Shown: positions 1 to 64,000 of the stretch, piece after piece
Numbering within the stretch: the stretch's first letter is position 1
Layout: the number at the start of each line of letters is the position of its first letter
DNA from: Acutalibacteraceae bacterium
GTDB taxonomy: Bacteria; Bacillota; Clostridia; Oscillospirales; Acutalibacteraceae
NCBI GenBank assembly: GCA_045591055.1
Contig: JAZNSD010000076.1
Span: forward strand, 32,481-96,480
DNA: 64,000 bases
Direction: 5' to 3'
Made by a program: the position numbers and the translations under genes
Notes under the pieces: model-generated
What the model saw: only the letters and a program-made list of their open reading frames with translations
Databases searched by the model: none
What the model was told of the DNA's origin: nothing

Positions 1-806
1 TTACTGAAAGCCGCAGGGAAGAGGCTGAAAAAACGGGCATCCGGTGTGTGAAGGAGATTATTTCCCTGCCCTCGGTTTGTGCTTTTGTGGGTGCGGATAT
101 TACGGCAGGTCTTATTTTTGCCGACAGGCCCTCAGAAGGCAGATTCAATCTTCTTGTTGATCTCGGAACAAATGCGGAAATAGTGCTTTATTCTGCCGAT
201 TCCGCAATCTGCACCTCTGCAGCTGCAGGGCCCTGCTTTGAGGGAGCAAATATTTCCTGCGGAATGAGTGCGGTAAAAGGTGCAATATATGCCTGTGATG
301 AAAACGGCTTTTCTACCGTAGGCGGTGAAAGGGCAAAAGGAATATGCGGTACGGGGCTTGTTGATATAATAGCCCTGCTCTTAAAAACAGAGGTAATTGA
401 CGAAACAGGCTATATGGAGTGCGAAAGCTTCGTAATTTCCGGGGATGTCACTATAAGCCGTGGGGATATAAGACAGTATCAGTTGGCAAAATCAGCGGTA
501 TGCTCCGCGGTTGAGACCTTATTGAAGCACAAGGGTGTGAGCTTCGATGAGATTGAAAGGATGTATATTTCAGGGGGATTTTCCGCGGGGATCAACACGG
601 AAAATGCCGTAAAAACAGGTCTTTTTCCTGAAGAGCTTAAGGATAAGTGTGTTGCAATAAACAACAGCAGTCTTATGGGCACGGTAAAATATGCCTGCGG
701 TGAGATGACTGAAGATATTTTCAGCGAAGGAATCAGATACATTGACCTGTCTGCGGATTCTTATTTTTCACAGCGGTTTATTGAAAATATGATGTTTGAA
801 ATATGA
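1..806 (+). CDS. ASKHA-fold ATP-binding protein (DUF4445 / RACo-like C-terminal domain), 5' end outside the window
   Basis: The frame is open from position 3 with no stop upstream of the listed start at 48. Actin-like ATPase motifs are present: LVDLGTNAEIVL, AAAGPCFEGANISCGM, GICGTGLVD, ISGGFSAGIN. Confidence 0.6.
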   Translation, partial: TESRREEAEKTGIRCVKEIISLPSVCAFVGADITAGLIFADRPSEGRFNLLVDLGTNAEIVLYSADSAICTSAAAGPCFEGANISCGMSAVKGAIYACDENGFSTVGGERAKGICGTGLVDIIALLLKTEVIDETGYMECESFVISGDVTISRGDIRQYQLAKSAVCSAVETLLKHKGVSFDEIERMYISGGFSAGINTENAVKTGLFPEELKDKCVAINNSSLMGTVKYACGEMTEDIFSEGIRYIDLSADSYFSQRFIENMMFEI

Positions 807-872
807 GAAGGAATCTTACGATTTATCCCCCTGTCCCGGGTCCTGGGGTCCACAGATGTTTTTTAATATATG

Positions 873-899
873 AGCTGCTCCGGAAGGGGCAGCTTTTTT
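873..899 (+). terminator. Rho-independent terminator
   Basis: Hairpin AGCTGCTCC-GGAA-GGGGCAGCT followed by a T6 run. Confidence 0.7.
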
Positions 900-987
900 C
901 TGCCCTTTGAAGGGATATAAATACTGATTGTAATTTCAGATGTCTTTTGTTATAATTATTTTTATATATAATTTATAGGATGAAGAT

Positions 988-2391
988 ATGATTAAGGAAA
1001 AAATAAGTAAAAAGAACTGGTTTATCATCACGCTTTTCTGCTTTATGGGCGGAATTGCCTGGAATACGGAAAATATGTATTTCAACACATTTATAACCAA
1101 TGAAATATATGCCGATGTGTCTGCTGCAGCCATAAAGGGCTCTATGGAGGCCACAACTGCAGTTGCACGTATGGTGGCTTTGTCTGCTATTGCGGCTGTG
1201 CTTACCACCTTTGTTATGGGTGCATTAAGCGACAGACTTAAAAACAGAAAAATGTTTATTTCCGTGGGATATATTCTCTGGGGTGTGGTTACTGCCGCCT
1301 TCGGCTTTATCACAAAAGACAATGTTGCAAATCTTTTCGGTCTGAGCGATGAAGCAAAAATTCTCGGCTGTACTGTCTGGTTTATAATTCTTATGGATAT
1401 TGTGATGACCTTTATGGGCTCAACCAGTAATGACGCTGCCTTTCAGGCGTGGGTAACGGATGTTACCGTACCCCGTCAGAGGCCTGTTGTTGAAACGGTG
1501 CTTTCCGTTGTGGGAACAGTGTCCTCTCTTGCCGTAACGGGTGTGGGAAGCTTTGCCCAGGCAGGCACAATAAGCTACAAGCTTTTCTTTGCAGGACTTG
1601 GTGTCGTTGTTACCTTGTGCGGTGTGGCAGGCTTATTTCTTATAAAGGACCCTCCCCGCACGGCACAGGTGAAGGTTTCTTCAAATTATTGGGCAGATCT
1701 TTTCTACGGCTTCAGACCCTCTGTTATAAAGGAAAATGCAAGACTTTATCTTTCTCTTGTTTCCTTCTGCTTTGCCATTGTTTCCTTCCAGGTTTTCTAT
1801 CCCTATCTTCTTACATATATCCAGTATGTTGTGCTCCCCGATAATGGCGGCATTGAGGGTATATTGAAGCCCGGAGTAATAATTACTGCTGTAGCTGTTG
1901 TGATTGTTCTTCTTGTATGTATAGTAACTCTTCTTAAGAAATCAACGGAAAAGAAGGGCATCTGCCTTGTAATCGGTGTGGTTGTAATGACCTTAGGCTT
2001 TTTCATTCTTTCAACAAGCACAAGCATATATGTTATACTTATAAGCATTCTTCCCGTGGTGCTGGGTAATGCACTTGTGAATATTCTTTTCGGTGCAGCC
2101 GTCAAGGACTTTATTCCCGACGGTAAAACAGGACTTTTCCAGGGTATAAGAATGATATTTGTCGTGCTGATTCCTATGGTAATAGGTCCCGTAATCGGTG
2201 ATATGGCTTGCCGTCATGCGGCTGAAACAATTATCAATGAAGCAAGTGCCGAGGTAATTGTGCCTGCAAAAAATATGTTTCTGTGGGCAGGAGTAGTTTG
2301 TGTTTTTGCTCTGATTCCCTTGTACTTCCTTATAAAAAAAGGCTTTGACACAAAAGAAGAGAAGGCTGAAGAAATTGAAAGTATTGCCTGA
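988..2391 (+). CDS. MFS/GPH-type sugar transporter
   Basis: 467-aa polytopic membrane protein with about 12 hydrophobic segments. It sits directly upstream of a GH127-like gene with a 9-nt gap. Confidence 0.7.
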   Translation: MIKEKISKKNWFIITLFCFMGGIAWNTENMYFNTFITNEIYADVSAAAIKGSMEATTAVARMVALSAIAAVLTTFVMGALSDRLKNRKMFISVGYILWGVVTAAFGFITKDNVANLFGLSDEAKILGCTVWFIILMDIVMTFMGSTSNDAAFQAWVTDVTVPRQRPVVETVLSVVGTVSSLAVTGVGSFAQAGTISYKLFFAGLGVVVTLCGVAGLFLIKDPPRTAQVKVSSNYWADLFYGFRPSVIKENARLYLSLVSFCFAIVSFQVFYPYLLTYIQYVVLPDNGGIEGILKPGVIITAVAVVIVLLVCIVTLLKKSTEKKGICLVIGVVVMTLGFFILSTSTSIYVILISILPVVLGNALVNILFGAAVKDFIPDGKTGLFQGIRMIFVVLIPMVIGPVIGDMACRHAAETIINEASAEVIVPAKNMFLWAGVVCVFALIPLYFLIKKGFDTKEEKAEEIESIA

Positions 2392-2400
2392 GGTGACAAT

Positions 2401-4227
2401 ATGAGTAAATGGAATTTTTATACGTCAAAGGAAATCAAGCCCCGGGGCTGGCTTTTGCGTCAGCTTGAAATTCAGGCGGCGGGGCTCAGCGGAAATCTTC
2501 ATAAAATATGGCCCGATATCCGCGACAGTGCCTGGATAGGCGGAAACAGAGAGGGCTGGGAGAGAGTGCCCTACTGGCTCGACGGATTTATACCTCTTTC
2601 TTATCTTCTTGAAGATGAAGAAATGATTTCTGTAGTAAAAAAATATATTGATGCCATTATTTCATCTCAGGAGGCAGACGGCTGGATATGTCCCTGTCCG
2701 AAGGAAAAAAGAGCAAAATATGATACCTGGGCAATTCAGCTCATCGCAAAAACCCTTACTGTGTATTATAACTGCTCGGGGGATGAAAGAATTCCCGATG
2801 TTATATATAAGGTTATGAAAAACTATTATGAAATGCTGAAAAGCGGAGAAATAACCTTGTTCAAATGGGGAAAATACAGATGGTTTGAAGCCTTTATTGC
2901 TCTTGATTTTCTCTACGAAAAATACTCTGAGGAGTGGATAAAGGAGCTTGCAAAAATTATAAAGGCGCAGGGCTTCGACTATAATATGGCAACCGAAGCA
3001 TGGAAAAAGCCTTCTCATATGTGGCTGAGAAAAACCCATATAGTGAACATTGCCATGATGCTGAAAAGCGAGGCAGTTTCTTATGAGCTGCTGGGTGAAA
3101 AATATACGGACAATGCCGAAAAGCTCAGAGAGATTCTCGATAAATATAACGGTACTGCCTTTGAGGGCTTTACGGGGGATGAGGTGCTTTCGGGGCTTGA
3201 CCCCACAAGAGGCACCGAGCTTTGTGCCGTGGTTGAGCAGATGTATTCCTATGAAGAGCTTTTTGCCCGAACGGGAGATAAAAAGTGGGCAGAGCGTCTT
3301 GAAATGCTTGCCTTCAATGCACTTCCCGCCACACTCAGCGAGGATATGTGGACACATCAGTATGTTCAGCAGGTAAATCAGATTGCCTGTGAGAAAACAA
3401 TGATAATGGCACCCTGGAGCACCAACGGTCCCGAAGCGCACAATTTCGGACTTGAGCCGAATTTCGGCTGCTGTACGGCAAACTTCAGTCAGGGATGGCC
3501 GAAATTTGCCCTTTCGGCATTTATGCACAAGGACGGAAAAATTCTCAATTCCGTTATGCTGCCGTCGGTGCTTAAAGCTGAGGGAGTAACAATTGAGCTT
3601 ACTACAGATTATCCCTTCAACAATAAAATGCACTATTTTGTAGAATCGGAAAAGGACTTTGATTTTCTTATCCGCATTCCCTCTTTTGCAAAGAATCTTA
3701 AGGTGAACGGTGAAAGTAAAGAGACCGCCGACCTTGAATTCAGAATTGAAAAGGGAAAAACAGAGCTTGAGGTTGAATTTACCGCATCTGCCTGCTTCAA
3801 GAAAAGACCCGACGAGCTTTATGTTCTCACTATGGGCTCACTTCTTTTCTGTGTTCCCGTTTCCTATAAAAAGGAAATGCGGGAGTATGTGAAAAAGGGT
3901 GTTGAAAGAAAATTCCCTTATTGTGACTACCGTTTTATTCCCACATCTCCATGGAACTATGCTTATGCGGATGACAGCTTTGAGACAGAATATCATAAGT
4001 CGGGAGATATACCCTTTTCACAGGATAATCCGCCCGTGACAATAAAGGCAAAAATGCAGCCTATAGACTGGGGTCTTAAATTCCCCTATAAGTCAATATG
4101 CAGAAAAACACCGAAGTCAAGAAAGCCCTTGTCGGAAGGGAAGATTCTTCAGCTTGTTCCCTACGGCTGTGCAAGGCTCAGAATGACTCAGATGCCGGTG
4201 CTCAGTAAAAATCAGGGAAATAAATAA
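2401..4227 (+). CDS. Glycoside hydrolase family 127-like protein (DUF1680, beta-L-arabinofuranosidase-like)
   Basis: 608 aa with a GAGGTG RBS. It has an RVPYWLDGFIPL-type N-terminal region and the Cys-rich segment NFGLEPNFGCCTANFSQGWPKF typical of the GH127 Cys/Zn site. Confidence 0.7.
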   Translation: MSKWNFYTSKEIKPRGWLLRQLEIQAAGLSGNLHKIWPDIRDSAWIGGNREGWERVPYWLDGFIPLSYLLEDEEMISVVKKYIDAIISSQEADGWICPCPKEKRAKYDTWAIQLIAKTLTVYYNCSGDERIPDVIYKVMKNYYEMLKSGEITLFKWGKYRWFEAFIALDFLYEKYSEEWIKELAKIIKAQGFDYNMATEAWKKPSHMWLRKTHIVNIAMMLKSEAVSYELLGEKYTDNAEKLREILDKYNGTAFEGFTGDEVLSGLDPTRGTELCAVVEQMYSYEELFARTGDKKWAERLEMLAFNALPATLSEDMWTHQYVQQVNQIACEKTMIMAPWSTNGPEAHNFGLEPNFGCCTANFSQGWPKFALSAFMHKDGKILNSVMLPSVLKAEGVTIELTTDYPFNNKMHYFVESEKDFDFLIRIPSFAKNLKVNGESKETADLEFRIEKGKTELEVEFTASACFKKRPDELYVLTMGSLLFCVPVSYKKEMREYVKKGVERKFPYCDYRFIPTSPWNYAYADDSFETEYHKSGDIPFSQDNPPVTIKAKMQPIDWGLKFPYKSICRKTPKSRKPLSEGKILQLVPYGCARLRMTQMPVLSKNQGNK

Positions 4228-4246
4228 AGCACAGGAGACATTAAAA

Positions 4247-4855
4247 ATGAAATTTGATATTAATAAGCTTGAATGGACGAGACTTCCGGAAAGCTATTCA
4301 ATTTCTGAAGAAAAAATAGAAATAACAACAAAGCCCCATACGGATTTATGGCAGGGAACATATTATCATTTCAGAATTGATAACGCTCCCGTGCTGCAGA
4401 GCGAAACGGATGAAAAATATTTTTCCTTTACCGTAAAAACAGAATTTATGAGTAAGCACAGATTTGATCAGTGCGGTATTGTTATGTATCTTGACAGTGA
4501 AAACTGGCTGAAAGCCTCAGTGGAATATGAAAATGAGGAATTTCAGCATCTGGGAAGCGTTGTTACCAATAACGGATATTCCGATTGGGCAACAACCGCC
4601 ATACCGGCAGACAGAAAAACCATGTGGTACAGATTCAGCCGCAGAGAGGATGATTATTGTATTGAATGCTCCGAAGACGGGGTATTTTTCAGTCAGATGC
4701 GTGTGTGTCATATGTTCGGCGGTGCAGGCCGTATCCGCTTCGGTATTTATGCCTGCAGCCCCGAGAAATCCTCCTTCAGGGCAATTTTTACAGATATGGA
4801 AATCAGTGAATGCAAGTGGCTTCCCCATGACGGTCAGAAGCCGGATGAAGAATAA
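4247..4855 (+). CDS. DUF1349 domain protein (concanavalin A-like lectin/glucanase fold)
   Basis: 202 aa with an AGGAG RBS. The N-terminus LEWTRLPESYSISEEKIEITTKPHTDLWQ is characteristic of DUF1349. Confidence 0.65.
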   Translation: MKFDINKLEWTRLPESYSISEEKIEITTKPHTDLWQGTYYHFRIDNAPVLQSETDEKYFSFTVKTEFMSKHRFDQCGIVMYLDSENWLKASVEYENEEFQHLGSVVTNNGYSDWATTAIPADRKTMWYRFSRREDDYCIECSEDGVFFSQMRVCHMFGGAGRIRFGIYACSPEKSSFRAIFTDMEISECKWLPHDGQKPDEE

Positions 4856-4907
4856 GCTAAATATCAAAGGGATGAATTGCTCAGCCCGGAGAATATTCCT
4901 ATATAAT

Positions 4908-4949
4908 AAAAAACAGACCGCCCCGTAACAAAAGGGCGGTCTGTTTTTT
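4908..4949. terminator. Bidirectional rho-independent terminator between convergent genes
   Basis: A5 - ACAGACCGCCC - loop - GGGCGGTCTGT - T6. The A-run and T-run flank an 11-bp GC-rich stem. Confidence 0.8.
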
Positions 4950-4978
4950 ACTTTATAGGAAATTCCTTCCTATAAAGT
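4950..4978. repeat. Perfect 12-bp inverted repeat (ACTTTATAGGAA-ATTCC-TTCCTATAAAGT)
   Basis: Read directly from the sequence. No flanking U-run on either strand, so it is not a canonical terminator. Confidence 0.5.
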
Positions 4979-5103
4979 AAAAAGATTATATGTCCCGCCG
5001 AACGGGAAGTAAACTTCCCTCGGCGATGGACTATACGAAAGCGTTTCGCCGCAGGTGTACGGCGAAGCCGTTTTCTTGTAAGGAAAGTCCTGAAACATCC
5101 TTT

Positions 5104-5673
5104 TTATATATCCGTCTTTATTGTGATTATTTTCTGCGAGCCGAAATAAACAGCGGTGGGAATGAATATTCCCTTATATACCTTTGCGCTGAGATATACA
5201 TTTTTTGTTTGTGTATCAAGCTGTATTATGTCTTCTATATCGGAATATGACCATTTTCTGCTGTAATGTTTTTCTATTTCTTTTATAGTGTCAAGTGCGG
5301 CAATATTGTTTTCAAAGGTGAAGCTGTCTGCGAAAATTTCCTGTTTTTTATTATAATATTTATAATAAAACCAGATATCCGTATTATTATTCTTTTCTTC
5401 AAGCACGGCAATTCCGTCGTCAGTTTCAGTGACAGCTATTTTTTTGCCGTAGAATTTGTTAGCCTGATTAATATAAATACGAAAGCTTTCACATTCGCTT
5501 ACAGAACCTCTGATGTCTGTGAAAAAAGTAATATCATTCAGGAGAAATAAATATTCCTTTTCGCTTTCAAGTGCTTTTTTCCCACAGGTATAATGATTTA
5601 TAAGCAGATAAGAGGGAATCAAAAGCTGCAGGATAAGAGTAAATATCAGGCAAAGCTTAATTTTCTTTTTCAT
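5104..5673 (-). CDS. Hypothetical N-terminally anchored or secreted protein, co-transcribed with the XRE-membrane protein
   Basis: Start moved to MKKKIKLCLIFTLILQLLIP (hydrophobic N-terminus). It overlaps the upstream gene by 17 nt. I recognise no family motif. Confidence 0.5.
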   Translation of the reverse strand: MKKKIKLCLIFTLILQLLIPSYLLINHYTCGKKALESEKEYLFLLNDITFFTDIRGSVSECESFRIYINQANKFYGKKIAVTETDDGIAVLEEKNNNTDIWFYYKYYNKKQEIFADSFTFENNIAALDTIKEIEKHYSRKWSYSDIEDIIQLDTQTKNVYLSAKVYKGIFIPTAVYFGSQKIITIKTDI

Positions 5674-7105
5674 CAGAAGACACCTCCGTTTCATTATTTG
5701 CCATAGTGATTTTTTGGTTCTGACGGGAGATTCTGAAATTTATTATAAGAAGCAGAGCTCCGAAAACGAGAAGCAGAATACCGTTTCCTATAAGAGACAG
5801 CCCTGAGTTGGATACAATAAGAATTGTAAGAGCCGCAACGGATATGAAGCCTGTGTTTATGGGTGCAAGCTTTCTGCTTTTTGCTCCCCAGATCATAAGA
5901 ATAATGTTTGAAGCGAGAGCAAAAGCTTTTAGTATGCTTATAAAGATGAGCTCAGCGGTATTATGGCTGTTGTCGGGAAAAAGGAATAAACCCAGGGAGA
6001 AAACAAAAAGTGACAGACAGCTTACTGCAAGATAAGCAGAGAAGAGCTTGTTTTTCATTTTACTTTTGGTGAAAATAAAAGCGATAAGCACACCTATATA
6101 CATCAGAGCCGTGAAAACAATATTTTCCGTTTTTATTCTGGTAAAGCCGAAAAAGTCTGCGCCCTGTACAAAAAGCATAATGCTTGTCAGAATAAGACCC
6201 GGAATGCGGTAAGGCATTATAAGATCCTCGTCCTTTAATGAAAGCATAAGAAGGATAAGTCCCGAAGCGCCTGTGCCTGTTATCAGTGTTTTTATATCTC
6301 CTGAAATATTTCCGCCTACAGAAGCGGTGATGGTAAAGCAGGCGATAACACTGAGCCATTGAGCAGCAATGCTTCTGAGACTTTTCTTTTCTGCTTTTAC
6401 AAGACGGGTTGTGTAGTAAGTGCCCATGGCAAGAAGAGCTGCCGAAAGAATAACACCTGAAACAGGGTTGCGGTGGCCCTCTTCGAAAAACCAGGTGATA
6501 GTGCATCCGTATAATACAGCAACGGGAGACACCGCATTGAGAAGCAGTATGACGGGAAAAATGAGAGCACTCAGTATTATCAGAAGTGTATACCAGTCTA
6601 TAACAAGATTGAAAATATTATATGCCATTATAAGCGTGGCGGCAATTCCTGCTGTCCAGAGCATTCCCGCACCCTCGCACCAGGGAATATTGTCCTTTTT
6701 TCTGAGAAGAACGTATACTCCTGCAGCCTGACCTGCAAGAATAGGAATAAAGGAGAGAATTGCCTTTGAAAAAAGCGGCAGCTTCTGCCAGAAATAAACG
6801 AATATAAACACGATTCCCGTTCCTGCAAGAAGTGTGCCGAGAATGGAAAACACTATAAGAAGCGTATTATTGTAATTTGTTTTTTCCGTTTCAAGAGCGG
6901 TGTTTCTTTTTTTGCCGTATATAAGCTCTTCAATTGAAACATCAAAAACAGCGGTAAGCTTATCGAGCATTTCAATATCCGGCTGGGTTCTGTCGTTTTC
7001 CCAGCTTGAAACGGACTGACGGGAAATGAAAAGCATATTTGCAAGCTCTTCCTGAGTGATGCCCTTTTCATTTCTCAGCCGTTTAATGGTTTTTGAAATT
7101 TTCAC
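5657..7105 (-). CDS. XRE-family helix-turn-helix domain fused to a polytopic membrane domain
   Basis: The N-terminus KRLRNEKGITQEELANMLFISRQSVSSWENDRTQPDIEMLDKLTAVFDVSIEELI is a classic HTH_3/XRE motif. It is followed by at least 10 hydrophobic helices. Confidence 0.75.
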   Translation of the reverse strand: MKISKTIKRLRNEKGITQEELANMLFISRQSVSSWENDRTQPDIEMLDKLTAVFDVSIEELIYGKKRNTALETEKTNYNNTLLIVFSILGTLLAGTGIVFIFVYFWQKLPLFSKAILSFIPILAGQAAGVYVLLRKKDNIPWCEGAGMLWTAGIAATLIMAYNIFNLVIDWYTLLIILSALIFPVILLLNAVSPVAVLYGCTITWFFEEGHRNPVSGVILSAALLAMGTYYTTRLVKAEKKSLRSIAAQWLSVIACFTITASVGGNISGDIKTLITGTGASGLILLMLSLKDEDLIMPYRIPGLILTSIMLFVQGADFFGFTRIKTENIVFTALMYIGVLIAFIFTKSKMKNKLFSAYLAVSCLSLFVFSLGLFLFPDNSHNTAELIFISILKAFALASNIILMIWGAKSRKLAPINTGFISVAALTILIVSNSGLSLIGNGILLLVFGALLLIINFRISRQNQKITMANNETEVSSDEKEN

Positions 7106-7326
7106 TGTATATCATCCTTTCCGACAAAAGACTTACGGATTTGTCAATTTAATGATAGCATTCCGTATAAAGCTTGTCACGAAAAAAGTATAAAAAACGG
7201 CTGCTACATTTTGTTGCACCGTGTTTTTTTGTGCAAAATCCGTTGTTTTATATAAATAATATAAGCTGTACTTTATAAGGTCTTAATGATATAATAAAAC
7301 TAAAAAAGCAGAGGAGGAATATTTTT

Positions 7327-9114
7327 TTGGCAGAAAGTAAGCTTCTTTTTATAAACGGAAGACCTCAGCTTGATATTGCAGGAAAGCTTTATGAGCCCTT
7401 TGCATATACAACATATTTTGATGAATGCGGTGAGTGGGAGGACTTTATAAAAGCGGGCTGCAGGTTATTTTTTGTAAATGTGTCCTTTTCATCCCTGCCT
7501 ATAAATAACAGCACAGGCTTTTCTCCCTTTCTTACGGGTGTATTTGATACGGATGAGCCCGGCTATGAGGATTTTGACAAGACGGCAGAAAAAATTATTT
7601 CTCTTTGTCCCGATGCTTTTATTTTCCCGAGAATCAATATTGCAATGCCCGAAAAATGGATATTACGGCATCCCGATGATACGGTGGATACACCATCGGG
7701 AAAAAGAGAATGTTTGTTTTCCGACGCCTTCCGCCGTGAGGGTGCTCAGCTTCTTAAGAAGCTGATTTTACATATTCGTTCATCCTCGTATGCCTCCCGG
7801 GTGGCAGGCTATCAGCTTTGCGGCGGCACAACACAGGAATGGTTTCCCTTTGACCTTTCAGGCTCATATTCCTTTCAGGGAATAAAAAAATTCGCTCTTT
7901 GGGCAGAGAAAAAATACGGAATTCCGGATATCAGAATCCCTTCGCCTGAAGAGCTTCGGGAGAGGGATTGTGAGGAAGTAAAAAAATATTATGAATTCTG
8001 CAGCGAAATGACAGCAGATACAATAAGCTTTTTTGCAAAAACGCTTAAAGACCTTATTTCAGGGGAGCAGATAGCAGGTGTTTTTTACGGCTACAACGCT
8101 TTTGTCAGTGACCCCCTGTGGTGCCATCACGCTTTAAGTAAGCTTATCACTTGTCCCTATATAGATTTCTTTTCCTCTCCCTCGGCATATGACGGCGGAA
8201 GAAAAGGAGGAATTGACTGGGGCGATATGCTGCCCGTTGATTCCCTGAGGCTTCATAATAAGCTTTATTTTGTTGAGTGCGATATAAGAACCCATCTTAC
8301 AAAAAGAATGCAGGACGCGAGACCGGGTGTTTATCCCGACGGTATATATTCTCTTTATGATGATAACGGAAACGAAACCGTGTGGTGCGGTCCCGGAAAT
8401 CTTCAGCTTTCTTTGTCTTATATAAGAAAAGCCTTTATGCATCAGCTTGTGAAGGCATCCGGCTTATGGTGGTTTGATATGTGGGGCGGATGGTATCACT
8501 GTAAAGAGATTATGGCAGAGATTGAAAAAATGCACGGTATTTATGAAGATGCCCGTAATAAAAATACCGTAAAGCTTCCTGATGCCGAAACGGTTATCTT
8601 CATTGACGAAAAGGCATACCGCAGCTTAAACAGACTTTCGCCTCTTCTTCACGCGGTAAGTACCACAAGGGTTGCAATGGGAAACACGGGAATTCCCTTT
8701 CACATATATATGGTCGAGGATGCAGAAAAAATAAGAGGCAGATACCGTGCGGCAGTATTTACCGCTCCCGTGCCCTCAGAAGAAGGAAAGAGGGCTCTTG
8801 AAATCTGTCTTGATGACGGTATGCAGGTTTTATGTGCCGGAAAGGAAAAGCCTTGCTTTTCAACGGACGAGCTCAGGCAGTTTCTTACATCCTCCGGGGT
8901 TCATTGCTATAATTCAGGCGGCAACGTTATTTATTGTTCGGGCGGGTATCTCGGAATTCATCTTGCCGATGACAAGGATACGGAAATTAAGCTCCCCGGA
9001 AAATACCGTGTGAAAGAGCTTTCGGATAATAATGAGAGCTTTGTTACCGATTGCATTGAAATAAAAGGCGAAATGCACGGCACAAGAATGTTTGAACTTT
9101 TTGATTGTGAATAA
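7327..9114 (+). CDS. Hypothetical protein, possibly a TIM-barrel glycoside hydrolase (GH42/GH35-like); function uncertain
   Basis: 595 aa with a TTG start 8-10 nt after GAGGAGG and no signal peptide. It has aromatic-rich segments such as GLWWFDMWGGWY. Family assignment was not verified. Confidence 0.45.
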   Translation: MAESKLLFINGRPQLDIAGKLYEPFAYTTYFDECGEWEDFIKAGCRLFFVNVSFSSLPINNSTGFSPFLTGVFDTDEPGYEDFDKTAEKIISLCPDAFIFPRINIAMPEKWILRHPDDTVDTPSGKRECLFSDAFRREGAQLLKKLILHIRSSSYASRVAGYQLCGGTTQEWFPFDLSGSYSFQGIKKFALWAEKKYGIPDIRIPSPEELRERDCEEVKKYYEFCSEMTADTISFFAKTLKDLISGEQIAGVFYGYNAFVSDPLWCHHALSKLITCPYIDFFSSPSAYDGGRKGGIDWGDMLPVDSLRLHNKLYFVECDIRTHLTKRMQDARPGVYPDGIYSLYDDNGNETVWCGPGNLQLSLSYIRKAFMHQLVKASGLWWFDMWGGWYHCKEIMAEIEKMHGIYEDARNKNTVKLPDAETVIFIDEKAYRSLNRLSPLLHAVSTTRVAMGNTGIPFHIYMVEDAEKIRGRYRAAVFTAPVPSEEGKRALEICLDDGMQVLCAGKEKPCFSTDELRQFLTSSGVHCYNSGGNVIYCSGGYLGIHLADDKDTEIKLPGKYRVKELSDNNESFVTDCIEIKGEMHGTRMFELFDCE

Positions 9115-9237
9115 AAAGATGAATAAAATATAGATTCACCGAGTTGTTTTTTGCTGCAGCTTACTGTATAATCATTGCCGTGAATAAAAATCTTTGAATA
9201 CGGGAGTTTAACCGGGCAATCCGGAAAGTAAAAGCTT

Positions 9238-10509
9238 ATGAATTCAGAATTAAAAAATATGAAGCATTCCGGGAAAAACAGTTCTCAGAGGAATGAAAAC
9301 GGGTTATCCCGCCGTAATTTTTATCTTGCGGCAGGTGTGGCTGTTATGCTTTTTTCAGGTGTGCTTTATGCATGGTCTGTTCTTAAAATTCCTTTTGCAG
9401 AGGAATTCAGGTGGGATGCAGGCTTTCTTGCTCTTAATTTTACTCTCACAATGTGCTTTTTCTGTCTCGGAGCTTTTTTCGGAAGCCTTCTCAATAAAAA
9501 GACGGGAATAAAAATCACTCTGCTTATTTCGGCTGCTCTTTCGGGGCTCGGCTTTGCCCTGACGGGATTTATAAATCCCGACAAGCCCGTGCTTCTTATT
9601 GTTTTTTATGCGGTGATGGCAGGTACGGGAATAGGTATTTCTTATAATGCCGTTGTTTCCTCGGTTACCTCATGGTTTCCCGACAAAAAAGGCTTCAGCT
9701 CGGGCTGTCTGATGCTTGGCTTCGGACTGAGTACCCTGATACTCGGAAATGTTATTGACTTTATGTATAAAAGCGAGGCCTTCGGTTGGCGAAAGGCATT
9801 TGTTATCCTGGGCTGTGTGCTTCTTGCCGTACTTTGCTTCGCCGCCTTTTCTCTTAAAAAGCCGGATGCTCAGACAAAGCTTCCCGCACCTCAGATGAAA
9901 AAAGCCGCCTTCAGCGAAAATTTTGAAAGGCGTGACTTTACTACAGTGGAGATGCTTCGTAATTTTACCTTCTGGCGTGCATTTATATGTATGATACTTC
10001 TTACTGCAGTGGGCAATTCCGCCATAAGCTTTGCAAGAGATCTTGTTTTATCCGTAGATGCTTCTTCCGATACCGCAACCACTATGGTAGGTGTGCTTGC
10101 AGTGTGTAACGGCTTCGGCAGAATCCTTACGGGGTGGCTTTTTGATAAAGCGGGAAGAAGGCTTACAATGTATGCTGCCAATATCATTACTATTGTTGCA
10201 GCAGGTGTGACACTTTTGTCCGTATATGCAGGCTCTCTGCCCCTATGTATTGCGGGACTTTGTCTTACGGGAATTTCCTACGGCTCATGTCCGACGGTAA
10301 CCTCTGCCTTTACATCTGCTTTTTACGGTCAGAAGTATTTTTCCGTAAACTACAGTCTTATAAACTTCAATCTTATTTTTGCTTCGTTCATAGCAGGCTT
10401 CAGTAACACTCTTATGATAAATACAGGAAGCTATACGGCGTCCTTTATAATGCTTCTTGTTATGTCTGTGCTTGCTATGGGACTTAATATAACAATCAAA
10501 AGACCCTGA
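9238..10509 (+). CDS. MFS transporter (oxalate/formate antiporter-like subfamily)
   Basis: 423 aa with about 12 TM segments. The N-terminus RRNFYLAAGVAVMLFSGVLYAWSVLKIPFAEEFRWD is typical of OFA-type MFS proteins. Confidence 0.7.
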   Translation: MNSELKNMKHSGKNSSQRNENGLSRRNFYLAAGVAVMLFSGVLYAWSVLKIPFAEEFRWDAGFLALNFTLTMCFFCLGAFFGSLLNKKTGIKITLLISAALSGLGFALTGFINPDKPVLLIVFYAVMAGTGIGISYNAVVSSVTSWFPDKKGFSSGCLMLGFGLSTLILGNVIDFMYKSEAFGWRKAFVILGCVLLAVLCFAAFSLKKPDAQTKLPAPQMKKAAFSENFERRDFTTVEMLRNFTFWRAFICMILLTAVGNSAISFARDLVLSVDASSDTATTMVGVLAVCNGFGRILTGWLFDKAGRRLTMYAANIITIVAAGVTLLSVYAGSLPLCIAGLCLTGISYGSCPTVTSAFTSAFYGQKYFSVNYSLINFNLIFASFIAGFSNTLMINTGSYTASFIMLLVMSVLAMGLNITIKRP

Positions 10510-10552
10510 CAGACAAATTAATATATAAAGAAAAACAGGAGAATCAGAAAAA

Positions 10553-11563
10553 ATGGAAAATAAATTAGTGGTTGCAAACATCGGTATGAAATTCGGTATG
10601 TGTCACGTGGAGGGCGCAATGGATTATAAGGCGGAAATTGCCGCCATCTGCGACAGCTCGGAAGAAAATCTTCGTTTTGCGGGAGAAAGATATAATATTC
10701 CCGAGGAGAAGCGTTTTTCCGATTACCGTGATATAGTGAATAATAAAGATATAAATGTTGTAACGGTGGCAGTGCCCGATCAGATGCATAAGGAGATTTC
10801 CTGTGCGATGCTGAAGGCAGGAAAAAATGTTCTCTGCGAAAAGCCTCTTGCTCTTACAAGAGAGGAGCTCAGGGAAATTATCAGGGCAGAGGATGAATCC
10901 GAGGGCAAGTTTATGGTGGGACAGATCTGCCGTTTCACTCCTTCTTTTATAAAGGCAAAGGAAATAATCGAATCGGGGAAAATAGGTGAGATATATTTTA
11001 TTGAGTCCGAATATGCCCACGATTATATGAAGCTCTGCGATACCTGGCGTGCTGATCCTCTTCGCCACGGTGTTATCGGCGGCGGATGTCACGCGGTTGA
11101 TCTTATCCGCTGGCTTGCAGGCGATCCCGTGGAGGTATTTGCTTACGGTATGCATAAGCTTCTTCCTCAGGTATCCTATGACGATGCCACGATCGCCGTT
11201 ATGAAATTTGATGAAAATACTGCAGGTAAGGTGTTTGTTTCCACAGGCTGTAAGCGCGACTATACAATGCGCACCTGTGTTTACGGTACAAAGGGCACTC
11301 TTATATGCGACAATACCTCTCCCACAATGACTCTTTTTACCGTTGACAGTGAGGGTGTTGTTAATGAAAAGCCTGAAATTATCGAGGTTGAAGTGAACAA
11401 TCACAATGCCGCAAAGGAATTTGAGGTTTTTGCCGATGCAATTCTCAATAACAAGCCTGTTATGACAGATGCAAGAGAGGGTGCAAAAACCGTTGAGGTA
11501 TGCTTATCCATTGTGGAATCTGCAAAAACAGGCAAACCCGTTTGTCCCGACTATAATTTCTGA
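10553..11563 (+). CDS. Gfo/Idh/MocA family oxidoreductase
   Basis: 336 aa. It has an N-terminal Rossmann region and the family signature region, reading VLCEKPLALTREE in this ORF. Confidence 0.85.
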   Translation: MENKLVVANIGMKFGMCHVEGAMDYKAEIAAICDSSEENLRFAGERYNIPEEKRFSDYRDIVNNKDINVVTVAVPDQMHKEISCAMLKAGKNVLCEKPLALTREELREIIRAEDESEGKFMVGQICRFTPSFIKAKEIIESGKIGEIYFIESEYAHDYMKLCDTWRADPLRHGVIGGGCHAVDLIRWLAGDPVEVFAYGMHKLLPQVSYDDATIAVMKFDENTAGKVFVSTGCKRDYTMRTCVYGTKGTLICDNTSPTMTLFTVDSEGVVNEKPEIIEVEVNNHNAAKEFEVFADAILNNKPVMTDAREGAKTVEVCLSIVESAKTGKPVCPDYNF

Positions 11564-11578
11564 TAAGAGGGTGAAAAT

Positions 11579-12985
11579 ATGAAGGGCTCTGAAAAGAAGC
11601 TTCTCAGAACAAAGGCTTTTGAAGAAAGACAGCTGAATTCACTTAAAAAGAAAGCACTGAAGCCTCAGGGGAGTATGTATTTTTTAATACTTCTTCTGAT
11701 AATTGCATTTGTTAATATAATTGATGAGGTTACAAGCAATCTGTCCGTTTCTGTACAGTCATCCTTTGTTACGGAGTTTTTTGTGAATAATCCCTTCCTG
11801 GGGAAATACTATACATTTGAAGAGGGCTTGTCTCTTCACACCTCTGTCAGCGTGATAAGCTATGTGCTGGGTGCGATAACCCCGTTTTATAAGGCGCTTG
11901 CCGATAAGTGGGGAAGGAAACCGCTTTTTGCACTGTCCACTCTCGGAATGGGTGTGGGACTTCTCATTATTTATTTTTCACCCAACTACCTTGTTTTTCT
12001 TCTCGGATATGCGGTAATCGGTTTTTTCTTCGGCCACGATATTCAGATCATATATATCCTTGAAGAGGCACCCGATAAATACAGAGCTGCTGTATACAGT
12101 GTGCTGAAGGCGCTGGGAATATTCGGAGTTGTGTGTATTCCGATGCTCAGAGACTCTCTTATGGGAAACGATGCTACGCTCTGGAGAAGGATTTTTCTTG
12201 TGCCTGCCGTAATGGGTGTGGCAGCATCGCTTCTTGTTGTTTTATTCACAAGAGACACCAAGGTGTTTATCCGTGAAAGAACTGCTTATCTCAGCATTCC
12301 CTTTGAGGAAAGACAGGCAAAAAAATTAAGGGAAAAGCAGGAGAAGAAGGCACAGCGCAATAAAGCCGGTGTTTTCAATGCGGTAAAATATATATTTTCA
12401 AATAAGGATACAAAGAGTCTTATCATTTCCCATATCATTTTTGATGCGGGAATGCCCGCTATAGCTCTTTATTATGAATCCTCAATGCATATCGCGGGAA
12501 TGAGCACGGAGGAAATCACAAAATCCATGTTCGTTCTTCCCATCGTTTATGCAACACTCACTCTGTTTTCAGGTTTTATTGCAGATGCCGTGGGCAGAAA
12601 AAAGCTTATTGTGGGTGCAAGCATCTTGTCGGTAGCGGGATTCATTCTTTTTGCGGTCGGTATAAATAATTTATGGAATCCCTATCTCATAGGCGGCTTC
12701 TGCGGTCTTTATCAGGGCACGTACTGGATAGGCAGAGACTATATGAATATTATGATGACAGAAAAGGTTCCCACGGATATAAGAGCCTCCGTTGTGGGTG
12801 CAGAGGGACTTCTTGTAATAATCGGCCTTGCCGTCGGTTATATTCTTGCAGTCGTCGGAATGCTTGTTCTTCCGGTATGGCTTACATGTCTTCTTATCGC
12901 CTGCCCCTGTGTGGGCACTGCTGCTGTTATCTTTGCTTTCAGAGTAAAGGAAACCAAGGGTGCAGATCTTGATGCCATACGCTGA
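11579..12985 (+). CDS. MFS transporter
   Basis: 468 aa, polytopic, with a charged central loop (ERQAKKLREKQEKKAQRNK) between two 6-TM halves and a DKWGRKP motif. Confidence 0.75.
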   Translation: MKGSEKKLLRTKAFEERQLNSLKKKALKPQGSMYFLILLLIIAFVNIIDEVTSNLSVSVQSSFVTEFFVNNPFLGKYYTFEEGLSLHTSVSVISYVLGAITPFYKALADKWGRKPLFALSTLGMGVGLLIIYFSPNYLVFLLGYAVIGFFFGHDIQIIYILEEAPDKYRAAVYSVLKALGIFGVVCIPMLRDSLMGNDATLWRRIFLVPAVMGVAASLLVVLFTRDTKVFIRERTAYLSIPFEERQAKKLREKQEKKAQRNKAGVFNAVKYIFSNKDTKSLIISHIIFDAGMPAIALYYESSMHIAGMSTEEITKSMFVLPIVYATLTLFSGFIADAVGRKKLIVGASILSVAGFILFAVGINNLWNPYLIGGFCGLYQGTYWIGRDYMNIMMTEKVPTDIRASVVGAEGLLVIIGLAVGYILAVVGMLVLPVWLTCLLIACPCVGTAAVIFAFRVKETKGADLDAIR

Positions 12986-12997
12986 GAGGTAAAGGTT

Positions 12998-13705
12998 ATG
13001 AAAAGGCTTTTTGAAAAGCATGAAACATTGTTTTCGGTTCTGCTTATTGTTTTGTATATTGTATCAAATTCTCTTTGCCGCAGTATTTTTTCTGAATTTC
13101 ATCCTGCGAGCGCAGCGGTGAATACGGTTTTTTCTGCATGTCTGCTTGTGCTTGTTTTTATTCTGAAAAGACGTGAATTCTACGGTCTGAAAAAGCCGGT
13201 GAACGGAAAAAAGCTTTTGTATTTCCTTCCGTTGCTTTTTATTGCTTCGGCAAATCTCACAGGCGGTGTAAAAATAAATAACACATCGGCTGAGATAATC
13301 TTCTTTATTATCAATATGCTGAATGTAGGCTTTATTGAAGAAATCATTTTCCGCGGATTTCTTTTTAAGATGATGGAAAGGGACAGCGAAAGGACAGCTG
13401 TGATCGTAAGCTCTGTTTCCTTCGGTATCGGACATATATTAAATCTTTTTACGGGTGCGGATTTCCTTCCCACTCTTCTTCAGATAGTTTATGCCTGTGC
13501 GGCAGGGTGGCTCTTTGTTGAAATTTTCCGCAAAAGCGGTTCGCTCATACCGTGTATAATTGCACATTCTCTGACCAATGCACTCTCTGTTTTTTGTGCA
13601 GAAAATGTTTTTTCGGAATATATAATTCCCGTTCTTCTTACGATTGTTCCTCTTGCTTATACTATATATATAAACATAGCGCTGTCCCGTAAGAGCAGTC
13701 GGTAA
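12998..13705 (+). CDS. CPBP family intramembrane glutamic endopeptidase (CAAX protease/Abi)
   Basis: Motifs EEIIFRGFLF, FGIGH and HSLTNA lie in a multi-TM protein. Confidence 0.85.
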   Translation: MKRLFEKHETLFSVLLIVLYIVSNSLCRSIFSEFHPASAAVNTVFSACLLVLVFILKRREFYGLKKPVNGKKLLYFLPLLFIASANLTGGVKINNTSAEIIFFIINMLNVGFIEEIIFRGFLFKMMERDSERTAVIVSSVSFGIGHILNLFTGADFLPTLLQIVYACAAGWLFVEIFRKSGSLIPCIIAHSLTNALSVFCAENVFSEYIIPVLLTIVPLAYTIYINIALSRKSSR

Positions 13706-13732
13706 TTTTCTTTTGAGAGGAGAAGAGAATTT

Positions 13733-15049
13733 ATGAGACCTAATATAATATTCTGTTTTTCCGACCAGCAAAGATGGGATACTCTGAATGAAGAGGTTAT
13801 GCCGAATGTATATAGCCTTGGAAATGACGGTGTTGTTTTTTCAGATTTCTACACCTGTCAGCCTGTGTGCGGACCTGCGAGAGCCTGCCTTCAGACAGGA
13901 CAGTATGCTACTCAGAACCGCTGTTATGTAAATGCAATTCCGCTGGCAGAGGATTGCCTTACTCTTGCACATCATTTTAACGCACACGGTTATGATACTG
14001 CATACATAGGGAAATGGCATCTTGCCTCGGACCGTTTTCCGGGAATAGGTGTACACTGTGAAAAAACTGCCGTGCCCGTAAGCCGTCAGGGCGGATATAA
14101 ATACTGGAGAGCTGCCGACGTGCTGGAATTTACATCCCACGGGTATGACGGCTATGTTTTTGACGAAAACCTCAACAGAATTGATTTTAAGGGCTACCGT
14201 GCCGACTGTATAAATGATTTTGCGCTTGAATATATTGAGAATCACAGCGGAGATAAGCCCTTCTTTATGTTTATTTCACAGCTTGAGCCTCACCATCAGA
14301 ATGACAGAAAGCATTTTGAGGGACCTGTTGATGCTGTTGACAGATACCGCGATTATCCTCTTCCCGAGGATCTTACCTTTCTCCAGGGGGATTATAAAGA
14401 GGAATATCCCGACTATATCGCAGCAATAAACCGTCTTGACTATAATATGGGACGGCTTGTCGATAAGCTCAGGGAAAAAGGAATATATGAAAATACCGTT
14501 ATAATATATACAAGCGACCACGGCTGTCATTTCAGAACGAGAAATGAGGAATATAAGCGCAGCTGCCACGATGCAAGTATTCATATTCCCCTTGTTTTCG
14601 GAGGCGGAGCGGTTAAAAAGGAGGGTGTGAGGGACTGCCTTCAGAGTCTTATTGATATACCGCCCACTCTTTTAAGTCTGGCGGGTATCCCCGTACCTGA
14701 GAGCTATTCGGGAAATCTGATTCCCGTAAACGGTCTTGCAGCGCCTGAAAGGGACTGTGTTTTTGTGCAGATAAGCGAATCTCACATAGGAAGATGTGTG
14801 AGAACAAAGGACTGGAAGTATTCTGCAAGAGCAAGAGGCTCCGGATGGTATAAATATAAGGCTGTGAATTATTACGATGATTATTTGTATGACCTGAAAA
14901 ATGACCCTTGCGAAAAGAATAATCTTGTTAATAACAGTGAATATGATGAAATACTTATGACAATGAGAGAGCTGCTTTCCCGGGAGATGGAAAAAGCAGG
15001 GGAGAAAAAGCCTGTTTTCCGTAAGCCTTCAAGGGTGGCAGCATACTGA
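13733..15049 (+). CDS. Cys-type sulfatase (formylglycine-dependent), cytoplasmic
   Basis: The N-terminus is NIIFCFSDQQRWD. The sulfatase signature C-x-P-x-R-x4-T-G is present as CGPARACLQTG (Cys codon 13868..13870). SDHG is also present. No signal peptide. Confidence 0.85.
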   Translation: MRPNIIFCFSDQQRWDTLNEEVMPNVYSLGNDGVVFSDFYTCQPVCGPARACLQTGQYATQNRCYVNAIPLAEDCLTLAHHFNAHGYDTAYIGKWHLASDRFPGIGVHCEKTAVPVSRQGGYKYWRAADVLEFTSHGYDGYVFDENLNRIDFKGYRADCINDFALEYIENHSGDKPFFMFISQLEPHHQNDRKHFEGPVDAVDRYRDYPLPEDLTFLQGDYKEEYPDYIAAINRLDYNMGRLVDKLREKGIYENTVIIYTSDHGCHFRTRNEEYKRSCHDASIHIPLVFGGGAVKKEGVRDCLQSLIDIPPTLLSLAGIPVPESYSGNLIPVNGLAAPERDCVFVQISESHIGRCVRTKDWKYSARARGSGWYKYKAVNYYDDYLYDLKNDPCEKNNLVNNSEYDEILMTMRELLSREMEKAGEKKPVFRKPSRVAAY

Positions 15050-15160
15050 TTATAAATTAATAATTAATTTTTGGTAAATTAGTTTTAATATTGCCTTTTT
15101 ATTTGTTGACTGAAAAATAATAATATGTTAAAATTCTATTAATAATACCGGAAAGGAAAT

Positions 15161-16837
15161 ATGATCATGAAAAAGATTATATCACTTGTTCTTGCTGCTC
15201 TTTTGGTTGCAGGTATGCTGACAACATCTGCAGCAGCTGCTTCTCAGGAGAAAAAAGCAAAAAATCCTATCATTTTTATAGCAGGCAGCTCTGTTGATAT
15301 CTGTGATGCTGAGGGAAATGAAATTTCCACGGGCTTTGATGTTGTCACCGACGATGATGAAGGTGATATGACAACAGACAAGATCATAGAAACTGCAATG
15401 AATATCCTCAAGCCCTTTATTCTTGAGGGACTTCCCTTTGATAAGTGGGATAATTACGGTACAGCTCTTTATGAAGAGCTTGCTCCCATCTGGGATGAAA
15501 CACAGCTCAGCGGTGACGGAAATGCAAAATACGGCACAGGTGTTTCTCAGGCTGAAATAGACCACTGGAACAAAGAAGCCAAGAAAAACAAGGGTTCTGA
15601 CGGTACATTCAATATAAATGACTACAAATTCCGTTATGACTGGCGTCTTTCTCCCTATGATCATGCAGACAGACTTCACGAATATATCAAAACTATAACT
15701 GAGTCAACCGGCTGCTCTCAGGTTTCTCTTGTGGGCAGATGCCTCGGCGGCAGTGTTATCACGGCTTATCTTGATAAATACGGTGAAGAAGGTCTTGTAA
15801 AGAAGGTTTTCTATGATGAGGTTATGTCAAACGGCAGCTCCATCATCAATGACTGCTTCAGCGGAAAAATTAAATTCAGCGACAAGCACACTCAGGGCTA
15901 TCTTCTTCAGGCTGAATATTTCGGACTTGACGGTCAGGGTGTTGACCTTGAGGGTGTCAGCAATCTGACTCTTGAGCTTGTAGAGGCTGTGCTTGATTAT
16001 GCCACACAGTCCGGTCTTCTCACAGGTGTTTTCGGCGGTGTGGAAAAGCTTTATAACAGACTTTATGAAGCCTTTATCCCTGCAATGCTCAGAGCCACAG
16101 GTATCGGCACTTGGGCAAACTACTGGTGCAGTGTTTATGCTGAGGACTTTGACAAGGCAGTTGATCTCGTTTTCGGTAAGGAAGGCACCGCAACAAGAGA
16201 AGAAAACGCAGGTCTTGTTGCAAAGATAGAGTATATCAGAGATAATATCGTTAATAAGGGCGATGACCTTTATAAGAAGTTCAATGAAGAATACGGCGTT
16301 GAAATCGGTGTGCTTGCAGGCTACGGTCTTTTCAATGCTCCCATAATGGAGCACTATGACGAAACAAGCGACTGTGTTGTAGGCTTCCCCGATGCTTCCT
16401 TCGGCGGCACTGCAGCCGGTATGTTCAGCACTCTCAGTGATGAATATATTGCCCAGAGAGAAGCTCTCGGCTTCGGTGAATATATCTCTCCCGACAAAAA
16501 GATAGATGCTTCAACCTGTCTTTTCCCCGAAACCACATGGATAATGAAAAACAAGCACCACGACTACGGTGATGCTTATGTATATCTTGCAGAGTATTTC
16601 ACTCAGTATGAAAATGTAAAGGTAAACACAAACAACAGAGGAATAAACCGTTTCCTTGTTTTTGACAAAGCCGCAAAGAATGAGTTTGTGAATATGACCG
16701 AGGAAAATATGGCAGACGGAAGCTGGATCACGAGCGTGAATCAGAAGCCCTCCTTCCGTAGTGTGTTTGCATCATTTATTGAAATGATGAAGCTTATATG
16801 GACTGTATTCCTTGATTTTATGAAGGGCTTATTTTAA
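15161..16837 (+). CDS. Secreted LCAT/PGAP1-like alpha/beta hydrolase-fold protein with Cys at the nucleophile-elbow position (paralogue 1)
   Basis: Signal peptide KKIISLVLAALLVAGMLTTSAAAA. It has the LCAT-type FRYDWR motif, and the nucleophile elbow reads VGRCLGG (Cys codon 15740..15742) instead of G-H-S-x-G. The start could also be the ATG at 15167. Confidence 0.6.
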   Translation: MIMKKIISLVLAALLVAGMLTTSAAAASQEKKAKNPIIFIAGSSVDICDAEGNEISTGFDVVTDDDEGDMTTDKIIETAMNILKPFILEGLPFDKWDNYGTALYEELAPIWDETQLSGDGNAKYGTGVSQAEIDHWNKEAKKNKGSDGTFNINDYKFRYDWRLSPYDHADRLHEYIKTITESTGCSQVSLVGRCLGGSVITAYLDKYGEEGLVKKVFYDEVMSNGSSIINDCFSGKIKFSDKHTQGYLLQAEYFGLDGQGVDLEGVSNLTLELVEAVLDYATQSGLLTGVFGGVEKLYNRLYEAFIPAMLRATGIGTWANYWCSVYAEDFDKAVDLVFGKEGTATREENAGLVAKIEYIRDNIVNKGDDLYKKFNEEYGVEIGVLAGYGLFNAPIMEHYDETSDCVVGFPDASFGGTAAGMFSTLSDEYIAQREALGFGEYISPDKKIDASTCLFPETTWIMKNKHHDYGDAYVYLAEYFTQYENVKVNTNNRGINRFLVFDKAAKNEFVNMTEENMADGSWITSVNQKPSFRSVFASFIEMMKLIWTVFLDFMKGLF

Positions 16838-16852
16838 TAAGGATTGATTTTT

Positions 16853-16886
16853 TGCACCCTGCTTATTTGCGGGGTGCAGTTTTTTT
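16853..16886 (+). terminator. Rho-independent terminator
   Basis: TGCACCC - loop - GGGTGCA followed by T7. Confidence 0.75.
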
Positions 16887-16946
16887 GTTGAAAAACAGTA
16901 TAAAGAAAGATATAATAACAACATAAAGGATACAGGAGATAAAGCT

Positions 16947-17588
16947 ATGAAAATTACAGGTGCGATTTTTGATTTTGACGGAACGCTTTTTGATTCCATG
17001 CATGTATGGGTGGGCATCAGAGAAAAATTCTTTGACAGAATAGGTCTTGTTCTTTCACCTGAGGATAAAAAAGAATTTGAGGGGATGTATCTCAGAGAGT
17101 CTCTTCTTCTTGCCAAGGAAAAGAATCTTGTGAAGGAATCCTATGATGAGCTTTTCACAATGTTTTTCGAATATATAAAGGAGCTTTATCTCAGCGATAC
17201 AAGACCTAAGAACGATATAAAGGATTTTCTTGAATTGCTTAAAAGCAAGGGAGTAAAAATGGGTATTGCCACTGCAACGGGTGAACCTGCCTTAGAGGCA
17301 GTGCTTGAAAAATTCGGTATGCTTCATTATTTCGAGGCAATTTATTCCACCTATACGGTGGGTGCAGCCAAAACCGAGCCTAAGCTTTATGATACCGTGC
17401 TGGAAAAGCTCGCCACGGAAAAGGAAACCACCTGGATATTTGAGGACGCCCTCTATGCCGTAAAAACAGCAAAGGCAAACGGCTATAATGTTGTGGGGAT
17501 ATATGACAAAAGCGAGCCTGCCGCAGAAGAGCTGAAGGAGCTTTCTGATATCTATATACGAGACTACTGTGAGCTTGATATTGAGTAA
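16947..17588 (+). CDS. HAD-superfamily hydrolase (phosphatase, subfamily IA-like)
   Basis: Motif I is GAIFDFDGTLFDS. 213 aa with an AGGAG RBS. Confidence 0.8.
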   Translation: MKITGAIFDFDGTLFDSMHVWVGIREKFFDRIGLVLSPEDKKEFEGMYLRESLLLAKEKNLVKESYDELFTMFFEYIKELYLSDTRPKNDIKDFLELLKSKGVKMGIATATGEPALEAVLEKFGMLHYFEAIYSTYTVGAAKTEPKLYDTVLEKLATEKETTWIFEDALYAVKTAKANGYNVVGIYDKSEPAAEELKELSDIYIRDYCELDIE

Positions 17589-17717
17589 TATACATCAAAA
17601 ACCCGACAAAAACGGACAAAATGCCGTTGAATTGATGGAAAAGTTTATAAACTGTTTACAATACTCCTTAAATGTATTATTTTTGATATGAAATAATATA
17701 TTTAAGGAGAGGTTTTT

Positions 17718-18071
17718 TTGAAAAAGCTTTTATCATTACTTTTTTGAAAAAGACGGAGTAAACATCGGTGTGCTTGTCAAATACAATATTCCCTTTTCCC
17801 CGAAAAGACGTGGTTTATCAAGAATATTTCCCACGATCCCTTCCCGCCCTCAATCGACAAGCTGATTCTTGAGTTTATTCATTCTCACGGTGAGCTTACG
17901 GTTTTCAGTGATGAAAGATATCCTCAGTATCTGAGCTATGATGCAGCGAATGATACCATCACACCTCTTGAGCCTGAAGAAGCAGCTGAAAAGGAAAGCT
18001 TTTTCAGACTTATCATTAATTTCTTCAGATTGCTCTTCAAGGTTATTACAGATCTCTTCAAGGGACTTTAA
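17718..18071 (+). pseudogene. Internally deleted remnant of a third LCAT-like hydrolase paralogue
   Basis: An AAGGAGA RBS is followed by TTG and LKKLLSLLF, then a stop at 17745..17747. Downstream frames read EKDGVNIGVLVKYNIP and LFPEKTWFIKNISHD...ESFFRLIINFFRLLFKVITDLFKGL*. These match EEYGVEIGVLAGYG / CLFPETTWIMKNKHHD / ...FLDFMKGLF* in the 15161 gene and the equivalent blocks in the 23084 gene. Confidence 0.7.
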
Positions 18072-18079
18072 GGAGCTTT

Positions 18080-18112
18080 AGGACTGTCCGTTTTCCGGGC
18101 AGTCCTTTTTTT
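18080..18112 (+). terminator. Rho-independent terminator
   Basis: AGGACTGTCCG-TTTT-CCGGGCAGTCCT followed by T7. Confidence 0.8.
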
Positions 18113-18180
18113 GTTAAAAGTATTCAAAAATGCTGATATGTGTGTTAAAATAAAATAAATAATAAACGGAGGTGCCGAAA

Positions 18181-19311
18181 ATGAATAAATATGATATTGC
18201 TGCTTTTATATGGCCGTCTTATACGGGGGATGAGCCGAGAACACGTATTTTCTGGCCCGAGGGCTACGGTGAATGGCAGACCGTGAAGGCTATGACCGAC
18301 AAGGGCTATAAGGGCTGCCGATGGCCGAGAAAACCCTTATGGGGCTATGTTAATGAGGCAGATCCGCGCATTATGGAAATGCAGATAGACTGTGCCGTGT
18401 CTCACGGTGTGAATGTGTTTATTTATGACTGGTATTGGTTTGATAACCGCCCGTTTTTAGAAAACTGCCTCAACGACGGCTTTCTTAAAGCACGCAACAA
18501 CAAGGATATGAAATTTTTCCTGATGTGGGCAAACCACGATGCCACACATCTGTGGGATAAGAGAAATTCTGATAATGACCTTTCCACCGTTATATGGAAG
18601 GGCAGTGTTACTCCTGAGATTTATTCTCAGATATGTGACAGAACCATTGAAAAATATTTTTCTCTTGATAATTATTATCAGATAGACGGCTGTCCCGTAT
18701 ATATGATATTTGATCCCGATAATTTTATCCGTTCCTTCGGGGGCACCGAGCAGTGCAGAAAAGCAATTGAAGAATTCAGGGAAAAAACCGTCAAAGCAGG
18801 CTTCAGGGGACTTCATCTTCAGTTTGTATACTGGGGTGACAGAGTATATAATTGGCTCGGCGATGATGATGAGTGCAAGGGAAAAACAGTTTATGAAATT
18901 TATGATTATCTGGGTATTGATTCCGTCACAAACTATAATTGGGGCGGTTCGGTGCATTTTGACGGGGATTACAAGGAGATTACGGAAAATTTCGTAAAAA
19001 AATATGCCGACGCATCAAAAAAGCTTAATATTCCCTATTATCCCCATGTGTCTGTCGGTTGGGACAACAATGTGAGATTTCACGGATTTATACCGGGTGT
19101 TGTGGAGAATAACACTCCGGAGAATTTTAAGGCTGCCTGCGAAAGGGTAAAGGAAATTGCTGACAGAAGACTTTCAGAGGGTATAATGAAGGCACCTCTT
19201 ATTACGGTGAACAGCTGGAATGAGTGGACGGAAACCAGCTATCTTCAGCCTGATGATCTTTACGGCTACGGCTATCTTGAAGCAATAAAGGATGTCTTTA
19301 CGGAAGAATGA
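18181..19311 (+). CDS. Glycoside hydrolase family 99-like / WbsX-like domain protein
   Basis: Start moved to the ATG 7-8 nt after GGAGG. The pattern AAFIWPSYTG...PLWGYVNEADPRIMEMQIDCAVSHGVNVFIYDWYWF is typical of the WbsX/GH99-like family. Confidence 0.6.
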   Translation: MNKYDIAAFIWPSYTGDEPRTRIFWPEGYGEWQTVKAMTDKGYKGCRWPRKPLWGYVNEADPRIMEMQIDCAVSHGVNVFIYDWYWFDNRPFLENCLNDGFLKARNNKDMKFFLMWANHDATHLWDKRNSDNDLSTVIWKGSVTPEIYSQICDRTIEKYFSLDNYYQIDGCPVYMIFDPDNFIRSFGGTEQCRKAIEEFREKTVKAGFRGLHLQFVYWGDRVYNWLGDDDECKGKTVYEIYDYLGIDSVTNYNWGGSVHFDGDYKEITENFVKKYADASKKLNIPYYPHVSVGWDNNVRFHGFIPGVVENNTPENFKAACERVKEIADRRLSEGIMKAPLITVNSWNEWTETSYLQPDDLYGYGYLEAIKDVFTEE

Positions 19312-19402
19312 CAGAGAAATTTTTTCTTTCTGCTTGCAGTTTATAATTGCAAATAAGAAAAAAGTGTGGTAAATTACTTGCATACAGAAAGAAGGCATTT
19401 GT

Positions 19403-20473
19403 ATGAAAAAAGCTTTAGCACTGCTTGTCAGTATTGTTGTTTTATGTTCACCCGTGAGCGTTTATGCCTCGGGAGAAGAGGACGTAACCGTGAAAAAGAG
19501 TATTTTTGACAGGTGGAGTGTTTCTTCTAATGAAATACATCCCGAGCTGAGATTTATAGGTAATTTTATAAGAATTCTTGTTCCGTATATGAATGAGAGG
19601 TTTTTCTCCTTTGCAAATCTTTTTATGGATAATATCGGTCTTCCCGATCTTACACACGGTATTAACAGCGATGAGATATATCTTCCGCGGGAAGACGGCA
19701 GCTCACTTCGCATAAGAGTGTATTATCCCAAAGAGAAAAAGGAAAATGTTCCGGGACTTCTGTGGATTCACGGCGGCGGCTATGCCATAGGCTGTCCCGA
19801 ACAGGATTTCAGCTATATACAGAGCTTTGTTGATGCTTCGGGCTGTGTGGTTGCCGCTCCCGACTATATAAATTCTCCCAACGCTTCCTATCCTGCCGCA
19901 TTCAACGATTGCTATAATGCGCTTTTGTGGCTCAAAGAAAACGGTTCTGACTACGGTATGAGAGACGATCAGATTTTTGTGGGCGGAAACAGTGCAGGAG
20001 GCGGGCTTTGTGCCTCTGTGGTGCTTAAGGCAAGAGATACGGGCGACGTGAACATCGCCTTTCAGATGCCCATATACCCTATGCTTGACGACAGAATGAT
20101 AACTGAATCTTCGCAGAATAACGATGCTCCCGTGTGGAACACAAAATCCAATGAAATTGCCTGGAAGCTTTATTTAGGTGAGCTTTATGGCACTGAGAAT
20201 GTGCCTTCCTATGCAGCGCCTGCAAGAGAAACGGACTATGCCGGTCTTCCTCCCACGCTCACATACATAGGAAGCATTGATCCCTTTTACGATGAAACGA
20301 TGAATTATGTAAATGCCCTTGAAGAAGCGGGTATAGAAGTGATGTATGAAACATACGAAGGCTGCTTCCACGCCTTTGACCTGCTGGCATTCACTTCCCC
20401 TGCAAAAGAAGCAAAGTCTTTTCTTCTTGACGGCTTTATGTATGCCGTGGAAAACTACAGGGCAGAAAACTGA
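19403..20473 (+). CDS. Secreted alpha/beta hydrolase (HSL-type esterase/lipase)
   Basis: It has a signal peptide, the oxyanion HGGGY motif and the nucleophile elbow GNSAGG. Confidence 0.85.
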   Translation: MKKALALLVSIVVLCSPVSVYASGEEDVTVKKSIFDRWSVSSNEIHPELRFIGNFIRILVPYMNERFFSFANLFMDNIGLPDLTHGINSDEIYLPREDGSSLRIRVYYPKEKKENVPGLLWIHGGGYAIGCPEQDFSYIQSFVDASGCVVAAPDYINSPNASYPAAFNDCYNALLWLKENGSDYGMRDDQIFVGGNSAGGGLCASVVLKARDTGDVNIAFQMPIYPMLDDRMITESSQNNDAPVWNTKSNEIAWKLYLGELYGTENVPSYAAPARETDYAGLPPTLTYIGSIDPFYDETMNYVNALEEAGIEVMYETYEGCFHAFDLLAFTSPAKEAKSFLLDGFMYAVENYRAEN

Positions 20474-20491
20474 TAAACGGAGTAGAAAACT

Positions 20492-20866
20492 ATGTTCGAG
20501 CAGGATTATATTATGAGGCAGATTCATTTTCTCGCAAAAATGGTAGCAAAATTTTTGTTCGGCATTGATTCTCCCACTCTTACCGAGGAGCTTGAGGACC
20601 GTCTGAGTGAAAACGAAACGGGAATTCTTAAAACCCTTATTCAGATGATAGACTCGGGTGAAATCGGAAAGGCTGAGGATATACTTTTTGATATAATAGA
20701 AAATAAGGAAAAAGGATATGTTGAAACCGCTTTGCTTTTTTATACCTTTCTTGAAAAGAAAAGCGATGAATTTCTTATTCTTTCGGGATTTTCCCGTGAA
20801 GAGGTAAACGAGGGCTTCAGGGATGCGATGAAAATGTGCGGTGTTGAAGAAATTTTATCGGAGTGA
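20492..20866 (+). CDS. Small hypothetical cytoplasmic protein (DUF6483-like)
   Basis: 124 aa, acidic and helical. Coding-like composition with an RBS. Confidence 0.5.
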   Translation: MFEQDYIMRQIHFLAKMVAKFLFGIDSPTLTEELEDRLSENETGILKTLIQMIDSGEIGKAEDILFDIIENKEKGYVETALLFYTFLEKKSDEFLILSGFSREEVNEGFRDAMKMCGVEEILSE

Positions 20867-20954
20867 CATTGTTTTTTGCGGTATATTCGTTAAAAGCACT
20901 TGAATATACTTTGATTTTTATATATAATCATCATATACCTACCAAAGGGGGACA

Positions 20955-21605
20955 ATGTATATGTCAGAATTGCAGACTATCAAATACGAAACAAAGCGCA
21001 GAAATCTTTTCCTCAGAGTTGCGCCGGGTCATTTTGCCACAAGCAACCGTCACACAAATTATTATATCGATGTTGTTTCTCAGAAATCCCGTCTTTCAGA
21101 AGCAAAGGCTGTTGCAGAGGAGCTTGCTGCTTATTATTATGCAGACACAGTGGTTGATACCGTTCTTTGCCTTGACGGCACGGAGGTTATCGGTGCGTGT
21201 CTTGCAAACTTCCTCACAAAGTCCGATAATATCGTTAATATGAACAGACATAAGTCAATTTATGTTGTTTCACCCGAATATACAAACAGTAACCAGATTC
21301 TTTTCCGTGATAATATCATTCCTATGATCAAGGATAAAAATATTATGATACTTGCAGTTTCCGTATCATCAGGAAAAACAGTTCTTGCTGCTATTGATGC
21401 TATAAGATACTACGGCGGTAAGGTTTCGGGTATTTCTTCTATTTTCGCAACTGAAAAAGACTGTATCGGATATCCTGTGCATTCAATATTTGACCCCAAT
21501 GATATCGACGGCTATCAGGTATGGCGTCCCCATGAGTGTCCCTTGTGCAAGCAGGGTATGAAGATTGATGCACTTATGAACAGCCACGGCTTCTCAAAGC
21601 TCTGA
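20955..21605 (+). CDS. Phosphoribosyltransferase-fold protein (OPRT-like) with a degenerate PRPP loop
   Basis: The layout is PRT type I-like. The PRPP-binding loop reads NIMILAVSVSSGKTV and lacks the usual acidic DD pair. The C-terminus has CPLC. The start may be 20961. Confidence 0.55.
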   Translation: MYMSELQTIKYETKRRNLFLRVAPGHFATSNRHTNYYIDVVSQKSRLSEAKAVAEELAAYYYADTVVDTVLCLDGTEVIGACLANFLTKSDNIVNMNRHKSIYVVSPEYTNSNQILFRDNIIPMIKDKNIMILAVSVSSGKTVLAAIDAIRYYGGKVSGISSIFATEKDCIGYPVHSIFDPNDIDGYQVWRPHECPLCKQGMKIDALMNSHGFSKL

Positions 21606-21707
21606 TAATTGTTTGTATACGGCTTCTCTCTGCTTTTCGGAGAGAGGTCGTTTTTTTCTTAACGTTATCAGATTTTCAGACTGAAATTTCCCGGGGGAGG
21701 GTATTCT

Positions 21708-22994
21708 ATGAAAAAATATATTGATAAAAATGAGCTTGTTTCCCGTATTGAGCTGAATTTTTCCCATCTTGAAAATGATCCATATTACAGTATTGAAGAG
21801 ATTTTTTCGCCCTATGAATATCAGTGGTACGGAGATAAAGAGGGCAGAGCTCTTCTTGCATTTATGTCTCACTATAAAATTTCGGGGAGAAAAATTCCCT
21901 GTATGGAAAAGCTGCTTTCCCGGATGCCTGAAAGACTGAATTCCCACGGATATTTCGGGCCCTTATATAACGGGAAAATACATGAAGAGCAGCTTTCCGG
22001 CCATTCCTGGCTTTTAAGGGGACTTGCAGAGCATTATGAAGCCTTTTCCGACAGCTTCTGTCTTGAAGAAATAAAGAAAATTACCGAGAAGCTGTATCTG
22101 CCTTTAAGGGGAAAGATAAACACCTATCCCGTGAACAGAAGCAAAGAGAATTCAGGCGGTGTCAGCGGTGAAATGACAGAAAATGAGGGAGGCTGGCTTC
22201 TTTCGTCAGATATCGGCTGTGCCTTTATGAGCATTGACGGTCTTTCCCACGCCTACTCAGTAACCTCAGATATACGCATAAAAGAGCTGATTGACGAAAT
22301 GACGGAGTTTTATCTCTCTATAGACAAAACAGCTCTCAGGGCGCAGACTCATTGCACTCTCACCTCAGCAAGGGGAATGCTGCGCATGTATAATAAGACA
22401 GGGGAGATAAAATATCTTGACGGCGCAAAGAAAATTCTTGATTTGTATATCAATCACGGCGGTATGACAAAAACCTGGCAGAATCTCAACTGGTGGGGCA
22501 GAGAGGATTCCTGGACAGAGCCCTGTGCCATAGTTGATTCTCTTATGCTTGCCGGTGAGCTTTATAAAATAACGGGGGAGGAAGACTTCCGCCGTATTTC
22601 CTCGTGCATATATCATAACGGACTATGTACCTCTCAGCGTGATAACGGCGGGGCGGGAACAGATACTCTTATATGTGATGGAAGCCCCCACAGCAGTCTT
22701 CGCCCTCAGATGTATGAGGCTTTCTTCTGCTGCAGTATGCGTCTTGCGGAGGGTCTTTGGTATATAAGCGAGAATAAAGAGTTGCTTTATATGGAGCTTA
22801 CGGGAAGGCTTATAAAAAATGACGACGGTATATACAGGGATAATGATCTCATATACTGTCTTCCCGATGAGGCTCTTCTTCCCTTTGCCGAAGAGGGGAT
22901 TGTTGCGGATAATATGGTTCTTTATCCCATAGTGAAGCTTTATAAGGTGCCAAAAGATATACTTATGAATTCATCTCAGAAAATTGTTTTCTGA
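21708..22994 (+). CDS. Hypothetical (alpha/alpha)6-barrel-like protein, distantly GH127/DUF1680-like
   Basis: 428 aa. Segments LSGHSWLLRGLAEHYE and YEAFFCCSMRLAEGLWY resemble the CC-containing motif of DUF1680 proteins. Assignment is tentative. Confidence 0.4.
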   Translation: MKKYIDKNELVSRIELNFSHLENDPYYSIEEIFSPYEYQWYGDKEGRALLAFMSHYKISGRKIPCMEKLLSRMPERLNSHGYFGPLYNGKIHEEQLSGHSWLLRGLAEHYEAFSDSFCLEEIKKITEKLYLPLRGKINTYPVNRSKENSGGVSGEMTENEGGWLLSSDIGCAFMSIDGLSHAYSVTSDIRIKELIDEMTEFYLSIDKTALRAQTHCTLTSARGMLRMYNKTGEIKYLDGAKKILDLYINHGGMTKTWQNLNWWGREDSWTEPCAIVDSLMLAGELYKITGEEDFRRISSCIYHNGLCTSQRDNGGAGTDTLICDGSPHSSLRPQMYEAFFCCSMRLAEGLWYISENKELLYMELTGRLIKNDDGIYRDNDLIYCLPDEALLPFAEEGIVADNMVLYPIVKLYKVPKDILMNSSQKIVF

Positions 22995-23083
22995 AAAATT
23001 TCTTCAGAGAATTAAACGGCTTGAAAATTATGCATATATGTGATAAAATATAAACAAAAAATAAAGTAAAGGAAGTAGTCATC

Positions 23084-24748
23084 TTGAAAAAATTGTTTTG
23101 CATTATTTTATCCCTTGTTATGCTTCTTTGCTGTTTTCTTCCTACGGTAGCTGCCGCAACAGCTGAAAAGCTTCCCATAATATATATTGTGGGCAAGCAG
23201 AATTCCCCTGTTTATAAAACCGATGAAAACGGTGACTGGATTCTTGATGAAAACGGGAAAAAAATCCAGATAGACAATGTAAACAGACCTATGGGAATGA
23301 GCCGTGAGGATTATATTCTCTCTCAGGTCGAGCCCGTTCTCAAGGAGCTTGCTCCTGCTTTATCATCGGGTAATTATGATTCTTACATTCAGTCTCTCAT
23401 TGATGCATTTGCTCCTGTTTATGCTGATGCTGTGCTTGACAAAAACGGTGAGGACCCCGACGGCAGAATTGACTGGGACTATTCCGTACAGCAGCCTCAG
23501 GGCGGTATGGGCGGCTTCAAGTATTACTATTTCCGTTACGACTGGCGTTATTCTCCTTATGAAACAGCAGATGATCTTAATACCTTTGTTGAATATGTCT
23601 GCAAAAAAGAAGGTGTGGAAAAGGTAAATATCCATGCCCGCTGCTACGGCTCAAATGTTGCAGCCGCTTATATTGCAAAGAGCGAGGCAGGCTATTATGA
23701 TGCTCCCTTCAGAGTAAAGAATCTTGTTCTCAACACAACACCCATTGCAGGCTATATCATTGTCGGTGCGCTGATGTCGGGCTCCATCACCTTCACAGCC
23801 GATAATATCGACAGATACATAACCATCCTTATGAATAATCAGAGTATTTTTGAGGATCCGGTTATAGATACCTTTGTTATGATGCTTGTTTCCGCACTAA
23901 ATCAGGCAAAGGTGCTCGGTTGGGGTACTGATAAGGTTCAGGAAATATATGATGCCATTTCCGACAAGCTTATTCCCGGCCTTGCGCTGGCTTCATACGG
24001 TTCATTCCCTTCATACTGGTCTATGATAAGTGATGAATACTATGAAAAGGCAAAGCTCAAGGTTTTCGGCACCACTCTTCCCGAGGGTGAATATGCAGGC
24101 TTTATTGAAAAAATAGATAATTATCATAACCTCCTCGGCGCATTCGATGAGGAAAGCGGAGAATATCTCTATGCATCCCTTCTCAAGAGATGTGAAGAGG
24201 AATACGGTATGAAAACTGCTGTTTTTGCAAAATACGGCTTCGCATCCTTCCCGTTCTTTGAGGGAAGTGAGCTCACAGGCGATGCAAGAGGAACCGTAAC
24301 AGAGCTTTCTCTCGGCGCTATGGGTACGGTTCTCGGAGAAACCTTTACTGATGAAGAGCTTGCTGCAATCAAGGCAATGGAGGACTATGATGAAAGATAC
24401 CTTGCCGCCGACAATAAGGTTTATGCAGGCACCTGTCTTTTCCCCGAAACCACCTGGTTCTCAAAAAATATGGCTCATGACCAGCTTAATCTCATTGATC
24501 CCATTGCAACGGCATTTTTCCTTTCCGACGGTACCTTTACCGTTCACGATGATGAGAATTATCCCCAGTTCCATGAATATATCGACGGTTATTTTGTTCC
24601 TGTCGAGGAAGCTGATGCAACCGACAGCCTGTGGTCAGACAATCCGATCGTGGTATTTATGAATTTCGTTATGGCGCTTCTTGAGTTCCTCCTTGCACTC
24701 AAGGATGAAATAATGGCACTGCTTCCCGTAAGCGGTACAGTTGCATAA
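23084..24748 (+). CDS. Secreted LCAT-like alpha/beta hydrolase-fold protein with Cys at the nucleophile position (paralogue 2)
   Basis: TTG start after AAAGGAAG and a signal peptide. It has the FRYDWRYSPYE motif, and the elbow reads IHARCYGSN (Cys codon 23642..23644). It shares the CLFPETTWF.KN..HD block and a hydrophobic C-terminal tail with the 15161 gene. Confidence 0.6.
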   Translation: MKKLFCIILSLVMLLCCFLPTVAAATAEKLPIIYIVGKQNSPVYKTDENGDWILDENGKKIQIDNVNRPMGMSREDYILSQVEPVLKELAPALSSGNYDSYIQSLIDAFAPVYADAVLDKNGEDPDGRIDWDYSVQQPQGGMGGFKYYYFRYDWRYSPYETADDLNTFVEYVCKKEGVEKVNIHARCYGSNVAAAYIAKSEAGYYDAPFRVKNLVLNTTPIAGYIIVGALMSGSITFTADNIDRYITILMNNQSIFEDPVIDTFVMMLVSALNQAKVLGWGTDKVQEIYDAISDKLIPGLALASYGSFPSYWSMISDEYYEKAKLKVFGTTLPEGEYAGFIEKIDNYHNLLGAFDEESGEYLYASLLKRCEEEYGMKTAVFAKYGFASFPFFEGSELTGDARGTVTELSLGAMGTVLGETFTDEELAAIKAMEDYDERYLAADNKVYAGTCLFPETTWFSKNMAHDQLNLIDPIATAFFLSDGTFTVHDDENYPQFHEYIDGYFVPVEEADATDSLWSDNPIVVFMNFVMALLEFLLALKDEIMALLPVSGTVA

Positions 24749-24784
24749 AAGTATATAAAAATCTGCGTCCGGATAAGCTGATAT

Positions 24785-24848
24785 AATCCCCTTAAAGCAG
24801 ACACTTGAAATAACAAAAAATTTCAAGACTGCTTCAGGGGGATTTTTT
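24785..24848 (+). terminator. Long extended hairpin terminator
   Basis: AATCCCCTTAAAGCAG ... CTGCTTCAGGGGGATT with an inner hairpin CTTGAAAT/ATTTCAAG, followed by T6. Confidence 0.7.
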
Positions 24849-25075
24849 CTATGCCGAGAACAAATCATATAAACAAGAAATATTCAAAAGAATTGATAAT
24901 ACATCCTTCGGATGGATTATCTGCTGTTTTTTGTTGTTTCGTCTGATTTCTTGACAGGGGACACATCATAAGCTTATCGGAGTATTATTTTAATTATTTA
25001 TCTTACTGTTTCTTATTTGCAATATATTTATGGCTTAAGGGCAGCATATTACAGTATGAACGGTAAAATTTTGTA

Positions 25076-25140
25076 TTGACAACGAAAGGGGACGATGGTA
25101 TATTATACATAGATGCTCTATGTATCGAAACTCTATGTAT
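25076..25140 (+). promoter_or_regulatory. Sigma-70-type promoter with an overlapping candidate PadR operator
   Basis: TTGACA (25076..25081), a 17-nt spacer, then TATATT (25099..25104). The inverted repeat ATACATAG-ATGCT-CTATGTAT (25105..25125) follows, with a third CTATGTAT copy at 25133..25140 just upstream of the padR RBS. Confidence 0.55.
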
Positions 25141-25154
25141 AAGGAGAGAGAAAA

Positions 25155-25499
25155 ATGAATATTAAAAAGGAGCTTACAAAGGGCAGCAGCGCGATGCTTG
25201 TGCTGTCGGTGCTTGAAAAAGAGGAGCTTTACGGCTATATGATAATCAAGCGCATTGCCGAAAGAAGCGAAAATGCCTTCAATTTCAAGGAGGGTACGCT
25301 TTATCCCATTCTCCATAATTTTGAAGCCAACGGTTATGTGAAATCCTATACCGTCAATACGGAGGGCAGAACGAGAAAATATTATAAAATCACGGATAAG
25401 GGTATAAAGGCACTGAATGAGAGCAAAGAGGAATGGAATGCCTATACTGCGGCAGTGAGAAAGGTTATCGATGTAAAGCCGGTCCTTCAGAAGGTGTGA
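25155..25499 (+). CDS. PadR family transcriptional regulator
   Basis: KGSSAMLVLSVLEKEELYGYMIIKRIAERSENAFNFKEGTLYPILHNFEANGYV is a typical PadR winged helix. Confidence 0.9.
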   Translation: MNIKKELTKGSSAMLVLSVLEKEELYGYMIIKRIAERSENAFNFKEGTLYPILHNFEANGYVKSYTVNTEGRTRKYYKITDKGIKALNESKEEWNAYTAAVRKVIDVKPVLQKV

Positions 25500-25516
25500 T
25501 AAGGGGGGGTGGATAT

Positions 25517-26995
25517 ATGAATTCAATAATAGAGTTTGTTGATTCGTTTATACCTTCAAATCTTCCGTCTAAAAGAAAACAGATATTAAAGGACGAGCTT
25601 ATGTGCCACATCCTTGATAAAGCAGACTATTATCAGGAGCTGGGCTTTGGCGAAAGGCAAAGTATTGAAAAGGCGATTGATGATTTCGGCACGGATGAGG
25701 AAATGAAAAAATTTATCTTCGGCGAATTCGAAAGCCTTTATCAGGAAAGAACAGTATGGGGCATTCTTGCAGGTCTTTTTATCTGGCTTCTCAACTGGCT
25801 TTGTATTCCTCTTGATATATGGGTGTACTCGGCAGATTATAACAGAGAGCCCGACCCTGCGGGGGCGCTTGTCAGCTTTATTATGATTTTTGCGGTGCTG
25901 GGGCTTATAGTCTTTGCCCGCATAAAGAAATACAGAAAAATGCTTTTGTGTATAGGTATTTCAAATCTTACCGTCATTGGCGGACAGCTGTGGTTTTTTT
26001 ATCCGCAGATGGCAATGTATTCTCTTATAGACAACATAGTTTATCTTATCGACCGATTCACACCATTTCTTTTTGGAAATACGCTTCTTGATGTGTATTT
26101 ATACATTTTTTTTATGCCGGTGTTGTTTACAGGCATATCGCTTTATACCTTCATGGCCTCCCGTTTTCTTAAAACAGGACGTATCGGGGATGTAAAAAAT
26201 CCGAAAAAGAAGAGTATAGTCTTTGCGAGTATCTTTGTTTTTATTATGATTTCCACCTGCTTTATACAGCCCTCGGGGAGAAATTATGTTGAGAATTATC
26301 CCGTATGGTTTTCTCCCTATGATGTATATATTTCGGATCAAACAGCAGATTTTTATGAGGGAATAAACATCGGGGACACAAAAGAAAGAGCAGAGGAAAT
26401 ATTAAAAGGAAAGGGCTTCATAAGCTTTCAGGAATACTCATCGCATCTTGACAGGCTCAGAAAAAAGCAGTTTGATGCAAACACGGATGAGTTTATGTTT
26501 ATCGACGGCTATACGGTATATTTTCATCCCGAGATATTTATTCCCGGCGAGGGCTTTGTGGGCATAAAATATTCCGACGGTATCGTCACGGGTGTGGCTG
26601 TGGGAAATATAGGAAAATATATGTATGATGAGGAATATGAAACCTTCGGTTATTTTGAAAACTATGACGACGTAAGTGCAGACATCAGCGAGGTGAAGGA
26701 ATATTTCTCCTTAATAAAAAAAGGAGAAAGGGAGGATGAGCTTCTGAACCCCTTCAGCTATCTGTCTGCAGGAGACATATATGCAAAACGGAAATATACG
26801 GAAAACGGCAGTCTGAAAACATATTACAGAATATATTTCTACGGTGTGCTTGATCCCGAAGAGGCAGACTACAGAAGAGACGGAAGCTGCTATATAGAGC
26901 TGCTGTTTTCTGACGGAGCACTTGAAAAGGGGAAATTATTCACTGAGGATTTTGACGCAAACATAGAATCTCAGACGGTTTCAGACGAAATATAG
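25517..26995 (+). CDS. PadR-associated membrane protein with a large C-terminal extracytoplasmic domain
   Basis: Start moved to the ATG after GGGGGGGTGG. The longer listed ORF would overlap padR. The N-terminus (IIEFVDSFIPSNLPSKRKQILKDELMCHILD) resembles DUF1700/permease-prefix proteins usually paired with PadR. It has about 6 TM helices. Confidence 0.6.
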   Translation: MNSIIEFVDSFIPSNLPSKRKQILKDELMCHILDKADYYQELGFGERQSIEKAIDDFGTDEEMKKFIFGEFESLYQERTVWGILAGLFIWLLNWLCIPLDIWVYSADYNREPDPAGALVSFIMIFAVLGLIVFARIKKYRKMLLCIGISNLTVIGGQLWFFYPQMAMYSLIDNIVYLIDRFTPFLFGNTLLDVYLYIFFMPVLFTGISLYTFMASRFLKTGRIGDVKNPKKKSIVFASIFVFIMISTCFIQPSGRNYVENYPVWFSPYDVYISDQTADFYEGINIGDTKERAEEILKGKGFISFQEYSSHLDRLRKKQFDANTDEFMFIDGYTVYFHPEIFIPGEGFVGIKYSDGIVTGVAVGNIGKYMYDEEYETFGYFENYDDVSADISEVKEYFSLIKKGEREDELLNPFSYLSAGDIYAKRKYTENGSLKTYYRIYFYGVLDPEEADYRRDGSCYIELLFSDGALEKGKLFTEDFDANIESQTVSDEI

Positions 26996-27003
26996 CTTTT
27001 ACG

Positions 27004-27036
27004 GCAGCAGACCCCGGGTCTGCTGCTCTTTGTTTT
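27004..27036 (+). terminator. Rho-independent terminator
   Basis: GCAGCAGACCC-GGGTCTGCTGC followed by a T-rich tract. Confidence 0.7.
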
Positions 27037-27087
27037 CTTGACTTAAAAACCATACTGTCATATAATTAATAAAAAGGCGGTGGGAAT

Positions 27088-27834
27088 ATGAGTTATATGA
27101 AAAGGCCTGAAATGGTGCTCTTTGATGTGGGAGGCACTTTATTTATCGACGGGAAATGTATCCCCCGTGACGGGCTTTCCCGATTGAGAAAATATTCTCT
27201 TAATCCCGGGGTGACGGATGATGACACTCTTGCCGCATTATGGGACGAATATACGGATGAGGTGGATGTCGGTCTCAGATCAAGACACGGTGCACAGCTT
27301 GATATACCTCTTTCTGCCATACTGAGGTATATAACAATGAATTCAGGCCTTCGTTTTGATATTCCCGTTGCTTTTCAGGAGGAGATTTTTGACCGCTTCA
27401 ATTCCGAAAGAAGCGTGGCTCAGGGCATTGAGCAGCTTCTTTTTACATTAAAGGAAAAGGGAATCAGGACAGCTGTGATAAGTAACAACAGTATGAGCGG
27501 GGAGAGCCTTTCTCTTGCAATAAAAAGATGGCTTCCCTCGTCGGAATTTGAATTCTGCCTGACCTCCTCCGATATTCTTCTTGCCAAGCCCCACAAATCA
27601 ATTTTTCTTGCTGCCGCTTGTCTGGCGGGCGTGGAGCCGGCAAGCTGCTGGTATTGCGGCGACAAAAAAATTCCCGATGTTGACGGTGCAAAAAACAGCG
27701 GTATGCTCCCTGTGCTGATAAACCGTGATTCCGCGGTGCCGCTCAGCTATCCTGAAGACGGCGGCAGGGGAGAATATATGGAAATAAACAGCTGGTATGA
27801 GCTTCAGAAATTTATAAATACTATAAAGGAATAA
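27088..27834 (+). CDS. HAD-superfamily hydrolase
   Basis: Motif I variant VLFDVGGTLF, plus later ISNN and GDKKIPDVDGA motifs. Confidence 0.7.
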   Translation: MSYMKRPEMVLFDVGGTLFIDGKCIPRDGLSRLRKYSLNPGVTDDDTLAALWDEYTDEVDVGLRSRHGAQLDIPLSAILRYITMNSGLRFDIPVAFQEEIFDRFNSERSVAQGIEQLLFTLKEKGIRTAVISNNSMSGESLSLAIKRWLPSSEFEFCLTSSDILLAKPHKSIFLAAACLAGVEPASCWYCGDKKIPDVDGAKNSGMLPVLINRDSAVPLSYPEDGGRGEYMEINSWYELQKFINTIKE

Positions 27835-27838
27835 GAAT

Positions 27839-28501
27839 ATGAAAAAATATTTATCCGCTTCAATTATGTGCGCAGACCTTCTTAATATGGAAAAATCTGT
27901 AAGGGAGCTTGAAAAAGCCGGTATAGATTATCTTCATGTGGATATTATGGACGGGGCTTTTGTACCTAATATCACCCTTGGTTTTGATCTTATTAATGCA
28001 CTTAAGAAAATTACGGATATCCCTCTCGATGTGCATATGATGGTGAATAAGCCGTCGGAGTTCATTGATATGATGAAGCTTTCTGAAAATGATATACTTG
28101 CAGTGCATTATGAATCGGAAATACATATTGCGCGTACTCTTGAAAAAATAAAGTCAAAGGGTATAAAGGCAGGTCTTGCAATAAATCCAGCAACACCCGT
28201 TGAGGCTTTCCGTTATACTCAGGAGCTTATTGATATGGCACTTGTTATGACCGTGAATCCCGGCTTTGCAGGGCAGAAAATCGTTCCCTTTGCCCAAAGA
28301 AAGGTAAGAGATACAAGAGAATTCCTTGATTTTTCAGGCAATTCACATATTCTTATTGAGGTTGACGGCAATATAAGTCCCGGTAACGGAAAAATGCTGT
28401 CGGAAGCGGGGGCGGATATTTTTGTGCTGGGAACAAGCGCTTTGTTTATTAAGGACAAGGATATGAAAGAAACTGCCGGGTCCTTAAGAGAACTTTTCTG
28501 A
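27839..28501 (+). CDS. Ribulose-phosphate 3-epimerase family protein (Rpe/AlsE-like)
   Basis: SIMCADLLNMEKSVRELEKAGIDYLHVDIMDGAFVPNITLG, DVHMMV and MTVNPGFAGQ are family motifs. Confidence 0.85.
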   Translation: MKKYLSASIMCADLLNMEKSVRELEKAGIDYLHVDIMDGAFVPNITLGFDLINALKKITDIPLDVHMMVNKPSEFIDMMKLSENDILAVHYESEIHIARTLEKIKSKGIKAGLAINPATPVEAFRYTQELIDMALVMTVNPGFAGQKIVPFAQRKVRDTREFLDFSGNSHILIEVDGNISPGNGKMLSEAGADIFVLGTSALFIKDKDMKETAGSLRELF

Positions 28502-28511
28502 GGTGAACAGG

Positions 28512-29420
28512 ATGTATGAGAATATAAAGGCTGCCGTTATGGGCAGTATCAATATGGATATAATTCTTTCTGCTGAAAAGCTTCCCGATGTGGGGGAAAA
28601 TGTTACGGGAAGTGAATATTCCTATGCCTGCGGCGGCAAGGGCGCAAATCAGGCTATAGGACTTTCCCGGCTTGGTGCAAGGGTGAAAATGATAGGTAAG
28701 GTCGGAGATGATATAAACGGCAGAAAGCTTATTGATAATCTTATTGATAATAATGTGGATGCTTCGGGTGTTTCAAAAGACGGTACCTCCACAGGTCTTG
28801 CCGCAATTCTGATTGACGGGGAAGGCAGAAACCGCATTATCGTTTATGAATGCGCAAATGCGGAAATTGATCCCGAAAAGGCAGCTTCTTATATCACTGA
28901 GGATACTGATGTGCTTTTAGTTCAGTTCGAAACAAATGAAGAAGCAGTTATTTCCTGTGTAAATAAGGCAATGGAAAAGAACATCGTTACGGTGGTTGAC
29001 TGCGGACCTGCAAAGAATTTCTGCCTTGAAAGAATGCAGGGTATCACAATTCTTTCTCCCAATGAAAACGAAACCGAGGCTCTTACGGGGATTTTTCCCG
29101 GAGATGAAAAAACTGCCCTTGATGCCTCACAGGTGCTTTACGAAAGAAGTAAAGCAGAATTTATTGTGCTGAAGCTGGGAGCAAGGGGCTGCTCTCTTTT
29201 TGACGGAAGAGAAATAGAGTTTTTTCCCTCATATCCTGCAAAGGTGCTTGATACCACTGCGGCGGGCGATTCCTTTACTGCCGCTATGGCACTGGAATAT
29301 GTGAAAAGCAGGGATATAAAAAAAGCCTGCGATACGGGAAACCGTGCAGGCAGTATTGCAGTAAGCCGTGTTGGGGCTCAGTTTTCAATGCCTATGGCTG
29401 AAGAACTGATGAAAGTATAA
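28512..29420 (+). CDS. rbsK: PfkB-family sugar kinase, ribokinase-like
   Basis: It has GGKGANQA and DTTAAGDSF motifs. Start placed at the ATG 6 nt after GAGGTG; the listed GTG at 28503 lies within that RBS. Confidence 0.8.
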   Translation: MYENIKAAVMGSINMDIILSAEKLPDVGENVTGSEYSYACGGKGANQAIGLSRLGARVKMIGKVGDDINGRKLIDNLIDNNVDASGVSKDGTSTGLAAILIDGEGRNRIIVYECANAEIDPEKAASYITEDTDVLLVQFETNEEAVISCVNKAMEKNIVTVVDCGPAKNFCLERMQGITILSPNENETEALTGIFPGDEKTALDASQVLYERSKAEFIVLKLGARGCSLFDGREIEFFPSYPAKVLDTTAAGDSFTAAMALEYVKSRDIKKACDTGNRAGSIAVSRVGAQFSMPMAEELMKV

Positions 29421-29452
29421 TAATTTCACGGCTTTATAAAGAGGAAAATGAA

Positions 29453-30169
29453 ATGGAAAATTCAGAATTACAGAAAATAAAAGAGCTTCTGTATAATTCA
29501 TACTACGGGGTGTTTTTCGGCGGTGCGGGAGTGTCCACCGAAAGCGGAATTCCGGATTTCAGAAGCGCGGACGGTCTTTACAAACAGGCTTCAAATGAGT
29601 ATTATTTAAGCAGAAGCTGTCTTGAAAATGAGCCTGAAAGATTTTTTGCCTTTTATAAAGAAAAAATGCTTTATCCCGATGCAAAGCCCAACTATACTCA
29701 CCTTGCACTCTCTGAGCTTGAAAAGGCAGGAGTTATAAAAGCTGTGATCACTCAGAATATAGACGGTCTTCATCAGGCGGCAGGCAGTAAAGAGGTGGTT
29801 GAGCTTCACGGAACAACGCTAAGAAATTACTGCAGAAGCTGTAAACGGGTTTATGCACCGGACTTTATTGCAAAAAGCGACGGTTTACCCCTTTGTCCCG
29901 TGTGCGCAGGCTTAGTAAGACCTGATGTTACGCTTTATGAAGAAAATCTTGATTATTCTGCAATCAATAAAGCAAAAATGCACATTGAGGCAGCCGATTT
30001 TCTGTTGGTAGGCGGCACTTCTCTCAATGTGTATCCGGCAGCAGGCTTTGTGGCAGACTACAAAGGAAAAAATCTTATAATTGTAAATCTCAGCCCCACA
30101 CCCTTTGATAATGATGCACGGTATGTTATCAGAATGCCGTTATCGGAGTTTTTCCGTTATATGATATAA
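29453..30169 (+). CDS. cobB: NAD-dependent protein deacylase (Sir2/CobB family)
   Basis: It has GAGVSTESGIPDFRS, QNIDGLH and the zinc-ribbon cysteines CRSC...CPVC. 238 aa. Confidence 0.85.
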   Translation: MENSELQKIKELLYNSYYGVFFGGAGVSTESGIPDFRSADGLYKQASNEYYLSRSCLENEPERFFAFYKEKMLYPDAKPNYTHLALSELEKAGVIKAVITQNIDGLHQAAGSKEVVELHGTTLRNYCRSCKRVYAPDFIAKSDGLPLCPVCAGLVRPDVTLYEENLDYSAINKAKMHIEAADFLLVGGTSLNVYPAAGFVADYKGKNLIIVNLSPTPFDNDARYVIRMPLSEFFRYMI

Positions 30170-30196
30170 ATTTTTCAGAAAAGAGGATGGTACATT

Positions 30197-31510
30197 ATGG
30201 ACGAATCTTTGAGACTTTTACTTATTGAAGCAGATATGTATAAAGAGGAAATGGAGAAAACCTGGTTTAAGCTTGTACAGTTTTCACAGCGTCTTCAGCT
30301 TACGGAAAATGAAACTCTGAATGCGCTGGGCAGTGAGCTTCTTGTTAAAACTGCAGAATTCAATGAAATTGCAGCATTGCTTGAACAGTCCGCATCTGCC
30401 GTTTCTCTTGCTCTTACTCAGACCGGGGAGTCAGAAGAAAACTTTGCTGAGCCTTTTGCACCTGAAAATAAAGAAGAAGAGGAAGCAATTGCCCCCGCAG
30501 AAAGTGCATTTGCGCCTGCAGAGGAAGGTGTATTCGCACCTGCAGAAGAAAGTGTATTCGCGCCTGCAGAGGAGAGTGTATTCGCGCCTGCAGAGGAAGG
30601 TGTATTCGCGCCTGCAGAGGAAGGTGTATTCGCGCCTGCAGAAGAAAGTGTATTCGCGCCTGCAGAGGAGAGTGTATTCGCGCCTGCAGAGGAAGGTGTA
30701 TTCGCGCCTGCAGAGGAGAGTGTATTCGCACCTGTTGATGAAAGTGTATTCGCACCTGCAGAGGAAAGTGTATTCACACCTGATGATAAAATCGGATCCG
30801 CACCTCCCTTTGATGTTGTTGAAATATCAGGGGGAATCGGACAGCCGGAGCTTCCTCACGATGATGTAGTTTTTCCTGAAGTTGCAGCTTCGGATGAAGC
30901 CGTTGTGATTCCCTCAGAATTCAGCTATATTGATGAGGACGGTACGATTCATTGCGGAAAGTGCGGTCATAAGCTGAGAAAGGTTTCAAAATTCTGCTCC
31001 GCATGCGGAAATGCCGTAAAATTCAGGGAGGATGAAGTGCCTGCAAAAGAAGAGCCTGCCCGTCCTGAGATAATCAATAAGCCTGCGCCCTCAGGTGTTC
31101 ATGTTGATTTTACAGGAATAGAAGAGGCTGAACCGGAGGAGGGTATTTTTGAAAGCCCGGAGGATACTTCGGAAAAAGCACCTCTCGGGGGATTTGTTAG
31201 TAAACCGAGACCTGCGGCAACACTTCTGCGCCACAAAAACAACAGTCTGATTCTCATTGATAAGGATGAATTCCTTATAGGCAGAGAGGCAGCAAAAACA
31301 AATTACAGCATTCCCGACAACAATGCTATCAGCAGAGTGCACATGAAGATCTTCTTTGAAAATGAACGCTATTATATTATCGACTGCGATTCGGTGAACG
31401 GAACATATCTTAATGAAAAGTCCGTTTCCTCCCATACTCCCGAAATGCTGTTCGACGGCAGCGAAATAAGAATAAACACAGAAACCTTTACATTTCAGGT
31501 TTCCTATTGA
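30197..31510 (+). CDS. FHA-domain protein with a zinc ribbon and an acidic octapeptide tandem-repeat region
   Basis: The C-terminal FHA signature is LIGREAAKTNYSIPDNNAISRVHMKIFFENERYYIIDCDSVNGTYLN. The zinc ribbon is CGKCGHKLRKVSKFCSACGN. There are 12 VFAPAEE(S/G) units. Confidence 0.8.
   Translation: MDESLRLLLIEADMYKEEMEKTWFKLVQFSQRLQLTENETLNALGSELLVKTAEFNEIAALLEQSASAVSLALTQTGESEENFAEPFAPENKEEEEAIAPAESAFAPAEEGVFAPAEESVFAPAEESVFAPAEEGVFAPAEEGVFAPAEESVFAPAEESVFAPAEEGVFAPAEESVFAPVDESVFAPAEESVFTPDDKIGSAPPFDVVEISGGIGQPELPHDDVVFPEVAASDEAVVIPSEFSYIDEDGTIHCGKCGHKLRKVSKFCSACGNAVKFREDEVPAKEEPARPEIINKPAPSGVHVDFTGIEEAEPEEGIFESPEDTSEKAPLGGFVSKPRPAATLLRHKNNSLILIDKDEFLIGREAAKTNYSIPDNNAISRVHMKIFFENERYYIIDCDSVNGTYLNEKSVSSHTPEMLFDGSEIRINTETFTFQVSY
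30506..30793 (+). repeat. In-frame 24-nt tandem repeat (about 12 units) with a 96-nt higher-order period
   Basis: The unit is GTATTCGCGCCTGCAGAGGAAGGT with variants (GAAGAAAGT / GAGGAGAGT endings). Units 1-4 and 5-8 show the same variant order. Confidence 0.9.
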
Positions 31511-31524
31511 TTCTGAATAAACGT

Positions 31525-31560
31525 ATCCCCGCAAAAGCTTTTTAAGGCTCTTGCGGGGAT
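31525..31560. terminator. Hairpin terminator shared by convergent genes
   Basis: ATCCCCGCAA - 16-nt loop - TTGCGGGGAT. The flanking A/T-rich tracts are weak. Confidence 0.55.
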
Positions 31561-31564
31561 ATTG

Positions 31565-32731
31565 TTATGTGTTTTTAATTTTTCTTTCCGTAATAAAATT
31601 ACAGATAAATACGCCGAGACACAATACGGCAAGAAGGAAGGGAGTTATTGCAAAGGTGGTGGCTGTAGCGGCAAAGCCGTAGACAAGCTGAATAAAAAAG
31701 CCTGCGGCATATGCCCCGCCCATATGGTAGCCTGTAAGGTCAGCCGAATATTTTTTTCCGAATCTGCGCGGAACACTGTGAAGTATTGTGGGGAATATGG
31801 GACCGAAGCCTGCACCTATAAGCAAAAATCCGGCAAGAGAATACTTTCCCAGAGGCAGTGCGAAAATAACGATTCCTGCAAAGGATGCAATTATTCCCAT
31901 CTGAATCAGGGTTTTGTCGGAAAGCTTTATTGAAGCAAAGCCTGCCACGATTCTTCCGAGCATTATTCCGCCGTAATAAAGAGAAACCCATTTTGCCGCC
32001 TCATCGGGAGCGATAAGGAAAGAATTTACGGCATAGGTAGCACCCCAGGTGCCCAGAGTAAATTCCATTCCGCAGTAAAGCCCCATAGAGAGAATACTTG
32101 TGAGGACGCCTCTTATTCTGAGCAGATCAAAAAGCTTTGCACTGCCCTTTTCTGCGTCTTCAGCTTCTGCCGCCGCAGATTTTTCTGTTTTTTCCCATTT
32201 TTTCAGCGACAGTATAATTACTGCCGTAATTGCAAGCTGCAGGAGTGCCACTATTCTGTAGCCGCCCCGCCAGGAGGATGTGTTATCGGACAAAAAGCCT
32301 GACATTATAAGGGGACTTATGGTCACTCCCAATCCCCAACAGCAATGCAGCCAGTTCATATGCCGTGCTTCATAGTGAAGAGAAACAAAGTTATTGAGTC
32401 CCGTATCTATAGCCCCTGCTCCGTAGCCTAAAAGTACGGAGAAAAGCATCATAACTACAATGTTGGGAGATATGCTTATTCCCAGAAGTGCAACAGCTGT
32501 GGTAAGCGTGGAAAACAGAGTTACCTTAGCCGTGCCGAAGCGCCGTAACAGCTTTCCTGCAACGAAGCTGACCCCGCCGGTGCATATTCCTGTTATGATG
32601 CTGTAAAAGGATGCGAAGCTTTCGGGAATTCCGAAATCGGTGTGTACCACGGGCCAGGCAACGCCGAAAAGAGAGTCGGGAAGCCCGAGGGACACAAAAA
32701 CAATATAAATTACAATGAGAAGAATTGCCAT
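31565..32731 (-). CDS. MFS transporter
   Basis: Start moved to MAILLIVIYIVFVSLGLPDS so that it does not overlap the upstream gene. 388 aa with about 12 TM segments. Confidence 0.75.
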   Translation of the reverse strand: MAILLIVIYIVFVSLGLPDSLFGVAWPVVHTDFGIPESFASFYSIITGICTGGVSFVAGKLLRRFGTAKVTLFSTLTTAVALLGISISPNIVVMMLFSVLLGYGAGAIDTGLNNFVSLHYEARHMNWLHCCWGLGVTISPLIMSGFLSDNTSSWRGGYRIVALLQLAITAVIILSLKKWEKTEKSAAAEAEDAEKGSAKLFDLLRIRGVLTSILSMGLYCGMEFTLGTWGATYAVNSFLIAPDEAAKWVSLYYGGIMLGRIVAGFASIKLSDKTLIQMGIIASFAGIVIFALPLGKYSLAGFLLIGAGFGPIFPTILHSVPRRFGKKYSADLTGYHMGGAYAAGFFIQLVYGFAATATTFAITPFLLAVLCLGVFICNFITERKIKNT

Positions 32732-32753
32732 ACTGATAGAACCTTGCGTAAAA

Positions 32754-34550
32754 TTATTCTGCAGATGAAGCCTTATATTCTGCTGCTTCAGATACAGCTT
32801 CTGTATTTTCCTGAGCTGCCGCATCTGCTCTCTTTTGCAGCTCCTCCATTATAAAGGCGTGTTTTTCGTCGGTGTAGTCCCAGAAGAAAATATAGGGAAG
32901 GCTCATAAGAAGATAGCCTGCCATATCGAATGCAAGACCGATGATCATGCATTTTACCCTTACGTCTGCGATAAACAGCACGTCCCAGTCGGAGGTGAAG
33001 CCTACACGGTAGAACATAAGAGGAATTATAAGGCTTATGAGCGCGGAAATGGGGCCTGTGAACCAGCCTACCACGCCCTGATATGCTTCAAAGCGTTCGC
33101 CCGATATATACATCTGATAGTCGCTGATTCTGATATCCATATCCTGAGAGGCAAGCTCAATGGCAGATTTGAGAGCATCGCGAAGACAGATGCCGATGAA
33201 AAGAACAATTCCGCAAAGCATGGGGGAATCGCCTAAGAAAAGGAATGCGAGAATAAATATTCCGCTGGAAAAGAACATTATCAGCTGCTTAAAAACGAAA
33301 AGTGTTTTGAACTGGAAGCGTTTTCTTATCCATGGAGCTAAGAATGCACCGGGATTTCCTACGAAAGCAATTGCATTTTCCGCAAGAGCAAAGAAGAAGC
33401 CTGTTTCTCTCCATGTGTATATAAGCATTATCTGTCCTATGCCTATCATGCCGTTTCCGAGAGAGTCAAGAAGTGCAGATGCCTGCTTTATCCACAGGTA
33501 TTTGTTTTTCATAATACCGTCGATGCAGTCCCAGAAGGAATAGTATTTCTTTTTATCAAGAGGAGGTGCGGGAATTCTTTCCTGAATTTTGCCAAGTCCC
33601 GCATACATCATAACGATGCTCAGCCCCAGTGCGATGGGGATAATATACTGGAAGGTGCCGCGGTCTCTGATGCCGTTTACGAAAAACATGCCGGAAACCG
33701 TGGGTATGATCATAGTCATAATTGAACGGAGAATATGGCTGAGCTTAACGGGCCAGCAGCGTATAAGCATTCTTTCGTGTCCGTTGGGGCTTATGTTGTC
33801 GGCAATCTGCTGAGGAGCACCCGTAAAGCCAAACATTCCGAAGAGCTGGAAAAGCACATAAAGCTTCCATACTCTGTCGATAAGAGGCTGCTCATACAAG
33901 GGAAGCTCGCAGATAAGCACAACCATTATAAGACACTGTACGATGTTTGCATATGCAAAGACCTTGTATCTTCCGAGCTTGGGAATAAGCTTTTTCTTGA
34001 TAATGATACATCTGAAGCCGCCCCAGCCTGATACAAACATATGTATACCGAAAATTTTAAGTATACTGTAGAGGTTAAGTCCCTGCCACTTGGTATTCAT
34101 ATAATCCCTGAAGGCGTCGGGGAAGGGGATTATACGGGACATATCTAAAATCAGAAGAATAAGTCCAATTGCGGCAACAGAGAGATAAATTGCAAAATAT
34201 TTATTCTCCGTCTTTTTCGGCAGTATTCCCAGATTTGCATCAATACCCATATTGAGCATACTCCACAGATATCCCGAAACGAGGAAAAATGCATTGATAG
34301 CCGAGAATGTGAGCATGGGTATCTCATAATAGTATGCTACAAGATAACAGCCTGTGCCGAAGGAAAGGAAGCCTAAAAGGTGCTGAGCGGAATAGTTTCC
34401 GCCTACGGCAAGGAAAATGGAAATATATTCTTTATAGGGGACATATTTACCCTCTGCAGGAGTGCTCCAATGAGTTCTGAATTCAGAAACAAGGTTTCCT
34501 GCCTTTTGTGTGAAGGGTACCTTTTCACCTGCTGATTTTTTACTCATCAT
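32754..34550 (-). CDS. GPH/MFS-type polytopic transporter (598 aa)
   Basis: It has at least 12 hydrophobic helices and the same general architecture as the GPH paralogues at 51707 and 53468. Its start abuts the upstream stop (TAA ATG ATG). Confidence 0.65.
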   Translation of the reverse strand: MMSKKSAGEKVPFTQKAGNLVSEFRTHWSTPAEGKYVPYKEYISIFLAVGGNYSAQHLLGFLSFGTGCYLVAYYYEIPMLTFSAINAFFLVSGYLWSMLNMGIDANLGILPKKTENKYFAIYLSVAAIGLILLILDMSRIIPFPDAFRDYMNTKWQGLNLYSILKIFGIHMFVSGWGGFRCIIIKKKLIPKLGRYKVFAYANIVQCLIMVVLICELPLYEQPLIDRVWKLYVLFQLFGMFGFTGAPQQIADNISPNGHERMLIRCWPVKLSHILRSIMTMIIPTVSGMFFVNGIRDRGTFQYIIPIALGLSIVMMYAGLGKIQERIPAPPLDKKKYYSFWDCIDGIMKNKYLWIKQASALLDSLGNGMIGIGQIMLIYTWRETGFFFALAENAIAFVGNPGAFLAPWIRKRFQFKTLFVFKQLIMFFSSGIFILAFLFLGDSPMLCGIVLFIGICLRDALKSAIELASQDMDIRISDYQMYISGERFEAYQGVVGWFTGPISALISLIIPLMFYRVGFTSDWDVLFIADVRVKCMIIGLAFDMAGYLLMSLPYIFFWDYTDEKHAFIMEELQKRADAAAQENTEAVSEAAEYKASSAE

Positions 34551-35507
34551 TTATCCCTCCTGTTCTCTGAGATTATCAAGACGCTCTTTTTCTGCCTTTG
34601 CGTCTTCAAGTGTTTTTCCGTATTCGGGCTTGATTGCTGCGTGATAAAGCACCTTGAGGTCGTTTTTCGGCAGCCAGCTTTCACCGACGAAAATGCTCTC
34701 TTCACTGTCAGCCCCCATATACATAGTGCTTATACCCGTGCAGGAGAAAAATGCATAGTCGTCAATTTCTTTTACCGTAGAGGGAATATACATCACGGGA
34801 CTTAAGCTTCCGCAATAGCTGAAGGCATCCGCACCGATTGAGGTGAGTCCCTCGGGAAGCCATACCGTCCACATATTTGAGCAGTTAAAAAATGCCATAT
34901 TGCCTATGGTTTTAAGCGTTGAGGGAAGGGTGAGATGAACAAGGTCAAGGTTTTTATAGAAGCTGTAGCTTCCTATGTTTTCAACACCCTCGGGGATAAC
35001 ATATGTGTCGTGGGTATCGCTTATCTTTTCTTCCTTCTTCCACTGACCGTTCATAATAGGATGAAGTACAAGAGTTTTCATATCCTTTGTGAATAAAACA
35101 CCGTCAACATCGCAGTAATAAGGGTTTTCTTCGTCAACAAAAACCGCCTTCAGCTGCTTGCAGTAGTAAAATGCAGAGTCCGCAATATGCTGCACATCCT
35201 TGCCGATGTGGATGAACTGCACAAACTCGTCGCTGACTACCGTGAAGTCGCCTACACTTACGACAGGCTTTGTTTCATCGGGGTCGGTGCCCTTTTCGCT
35301 TCTTACATAGTCAATATAAATTTCTGTTGTGTCGCTGTTGCCGTTGAAGCCGTAAAACTCCCAGCCGCAAAGTCCGGTGTCTGCTATGTTTTCCTGTTCC
35401 TTGTATTCGAAGGTGTCTCTTGCTATGGAGAAAAATGTAAAGGACAGGGAAAGTCCTATGAACACAGTGAGGACAACAACGAAAACAGCTTTTTTCCAGG
35501 TCGCCAT
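34551..35507 (-). CDS. Membrane-anchored leucine-rich repeat protein (BspA-type LRR_5)
   Basis: Start set at MATWKKAVFVVVLTVFIGLSL, preceded by AAGGAGGTAC. Repeats include IPEGVENIGSYSFY / LPSTLKTIGNMAFFNC / LPEGLTSIGADAFSYC / IPSTVKEIDDYAFFSC. The 106-codon upstream extension was rejected. Confidence 0.75.
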   Translation of the reverse strand: MATWKKAVFVVVLTVFIGLSLSFTFFSIARDTFEYKEQENIADTGLCGWEFYGFNGNSDTTEIYIDYVRSEKGTDPDETKPVVSVGDFTVVSDEFVQFIHIGKDVQHIADSAFYYCKQLKAVFVDEENPYYCDVDGVLFTKDMKTLVLHPIMNGQWKKEEKISDTHDTYVIPEGVENIGSYSFYKNLDLVHLTLPSTLKTIGNMAFFNCSNMWTVWLPEGLTSIGADAFSYCGSLSPVMYIPSTVKEIDDYAFFSCTGISTMYMGADSEESIFVGESWLPKNDLKVLYHAAIKPEYGKTLEDAKAEKERLDNLREQEG

Positions 35508-35728
35508 AATGTACCTCCTTAAAAAGAATATCCTGATATTAAATATGATTTTAGCATATCGATAATATATTATCAACAAAAGCTGTCGGGCAGTTTTTGA
35601 ACAAATTGTAAATATTGTACATTGTCTGTATTTTTTGCAGATATAAAATCCGGAATCGTTCCGAATGCACTTGAAAGAAATATACCTTATGGTGTAGAAT
35701 AAATACATTATTATGAGGAGAGAAAAGT

Positions 35729-37090
35729 ATGAAAAAAGCAAAAAGTGTTTTATCGCTGATTCTTGCGCTTTCAGGAATTCTGTCAGTATGCTTTTTTTAT
35801 CCCGGAGAATTTTCTGCACGGGCACAGGAAGACGTAACAGCTCTGACGGAAGAGATTTCTTCGGTTTTATCCGAAGACGCCGCTAAGGTCGTGCCGCCCG
35901 AAGAATTGTTTCTGGGTGATATTGACCGGAACGGCAAAGTAACTGCCGCCGATGCCAGAATCGCTCTTCGTATTTCGGTAGCACTCGAAGAATATGACAA
36001 AGAAATCCTATATTACGGGGATTATATTGAAGACGGAAAAATAACCGCAGGAGATGCAAGACTTATTCTGCGTACATCTATCGGACTTGAAGAGCTCCGA
36101 CGGCCCGACGATAAGCTGAAGGAGAATATTGCACCTCCTCATACACAGGAAGAGCTTAAGGAGGAATGGCTTGCTTCATTCCCCGCAAGTGTTTCATATG
36201 ATGATCTCGAAAGCAATATGTACTGGATGGTAAATGATCTCGGTGTGCGCAACTGGTGGAGCTCAGATCAGAACTATGCAGGAAATCTGATTTATGAAAG
36301 ACTTGTTTACTACGGTTATTCATACAATGACTGCAGAAAGCAGGATTTTTATCGCGGCGGAACTCTCGGCAGAAATATTATTGCAAGGATTCCCACCTCA
36401 ACGCCTGATCCCGACATCATTCTTATTATGGCCCACTATGACACAGTAAGAGGCACAGGCGGTGCTGTTGATAATTCTTCAGGTACGGTTGCCTTATTGC
36501 AGCTTGCTAAAATATTCAAGAATAAGCAGAAGGATTTCGGTGTTGAAATAAGATTTATGTTCTCTGCCGGTGAAGAGCAGGGATATTACGGTGCATACGG
36601 ATATCTGAATTCTCTCTCTTATTCCGAGAAGATCCGTCATAAAATAGTGTATAATGTTGATATGGCTGCAAGACCCAACAAAACCTACAGCCCCTCAAGA
36701 GAATACTATCTTTGTGTAAGCACGGAGCCTTCATCAAGCAGCGCTTATTATTCTCCTGCAGCACGCTCCAACGTTGGAAGCCGTGCCATTGATGAGGCAA
36801 AGGATATACTCGGCTATCTGGGAGAGGATGCCTACTATTCTCCCGTGCGTGCAGGATATCATGATATCATACCCTTCAGAAGTGCAGGTCTTCCCGCACT
36901 CACACTTTCCTGGAGGTGCTATGATCCCTCTTCAAGCCACGGCGCCGACTACGGACTTGCCGCGCCCCTTCTTATACATACTGCTTCAGACAATATGTAT
37001 AACTTTGATATGATGTCGCTTTATAACACTACAAAGCTGATGGCACTCTCTTCAGCAATCCTTGTAAGTGATTATATCGGAAAATTCTGA
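35729..37090 (+). CDS. Secreted M28-family metallopeptidase with an N-terminal dockerin module
   Basis: It has a signal peptide and two Ca-binding dockerin repeats (GDIDRNGKVTAADARIALRISV and GDYIEDGKITAGDARLILRTSI). M28 motifs are MAHYDTVRGTGGAVDNSSG and SAGEEQGYYGAYGY. Confidence 0.8.
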   Translation: MKKAKSVLSLILALSGILSVCFFYPGEFSARAQEDVTALTEEISSVLSEDAAKVVPPEELFLGDIDRNGKVTAADARIALRISVALEEYDKEILYYGDYIEDGKITAGDARLILRTSIGLEELRRPDDKLKENIAPPHTQEELKEEWLASFPASVSYDDLESNMYWMVNDLGVRNWWSSDQNYAGNLIYERLVYYGYSYNDCRKQDFYRGGTLGRNIIARIPTSTPDPDIILIMAHYDTVRGTGGAVDNSSGTVALLQLAKIFKNKQKDFGVEIRFMFSAGEEQGYYGAYGYLNSLSYSEKIRHKIVYNVDMAARPNKTYSPSREYYLCVSTEPSSSSAYYSPAARSNVGSRAIDEAKDILGYLGEDAYYSPVRAGYHDIIPFRSAGLPALTLSWRCYDPSSSHGADYGLAAPLLIHTASDNMYNFDMMSLYNTTKLMALSSAILVSDYIGKF

Positions 37091-37106
37091 GACCGCTGAA
37101 TTATGA

Positions 37107-37138
37107 ATTACCCGCTTCGCACGGCGGGTAATTTTTTT
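37107..37138 (+). terminator. Rho-independent terminator
   Basis: ATTACCCGC-TTCGCACG-GCGGGTAAT followed by T7. Confidence 0.8.
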
Positions 37139-37142
37139 GCCG

Positions 37143-37170
37143 TGCAACTTTTCAGGGGCGTCAGACGTTA
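37143..37170 (+). promoter_or_regulatory. Candidate ECF-type autoregulated promoter (AAC-N17-CGT)
   Basis: GCAAC (37144..37148), 17 nt, then CGTTA (37166..37170), about 25 nt upstream of the sigma factor start. Confidence 0.35.
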
Positions 37171-37194
37171 TTAAGGTGAAAGGAGCTGATAGAG

Positions 37195-37665
37195 ATGAAT
37201 GGCTTATTTGAAGAGCTGGTTGAAAAATATGCCGACACGGTCACACGCATATGCTTTATAAATCTCGGGAGCCGTGCCGATGCCGAGGACGCTTGGCAGA
37301 ATGTTTTTATAAAGCTTTTTAAGGCGGAAAAAATGTGGTATAAGCCTGAAGAAGAGCTTCGCAGATGGATAGTCACGGTTTCCTATAATGAATGCCGTGA
37401 CATAAAGCGCAAGCTTTTTCACAGAAATCACTATGACATTGATGAGCTTCAGGTTACCTATACAGAGGATTTTGACAAGGAGCTTGTTTCTTCCGTGAGG
37501 GAGCTTCCTCATAAATACCGTCAGGTGATAGGATTGTATTATTTTGACGGTTACCGTATTGCCGAAATATCAGATATCCTTTCAATAAAAGAAAATACAG
37601 TAAAATCTCTGCTGAAAAGAGGCAGAGAGCTTCTGAAAGGAGCGTTGACAGATGAAAAAGCTTAA
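37195..37665 (+). CDS. ECF-type RNA polymerase sigma-70 family factor
   Basis: 156 aa. Region 2 (DAEDAWQNVFIKLF) and region 4 HTH (LPHKYRQVIGLYYFDGYRIAEISDILSIKENTVKSLLKRGRELL) are present. Confidence 0.9.
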   Translation: MNGLFEELVEKYADTVTRICFINLGSRADAEDAWQNVFIKLFKAEKMWYKPEEELRRWIVTVSYNECRDIKRKLFHRNHYDIDELQVTYTEDFDKELVSSVRELPHKYRQVIGLYYFDGYRIAEISDILSIKENTVKSLLKRGRELLKGALTDEKA

Positions 37666-38650
37666 TGTTGAAACTCCCGAAGAATGGAAAAGCGGACTTT
37701 TCCTGAGGCTTGAAAAAAATAAAAAACCGGTAATAAGACCCGTAGTTTTTCTTGCTGCCTGTCTTGCTGCAGTAATTTGTCTTTCCGCCTCTGCTTTTGC
37801 CGTGAGTGCCGTGAGAGCACCCGAATATTTCGGTTCATTGTTCCTCGGACAGTCCGAAACTGCAGATGCTTTGTATTCTCCGAAAAATATTGTTTTTGAA
37901 AGCAGCCGTGATGACCTCACCCTGACCTGTAAAGGAATAGCAGGAGACAGCTTCGATGTGTTTATGCTGTTTGAGCTTGCCTCAACGGGAGATACGGTGT
38001 TTAACGATGAAAGCACATATTATTTCGGGGAAGCACAGCATGATATTTCTTCAATATTTCCCTTGGGCAGCTTTTCAAGAAGCATCAGCGTCAGAATAAT
38101 TGATGAAAAAAAGGCGGAAATAGAAATATGCTTTTCTGCTTCCGAGGGCGGTTCATTTTTAGGCAGGGATGTTGAGTTTTATTTTGAAAATATTGAAGTA
38201 TGGGGAAAAGACAGAGATGACGGCACTCTTGTTGCGGAAGAATGCGAATTCCGCGGTAAGGTGAGAATCGACTATGCTGCCACACTCAGGAAAATGAAAA
38301 AAAACTCTGAAGTCCTTGTATCAGACGGAGTCAGCTTTATTCCCCTTAAAGGGTCAATATCAAATTTTAATCTTGATATAAAGCTTAAGGTCGCAGACGG
38401 CATGGAAATATATGAAAGCACCGAGCCCGAAGGCCTTGTTTCGGGAACACTTACTCTGAATTTCAAGGACGGCACAAGCAAAGCCTTTATGCTTAAAATG
38501 CCTCCCGAGTCAGATAATGATGCCTTTTTCAGTTCCGTGGGAAAATCTGACAATGAGCTCAGTCTTCTGATTCATTTCCCGGAGCCTGTAAATGCAGATG
38601 CTGTAAGCAGCATAGAGCTCAATTCCTCGTGTCTGTTCACGGCAGAATAG
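37652..38650 (+). CDS. Putative anti-sigma factor (single-pass membrane protein with an extracytoplasmic domain)
   Basis: It overlaps the sigma gene by 14 nt. A short cytoplasmic N-terminus is followed by the TM helix VVFLAACLAAVICLSASAFAV and about 270 extracellular residues. Confidence 0.6.
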   Translation: MKKLNVETPEEWKSGLFLRLEKNKKPVIRPVVFLAACLAAVICLSASAFAVSAVRAPEYFGSLFLGQSETADALYSPKNIVFESSRDDLTLTCKGIAGDSFDVFMLFELASTGDTVFNDESTYYFGEAQHDISSIFPLGSFSRSISVRIIDEKKAEIEICFSASEGGSFLGRDVEFYFENIEVWGKDRDDGTLVAEECEFRGKVRIDYAATLRKMKKNSEVLVSDGVSFIPLKGSISNFNLDIKLKVADGMEIYESTEPEGLVSGTLTLNFKDGTSKAFMLKMPPESDNDAFFSSVGKSDNELSLLIHFPEPVNADAVSSIELNSSCLFTAE

Positions 38651-38677
38651 CTTTGATACAAATATTTTTGCAGTTTT

Positions 38678-38710
38678 CCTGTTGCGTGAATCCGCGCAGC
38701 AGGTTTTTTT
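38678..38710 (+). terminator. Rho-independent terminator
   Basis: CCTGTTGCG-TGAATC-CGCGCAGCAGG followed by T7. Confidence 0.75.
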
Positions 38711-38853
38711 GTTTGCCGTTCTGGTATTGTTTTGTTACCTTTTCCGTCATTATTGACATATATCGCAGGGAAAAAGACAGGTTGTTATTGTGTGAAACTT
38801 ATAACAAAGGTTACAAATTGAAACCTTTTTTCGCCGATATGGGCTTTGTTTTA

Positions 38854-38882
38854 TTGACATATCGGTAAAAAAGTAGTATGAT
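38854..38882 (+). promoter_or_regulatory. Sigma-70-type promoter for the polysaccharide cluster
   Basis: TTGACA, a 17-nt spacer, then TATGAT. This leaves a leader of about 100 nt before glf. Confidence 0.5.
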
Positions 38883-38987
38883 GAAACTAATAATGTGAGA
38901 TTGTATGCCTTTTTCAGACAGATTCTGTTCGGACTGACGGATTTCTGTGAATATTTGTAATTTTATATACAGGAAGAGTAATACGGA

Positions 38988-40088
38988 ATGAAAAAATACG
39001 ATTATCTTATTGTAGGAAGCGGTCTTTTCGGTTCGGTTTTTGCATATGAAGCAAGCAAGCACGGAAAAAAGTGCTGTGTTATAGAAAAAAGAGAGCACGC
39101 AGGCGGTAATATTTACTGTGAAAAAACCGAGGGAGTGACCGTGCATAAATACGGTGCACACATTTTTCATACCTCGGATGCACGTGTCTGGGAATATGTG
39201 AATTCTCTTTGTACCTTCAACCGCTTCACAAATTCGCCTATTGCCAATTTCAAGGGCGAAATATACAATATGCCCTTTAATATGAACACATTTTCAAAGC
39301 TCTGGGGGGTTATCACTCCCGACGAGGCAAGGGCAAAAATAGAGGAGCAGAGAAGTGCAGTGAAGGGTGAGCCCCGTAATCTTGAGGAGCAGGCAATAAG
39401 CCTTGTGGGTGAGGATATTTACCGCAAGCTTATTAAGGGCTACACAGAAAAACAGTGGGGCAGAGACTGTAAGGAGCTTCCCGCATTTATAATAAAACGT
39501 CTGCCCGTAAGATTTACCTACGATAATAATTATTTCAACGACCTGTATCAGGGAATCCCCGTTGGCGGATATAATGTTCTCATCGAAAAGCTGCTTGAAG
39601 GTACAGAGGTTATCACCGGCGCGGATTATAATGCCGACAGGGAAAAATACAATTCTCTTGCAGAAAAAATTGTTTATACGGGAACCATAGATTCCTTTTA
39701 TGATTATAAATTCGGAAAGCTTGAATACAGAAGCCTTCGTTTTGAAAATGAGGTTCTTGATACAGATAATTTCCAAGGGGTTGCAGTTGTGAATTATACC
39801 GACCGTGAAACACCCTACACAAGAATTATCGAGCACAAGCATTTTGAGTTCGGCACTCAGGAAAAAACTGTTATCACAAAGGAATATCCTGTTGCATGGT
39901 CAGAGGGTATGGAAGCTTATTATCCCGTAAATGATGACAGAAACTATAGTCTCTACATGAAATATAAAGAACTTGCCGACAACGAAAAAAATATAATTTT
40001 CGGCGGAAGACTTGCAGAGTATAAGTATTATGATATGGATAAGGTTATAGAATCTGCACTGAAGATCACCGACGAAGAATTCAAATAA
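38988..40088 (+). CDS. glf: UDP-galactopyranose mutase
   Basis: It has the FAD-binding N-terminus YDYLIVGSGLFGSVFAYEASKHGKKCCVIEKREHAGGN. Length is 366 aa, with family-typical blocks YGAHIFHT and GRLAEYKYYDMD. Confidence 0.9.
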   Translation: MKKYDYLIVGSGLFGSVFAYEASKHGKKCCVIEKREHAGGNIYCEKTEGVTVHKYGAHIFHTSDARVWEYVNSLCTFNRFTNSPIANFKGEIYNMPFNMNTFSKLWGVITPDEARAKIEEQRSAVKGEPRNLEEQAISLVGEDIYRKLIKGYTEKQWGRDCKELPAFIIKRLPVRFTYDNNYFNDLYQGIPVGGYNVLIEKLLEGTEVITGADYNADREKYNSLAEKIVYTGTIDSFYDYKFGKLEYRSLRFENEVLDTDNFQGVAVVNYTDRETPYTRIIEHKHFEFGTQEKTVITKEYPVAWSEGMEAYYPVNDDRNYSLYMKYKELADNEKNIIFGGRLAEYKYYDMDKVIESALKITDEEFK

Positions 40089-40115
40089 AAGCCGCATTGC
40101 GGAACAGGGGTTTAT

Positions 40116-41177
40116 ATGGAAAAGGATATTAAGATTTCAATAATAATGCCTGTCTACGGAGTTGAAAAATTTGTAGGCAAAGCAATAGAAAGCATACAGG
40201 CACAGACTCTCACCGAGTGGGAGCTTTTTGCCGTTGACGACGGAACAAAGGACTCAAGCGGAATAATCTGTGATGAATATGCAGCAAAGGATCCGAGAAT
40301 AAAGGTTATCCACAAGGAAAACGGCGGTGCGCCTTCCGCAAGAAACATTGCTATCCCCAAGGCACAGGGAAAGTATATGTATTTTATGGATTCCGATGAC
40401 TGGGCAGAAAAAACCATGCTTGAGGATATGTATAAGCTTGCAGAGGAAAACAATGCTCAGTATGTTGTAACAGGCTATTATATCGACACCTATTATTCCG
40501 ATACGGAATATGTTTCTCAGGAGCAGTTTCAGCCCTCCGAGGTTTTTGCCACACAGCAGGACTTCAGAGAGAATGCCTACAGACTTTTTGATTCCAATCT
40601 TCTTTATACCCCCTGGAACAAGCTGTTTTTATCCTCATATATCCACGAAAACGGTCTTTTATTCCCCAATACCTTCTGGGATGACTTCCCCTTTAACCTC
40701 AGTGTTATAAGAGGGGTTGAGAGAGTTGTCGTCTCGGATAAGAAATACTATCACTTTATGAGAGCAAGAGCAGAGAGCGAAACTGCAAAATACCGTCCTG
40801 ATATGTACGCTAAGCGTGAGGAAGAGCACGGCTGGATGACAGATCTTTATAAGGAATGGGGTATTGATGACGAAAACAGCCGCGAATTTCTTGCAAGAAG
40901 ATATATCGAACGCTTTATCGGCTGTGTTGAAAACATAACAAACCCCGGCTGTACCCTTTCTTCAAAGGAAAAGAAAGCCGAGATAAAGAAGATGCTCGCT
41001 AATCCCACGGTAAAATGGAGCCTCGCTAATGCAAAGGCAAAATCAGGCTATATGAAAATTATGCTCATTCCCTACAGAATGAAATCCACTCTTCTCATAT
41101 ATATAGAAAGTAAAACCATTACATTTGTAAAAAGAAGATTCACAAAGCTTTTTGCAAAGCTTAAGGCAGGAAGATAA
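40116..41177 (+). CDS. Glycosyltransferase family 2
   Basis: ISIIMPVYGVEKFVGKAIESIQAQT...AVDDGTKD...FMDSDD. Confidence 0.85.
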   Translation: MEKDIKISIIMPVYGVEKFVGKAIESIQAQTLTEWELFAVDDGTKDSSGIICDEYAAKDPRIKVIHKENGGAPSARNIAIPKAQGKYMYFMDSDDWAEKTMLEDMYKLAEENNAQYVVTGYYIDTYYSDTEYVSQEQFQPSEVFATQQDFRENAYRLFDSNLLYTPWNKLFLSSYIHENGLLFPNTFWDDFPFNLSVIRGVERVVVSDKKYYHFMRARAESETAKYRPDMYAKREEEHGWMTDLYKEWGIDDENSREFLARRYIERFIGCVENITNPGCTLSSKEKKAEIKKMLANPTVKWSLANAKAKSGYMKIMLIPYRMKSTLLIYIESKTITFVKRRFTKLFAKLKAGR

Positions 41178-41203
41178 ATCCCCTTCGTATTATATAAAAG
41201 GAG

Positions 41204-42757
41204 ATGCAAGAAGTGAATTTGCTTAAGAATGAAAAACTATATTCGGGCATAAAGCTCGGTTATATAATAACCGTTATTATTTACTCTCTTGCCCGTCAGA
41301 ATATTACAGCCCTCCAGCCCTATCTTATGAGCGACCTGCTTAATGTTGCGGTTATGGGTATTGCGGCACTTCTTGTGCTGTGGGATGTTGTTATATTCAG
41401 AAATATATGGAAAACAAAATACATATGGCTTCTCGGTGCTTTCGGTGTGCTGACGGTTATCTCGTCTCTCATCGGCTTTAAGTACGGCTATGTTGAAAAC
41501 GTGAAAGCCATTGTGACATTGTTTATTCAGTTCTGTCTTATTTATGTAGTAAGCATTAAAAAGGACAGACAGGGACTTAAAAATGATATCCGCATCATAG
41601 GAAACGCAACAGGTATTTTCTGGTTTATTGCTTCGGCAATATCCGTATTTATGTATTTTGCGGATATTTCATACACTCAGAACAGATATCTCTGGGGCGA
41701 AACCTCCGAAATCGTTCAGGGCTTTGTACGTGAGCATTACGGTGCTGTTGTTATGCGTCTGTGGGGTATCTTTGTTGATCCTAATTTTGCATCCGCTATC
41801 TGTATTGTCGTGATTGCCTTCAGCCTTTTTGTTATATTCAACTCAAAGAAAAAAGCTGAAAAAATATTCCATATTGTAAATATTATCTGTCAGTATATCT
41901 ATATAGTTCTTTCGAATTCAAGAATGGGACTTCTTATTCTCTGCCTTGCCGTTTTTGCGGGCGGATGGTATTATGCTTTTGTACTTACGGATAAAAAGAA
42001 GCTGAATATTTTTGTAAAGGAAATAATTTCCGTCGCCCTTGCAGTTATCTGTGCAGGGGGCTGCTATCTGTCCGTACAGCTTACGAAAAAGGTGCTTCCC
42101 TATACAAGATATGCTATTGAGCTTGTAAGCGAAAGCTTTTCCGGGGAGGAAACCACACTTCCCCCTGCTGAGGAAACCTCATCTTCCCAGGAGGGCACCA
42201 CCTCAGAGAGTGAACCCGGAGCAGAAGAGACCACAGCTTCCGAAGAGACCACAGCTTCTGAGGAAGCCACCACCTCAGGTGCGCCTCAGGTGGAAAATCT
42301 TGACAGACAGGATGTTGTTGTAAAATCAGACGTATCAAACGGCAGATTCAACCTCTGGAAGGAGGGGCTTGTTACCGTTTTCAAGGGTAATATGCTTTTC
42401 GGTGTAGGACCGAGAAACTATCACACCGTAGCAAAGCAGGTTGATCCCACCACAAGAATATCCACAGGCTATTCAATTCATAACAGCTTTATAGAGCTTC
42501 TTATGGGTAACGGTATTGCAGGTACGCTTGTTATGCTTTTGTTCCTTGTGCTTTCAGCAAAGGATGCAATTGTTGCCAGATATAAAAACAAGAGCAAGGC
42601 AAAGGATGCGGGCATTCTTATGCTGGGCGTGCTGAGTCTTCTTGCCTGCGGTATGTTTATTGCCTGCCTTTTTTATACACTTTCAGGGGCAACAATAATA
42701 ATGTTCCTGCTTCTGGGCTATGCAGTCAGAATCTGCAATCTTAAAGAGGAGCAGTAA
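41204..42757 (+). CDS. O-antigen ligase/polymerase (Wzy_C)-like polytopic membrane protein with a Ser/Thr/Glu-rich loop
   Basis: It has many TM helices, including an SNSRMGLLILCLAV block. The loop is EETTLPPAEETSSSQEGTTSESEPGAEETTASEETTASEEATTSG. The GTG at 41213 is an alternative start with better RBS spacing. Confidence 0.65.
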   Translation: MQEVNLLKNEKLYSGIKLGYIITVIIYSLARQNITALQPYLMSDLLNVAVMGIAALLVLWDVVIFRNIWKTKYIWLLGAFGVLTVISSLIGFKYGYVENVKAIVTLFIQFCLIYVVSIKKDRQGLKNDIRIIGNATGIFWFIASAISVFMYFADISYTQNRYLWGETSEIVQGFVREHYGAVVMRLWGIFVDPNFASAICIVVIAFSLFVIFNSKKKAEKIFHIVNIICQYIYIVLSNSRMGLLILCLAVFAGGWYYAFVLTDKKKLNIFVKEIISVALAVICAGGCYLSVQLTKKVLPYTRYAIELVSESFSGEETTLPPAEETSSSQEGTTSESEPGAEETTASEETTASEEATTSGAPQVENLDRQDVVVKSDVSNGRFNLWKEGLVTVFKGNMLFGVGPRNYHTVAKQVDPTTRISTGYSIHNSFIELLMGNGIAGTLVMLLFLVLSAKDAIVARYKNKSKAKDAGILMLGVLSLLACGMFIACLFYTLSGATIIMFLLLGYAVRICNLKEEQ

Positions 42758-42783
42758 GCCTTGAATACAATAGGAGAAAGAAT

Positions 42784-43836
42784 ATGAATCCTGTATTATC
42801 GGTTATTATTCCCGTGTATAACGGAGAAAAAACACTTGAAGCGGCTATAGAAAGCGTTCTGGGACAGACTCTCGGAAATATAGAAATTATTATAGTGAAT
42901 GACGGCAGCCATGATGCTACTGCCTCCATAATTGAAAAATACAAGGCAGCCGACCCGAGAATTGTTTTTATCAACAAGGAAAAGAATGAGGGGCTCAGTG
43001 CTGCAAGAAATTCAGGTATGAAGAAGGTGACCGGTGAATATTTCACCTTTCTTGATGCCGATGACCGTCTTGAGGCGGACGCTTATGAAAGAATGACGGC
43101 AGCCGGAAACGGTGCCGAGATAATTGTAAGCGGCTTTTATCATGATACGCTTAATCCTGACGGATGTCTCAGCGTTTCGGTTGAGGATGTGACAGGAGAA
43201 ACACTTACGGTCACGGATAAAAAAGAGATTCTTGAAAAGGTTGCATTTCTTGACAAAAAGCGTCTTTTTGCTTTTACCTGGAATAAGCTTTATAAAAAAT
43301 CCTTTATTGACTCCACCGGTGTTGTTTTTGAGAATCAGACCCTTATTGAGGACTATCTTTTCAACTGCAAGGTCTTTGATAAGGCTTCATCACTTTCACT
43401 TGTTGACGGATGCATTTATCATTATATAAAATTCCTTACGGATGCTCTCACCCAGAGATATCTTCCCGACTATTTTGAAATAATGAATAAGCGCTATGCT
43501 CTTATGAAGGATATGTTTGAAAGGGGCGGACTTTTCGAAGGTGAAAACCGTGAGATAATAAGCAATATGCACATAAAGCATATTGTGTCAGGCTTTGTGA
43601 AAAACTGCAGTGAAAAATCGGGACTTTCTTCCTCTGAACAGAAGCAGGTAATAAAGTCGATGCTTTCCGATGAAAGCTGTCTTCAGGCTATGAAGCATGC
43701 AAAGGGACAGAGAAAGCAGGAGATACTGTGTAATGCGGTATTTTCCACTAAAAGTGTGTTCCTGAATTTTACTCTGGCAAAGGTTTTATATAAGATGCAG
43801 AATTCAAAAAGCAATCTCTTTGACAGACTCAAATAA
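42784..43836 (+). CDS. Glycosyltransferase family 2
   Basis: LSVIIPVYNGEKTLEAAIESVLGQT...VNDGSHD...FLDADD. Confidence 0.85.
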   Translation: MNPVLSVIIPVYNGEKTLEAAIESVLGQTLGNIEIIIVNDGSHDATASIIEKYKAADPRIVFINKEKNEGLSAARNSGMKKVTGEYFTFLDADDRLEADAYERMTAAGNGAEIIVSGFYHDTLNPDGCLSVSVEDVTGETLTVTDKKEILEKVAFLDKKRLFAFTWNKLYKKSFIDSTGVVFENQTLIEDYLFNCKVFDKASSLSLVDGCIYHYIKFLTDALTQRYLPDYFEIMNKRYALMKDMFERGGLFEGENREIISNMHIKHIVSGFVKNCSEKSGLSSSEQKQVIKSMLSDESCLQAMKHAKGQRKQEILCNAVFSTKSVFLNFTLAKVLYKMQNSKSNLFDRLK

Positions 43837-43863
43837 TTTTATTTCTTTTACGGAGAAAATATT

Positions 43864-45057
43864 TTGGACAGAATCAAGAGAATTTTACTTAAGAATAAAA
43901 GGCTCACAAGGACGGCTTTGCTTGTAAAGCGTATGGTCGTCCGTGTTATTATGCACGCTCTGAGCGTGAAGCCCATAGAAAAAAACAAGGCTGTATTTAT
44001 CAATTTCTCGGGCAGGGGCTTCGGAGATAATCCCAAGGCTGTTGCGCTGAGCTTAAAGGAAATGTATCCCGGCATTGATATTGTGTGGGCAACAAAGGAG
44101 GGCTCGGAAAAAAGCCTTCCCGAGGGAATAAGAAGTGTTCCCTATCAGTCGCTTTCATTCTATAAGGAAATGGCAACGGCAGGTGTCTGGGTGAATAACT
44201 GCAGAATGAATGCGGAGATCATCAAGCGTAAGGGACAGCTTTATATCCAGCTGTGGCACGGCGGTGTACCCCTTAAAAAGATTGAAAGGGATACTGAAAA
44301 AACTCTTGAGAAAACTTATATAGAGCACGCGAAATACGATTCATCCCTTGTGGATATCCTTATTTCCGGCTGTGATTATTTTTCGGATATCGTGAGAAAT
44401 TCCTTCTGGTATCAGGGAGAGGTGCTTGAATGCGGCACTCCGAGGCTTGATTCCATGTTCAGCGTTTCAGAAGAAAAGAAGCAGGAAATAAGAAGGGCGG
44501 CAAATCTGCCTCAGGATAAAAATGTCATACTTTATGTGCCTACCTTCAGAGCAGATTTTTCCACCGATTGCTATAAAATAGATTTTGACGCCGTGCTTAA
44601 GGCGCTTTCGGATAAAACAGGTAAAGAATGGGTTTTCGGCGTGCGTCTTCATCCCAATATGGCGGATAAGGCAGATTTTATAACCTATTCGGATAATATA
44701 ATAAATATTACAAAATATCCCGACCTCTATGAGCTTCTGCCCTGTGCGGATGCTGTGGTGAGCGATTATTCAAGTGTCATCTTTGAAGCAGGTATGCTTG
44801 AATGCCCCGTTTATCTTTTTGCCACGGATATTGAAGAATATATGAAGGACAGGGAGCTTTATTTTGATATACATTCCCTTCCCTTTATACTTGCGGAGAA
44901 TAACAGTGAGTTTATTGAAAAGATAGGTCTTTTTGATGAAAAAGTATATAATTCTCAGCTTAAAGAATTCAACAGAAAAATGAATTACCACGAAAAGGGC
45001 AATGCCTCAGAAAGCATTGCGGAAAGGATAATTCAGCATATTGAAAATGGAAAATAA
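43864..45057 (+). CDS. CDP-glycerol glycerophosphotransferase family protein (TagB/TagF-like)
   Basis: YIQLWHGGVPLKKIERD, ILYVPTFR and SDYSSVIFEA are characteristic blocks. TTG start after GGAG. Confidence 0.75.
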   Translation: MDRIKRILLKNKRLTRTALLVKRMVVRVIMHALSVKPIEKNKAVFINFSGRGFGDNPKAVALSLKEMYPGIDIVWATKEGSEKSLPEGIRSVPYQSLSFYKEMATAGVWVNNCRMNAEIIKRKGQLYIQLWHGGVPLKKIERDTEKTLEKTYIEHAKYDSSLVDILISGCDYFSDIVRNSFWYQGEVLECGTPRLDSMFSVSEEKKQEIRRAANLPQDKNVILYVPTFRADFSTDCYKIDFDAVLKALSDKTGKEWVFGVRLHPNMADKADFITYSDNIINITKYPDLYELLPCADAVVSDYSSVIFEAGMLECPVYLFATDIEEYMKDRELYFDIHSLPFILAENNSEFIEKIGLFDEKVYNSQLKEFNRKMNYHEKGNASESIAERIIQHIENGK

Positions 45058-46306
45058 AAAGACAGTTCTTATGAAAAATACGGTGATGCTGTATGTGCTG
45101 ACCTTTTCCAACTATCTGTTCGGTCTCATAACGGTACCCTATCAGACACGTATACTTTCTCCGGAGGTATACGGAGTGGTAAGCTTTGCACAGGCTTTTT
45201 CCGTTTATATACAGCTTATCCTTGATTTCGGATTTATTCTGTCTGCCACCGAGGATGTGGCAAAAAACAAGGATGATAAGAATAAGCAGTCTCAGATTCT
45301 TTCCGCCGTTATATGGTGTAAGATAATTTTAGGACTTCTTTGCTTTGCCGTGGTATCGGTGCTGTGCTTCAGCGTTGAACGCTTCAATGCAAACATTCTG
45401 CTTTTCCAGCTGTTTTTCTTTTCAACGCTGTTCAATTCCTTCCTGCCCGATTTTTTGTACCGCGGAAACGAAAAAATGTCTGCTATCACCTTCAGAACGG
45501 TTGCGGTAAAGCTGTTTTTCACCGTATGTATATTTGTATTTCTTAAAAATAAAAATCAGAGCTTTCTCATCCCACTTTTCAATGCCTTGGGTGCGGTAGG
45601 AAGCTGTGTATGGACATATTCTGATGTATACCGTAAGCTGGGAGTTAAATTCTGCAGGGTGTCTCCCTCTTATGTGTGGGAAACCCTCAGACGCTCGGCA
45701 GGATTTTTCGTTTCACGTATTGCCTCAACAGTATACGGTGCTGCAAATACGCTTATTCTCGGCTTCTGGTTCCCTGAGGGCAGCGCCATGCTGGGATATT
45801 ACACCTCCGCTGAAAAAATTATGACGACCGCCAAGAGTGCATTTTCGCCTATTGCGGATTCTCTTTATCCCTATATGGTAAAAAACAAGAATTACAGGCT
45901 TGTAAAAAAGATAATGCTTGTGCTTATGCCTCTTGTTTTTGTCGGCTGTGTAATTCTGTGGATATTTGCAGAGCCCTTCTGCGTATTGTTCTTAGGTAAG
46001 GAATATGCAGCCTCTGCAGAGATATTCCGTGTGTTTATCCCCGTAATTCTCATAACCCTGCCGAATTATATTTTCGGCTTCCCGATACTCAGTCCTATGG
46101 GACTTGCAAAATATGCAAATATTTCCGTGGTTGCCGGTGCCGTGATTCACGCCGTTCAGCTGCTCATACTGTTTGTCAGCGGCAGAATGGATGCCGTGAG
46201 CGTAGGAATCGCAACCTGTATTACCGAAGCGGTAATTCTTATATTCAGAATCTCAGTTGTAATTATTCATAACAGAAAAAACAAAAATCAGAAGACCACT
46301 GATTGA
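45047..46306 (+). CDS. Oligosaccharide flippase (Wzx, MOP superfamily)
   Basis: About 419 aa with 12-14 TM segments. Its start overlaps the end of the TagF-like gene; a TTG at 45041 is also possible. Confidence 0.75.
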   Translation: MENKKTVLMKNTVMLYVLTFSNYLFGLITVPYQTRILSPEVYGVVSFAQAFSVYIQLILDFGFILSATEDVAKNKDDKNKQSQILSAVIWCKIILGLLCFAVVSVLCFSVERFNANILLFQLFFFSTLFNSFLPDFLYRGNEKMSAITFRTVAVKLFFTVCIFVFLKNKNQSFLIPLFNALGAVGSCVWTYSDVYRKLGVKFCRVSPSYVWETLRRSAGFFVSRIASTVYGAANTLILGFWFPEGSAMLGYYTSAEKIMTTAKSAFSPIADSLYPYMVKNKNYRLVKKIMLVLMPLVFVGCVILWIFAEPFCVLFLGKEYAASAEIFRVFIPVILITLPNYIFGFPILSPMGLAKYANISVVAGAVIHAVQLLILFVSGRMDAVSVGIATCITEAVILIFRISVVIIHNRKNKNQKTTD

Positions 46307-46320
46307 TGGGAGAGAAAGAT

Positions 46321-47025
46321 ATGAAAGCACTTATTCTTGCTGCGGGCTTCGGCTCAAGACTTGCACCTATTACCGACAATTGTCCCAAATCCCTTGTGCC
46401 CGTAAACGGAAAGCCTATTCTTATAAAGCAGATTGAAAATCTTCTTGAAAACGGCATTGAGGATATTACTGTAATAAGCGGATATAAAGCAGAAATTCTC
46501 GAAAAGGCCGTAAAGGAAAAATTTGAAGGTGTGAAAATAATCAATTCCGTTGATTATGCCACCACAAACAATATGTATTCCGCATATCTGGGAAAGGAAA
46601 GCTTTTACGGAGAAGATTTCCTTATGATGAATGCCGATGTTTTCTTTGATGCCTCTGTTATAAAGGCTCTTCTTGCCTTTGAGGGACGAAATGCAATTGT
46701 TACTGATATAGGCACCTATATGGAGGAATCCATGAAGGTTATTGAAAAGGATTCAAGACTTGTTGAAATTGCAAAAACAGTAACCGAAGAGGATGCTCTC
46801 GGCTGTTCAATAGATGTTTATAAGTTCTCATCCGAGGGCGGCAAGGCATTCTTTGATAAATGCCGTGAATACATCGAAGAAAAGGAAGAGCTAAAAAAGT
46901 GGAGTGAGGTTGCCCTCAACGACATTCTTTGCGATGTTGTTTTTGAAGCCTGCCCTCTTGACGGCAGATGGCTTGAAATAGACAACCACGAGGACCTCGC
47001 TGCTGCAGAAAAATTGTTTGCATAA
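46321..47025 (+). CDS. LicC-like nucleotidyltransferase (phosphocholine or sugar-phosphate cytidylyltransferase family)
   Basis: The N-terminus MKALILAAGFGSRLAPITDNCPKSLVPVNGKPIL has the G-x-G-x-R-L signature. Start set at the ATG after GGGAGAGAAAG. Confidence 0.7.
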   Translation: MKALILAAGFGSRLAPITDNCPKSLVPVNGKPILIKQIENLLENGIEDITVISGYKAEILEKAVKEKFEGVKIINSVDYATTNNMYSAYLGKESFYGEDFLMMNADVFFDASVIKALLAFEGRNAIVTDIGTYMEESMKVIEKDSRLVEIAKTVTEEDALGCSIDVYKFSSEGGKAFFDKCREYIEEKEELKKWSEVALNDILCDVVFEACPLDGRWLEIDNHEDLAAAEKLFA

Positions 47026-47026
47026 T

Positions 47027-47054
47027 AAAAAGCCCGTGAGTGCGGGCTTTTTTT
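47027..47054 (+). terminator. Rho-independent terminator
   Basis: AGCCCG-TGAGTG-CGGGCT followed by T7. Confidence 0.8.
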
Positions 47055-47184
47055 GTTGCAGAAAAACTGAAATGTTGCAGATTGACAAAAATATTATTGA
47101 ATGACTATAATATGTGCATAGAGTTTTTATTCATAGTAGAAGTTGTTCAGGAATTTTCTGTTCTTTTTTTGAAAGGAGATATTT

Positions 47185-48270
47185 ATGAAAATTACAAAGA
47201 TCGTTGTAACAGGCGGGCCCTGCGGGGGGAAGTCTACGGGGCTTAAGTGGATTGAAAAGGCATTTTCTGATATGGGCTATAAGGTGCTTTTTGTTCCTGA
47301 AACCGCAACGGAGCTGATCTCAGGCGGTGTTGCCCCCTGGACTACGGCTTCAAATGCCGAATTTCAGAAATGTGTTATGTCCCTTCAGCTGAAAAAAGAA
47401 GAGGTGTTCACCCTCGCTGCAAAGGGTATGGATGCGGATAAGGTGCTTATCGTCTGTGACAGGGGTGCTGTTGACAATAAAGCCTATATGACAGATGAAG
47501 AATACACCGGAGTGCTTGAATTCGTGGGCAGAAACAGATTTACTCTCCGCGACAGCTACGATGCAGTTTTCCATCTCGTGACCGCCGCAAAGGGTGCGGA
47601 AAAATTCTATACCACGGATAATAATTCAGCACGTACCGAAACCATCCCTCAGGCTGCCGCTCTCGATGACAAGCTCATAAGTGTGTGGACAGGCCATCCC
47701 CATTTAAGAATAATTGATAATTCAACGGATTTTGAGGGAAAAATGAAAAGGCTTATCGCTGAAATTGCTTCATTTTTAGGTGAGCCCGAGCCCCGGGAAA
47801 CAGAGCGCAAGTTTCTTATTGAATATCCTGATATAAACGGGCTTGAAAATAATCCCTTGTGTGAGAGCGTGGAAATCACTCAGACTTATATTCTTGAAGA
47901 GGGCGCAGATGAGTGCCGTGTGAGAAGAAGAGGCAAGGACGGAGAGTTTGCTTATTTCAAAACCTCCAAAACAAAAATATCCGATATCAAACGCACGGAA
48001 ATTGAAGACAGAATATCCGAAGAAGAGTACAATTGCTTACTCTCAAAGGCTGATCCCGGAAGAAATGAAATCAGAAAAACAAGATACTGCCTTGTAAGTG
48101 ACAATCAGTATTTTGAAATCGATATATATCCCTTCTGGAATGATAAAGCCATTATGGAAATTGAGCTTACAGACGAATCGCAGGAAATTATTTTCCCGAA
48201 AAACATAAAAGTTATAAAAGAGGTCACCGAAGACGATGAATACAAAAATTCATCGCTTGCAAAAAAATAA
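47185..48270 (+). CDS. Fusion protein: P-loop NTPase (AAA_28/NadR-kinase-like) plus C-terminal CYTH (triphosphate tunnel metalloenzyme) domain
   Basis: Walker A is GGPCGGKST at the N-terminus. The CYTH ExExK signature appears as ETERKFLIEYP around residue 205, followed by beta-rich segments (RVRRRGKDGEFAYFKTSK, RKTRYCL, YFEIDIY). Confidence 0.65.
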   Translation: MKITKIVVTGGPCGGKSTGLKWIEKAFSDMGYKVLFVPETATELISGGVAPWTTASNAEFQKCVMSLQLKKEEVFTLAAKGMDADKVLIVCDRGAVDNKAYMTDEEYTGVLEFVGRNRFTLRDSYDAVFHLVTAAKGAEKFYTTDNNSARTETIPQAAALDDKLISVWTGHPHLRIIDNSTDFEGKMKRLIAEIASFLGEPEPRETERKFLIEYPDINGLENNPLCESVEITQTYILEEGADECRVRRRGKDGEFAYFKTSKTKISDIKRTEIEDRISEEEYNCLLSKADPGRNEIRKTRYCLVSDNQYFEIDIYPFWNDKAIMEIELTDESQEIIFPKNIKVIKEVTEDDEYKNSSLAKK

Positions 48271-48275
48271 AGAGT

Positions 48276-48309
48276 TCCCGGCTTCGGTAATCCGAAACCG
48301 GGATTTATT
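48276..48309 (+). terminator. Hairpin terminator
   Basis: TCCCGGCTTCGG-TAAT-CCGAAACCGGGA followed by TTTATT. Confidence 0.6.
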
Positions 48310-48717
48310 GTATCCGCAGGTATTCTGTTGTGTATTCTTCTGAGAAGCAGGCAGAAAATCACATCTACACGGAAAAACTTTGGAATTTATAAATACTGCC
48401 GTTAATGCATTGTGTTTTGCACTTGGTATGACTGCCCCGTGCCATTTTTTCTTGTGGTTTTTTTCGCTTGTTGTGGAAGAATCTTTCGCAGGCAAGCGGC
48501 GAATAAATGTGTCATAGGCGGTATACAGCGATATGTGTGACTTTGTCACCTAAAAACTATGCCTTTCAGGGAAAGGTTAATGTACACTTTAAACCGGCAC
48601 TTGCGTACCAACATCATTTCCGCATCTTTTCGTAAAGAACCGAAAATTTCAGGTATACCACACCTTTAAGAGTTTTTTATGATACAGGAAAAAATATGGT
48701 TCGGATAACAAAAATTA

Positions 48718-50067
48718 TCAAATCCACTTAAGTGTGTTTTCAAGAGCGACGGAAGCACGAAGGATAAGTCTTGCATCACTTGCTTTGACTCCATCTCCGT
48801 CTATGTCAGCAGCCTTGAAGAATACCGAATCTACGTTATAGCTTTCAAGTCCGACGGACATCCTGAGTGTAAGTCGTGCGTCTGAAGCTGTTATGATACC
48901 GTTGCCGTCAATATCACCGGGACAAATGATTTCAAATTCCTTCCCAGAAGACATTAAAAGGGTCATCCCCGTACCTACGGCAGATTCATTTTTTATATTT
49001 TTTCCCGCACTGTCTTTTATGACAGCGGTATTTTCTGTGTGTGAAATCAGCTGTGCTGCTGTGACGGTTTCATTTTTTATAATGCAACCGTCGGCAAATT
49101 TTGCCTTTGCGCTGTTTTTGAAGTTGATGAAGTTTATTGTTGCCGAGGTTGATAAGCAGCTGTTTCCGTTTGCTTCAATAGTGATATTGTTCCATTGCTC
49201 TTTTGTCCCCAGATAATTAATTACCTTGAGCGATGGGCAAGTGTCAAAATTGTGTTCACCGATGTTTTTAACGCTTGAAGGTATTGTGACTTCAGTAAGT
49301 GAGGGGCAATTATTGACAGTGTACAGATGAATACTCTCAATGCCGTCAGGGAAAGTCAGTGTTTTGAGAGAGGTACAGCCTCTGAATGCAAGCATATCAA
49401 TAAATACTATGTTTGCAGGAAGTTCAATTTCTTCAAGGGCAGTGCAGCAGTCAAATGCAGATAACATAATTTTCTCTAATGTATCGGGAAGTATTACACT
49501 TCTGAGATTCTCGCAATTGCAGAAAGTATAGTCGGCAATCGTGGTGATTCCCGAAGGAATACTGATTTCTTCAATGCCGCTGCTTCGGAAGGCCTCGTCG
49601 GCTATGGATGTAAGGTTGGCAGGAAGTTTAATGCTCTTCAGGGCTGAACAACCAATAAAAGCTCCGCTTTCGATAGAAGTGACAGAATCCGGTAAAGTGA
49701 CTTCCCGAAGCTTTTGACATGAAGCAAAGGCACAGGAACTGACAGATGTAAAGCCTTCGGGCAATACAACGGTTTCTAATTGAGTGAAGGAAGAAAACAT
49801 ATTGGCGGCCATTGAGGTGACTCCGGAACTTATAATGATATTTTTTATTTCATTGATATGCGGGGCAATGTTTATGTCCTGCGTGATTTCACCGTTGCCG
49901 CGTATTGTAAGAGTTCCTGTTTCATCAAGAGTCCAACTGATATCCTTGTATGTGCCGTTTGTACTGACAGCAGCAAATGCAATTGTATAACTGTTGATTG
50001 TTGAAATTAATAAAATAATCAGGCAAAGAGTTACAGATATTTGACTTTTTAGTTTTCTTGTATACAT
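48718..50067 (-). CDS. Secreted BspA-type leucine-rich repeat protein with a C-terminal dockerin
   Basis: It has a signal peptide and repeated LP..(V/L)TSI...AF..C units. The C-terminal dockerin repeats are GDIDGNGIITASDARLTLRMSVG and ADIDGDGVKASDARLILRASVA. Confidence 0.8.
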   Translation of the reverse strand: MYTRKLKSQISVTLCLIILLISTINSYTIAFAAVSTNGTYKDISWTLDETGTLTIRGNGEITQDINIAPHINEIKNIIISSGVTSMAANMFSSFTQLETVVLPEGFTSVSSCAFASCQKLREVTLPDSVTSIESGAFIGCSALKSIKLPANLTSIADEAFRSSGIEEISIPSGITTIADYTFCNCENLRSVILPDTLEKIMLSAFDCCTALEEIELPANIVFIDMLAFRGCTSLKTLTFPDGIESIHLYTVNNCPSLTEVTIPSSVKNIGEHNFDTCPSLKVINYLGTKEQWNNITIEANGNSCLSTSATINFINFKNSAKAKFADGCIIKNETVTAAQLISHTENTAVIKDSAGKNIKNESAVGTGMTLLMSSGKEFEIICPGDIDGNGIITASDARLTLRMSVGLESYNVDSVFFKAADIDGDGVKASDARLILRASVALENTLKWI

Positions 50068-50170
50068 ATTGTTTGTCCTCCTTGATATTATTCTGTAATT
50101 TAATTATAACTGTTATTTTTTTGTCTTACAAGGTATAAAAGCAAAATTCACGTAGAACATTCAAAAAGTA

Positions 50171-50207
50171 TAAAAATAAAAGGAGGAAATTTTCATTCCT
50201 CCTTTTT
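50171..50207 (-). terminator. Rho-independent terminator after rplT
   Basis: AGGAGGAA/TTCCTCCT stem, followed on the minus strand by TTTTATTTTTA. Confidence 0.7.
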
Positions 50208-50219
50208 CAGTAAATTCAA

Positions 50220-50576
50220 TTACTTGAGAGCAGCCTTAGCCTGTTCTGTGAGAGCTGTGAATGCTGCGGGGTCTGCAATTGCGATTTCGGAAAGCATCTT
50301 TCTGTTGAGAGTGATGCCAGCCTTCTTGAGACCGTTCATAAATGTTGAGTAGTTCATGCCGTTAGCCTTGCAGCCTGCAGAAATTCTTGCGATCCAGAGT
50401 CTTCTGAAATCTCTCTTCTTCTGCTTTCTGCCGATGTAAGCATAGTTGCCGCTCTTCATAACAGCCTGCTTAGCAGTCTTGAAAAGCTTGCTCTTGGATC
50501 CGTAGTAGCCCTTAGCGAGCTTAAGAACCTTATTTCTTCTCTTACGAGTCATTAATGCGCCTTTAATACGTGCCAT
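50220..50576 (-). CDS. rplT: 50S ribosomal protein L20
   Basis: [42 protein letters not shown]... is a canonical L20 sequence. Confidence 0.97.
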
Positions 50577-50604
50577 TCTTAGTTACCTCCGTTAAATCTT
50601 CTTC

Positions 50605-50802
50605 TTATTTGTAAGGAATAAGACGCTTGATCTGCTTAACATTGGTCTTGTCAGCAACAGCAGTCTTACGAAGATTTCTCTTTCTCTTCGTTGATTTCTT
50701 GTTAAGGATGTGGGACTTGTAGGCATGAGCACGGATGGGCTTGCCGTTCTTTGAAAGCTTAAAACGCTTCTTTGCGCCGGAGTTTGTTTTAATTTTAGGC
50801 AT
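50605..50802 (-). CDS. rpmI: 50S ribosomal protein L35
   Basis: [46 protein letters not shown]..., 65 aa. The internal Met of the listed 86-aa ORF was chosen as the start. Confidence 0.95.
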
Positions 50803-50842
50803 TGTTTTTTCCTCCTGAATAATTTTTTTGCGGGATGCCTTT

Positions 50843-51361
50843 TTATTTAGCTGTCTTTGCAGCAAGGAACATAAGCATTGTACGATTTTCTAACTTAGCG
50901 GCCTTTTCCACGTTGCCGTATTCGGAACAGGCATCTGCGAAGGACTGCATAATTTCAAGTCCTCTTTCGGGATGAACCATTTCTCTGCCCCTGAAACGAA
51001 TGGATACCTTTACTTTGTTTCCTGCCTTAAGGAAACGGATCGCATGGTTAACCTTAGTTTCGATATCGTGTGTGTCGATGTTGAGAGTAAGCTGAATTTC
51101 CTTGATTTCAATAACCTTCTGATTCTTCTTAGCCTCTTTTTCACGTTTCTGCTGATCGAATCTGTACTTTCCGTAGTCCATGATCTTACATACGGGGGGC
51201 ACAGCCTGAGGAGCGATTTTTACAAGGTCGAGGCTTCTGTAGGCTGCTGCCTTGAGAGCATCCTGCGCACTCATAATGCCGAGCTGTTCGCCATCGTCGG
51301 TGATAACTCTGACCTCTTTGTCTCTTATTTCCTCATTGATCTGAAGTTCCTTAGTAGCTAT
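50843..51361 (-). CDS. infC: Translation initiation factor IF-3, probable non-canonical ATA start
   Basis: [31 protein letters not shown]...is a canonical IF-3 sequence. GGAGGTG lies 9 nt upstream of an ATA codon at 51359..51361. There is no in-frame ATG/GTG/TTG at a sensible position. Confidence 0.9.
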
Positions 51362-51522
51362 AAATAAGCACCTCCAAAATAAAATAGAAAAAATAAATGC
51401 GGACGACCGATTCGCCCGCACATAACTACAGAATAAGAGCATAAGCTCCTGAAATTCTTAAGTATTTACCCTGAAAAACGGAATTCGCAGGGTGAGAACG
51501 GGATACGGTCTGCTTTATTTAC
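51362..51522 (-). promoter_or_regulatory. infC-rpmI-rplT 5' leader with a terminator-like attenuator (candidate L20 leader)
   Basis: On the minus strand, the hairpin GCGGGCGA-ATCGG-TCGTCCGC (51399..51419) is followed by ATTTATTTTTTCTATTTT just upstream of the infC RBS. A further stem CCCTG...CAGGG lies upstream. Confidence 0.5.
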
Positions 51523-51528
51523 CCGTGT

Positions 51529-51557
51529 ATTATAACAGAGAAGATTGTGTTTGTCAA
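51529..51557 (-). promoter_or_regulatory. Sigma-70 consensus promoter of the infC operon
   Basis: The minus strand reads TTGACA, a 17-nt spacer, then TATAAT, both consensus hexamers. Confidence 0.7.
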
Positions 51558-51706
51558 TAGTTTTTTAAATTTGTTTTTTATGACAAAAAAATTGCATTTT
51601 CTTTGTTGAAAACTCACTAAAATCTGAATTTAAAATCCTAATCCTTGAAATAACCTTTTTTATATGTTATTATATCTTGAACAATAATTCCTTAGGAGGG
51701 ACAGCG

Positions 51707-53290
51707 GTGGCAGATGAGAAGAATACTGCTCAGCAGTATACCGATGAACAGCTCGGTTATGTTTACGAAAACAGACGTTATGTAGGCACAAAAGAAACCG
51801 TAGGCTTTGTTCTCTGGGATGCGGCGCAGAGCCTTAATATCAACACCTATACAACCCGATTTATAACAAACATCGTTAAAATCGACCTTGGTTTTCAGAC
51901 CATTCAGAAAAGTATCAACAGCGTATGGGATATTGTAAACGATATCTTTATGGCAGCAATAGTTGAGAAAACAAGAACACGTTGGGGTAAGTTCAGACCT
52001 TATCTTTTAGGCCTTGCAATTCCCGGCTGTATTGCAACACTCTGCTATTGGTTTATGCCCATCTTTTTCTCAGGAACATCAGCAATGTCTGTTCCTAAGT
52101 TCATTTTCTATGTTCTCCTTGAGATTCTCCGTGAAGGTGTAGGAACCTTCCAGGGTATTGCAAGAACGGGTATGCTGGCGACCATAACGCCGCACCCTGT
52201 AGACCGAACGAGGCTTATCACCATCGCAAACTTTGCTTCGGGTACCTTCGGCGAAAAGCTCCCCGAGCAGATTATGACGGTTGTGCTCGACCTTATTGAT
52301 AACAATGTGTTCAAGCCCGGTAAGGGCGGCAGAGAAGCACAGTATCTTATGGCTTTTGTAGGTATGGGTGCTTTCACGACCATTGTTTCCTCCGGTATGT
52401 CCTTCTGGTTCTTTATGAATTCAAAGGAAAGAATCATGCAGTCTGTTCAGACTCCCAGTGTAATCGATTCGGTTAAATCTATTGTAAACAATAAGCCTGT
52501 TCTTCTTATGACCCTTGCCGATTTCCTTGCAGGCTTCGGTATTTCGGGCAGTAAGTCAGACTATTACATAGACGTTCTTCACTTTGCATCAATGACAATG
52601 CTTGCAGGTATTCCCGCAGCACCCCTGTCACCCGTTTCATTCTCATTCGTTCCCTGGTTCAGAAGACGCTTCTCTTCACGTTTCCTTTATATCGTAAGTA
52701 ATGAAATAGGAAGTATTCTTTACGTATTCGTATTCCTCTTCGGCTGTATCGGCTTCAATCCCAAGACCTTCAAGGGCGGTCTCTACAGAAATAAGTGGGC
52801 TATGCTCTTTGCTATGGCAACATGGGAGCTTATCTGGACTCTCTTCTACGGTCTTAAGTCTGTTATCGGCACAGAGCTTTACAATGAATCTATGGACTAC
52901 TGCGAATGGAAAAACGGCTACAGAACAGAGGCTATGACCTCCGTTGCAAAGGGTCTTGCAGCTAAGGTTTCTCAGGCTGTCAGCGGTGTTGTTACCACTG
53001 CTCTCAAGAAGTTTGTAGGCTATGATCAGAATGCTTACACTTCAGGTAAGGAACAGCCCGACTATGTTAAGTTCTACCTCTTCGCAATGTTCACGATCAT
53101 TCCCGTTATCACAGGCTCCTTCGGTGTTATACCCATGCTCTTCTATGACCTTAACGGTAAGAAGAAGGAAAGAATGTATGCTGAGCTTCTTCAGAGAAGA
53201 AAAGAAGCTGCTCTTGCTGCTTCCGATGAGGATGCAGAAGCTATTAGAGAGCTTGAAGAAAGACTCAAGGCAAGCAAGAATTCAAAGTAA
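51707..53290 (+). CDS. GPH-family (glycoside-pentoside-hexuronide:cation symporter-like) transporter, tandem paralogue A
   Basis: GTG start 7 nt after TAGGAGGG, chosen by alignment with paralogue B (both begin VAD.KNTA.QYTDEQ). It has the GPH motif DI(F/V)..AIVEKTRTRWGKFRPYLL and about 12 TM segments. Confidence 0.8.
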   Translation: MADEKNTAQQYTDEQLGYVYENRRYVGTKETVGFVLWDAAQSLNINTYTTRFITNIVKIDLGFQTIQKSINSVWDIVNDIFMAAIVEKTRTRWGKFRPYLLGLAIPGCIATLCYWFMPIFFSGTSAMSVPKFIFYVLLEILREGVGTFQGIARTGMLATITPHPVDRTRLITIANFASGTFGEKLPEQIMTVVLDLIDNNVFKPGKGGREAQYLMAFVGMGAFTTIVSSGMSFWFFMNSKERIMQSVQTPSVIDSVKSIVNNKPVLLMTLADFLAGFGISGSKSDYYIDVLHFASMTMLAGIPAAPLSPVSFSFVPWFRRRFSSRFLYIVSNEIGSILYVFVFLFGCIGFNPKTFKGGLYRNKWAMLFAMATWELIWTLFYGLKSVIGTELYNESMDYCEWKNGYRTEAMTSVAKGLAAKVSQAVSGVVTTALKKFVGYDQNAYTSGKEQPDYVKFYLFAMFTIIPVITGSFGVIPMLFYDLNGKKKERMYAELLQRRKEAALAASDEDAEAIRELEERLKASKNSK

Positions 53291-53328
53291 GCCAATAAGG
53301 GTTTTATTTTCCGATAGAATAAAAAATA

Positions 53329-53371
53329 CAGGTGTTTTTGATGTTGAGGTCAAAAACACCTGTTGTTTTTT
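53329..53371 (+). terminator. Rho-independent terminator between the tandem paralogues
   Basis: CAGGTGTTTTTGA - loop - TCAAAAACACCTG followed by a T-rich run. Confidence 0.8.
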
Positions 53372-53467
53372 GTGGATTTATACAAAGATATTAATGCTTT
53401 ATTTTGTTGCACAGCCCGGCTTATTTATGTTAAAATAATAATATATCTGTAAATGGGAGGTTTTTTT

Positions 53468-55054
53468 GTGGCTGATGTAAAAAATACTGCTGAGCAATAC
53501 ACGGATGAGCAGACCGGTTATGTTTATGAAAACCGAAGATATGTGGGCTCAAAGGAAACGATGGGCTTTGTTCTCTGGGATGCTGCGCAGAGTCTTAATA
53601 TAAATACATACAGTACAAGATTTATTACCAATATTGTAAAAATCGATCTCAGCTATCAGACTATTGTCAAATCCGTAAACAGCGTTTGGGATATTATAAA
53701 CGATGTTTTCACCGCTGCAATAGTTGAAAAAACAAGAACCCGCTGGGGTAAGTTCAGACCCTATCTTCTTGCGCTTGCCGTGCCGGGCTGTATTATGACA
53801 TTGCTTTATTGGTTTATGCCTATTCTTTTTGCAGGTCAGCCTGCTATGTCTGTAAGCAAATTTATTTTTTATATGGCTCTTGAGATCCTGCGCGAGGGAG
53901 TGGGTACCTTCCAGGCTATCGCAAGAACAGGTATGCTTGCCACCATAACGCCGCATCCCGTAGACAGGACGAGACTTATCACCATTGCAAACTTTGCCTC
54001 GGGCTTCTTCGGTGAAAAGCTGCCCGAGCACGGTATGACCATACTTCTTGACCTTATTGACAATAAGGTATTCAAAAACGGAATGTCCCACGAAAATCAG
54101 CTGATGGGCGCTTTCGTCGGTATGGGTGCCGCAACAACCATTATTTCATCGGGTATGTCTTTCTGGTTCTTTATGAATTCAAAGGAAAGAATCATGCAGT
54201 CAGTCAAAACTCCCGGTATAAAGGATTCGCTCAGGTCAATTGCAAATAATAAGCCAATGCTGCTTATCACCCTTTCAGATTTCCTCGCAAACTTCGGTAT
54301 TTCGGGAAGTAAGCAGGACTACTATATAGACGTTCTTCATTTCGCATCTATGACACTTGTTGCAGGTCTTCCCGCAGCACCCTTGTCGCCCATATCCTAT
54401 TCATTCGTTCCCTGGTTCAGAAGAAGATTTTCTTCTCGTCTTCTTTATATAGTGAGCCGTAATATAAGCCACTTCCTCCACATTTTCGTTTTCATCTTCG
54501 GCTGTATCGGCTTCAATCCCAAGACCTTCAAGGGCGGTCTTTACAGAAAGAAGCTTCCCATGTTCTTTGCAATGGCGTTGTGGGAGCTTATCTGGACTAT
54601 ATTCTACGGACTTATGTCTGTTATCGGCACAGAGCTTTACAATGAATCTATGGACTACTGTGAATGGAAAAACGGCTACAGAACAGAGGCTATGACCTCT
54701 GTTGCAAAGGGGCTTGCCGCAAAGGTTTCAGGCTCTGTAAGCGGTGTTGTTACCACAGCCCTCAAAAAGATGGTAGGCTACGACCAGAATGCCTACACAA
54801 AGGGCGAAGAGCAGCCTGACTATGTTAAGTTCTATCTCTTTGCAATGTTCACAATTGTCCCCGCCGTAACAGGTACACTGGGTATTATCCCCATGCTTTT
54901 CTATGACCTTCACGGCAAGAAGAGAGAAACCATGTATGCAGAGCTTCTTCAGAGAAGAAAAGAAGCCTCCCTTTCCGCCTCCGAGGGCGACCTTGAAGCG
55001 GTAATGGCGATGGAAGAAAAGCTCAAAGCAATAAGAGACGGCAAACACCGCTAA
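53468..55054 (+). CDS. GPH-family transporter, tandem paralogue B
   Basis: GTG start after GGGAGG. It is near-collinear with paralogue A and shares long identical blocks, e.g. ESMDYCEWKNGYRTEAMTSVAKGLAAKVS. Confidence 0.8.
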   Translation: MADVKNTAEQYTDEQTGYVYENRRYVGSKETMGFVLWDAAQSLNINTYSTRFITNIVKIDLSYQTIVKSVNSVWDIINDVFTAAIVEKTRTRWGKFRPYLLALAVPGCIMTLLYWFMPILFAGQPAMSVSKFIFYMALEILREGVGTFQAIARTGMLATITPHPVDRTRLITIANFASGFFGEKLPEHGMTILLDLIDNKVFKNGMSHENQLMGAFVGMGAATTIISSGMSFWFFMNSKERIMQSVKTPGIKDSLRSIANNKPMLLITLSDFLANFGISGSKQDYYIDVLHFASMTLVAGLPAAPLSPISYSFVPWFRRRFSSRLLYIVSRNISHFLHIFVFIFGCIGFNPKTFKGGLYRKKLPMFFAMALWELIWTIFYGLMSVIGTELYNESMDYCEWKNGYRTEAMTSVAKGLAAKVSGSVSGVVTTALKKMVGYDQNAYTKGEEQPDYVKFYLFAMFTIVPAVTGTLGIIPMLFYDLHGKKRETMYAELLQRRKEASLSASEGDLEAVMAMEEKLKAIRDGKHR

Positions 55055-55090
55055 GCCGCTATGAACATAAATATAAATACCGCATTTAAG

Positions 55091-55119
55091 AAAGCTCGTT
55101 TTTATAACGGGCTTTTTTT
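55091..55119 (+). terminator. Hairpin terminator
   Basis: AAAGCTCGTT-TTTAT-AACGGGCTTT followed by T7. Confidence 0.6.
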
Positions 55120-55392
55120 GTTGCTGTGTTTGCGATAATGATGCATAATATTGAGAGTTATAATTTGTAAAAAACAGAGAAATGTAAAGATAAATTAATT
55201 ATAAGTAAACTTTTTTGCGGGACATTTTCTTTTTTTATTCATTAATACTATGAGGTAGAGAAAAAGGATATTTCATATCTTGCCTGTGTTGTATTTTTTT
55301 GCATTGAGTACAGAGGTGATACCGATGGGTTGTTCAGTTTTATGATATAAATATTTGAAGCATATTAATAATCAATGAAAGGAAAAGGTATT

Positions 55393-58300
55393 ATGAGAAA
55401 TGTTAAAGGAATTATTTCTGTATTACTTTCAATTATATTGATATCAGCAACTTGTTCCGTTGCTCTTCCTGTTTTTGCATATGAAATATTATCAGATAAT
55501 GATGCATTGACGAAAGAAAACAATTTGGCAAATGAGAGGCAGACTGAAATTATAAGCGAAGTAAAAGAGCTTCGGGAGGAATATGTCAAGCACTTTAAGA
55601 TGAGTGACGGTACATATCAGGCGGTTGTGTATAGCTCTCCTGTACACTATAAAGAAAACGGAAAATGGCAAGAAATTGATACAGGTATAAAAGAAAGCAC
55701 TTCTGCAACTAAAAATAGTGAAAAATTTTATGCCAATGTAGCAGATACAGAATTTTTATTCCCGGACAAAATAACAAACGGTGAACTGATTAAAATAAAA
55801 AAGAACGGTAATGAGATATCTTTCGGTTATAAAGAGAATATTGATTCCGTTTTTTCATCAGCAGTAATAACAGAATCTTCGGAATTCCAAAAATATGAAG
55901 ATGATAAAAAGACTGATAGCGAAACATTAAAAACTGAAGTTTCACAGGATATTCTGAAGTATAACAATGTTTCAGGGAAAATTGATTTTGAATATGAACT
56001 GAATTCCTCTATGTTAAAAGAAAGCATTATTATTCCTGACAAACAAGAGGAATATGTGTATGAGTTCAGTTTCAATATAGGCGAACTTACACCTGTTGCA
56101 AATCAAGACGGCTCAATATCTCTTATTGATAAAGAAAATAATGACAGTCTCGAATATGTTATTGCATCGCCTTTTATGATTGATGCGAACGGTATTTTTT
56201 CTGACAGTGTCACTATGACAATGACTTTATCAGACGGAGAATATATACTCACTGTAACGGCAGATGAAAATTGGCTGAATGATGAAAGCAGGGAGTTTCC
56301 TGTGGTTATCGACCCTACTTTATTATACAAGCCTGACAGGGTTAATGACATTTTTGATACTTACACAGACAGCGGTGCTCCAACAGTAAATCATTACCTT
56401 TCAACATACGCTATTATCGGTCATAATAGCCTCGGAACAGGAAGAACTTATATAAAATTTAATTTACCTTCTTTGCCTCATTGCGGAGTTATAATCAATG
56501 CAACTTTGGGACTTTTGCAGATGGGTTTTGATCCCGGTAATGGGGTTACAAATCATATGGTTGTATATGAAAGTCCTGCAAGTCAGAATTATCAGACACT
56601 TACATGGAATAATCAGCCCTCGTTGGATAATCAGCCGATAGTTGACTACACGGAGTTTATTTCAGGATCAAACGGCAGTGTGTTTTATACTCTTGATATA
56701 ACGAAAATTGCAAAAAAATGGTTTGAGGACGGCATAAATAATGGTTTGTTCCTTGCTTCTGCAAATGAAAGCAGCTCATGGCGTTCTACAATTTATACAT
56801 CAAATTATACAGGCTATGATGTATATCCTATGATAAGTATTTCATATATGGACAATAAAGGAATTGAAGATTATTGGTCATACGAAACAATAGATATGGG
56901 ACGCTCAGGTACGGTTTTTATCAATGAATATAATGGTCTGTTAACTTATGTGCATACTGATATAGCTCTAGGAGGAAATATCACTTCTCTTACAGCTTCA
57001 CATATTTATTCTAATGAACACAATGAATCAGGTGCACCTTACGGATACGGATTCAGAGTTTCAGCTCAGGAAAAAATAAGTCTAATTTCATCCGGGGATT
57101 TATATGATGAAGGCTACAGAGCATATCTGACCGATGCAGATGGTACTGTTCATTATTTCAAGTATGAAAACAGCAGTACAATGAAGTATGAATTTGATGA
57201 TAATCTGATACTGAAAAGTATATCGGGACAGACTTATAAATATGAACTGCAATATGAGGACGGCAGTAAAAGAAGATATGATTCATCAGGAAAATTGCTT
57301 TCGATTTCAGATAGCAACGGAAATACAATTACATACACCTATGACAGTTCGGGCAGAATAAATAAAATAACAGATGCAGCGAACAGAAGTGTTACATATA
57401 ATTATGATTCAAGCGGTTATCTTTCCTCTTTTACGGATGCGGCAGGAAGAAATACTGTATATTCATATGATAACGGATATTTGCGCACCATAACTTATCC
57501 CGACGGAAAGACAACAGTGTTGACATATCTTTCAGAAAAATTATTCAATATAAAGCAAGTTGATTCCACAAATGTATCTTTTTTGTACAGGACATCAGAC
57601 AGAGTTAATTTTATTTCGGTAAAAGGAACGGATTCTGCTGTTCTGAAAACAATTAATTTTTCTTTTCAAGGTGCCAATACTGTTGTTTCGGATTCGACCG
57701 GCAGAAGTGTAACTGTTGGCTTTGACAATATGGGACGTGCTGTGAGCCGTTCTGACAATGACGGAAATATTTCAACTGCAAAGTATGCTTCGGAAGGTAA
57801 TAAAAATAATAAGATGACTGAAAATTCTGATGTTTTTTCATTTTCTGACAATAAGCTACTTAATCATAGTTTTGAGGCTGAGTTTTCCGATTGGAAAATC
57901 TGGAAGCCCAGCGGTACAAATTCACACAGTGTAGTTACTTCACAGGCTTTTGTCGGCTCAAAATCTCTGAAACTTACTTGCTCTGCAGAAGGAAAAATTG
58001 TTGCACTTCAGGATCTGACAGATTTTGAGATCGGAAAAGAATATACCCTGTCCGCATATGTAAAGGCAACTTCATTAAGCGGAACAAAAACATCTGTAAG
58101 AATTGAAGGAAAGGATTCTTCAGGTACTGTGTCCAGAAATTCCTCTCCCTGGATAAATGCAGCTACGGACGGTTGGGTACGTTTGCAGGTGTCATATACT
58201 GTTCCTGCCGGTGTAACATATATACGTATCTGTCTGGAATTACAGGGGGCATCAGGAACTGTGTATTATGATGCATTGCAGTTTGAAGAAGCATCTGCTG

Positions 58301-61300
58301 CAGGTCATTATAATCTTTTAACAAATCCGGGATTTGAAAGACATTCCTCAAATACTTTTTCAGGTTGGACAGCTTCCGGAACAGTTTCCTATGCATCAGG
58401 TATAATAAACACTTCCGGCAGTGTCGGCATATCGGGTTCCCCTTCCTCTAATGCCCGTCTTGTACAAAGTGTTATTATAGGATCGTCTTCAGAAAACAGA
58501 ACTTTGATTTTCGGCGGTGCAGTAAAAGGAAATTGTGCAGCAACAAGTAATACTGAGGACAGTAATGCCAAAATAGGTTTATTGCTTGAATTGTATTCAG
58601 GGTCAAGTCTTGTTTCATCAAAAAATATTGACTACAATCCTTATGCCATTGAAACGGTGCAATTACTGACAGACAGTATTACGGCAAACAGCTCTGTTAA
58701 TGAGATAAAGCTTTATTTGTTGTATGACAAAAATGTAAATACTTCGTATTTTGATAATATGTTTATTTATATTGATAATTACGGAACAAAATATGAATAT
58801 AATGCAGACGGTAAACTGATAAAACAGAGTAATGATGCAGGTGATGCGATTTCCTATACATATCTGGGTGCAGATATAACGAAAATATCAATTACAAAAG
58901 ACGGAGAGGAAAAGGATTCGTATACCTATACTTATGATGATAATCATAACATTTTGACAGAGACAACCAAGGATGGTATAATTACAACATATACATATCC
59001 TGAAAGCGGCAACAGAGGTATGCCCACTTCTGTAACAGTCAGAGATTCAGCCGGTACGCTTCAGAGCAGTTTAACATATACTTATTCATCAAACTATAAT
59101 TATATCAGAACAGTTACTGATGCGAGAGGAAATACCACTTTGACAGTCTACAGTCCCACAAAGGGGTATCTTACGTCCGAGACTGATGCAAATGGTATTC
59201 GCTATATTTATTCTCATGATGCTTACAGTGATGAATTGCTTGAAGTATACACCGAAAATGATGACGGCTTTTTCGATGTTGTTTACAGATATAATGATAA
59301 CGGTCAATTGTCTTCTGTTGAACAGGATAATGTAACCTATAGCTTAACATACGATAATTTTTCAAGAAGAACCTCAACCAAGGTCGGCTCCCAGACACTT
59401 GCTTCTTATTCATATAATGTAAGAGGTCTTCTGGGAGCTACAACCTATGGTAACGGAACCATACATTCACTTACATATGATAATTCCGACAGAATTATCA
59501 GTGAAGCTTATGACGGAACGGTCGCATATTCCTATGCATATAACACAGAGGGATATCTTGGCAAGGTAACAGATCACGAGCTTGATATTACAACGTATTA
59601 CGACTATGACCTTGTGGGCAGGGTTACTGATGTTGACAGCACTGACGGTGTGTCCTCAGATTTTTCCTATAACGAGTACAACAGTATTGCTTCTTACTCT
59701 GTAAAAAAAGATAATTCTGTTGTTTCAGCTGCTGAATATACGTATACATCCGACGGATTGCCTGAAACAGTTGAACTTGCCGGTTTTCAGGAACCTGAGT
59801 TTCTGTATGCTTATGATGAGCTTAACCGCAGAACAGACAGTTATCACTTTTTAAGCGGTTCTCCCATAAAGGTTGAATATTCATATCTTGACGGCGAAGA
59901 TTCAGAAACAACAGGACTTGTCAGCAACATATTGTATTCTGATACCGGATATAGGTATATGCCGAAATTATCGTATACATATGATGCAAAAGGAAATATA
60001 CGTACAGTTTCTGAAAATGATGTGCTTAATCTGACTTATACCTACGACAGCCTTGACAGACTTGTCAGAGAGGATAATAAGGACCTTGATGAAACGATTG
60101 TGTATACTTACGATGAAAGAGGAAATATACTTTCCAAAAAGTATTATGATTACACAACAGGGGATGTCGGTGCTCTTAATGATGAAATAATCTATAGCTA
60201 TGACAGTGTATGGAAGGATAAACTGATTTCATATAATGGCTTATATATTGAATATGACAGCATAGGCAATCCTACAGTTTACCGTGGAATTGACCTTAAT
60301 TGGCAGAAGGGCAGACAGTTAGAATCCATAGGGTATAATGGTACAGAGCTGTTGACCTTTGAGTATAATGCTGAAGGACTTCGTACAAAAAAATCCTATT
60401 ATTACGGAGATACAACAACATATACCTGGTCTTCGGGACTTCTGATGCAGCAGACTGACGGAACAAATACGCTTAAATTCAGCTATTCCCCCGACGGAAG
60501 ACCGCTCGGAGTAATCTTTAACGGTACATCATATTATTATATCTATAATTTACAGGGTGATGTAATCGGTATATATGATTATTTAGGTTCTGTTGTTGTG
60601 GAATATACCTACGACAGCTGGGGAAATATCACTGATACAGAAGGCAGCCTTGCTTACACGCTCGGAAATCTTAATCCCTTCAGATACAGAGGCTATATTT
60701 ATGACGAAGAAACCGGATTATACTGGCTTCGCTCAAGATACTACGACCCCATGACCGGAAGATTCCTGAACGGGGATATATATGTGTCTACCGGACAAGG
60801 GATGAATGGGTATAATATGTTTGCGTATTGTGGTAATAATCCGGTGAAGAACTCTGATTGCGAAGGTGAATGCTACTATAATTCATGTGGTCGCTGGTCA
60901 CATGACAATTGGGAGAATATTGGCGATTATGAAAAGAAACCAGAACCTAACGCCTATACAGATAAAACAAATTCAGGTAAAAATATTTATATTTCTACCG
61001 AAAGTAGTTATTCAGTTGCATATGGTGATGTGCAAATTATTGATAAGCGTGATACAAATATGACCGACGGAAAGCATAATCCTGATATTAAAATTATTAA
61101 TTCTTATTTAATCAACAATGAAAATGTTCAGAAAGAAATTATTCGAATTATTAAAGAATATAACCAGAGCGTGCCCTCTTTTTACAAATGGGAAAGAAGT
61201 GAGAAATCTTTGTTAAAAGAGTGGGAAATTCACAATACTGTTTGTTGGACAGGTTTTGCTTTTGATAATACGGCACATGTTGATTTTGATGTGTTTGATG

Positions 61301-61368
61301 AGGGAAAAGGTTATATTGCTTTTTGCTATGAGAGAATTATAAAGCCTCTTTGGAAAAATAAAGGGTGA
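55393..61368 (+). CDS. Rhs/YD-repeat polymorphic toxin (Sec signal peptide, DNRLRE-like domain, two CBM4/9-like modules, YD-repeat shell, unassigned C-terminal toxin domain)
   Basis: The signal peptide is MRNVKGIISVLLSIILISATCSVALPVFA. DNRLRE-like region: GRTYIKFNLPSLP...TWNNQPSL. There are many YD repeats (YTYDSSGRINKITDAANRSVTYNYDSSGYLSSFTDAAGR etc.). The Rhs core end reads FRYRGYIYDEETGLYWLRSRYYDPMTGRF...FAYCGNNPV. About 165 further residues have no family I recognise. Confidence 0.9.
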   Translation: MRNVKGIISVLLSIILISATCSVALPVFAYEILSDNDALTKENNLANERQTEIISEVKELREEYVKHFKMSDGTYQAVVYSSPVHYKENGKWQEIDTGIKESTSATKNSEKFYANVADTEFLFPDKITNGELIKIKKNGNEISFGYKENIDSVFSSAVITESSEFQKYEDDKKTDSETLKTEVSQDILKYNNVSGKIDFEYELNSSMLKESIIIPDKQEEYVYEFSFNIGELTPVANQDGSISLIDKENNDSLEYVIASPFMIDANGIFSDSVTMTMTLSDGEYILTVTADENWLNDESREFPVVIDPTLLYKPDRVNDIFDTYTDSGAPTVNHYLSTYAIIGHNSLGTGRTYIKFNLPSLPHCGVIINATLGLLQMGFDPGNGVTNHMVVYESPASQNYQTLTWNNQPSLDNQPIVDYTEFISGSNGSVFYTLDITKIAKKWFEDGINNGLFLASANESSSWRSTIYTSNYTGYDVYPMISISYMDNKGIEDYWSYETIDMGRSGTVFINEYNGLLTYVHTDIALGGNITSLTASHIYSNEHNESGAPYGYGFRVSAQEKISLISSGDLYDEGYRAYLTDADGTVHYFKYENSSTMKYEFDDNLILKSISGQTYKYELQYEDGSKRRYDSSGKLLSISDSNGNTITYTYDSSGRINKITDAANRSVTYNYDSSGYLSSFTDAAGRNTVYSYDNGYLRTITYPDGKTTVLTYLSEKLFNIKQVDSTNVSFLYRTSDRVNFISVKGTDSAVLKTINFSFQGANTVVSDSTGRSVTVGFDNMGRAVSRSDNDGNISTAKYASEGNKNNKMTENSDVFSFSDNKLLNHSFEAEFSDWKIWKPSGTNSHSVVTSQAFVGSKSLKLTCSAEGKIVALQDLTDFEIGKEYTLSAYVKATSLSGTKTSVRIEGKDSSGTVSRNSSPWINAATDGWVRLQVSYTVPAGVTYIRICLELQGASGTVYYDALQFEEASAAGHYNLLTNPGFERHSSNTFSGWTASGTVSYASGIINTSGSVGISGSPSSNARLVQSVIIGSSSENRTLIFGGAVKGNCAATSNTEDSNAKIGLLLELYSGSSLVSSKNIDYNPYAIETVQLLTDSITANSSVNEIKLYLLYDKNVNTSYFDNMFIYIDNYGTKYEYNADGKLIKQSNDAGDAISYTYLGADITKISITKDGEEKDSYTYTYDDNHNILTETTKDGIITTYTYPESGNRGMPTSVTVRDSAGTLQSSLTYTYSSNYNYIRTVTDARGNTTLTVYSPTKGYLTSETDANGIRYIYSHDAYSDELLEVYTENDDGFFDVVYRYNDNGQLSSVEQDNVTYSLTYDNFSRRTSTKVGSQTLASYSYNVRGLLGATTYGNGTIHSLTYDNSDRIISEAYDGTVAYSYAYNTEGYLGKVTDHELDITTYYDYDLVGRVTDVDSTDGVSSDFSYNEYNSIASYSVKKDNSVVSAAEYTYTSDGLPETVELAGFQEPEFLYAYDELNRRTDSYHFLSGSPIKVEYSYLDGEDSETTGLVSNILYSDTGYRYMPKLSYTYDAKGNIRTVSENDVLNLTYTYDSLDRLVREDNKDLDETIVYTYDERGNILSKKYYDYTTGDVGALNDEIIYSYDSVWKDKLISYNGLYIEYDSIGNPTVYRGIDLNWQKGRQLESIGYNGTELLTFEYNAEGLRTKKSYYYGDTTTYTWSSGLLMQQTDGTNTLKFSYSPDGRPLGVIFNGTSYYYIYNLQGDVIGIYDYLGSVVVEYTYDSWGNITDTEGSLAYTLGNLNPFRYRGYIYDEETGLYWLRSRYYDPMTGRFLNGDIYVSTGQGMNGYNMFAYCGNNPVKNSDCEGECYYNSCGRWSHDNWENIGDYEKKPEPNAYTDKTNSGKNIYISTESSYSVAYGDVQIIDKRDTNMTDGKHNPDIKIINSYLINNENVQKEIIRIIKEYNQSVPSFYKWERSEKSLLKEWEIHNTVCWTGFAFDNTAHVDFDVFDEGKGYIAFCYERIIKPLWKNKG

Positions 61369-61373
61369 TGATA

Positions 61374-61823
61374 ATGGAAAAAATAAAAAAATATATCGGG
61401 TTGTTTTACTTTTTTGTTAATGCGGTAATTCAGATCAGTTTTTTTAGCTACTATTTTCCCGAATTCGGCAATTTTGACAAATATTTGCAATATGGCGGTT
61501 TCTTTGATTCCTTTTTGCTGTGGCTTTTTGCTGAAGGTGTTTTTGGTGATAATATTTCGCTTCGATATCTTGTTTTGGTCCTTGTTATTTTATATGTTGT
61601 GAGTTTGGTGCTATTTTTTATTGCTTTGTTTTTTAGCAGAAAAATTGTATATTCCATTTTGTTATCTCACTGCATTCTGAATGTAATTTTTCATTTTATT
61701 CTTTTGTCAGATAAACCATATGCATTCATAGGGTTGATATTTAAGATTATAGGTTGTTGTATCTATCTATACTGCCTGAAAAAAATCAAAGAAAAAAATC
61801 AAGGGACGGTTAGAAACCACTGA
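61374..61823 (+). CDS. Putative cognate immunity protein (149 aa, about 4 TM helices)
   Basis: It starts 6 nt after the Rhs stop; alternative starts GTG 61365 and ATG 61368 overlap the stop. Four long hydrophobic segments are visible. This is the typical immunity position in polymorphic toxin loci. Confidence 0.6.
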   Translation: MEKIKKYIGLFYFFVNAVIQISFFSYYFPEFGNFDKYLQYGGFFDSFLLWLFAEGVFGDNISLRYLVLVLVILYVVSLVLFFIALFFSRKIVYSILLSHCILNVIFHFILLSDKPYAFIGLIFKIIGCCIYLYCLKKIKEKNQGTVRNH

Positions 61824-61940
61824 AAAAGTGATGTTTTAAGCGGTCGCAAAAGTCAAAAATCTTGTCTTGATTTTGTTCAAAGAGAAGATTGTTAAAATTC
61901 TCATACAAAGTGAAAAAATTGACGAGTTTAGCGGTATTTT

Positions 61941-62106
61941 CTATGCCGAAAGTGCCGCTATTCTTTTCAAGTTAACTGCTATTGCGGTTAGTTTTGCTTG
62001 AAAGGTAGTGCTTCGCAGTCCCCAGCCTCTGGCTCGGGACATTCCGTGAAAAAACACGGGGCGGTTCTGTGATTGTGAAATAAATTCACAGTATTGTTGA
62101 ATTATA
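61941..62106 (-). mobile_element. Remnant of the C-terminus of a DDE transposase (IS1182/IS5-like)
   Basis: Minus-strand translation gives ...NRPVFFHGMSRARGWGLRSTTFQAKLTAIAVNLKRIAALSA*. This matches the conserved HG(L/M)R.AR.RGL......LTA.A.NLKR.A tail of these transposases. An upstream in-frame stop means only about 50 codons remain. Confidence 0.55.
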
Positions 62107-62210
62107 TTACATTAATCGTCCCTTGGCTTCATCTATTGTAAGCTATACTTATACTGATAAGACAAATCAGTCGATTGACAGGGGTAAGTTACTATATAGC
62201 TCAGAAAACA

Positions 62211-62276
62211 TAAGCAATCATAGAACCGTCCCCTGATTTTGTTTAAGCAATCATAGAACCGTCCCCTGATTTTGTT
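62211..62276 (+). repeat. Perfect 33-bp direct tandem duplication (2 copies)
   Basis: TAAGCAATCATAGAACCGTCCCCTGATTTTGTT occurs at 62211..62243 and again at 62244..62276. Confidence 0.95.
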
Positions 62277-62378
62277 TTTGGATGTGATGAGGCGCCAGAA
62301 GTACATGTTCCCGGATATGGGCATTATCATGACCCAAAACATGCATTTCATATTTGGTTTGGCGATAAAATAACATAA
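62247..62378 (+). pseudogene. Start-less 43-codon reading frame, possible orphan toxin C-terminal tail
   Basis: AIIEPSPDFVFGCDEAPEVHVPGYGHYHDPKHAFHIWFGDKIT* opens right after a TAA with no ATG/GTG/TTG. It ends 13 nt before the next ORF, which is a toxin-tail/immunity arrangement. Confidence 0.3.
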
Positions 62379-62391
62379 AAAGGATATTATT

Positions 62392-62961
62392 ATGAAAATT
62401 TTGATTAAATATTTTATCGATGAATGTCTATGCTATCCGTTTGATCAGAGTTGCAGATATTTTTGTATTAATAATCAAAAATTTTACCGCGATGTGAAGC
62501 TTACTGTGAACAACTCGAAGAACCATAGAATAAAATATCTTCTTCCCATAGTCAGAATTAATATCATTGAATTGATGGAAAATTATTTAAAAGCTTTGAA
62601 CATTGAAAAGGATGAGGTTATACATTCGTCAAAAATGCAAGAGCCCGATAATGTCAATTGGAATGAGAATGAAGCAATCGCTTTCGATGTTGCCTTCCGC
62701 ATTTTTATTGACGGCAGATATTATGTTAAAGACGGAAAAGAAACAGATATGGTTACAGATTGGTGCAATTATAAAAATTCCGTGTGTTTACCTATTATAA
62801 AAAAGTGGTGTGCGGAAAACGGCATAAAATGGTATGATGATAAATTCTCTCATTTTTTTTACAAATGGCATAACCCTTTCGTTTATAAAGCGGACAAGAA
62901 CGATGTTTTTGAAGTAATTGATTATCCCGGTTGCTACAGTTTTGTTGAAATTCCAAAATAA
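62392..62961 (+). CDS. Hypothetical cytoplasmic protein, candidate orphan immunity protein
   Basis: 189-aa ORF, AT-rich, with no TM segments and a weak RBS (AAAAGGAT). I recognise no family. Its position is downstream of an Rhs locus. Confidence 0.45.
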   Translation: MKILIKYFIDECLCYPFDQSCRYFCINNQKFYRDVKLTVNNSKNHRIKYLLPIVRINIIELMENYLKALNIEKDEVIHSSKMQEPDNVNWNENEAIAFDVAFRIFIDGRYYVKDGKETDMVTDWCNYKNSVCLPIIKKWCAENGIKWYDDKFSHFFYKWHNPFVYKADKNDVFEVIDYPGCYSFVEIPK

Positions 62962-63073
62962 TAATGAGAGAAAATCAATTATGAAACGGTTTTGTGAATC
63001 GTTAAGCTTATAATATAGGAAGAGTAAGACAAGGGGCATAGCTTTATCGGTTTTTTAGCTTAAAGGAGTTAAT

Positions 63074-63434
63074 ATGGATTAGGATTGTTTTTTTGATATT
63101 AAAGAAAATTATAATGAATTTATAGATTTTGCTTTATCTTTAAGTGATTATATTACATTTCATATTGGTCATTATGATATACTGTCACCTGAAAGTTTTA
63201 CCATCAACAACTCTTTATGATAAAAATAATATTAAAATTGACGTCGAGAATCCGGGCGGTAGAAATGGACAGATTCATATGCACTATAAAGGTAATAAAT
63301 ATTTTTATCATGTATCACAACAAAAGTTTGTTTTGGAGAATGGAGATTTGGCTTCAAAAAGTATACAGGAATTGTTAAATAATGAAGCCGTTGTTAAGGC
63401 TATTGCGAAGGGATTGGTATATCTTGGATATTAA
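63074..63434 (+). pseudogene. Apparently disrupted small gene (TAG at codon 3 plus a frame switch)
   Basis: AAAGGAG, 6 nt, then ATG GAT TAG. The same frame continues protein-like (DCFFDIKENYNEFIDFALSLSDYITFHIGHYDILSPESFTINNSL*) to 63220. The +1 frame carries on as YDKNNIKIDVENPGGRNGQIHMHYKGNKYFYHVSQQKF...AIAKGLVYLGY* to 63434. Confidence 0.4.
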
Positions 63435-63855
63435 TAAAAAAGAGATTGCCTGTTTATTGTTCCCGAAATTTAAATGTGTCAGGGATAAGTCAGGCTATGA
63501 ATTTGTTGTGTTTCAGCAAAGTAGTGTTACAAATGATTTTGAAAAAAGTATGTTCTGTGATAAAACATCTTTTGAAGCATTTGAAAATCATATTCATATT
63601 TTGGATGGTATCAGCAAAACAGAGCTGTACGTATTAGAGAGTATAAGCAGAAAACTGTGCAAATACTATGTGAAGTTGTTGGCTGATCAATTTCCGGATA
63701 AAAGATTTGCTGTTTGTGTTTCATTGAAAGAAAACGATTCAATGATTTTTCGTTTTCATCAATGCCACGAAGAGGAACCTCTTTATTTGCAGGAAGGAAA
63801 ATGGGAGGACGGATCAATTGTAATTGTTGAGTTGTCAGATCAGGCAGAAGACTGA
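63382..63855 (+). CDS. Hypothetical cytoplasmic protein, candidate immunity protein
   Basis: 157-aa ORF. A TTG at 63424 would give about 143 aa and overlap the upstream stop by only 11 nt. It is soluble and acidic at the C-terminus. I recognise no family. Confidence 0.45.
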   Translation: MKPLLRLLRRDWYILDINKKEIACLLFPKFKCVRDKSGYEFVVFQQSSVTNDFEKSMFCDKTSFEAFENHIHILDGISKTELYVLESISRKLCKYYVKLLADQFPDKRFAVCVSLKENDSMIFRFHQCHEEEPLYLQEGKWEDGSIVIVELSDQAED

Positions 63856-63922
63856 CACCGGACGGACAGAAATCATTGCAGGTTTATATGAAGATAGTTC
63901 AGTTGCTATTGTTGAGGTGCAT

Positions 63923-64000
63923 ATGAAAGATTTAAAAAGTATTGCAAAAATATTTACTGAAGAAGCCGATTTGTTTTTGATTGATCATTATCCGTTTGTT
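63923..64000 (+). CDS. Hypothetical protein, 3' end outside the window
   Basis: GAGGTG RBS, then ATG and MKDLKSIAKIFTEEADLFLIDHYPFV... running off the window edge. Confidence 0.4.
   Translation, partial: MKDLKSIAKIFTEEADLFLIDHYPFV

Follow-up and report, generated by a model that had tools for sequence, protein, structure and literature searches.

A putative Sec-exported Rhs/WapA-type toxin with a C-terminal domain of an unnamed family and a candidate membrane immunity protein in a Clostridia bacterium

The window analysed here, that is, the whole stretch of 64,000 nucleotides (64 kb), carries a large Rhs gene with a small gene directly behind it. The Rhs reading frame spans 55375/55393–61368 (+), and initiation at ATG 55393 gives a 1,991-aa product identical to the deposited NCBI protein P0003. 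Upstream lie genes for transporters, translation factors, ribosomal proteins and polysaccharide synthesis, those for surface polysaccharide being situated 5–18 kb from the Rhs gene. The source organism is apparently known from assemblies alone. The features of the locus are as follows:

55393..61368 (+), Rhs/WapA-type polymorphic toxin gene, 1,991 aa plus stop codon (ORF list, Pfam/NCBIfam matches)
55393..55482 (+), N-terminal Sec-type signal sequence, aa 1–30, MRNVKG...PVFA with cleavage before YE (hydropathy; basic n-region precedes; cleavage site by eye)
56356..56829 (+), DNRLRE surface domain, aa 322–479 (NCBIfam NF033679, E 3.9e-18)
57850..58290 (+), CBM4/9-like module 1, aa 820–966 (Pfam CBM_4_9 at aa 820–951, E 2e-12)
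58309..58776 (+), CBM4/9-like module 2, aa 973–1128 (hhalign against module 1)
60610..60867 (+), Rhs repeat-associated core, aa 1740–1825, ending ...AYCGNNPVKNSDCEGE (TIGR03696, E 2.4e-17)
60871..60951 (+), junction motif CYYNSCGRWSHDNWENIGDYEKKPEPN, aa 1827–1853 (common to many unrelated toxin tips)
60952..61365 (+), putative toxin domain of the unnamed 'EWxxHN' family, aa 1854–1991 (HMMER family search, conservation, AF2 model)
61374..61823 (+), putative cognate immunity gene, 149-aa polytopic membrane protein (hydropathy, model, homology, conserved position)
61929..61960 (+), terminator-like hairpin, 13-bp stem then T-rich tail (consensus scan; ~105 nt past the immunity gene)

Terminator-like hairpins are in total no more numerous in this region than expected by chance, and it is the position of the one at 61929..61960 that is suggestive.

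A preliminary description of this DNA, made without database searches, had recognised a 1,991-aa Rhs/YD protein; all of its sequence-level statements were reproduced, with two refinements (a composite tail and an extra helix in the downstream protein). The Rhs protein matches Pfam RHS_repeat [E 4.6e-31] as well as the NCBIfam YD_repeat_2x, RHS core and DNRLRE models. In a Kyte-Doolittle scan MRNVKGIISVLLSIILISATCSVALPVFA (followed by YE) is the sole strongly hydrophobic stretch in the 1,991 residues, in agreement with the N-terminal Sec-type signal peptide reported earlier, a call made from hydropathy only. Export by the Sec route, also proposed earlier, is consistent with this signal, with the lack of LXG and PAAR domains in Pfam and NCBIfam profile searches of the Rhs protein, and with the ORF list, in which no EssC-sized ORF besides the Rhs gene occurs in the window. 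There is experimental precedent in Streptococcus suis WapA, where a Sec signal is combined with a DNRLRE domain, an Rhs shell and a CT, and where killing requires the signal sequence (PMC12704120).

The DNRLRE-like region seen by eye corresponds to the NF033679 match, and both CBM4/9-like inserts hold up as well. The Pfam match to the first ends at aa 951, the module being delimited here as aa 820–966. The second has no direct Pfam match; a profile-profile comparison with module 1 shows their homology (hhalign probability 97.7%, E 1.4e-12, 150 columns), and the orthologous module in a homologous Rhs protein matches CBM_4_9 at 5.4e-6. Since the first RHS_repeat match (aa 629–664) and visible YD repeats precede the two modules, and visible YD repeats also follow them, the modules lie inside the repeat region. 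The core end noted earlier coincides with the TIGR03696 match. A second DPxG motif normally marks the Rhs cleavage site; here it reads DCEG, and homologues have DxxG at the same position.

The C-terminal 165 aa (aa 1827–1991, nt 60871–61365) gave no match in Pfam (E≤10), NCBIfam, PHROGs or the PDB sequences. They had been described as one domain of about 165 residues belonging to no recognisable toxin family. The latter point stands, profile and fold searches having given no confident match to a characterised toxin family; the single domain does not, as the tail is a composite of a shared junction motif of ~27 aa and a domain of ~138 aa. In Clostridia genomes and gut metagenomes the motif, with the 27-aa consensus CYY..G.W.HDxWE..G.Y.[RK]KPxP, stands in front of C-terminal bodies that fall into 14 BLAST clusters, of which about 10 are full-length and unrelated. 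Its part of the AF2 model is of low confidence (pLDDT ~64–66). Judged by eye, the sibling tips behind it include PG_binding-like repeats, GH19/lysozyme-like and HExxH domains and glycine-rich hydrophobic types, and many have TM ORFs next.

The ~138-aa domain belongs to a family which we call 'EWxxHN', a name coined here. An exhaustive HMMER search collected 549 cluster representatives at E≤1e-3 (182 at E≤1e-10). None of 40 diverse members has a meaningful Pfam match. The near-invariant polar residues follow the pattern D, R, S, R, E-W-x-x-H-N, D, D/E, and those conserved in the present domain are D1884, R1886, S1904, W1933, R1935, E1943, W1944, H1947, N1948, D1964 and E1970. Over 178 members E117, W118 and H121 are conserved at 100%, S78 at 99%, and N122, W107, R109, D58 and R60 at 98%. 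This pattern argues, at the level of sequence, for an enzyme with a hydrolase-type or metal-dependent active site. The AF2 model of the tip is confident (pLDDT 85.2, pTM 0.76) and predicts a compact alpha/beta domain, a beta-sheet followed by helices, with the conserved Glu and His on the same helix. Foldseek of this model against the PDB returned no fold match (best E 1.4, TM 0.26), and TelC was not among the entries retrieved. Nuclease, ART and deaminase families were considered for the tip; no fold or profile similarity to them was found.

Of the 150 best-ranking representatives, 41 come directly behind an Rhs core and at least 53 are proteins of 90–230 aa (mostly 140–190 aa) with an N-terminal hydrophobic segment. 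Stand-alone members are without the last helix, and no immunity-like gene adjoins those examined, which indicates that the fold is not intrinsically lethal to its producer; it may serve some housekeeping function. In three genomes a subfamily shows translational coupling to a cytoplasmic DUF2264/GH154-like gene. The domain also occurs in orphan "core-end plus tip" cassettes within toxin/immunity arrays containing Imm26, ankyrin and deaminase genes.

The downstream ORF ends at 61823 and has three candidate starts, in keeping with the close spacing first described: GTG 61365 and ATG 61368 overlap the stop codon of the toxin gene (61366–61368), and ATG 61374 lies 5 nt past it. Of the earlier claim of a 149-aa protein with four hydrophobic helices, the four strong helices were recovered by the hydropathy scan, which adds an amphipathic, moderately hydrophobic fifth; the AF2 model likewise has five helices, at low confidence (pLDDT 55). 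A protein of 138–183 aa with 4–5 TM segments is the next gene in nine of ten independent Rhs-linked lineages, lying directly after or overlapping the tip (the window, L001, L010, L011 with L033 and L034, L012, L014, L015, L026 and L032); the tenth, L023, has no clear polytopic ORF downstream. The membrane proteins of the window, L001, L010 and L011 are homologous (z 5.6–12.9 against shuffles). For the other five lineages sequence similarity is not above shuffled controls, and what is common is size, position and topology. The C-terminal domain and a small polytopic membrane ORF thus do occur together, with homology demonstrable in the four closest lineages. The ORF co-varies with the tip and diverges faster (18–30% identity between lineages, vs 39–52% for the tip).

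A related genome (GCA_045538645.1) carries the MFS_2 transporter gene in synteny, at 81% nucleotide identity, and has no Rhs gene. It keeps the last 57 nt of the toxin and an intact membrane gene at 91% identity, which by its sequence is an orphan immunity gene. This further bears out the toxin/immunity assignment, and we regard an Rhs toxin with its cognate immunity protein as very probable. The system type is already known; the toxin tip is the uncharacterised part.

The complete reading, to which we assign a probability of roughly 0.6, is that the two genes form a polymorphic-toxin locus in a Gram-positive Clostridia bacterium of the gut or rumen, consisting of a Sec-exported toxin acting as an enzyme on the envelope or membrane and a cognate membrane immunity protein. 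The general Sec pathway would export the 1,991-aa protein by way of its N-terminal signal, and the protein would be displayed at the surface, where both CBM4/9-like modules, together with the DNRLRE domain, probably help to make surface or glycan contacts. In Rhs proteins YD repeats fold into a shell enclosing the C-terminal tip, and presumably do so here. The aspartyl protease of the Rhs core would be expected to cut after ...NSDCEGE, releasing a fragment that begins with CYY..G.W.HDNWE..G.Y.KKPEP and continues into the ~138-aa alpha/beta domain. The latter would act at the outer face of the target membrane or on an envelope component. The 149-aa protein with its four to five helices would protect the producer at the membrane, where it would bind the toxin, occlude it or screen off the toxin's substrate.

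Bacillus subtilis WapA delivers tRNases that act in the cytoplasm, and Sec export alone does not therefore imply an envelope target. Action at the envelope had been proposed from the polytopic partner; we still infer it, with added strength from the stand-alone relatives, many of them putatively secreted or membrane-anchored, and from sibling tips which by eye include cell-wall- and membrane-directed types, besides the almost wholly membrane-embedded partner. For enzymatic action outside the cytoplasm we would put the odds at about even.

The partner might also suggest that the tip is a non-enzymatic toxin which disrupts or depolarises membranes, since no other toxin class is paired so often with small polytopic immunity proteins. 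Membrane-targeting toxins classically come with a 4-TM immunity protein of ~150 aa, examples being Cai/Cei for pore-forming colicins, CdiI for CdiA-CT(EC93) and TsaI for TspA; there, as here, such a multi-TM protein is encoded directly downstream and orphan immunity copies occur in other genomes. The glycine-rich hydrophobic sibling tips with TM ORFs next fit this too. Unlike colicins, CdiA-CT(EC93) and TspA, however, the tip is predicted to be a polar, compact alpha/beta domain, with neither a hydrophobic helical hairpin nor a glycine zipper, and outside the signal peptide the hydropathy of the Rhs protein nowhere rises to a TM-like level. Its invariant residues (E, H, N, D, R, S) are polar or charged, as is typical of active sites and not of pore formers, and we consider a membrane-disrupting tip decidedly unlikely.

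Alternatively the tip could be an enzyme that acts in the cytoplasm, for instance a nuclease or one that modifies nucleotides or proteins, and is imported like the B. subtilis tRNases, with the membrane protein blocking entry (by occluding a receptor or translocon) instead of inhibiting the enzyme. WapA-type proteins can carry such toxins, and the conserved D, R, S, E, H, N and D/E would be as fitting in a nuclease or phosphoesterase as in an enzyme of the envelope. Immunity proteins of cytoplasmic toxins are normally soluble inhibitors, whereas the partner here is almost wholly membrane-embedded in nine lineages; the 53 or more small representatives with a signal or anchor and no delivery module place the fold outside the cytoplasm, and the tip resembles no nuclease, ART or deaminase family. 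In S. suis, for its part, WapA-CT1 and CT2 are nuclease-like, and they are toxic in the E. coli cytoplasm (PMC12704120). On balance a cytoplasmic target seems rather unlikely. That the domain is no toxin at all but a surface, glycan-processing or adhesion module on an Rhs scaffold, with an unrelated or accessory ORF behind it, would accord with the stand-alone relatives that have no immunity-like neighbours and with the DUF2264/GH154-like coupling, which hints at housekeeping. Yet the domain occupies the exact position of the variable toxins in Rhs proteins, is swapped, behind one and the same junction motif, with other tips of which some look toxin-like by eye, and appears in orphan cassettes within toxin/immunity arrays; the co-variation of the membrane ORF, and its retention beside a toxin remnant where the Rhs gene is absent, further make this highly improbable.

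Our preferred reading, an exported toxin acting on the envelope, has points in common with two groups of known systems. The lipid II phosphatase TelC (with TipC) and the Lipocone toxins, for which a 4-TM immunity type is listed in the case of Min-Wnt toxins, are secreted, with predicted extracytoplasmic action, an aspartate/glutamate-rich conserved motif and immunity at the membrane (PMC12419801). The predicted fold differs, being a beta-sheet then helices instead of a four-helix cone, with Glu and His on one helix (His on H2, Glu on H3 and Asp on H4 in Lipocone toxins), and in contrast to TelC and Lipocone proteins the stand-alone EWxxHN members do without the last helix. With WapA-type Rhs toxins (Bacillus subtilis WapA, S. 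suis WapA-CT1; PMC12704120) the locus shares a Sec signal at the N-terminus, a shell of YD repeats, the Rhs-associated core and a variable C-terminal toxin with its immunity gene next; orphan tip/immunity cassettes likewise occur at related loci, and S. suis WapA also has the DNRLRE domain. It differs from them in lacking LysM and any other recognised wall-anchoring repeats, as well as srtB or secF-like neighbours (in the annotated stretch, the Rhs flanks and ~37.6–50 kb), and in having a tip of an uncharacterised family instead of a tRNase or DNase, a polytopic and not a soluble immunity protein, DCEG as the second DPxG motif, and two CBM4/9-like modules within the repeat region.

The Rhs gene is directly preceded, before its ATG at 55393, by AGGAAAAGG, and a deposited NCBI protein (P0003) has exactly the sequence of its product. 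The gene and the elements recognized in its product are as follows.

55393–61368, + strand: Rhs gene, a 5,976-nt ORF specifying 1,991 aa
aa 322–479: DNRLRE domain (E 3.9e-18)
aa 820–951 (Pfam span; 820–966 by our boundaries): CBM module 1, CBM_4_9 [PF02018], E 2e-12
aa 973–1128: CBM module 2, assigned to CBM_4_9 via module 1 and an orthologous module
aa 1740–1825: Rhs repeat-associated core [TIGR03696], E 2.4e-17, directly ahead of the variable C-terminus

In Rhs proteins the repeats enclose the C-terminal toxin and the core domain cleaves it off; the small gene adjoining the toxin gene is the immunity gene, and proteins of the WapA type use the Sec pathway. Judged from a hydropathy scan, the N-terminus (MRNVKGIISVLLSIILISATCSVALPVFA, followed by YE) is hydrophobic with a basic n-region, as for a Sec signal, and is the sole TM-like segment of the protein. 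Neither PAAR nor LXG domains were found in it with Pfam or NCBIfam. The shell repeats match Pfam RHS_repeat over six stretches (E 4.6e-31) and TIGR01643 (E 6.9e-20). In the DPxG-x18-DPxG signature of the core the first motif is YYDPMTG and the second is DCEG, not DPxG; homologs possess DPSG, DPMG, DILG or DVLG there. In the stretch that separates the signal peptide from the DNRLRE domain, which is otherwise without domain assignment, aa 162–270 (window 55876–56202) weakly match GMP_PDE_delta, below threshold (E 0.0023).

The preliminary description had placed two CBM4/9-like modules inside the repeats. Module 1 scores 48.1 bits against a Pfam gathering cut-off of 25.9 for CBM_4_9. Module 2 has no direct Pfam match, but the two modules, each represented by an alignment from five homologous Rhs proteins, match one another by hhalign (probability 97.7%, E 1.4e-12) and one orthologous second module matches CBM_4_9 in Pfam at E 5.4e-6, so that the assignment stands for both.

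By sequence the locus belongs to the WapA-type Rhs polymorphic toxins and is not a new kind of system. Its closest characterised example is the WapA toxin of Streptococcus suis, which is composed of a Sec signal, DNRLRE and Rhs regions and which requires its signal sequence for killing (PMC12704120). Unlike S. suis WapA, the protein described here lacks a LysM domain and has neither srtB nor secF-like genes as neighbours (in the annotated Rhs flanks and ~37.6–50 kb); it possesses the inserted CBM modules and DCEG in place of the second DPxG, its tip has no family assignment and its putative immunity protein is polytopic. It is a predicted polymorphic toxin, the domain of which had no name before and has no structural match, paired with a putative membrane immunity protein.

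The toxin tip, that is, the last 165 aa of the protein (aa 1827–1991), matched no Pfam family even at E≤10 and nothing in NCBIfam or PHROGs; PDB sequence profiles gave nothing below E 0.1, the matches being at chance level (e.g. eL28, THAP, DARPins). There was no significant match in Pfam or NCBIfam to any named toxin family, including Ntox, Tox-, nuclease, ART, deaminase, lipase and peptidoglycan hydrolase types. While the tail had been described as one domain of 165 residues without a family match, only the latter part of that description holds. The tail is composite, since its first ~27 residues are shared with unrelated tips located behind the Rhs core, and the family-defining domain, which we call "EWxxHN", occupies the remaining ~138 aa (aa 1854–1991).

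60871–60951: junction motif CYYNSCGRWSHDNWENIGDYEKKPEPN, first ~27 residues of the tail, a separate element

A motif of the form C[YFW][YFW]..G.W.HD.WE..G.Y.[RK]KPxP, for which no Pfam model exists, is located straight after the Rhs core in genomes of Clostridia and in human-gut metagenomes (loci L017–L025 and L035–L090). The C-terminal bodies behind it fall into 14 BLAST clusters, approximately 10 of which are full-length and mutually unrelated. Among these sibling bodies are a "DDPGN..GYVG" type (26 loci) and a glycine-rich beta type (22 loci); others, recognized by eye, include a PG_binding-like repeat protein and GH19/lysozyme-like, HExxH and glycine-rich hydrophobic domains. TM-containing ORFs come after many of these bodies. 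The motif has the look of a clade-specific junction, which may serve as a recombination boundary or as a processing or translocation element.

A word-indexed protein search with the tip returned a single relative, P0001 (179 aa, 45% identity). Such searches are insensitive here, and an exhaustive HMMER search, in which a two-sequence profile was compared with 1.84 billion cluster representatives, was needed to expose the family. It has 549 representatives at E 1e-3 and 182 at 1e-10, that is, at least 549 clusters at 50% identity. Among the top 150 representatives 41 carry the Rhs core signature just upstream of the domain, either as full-length Rhs proteins or as orphan "core-end plus tip" fragments, and at least 53 are proteins of 90–230 aa (mostly 140–190 aa) which begin with a hydrophobic signal or anchor. 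No Pfam family recurred consistently at E≤1 among 40 diverse members, and the 31 members from an annotated search all lack a Pfam domain and are named only "hypothetical protein."

Conservation was assessed from a 40-sequence alignment and an HMM alignment of 178 members. In the latter, with Cys1827 numbered as 1, the values are as follows.

E117, W118 and H121: conserved 100%
S78: 99%
N122, W107, R109, D58 and R60: 98%
E144: 92%
D138: 87%, Asn otherwise

AlphaFold2, supplied with the family alignment, gave a confident model of the tail (mean pLDDT 85.2, pTM 0.76), residues 1–30 being its lowest-confidence part. Four short strands are followed by two long helices, and the E-W-x-x-H-N motif is on the latter of these; a further short strand, at the DxD motif, and then the C-terminal helix complete the model. 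Foldseek retrieved no neighbour from the PDB (best E 1.4, TM 0.26), and from viral structures a single marginal, uninformative match to an uncharacterised crAss-like protein (E 7e-4, TM 0.39, rmsd 10.9). The earlier failure to match the tip to a toxin family is borne out by the Pfam, NCBIfam, PDB-sequence and Foldseek searches, none of which gave a confident match to a characterised one.

Several known activities were considered. The order of R60, S78 and E117 would fit an R-S-E ADP-ribosyltransferase, but E117 is helical and no ART fold was retrieved; similarly, the "HN" that might recall an HNH/beta-beta-alpha-metal nuclease sits inside a long helix. A phospholipase A2 with its HD dyad and a lysozyme-like or GH fold had neither Foldseek nor profile support, and the PI-PLC-X lead, consisting of one member at Pfam E 0.096 and ~20 aligned Foldseek columns, is at chance level. 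A pore-forming or glycine-zipper toxin was excluded because the protein is without any hydrophobic segment: in the hydropathy scan only the signal peptide gave a TM-like window, and the residues conserved in the tip are polar. The Lipocone/TelC superfamily (TelC, Min-Wnt, CapCone) was considered because its envelope-acting tips are paired with immunity proteins of the membrane, one type of which is 4-TM. The hallmark of the superfamily is a four-helix cone with conserved His on H2, Glu on H3 and Asp on H4 (PMC12419801). The AF2 model, the conservation pattern, Foldseek against the PDB, and the Pfam, NCBIfam and PDB-sequence profiles set the present domain apart from it: the model consists of four strands and then helices, E117 and H121 share one helix, stand-alone members of the family stop before the last helix, and no TelC was retrieved by Foldseek from the PDB.

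The gene directly downstream specifies the putative immunity protein.

61365 (GTG) or 61368 (ATG), both overlapping the toxin stop, or 61374 (ATG), to 61823: membrane-protein ORF
61929–61960: terminator-like hairpin, ~105 nt past the membrane-protein gene; its position is suggestive, the total for the scan not above chance

Its product of 149–152 aa consists, by hydropathy scan, mostly of hydrophobic helices; a structure model from a two-sequence run had a pLDDT of 55 and was therefore used for the helix count only. As query in a word-indexed search the membrane protein returned only itself. P0001 is an orphan cassette beginning at ...MYAYCGNNPV within an array of toxin/immunity-like genes (Imm26, ankyrin, deaminase), and 23 nt after it a 143-aa polytopic protein is encoded which has 26% identity to the window's membrane protein (E 5e-5; z 11.8 against shuffles). 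Orphan tip/immunity cassettes are present at L001 and L026.

Further Rhs-linked copies were sought by scanning one genome per species, with six close sequences as query, and a metagenome collection. Since the metagenome scan ran on junction-motif patterns only, most of its returns are other toxin types, and the full-length domain was recovered from it at three loci only. An ORF of 138–183 aa with 4–5 hydrophobic helices directly follows or overlaps the tip at L010, L011 (together with L033 and L034), L012, L014, L015, L026 and L032. Tip and polytopic ORF are adjacent in nine of ten independent lineages, with L023 the lone exception, which bears out the expected co-occurrence of the tip with a small membrane protein; L013 runs to the edge of its contig, and the stand-alone family member at L016 is without such a polytopic neighbour. 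Homology among the membrane proteins themselves is demonstrable only among those of the window, L001, L010 and L011 (z 5.6–12.9 against shuffles). An HMM built from these four did not place the proteins of L012, L014, L015 and L026, or a second ORF at L027, above shuffled controls; homology cannot therefore be claimed for the membrane proteins family-wide, and outside these four the link is one of position, size and topology only. Between lineages the membrane proteins have 18–30% identity as against 39–52% for the toxin tips, and within the L011/L033 lineage 88–89% as against 94%. Faster divergence than that of the toxin is usual for immunity proteins.

That the membrane ORF might be a mere bystander of the Rhs gene is argued against by an orphan copy associated with a toxin stub at L027 (assembly GCA_045538645.1). 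This copy, P0181, has 88% aa identity to the membrane protein and shares a 90% cluster with P0002. The locus contains the syntenic MFS_2 transporter which in the window precedes the Rhs gene (77–81% nt identity); no Rhs gene was found within the stretch fetched. Homology to the window restarts within the toxin ORF, 57 nt short of its end, and spans the whole membrane gene.

L027 6907–7412 (window 61311–61813): orphan membrane gene plus toxin remnant, 91% nt identity
L027 6439–6861: second, unrelated 140-aa 4-TM ORF, just upstream of the toxin remnant

An intact gene with a toxin stub, conserved better than the flanking housekeeping gene, has the footprint expected of a putative orphan immunity gene. 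The 91% identity of this copy, against 77–81% for the transporter, suggests either recent transfer or selection on the presumed immunity gene.

Two further sequence features were noted. A 72-nt non-coding stretch (window 62049–62120, L027 6827–6898; 90% identical) is found downstream of the immunity gene in the window and upstream of the toxin remnant in L027, and may be a cassette boundary or recombination sequence. At 62211–62276 a 33-nt unit (TAAGCAATCATAGAACCGTCCCCTGATTTTGTT) forms a perfect tandem duplication; in reverse complement the unit resembles the 3' end of the immunity gene (61785–61811; 27 nt, 85%), and the duplication looks like a scar left by the end of a related gene in inverted orientation.

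Two stand-alone subfamilies have conserved neighbourhoods.

L008 3187–5678, L028 2202–4657 and L029 2196–4747: ~220-aa subfamily with a DUF2264/BcGHD (GH154-like) gene
L005 1164–5522 and L031 157–4528: neighbourhood of the ~173-aa subfamily, the arrangement being kept in two assemblies

In three genomes the ~220-aa subfamily overlaps by 4 nt the end of the DUF2264/BcGHD gene, the ~600-aa product of which is cytoplasmic and without a signal peptide; this is a conserved operon. BcGHD/GH154 is treated in PMC12269599. The ~173-aa subfamily lies downstream of a radical-SAM/SPASM gene, two uncharacterised genes and a YdjM-family gene. Both contexts hint at envelope or glycan housekeeping and do not define the reaction.

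Because its invariant residues are polar we infer that the toxin-tip domain is an enzyme. It would work outside the cytoplasm, since its relatives are secreted or anchored, its partner is membrane-embedded, and sibling tips include cell-wall- and membrane-directed types. As far as computation reaches, the preliminary interpretation of a Sec-exported Rhs toxin acting on the envelope and countered by a membrane immunity protein is supported. A fuller reading, to which we would give roughly a one in four chance, is that "EWxxHN" represents a new enzyme fold which attacks from outside a membrane-embedded molecule of the Gram-positive envelope (for instance an undecaprenyl-linked cell-wall or teichoic-acid precursor, lipoteichoic acid or a phospholipid head group) and is neutralised in the membrane by its dedicated 4–5-TM protein. 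The stand-alone secreted relatives in Clostridia would then be housekeeping ancestors with substrates of the same class, and the 27-aa junction motif a clade-specific signal for cassette swapping and/or release of Sec-exported Rhs toxins.

To our knowledge the Sec-exported Rhs (WapA-type) toxins of Gram-positive gut anaerobes have barely been explored by experiment. The locus offers a testable putative toxin/immunity pair from a family which is nameless and has neither a Pfam model nor a structural neighbour in the PDB, and the sharp conservation of active-site-like residues permits these to be mutated directly. The same fold occurs in ordinary secreted or anchored Clostridia proteins, which provides a link to ordinary cell biology; with the toxin's substrate solved, hundreds of hypothetical proteins would therefore gain an annotation. 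The junction motif is a handle for mining toxin tips in gut metagenomes and may mark where toxins of this Rhs clade recombine or are processed. Nothing here departs from what is known of how polymorphic toxin systems work; interest would grow should the domain prove to be a new class of envelope-targeting enzyme.

Elsewhere in the window lie the following.

~37650–48270: surface-polysaccharide or teichoic-acid-type biosynthesis cluster
48718–50067, − strand: BspA-type LRR_5 surface protein (E 7.6e-79)
51677–53290 (537 aa) and 53453–55054 (533 aa): two paralogous transporter genes in tandem, next to the Rhs gene on its upstream side
62392–62961 (189 aa), 63144–63434 (96 aa) and 63382–63855 (157 aa): three ORFs

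The biosynthesis cluster specifies GT2 glycosyltransferases, a Wzy-like polymerase, UDP-galactopyranose mutase, a TagF-like glycerophosphotransferase, a flippase and a nucleotidyltransferase, and contains no T7SS genes. By eye the C-terminus of the LRR_5 protein bears two dockerin-like repeats, DIDGNGIITASDARLTLR and DIDGDGVKASDARLILR; a dockerin domain is not listed for it by Pfam at E≤1e-5. The syntenic counterpart of the tandem transporters at L027 is annotated as MFS_2. An Rfam scan of 55–64 kb returned nothing. GC content falls to 33% over 62000–64000. The three ORFs at 62392–63855 have no significant match (E<0.09) in Pfam, NCBIfam or PHROGs, and may represent additional orphan toxin/immunity cassettes or some other mobile cargo.
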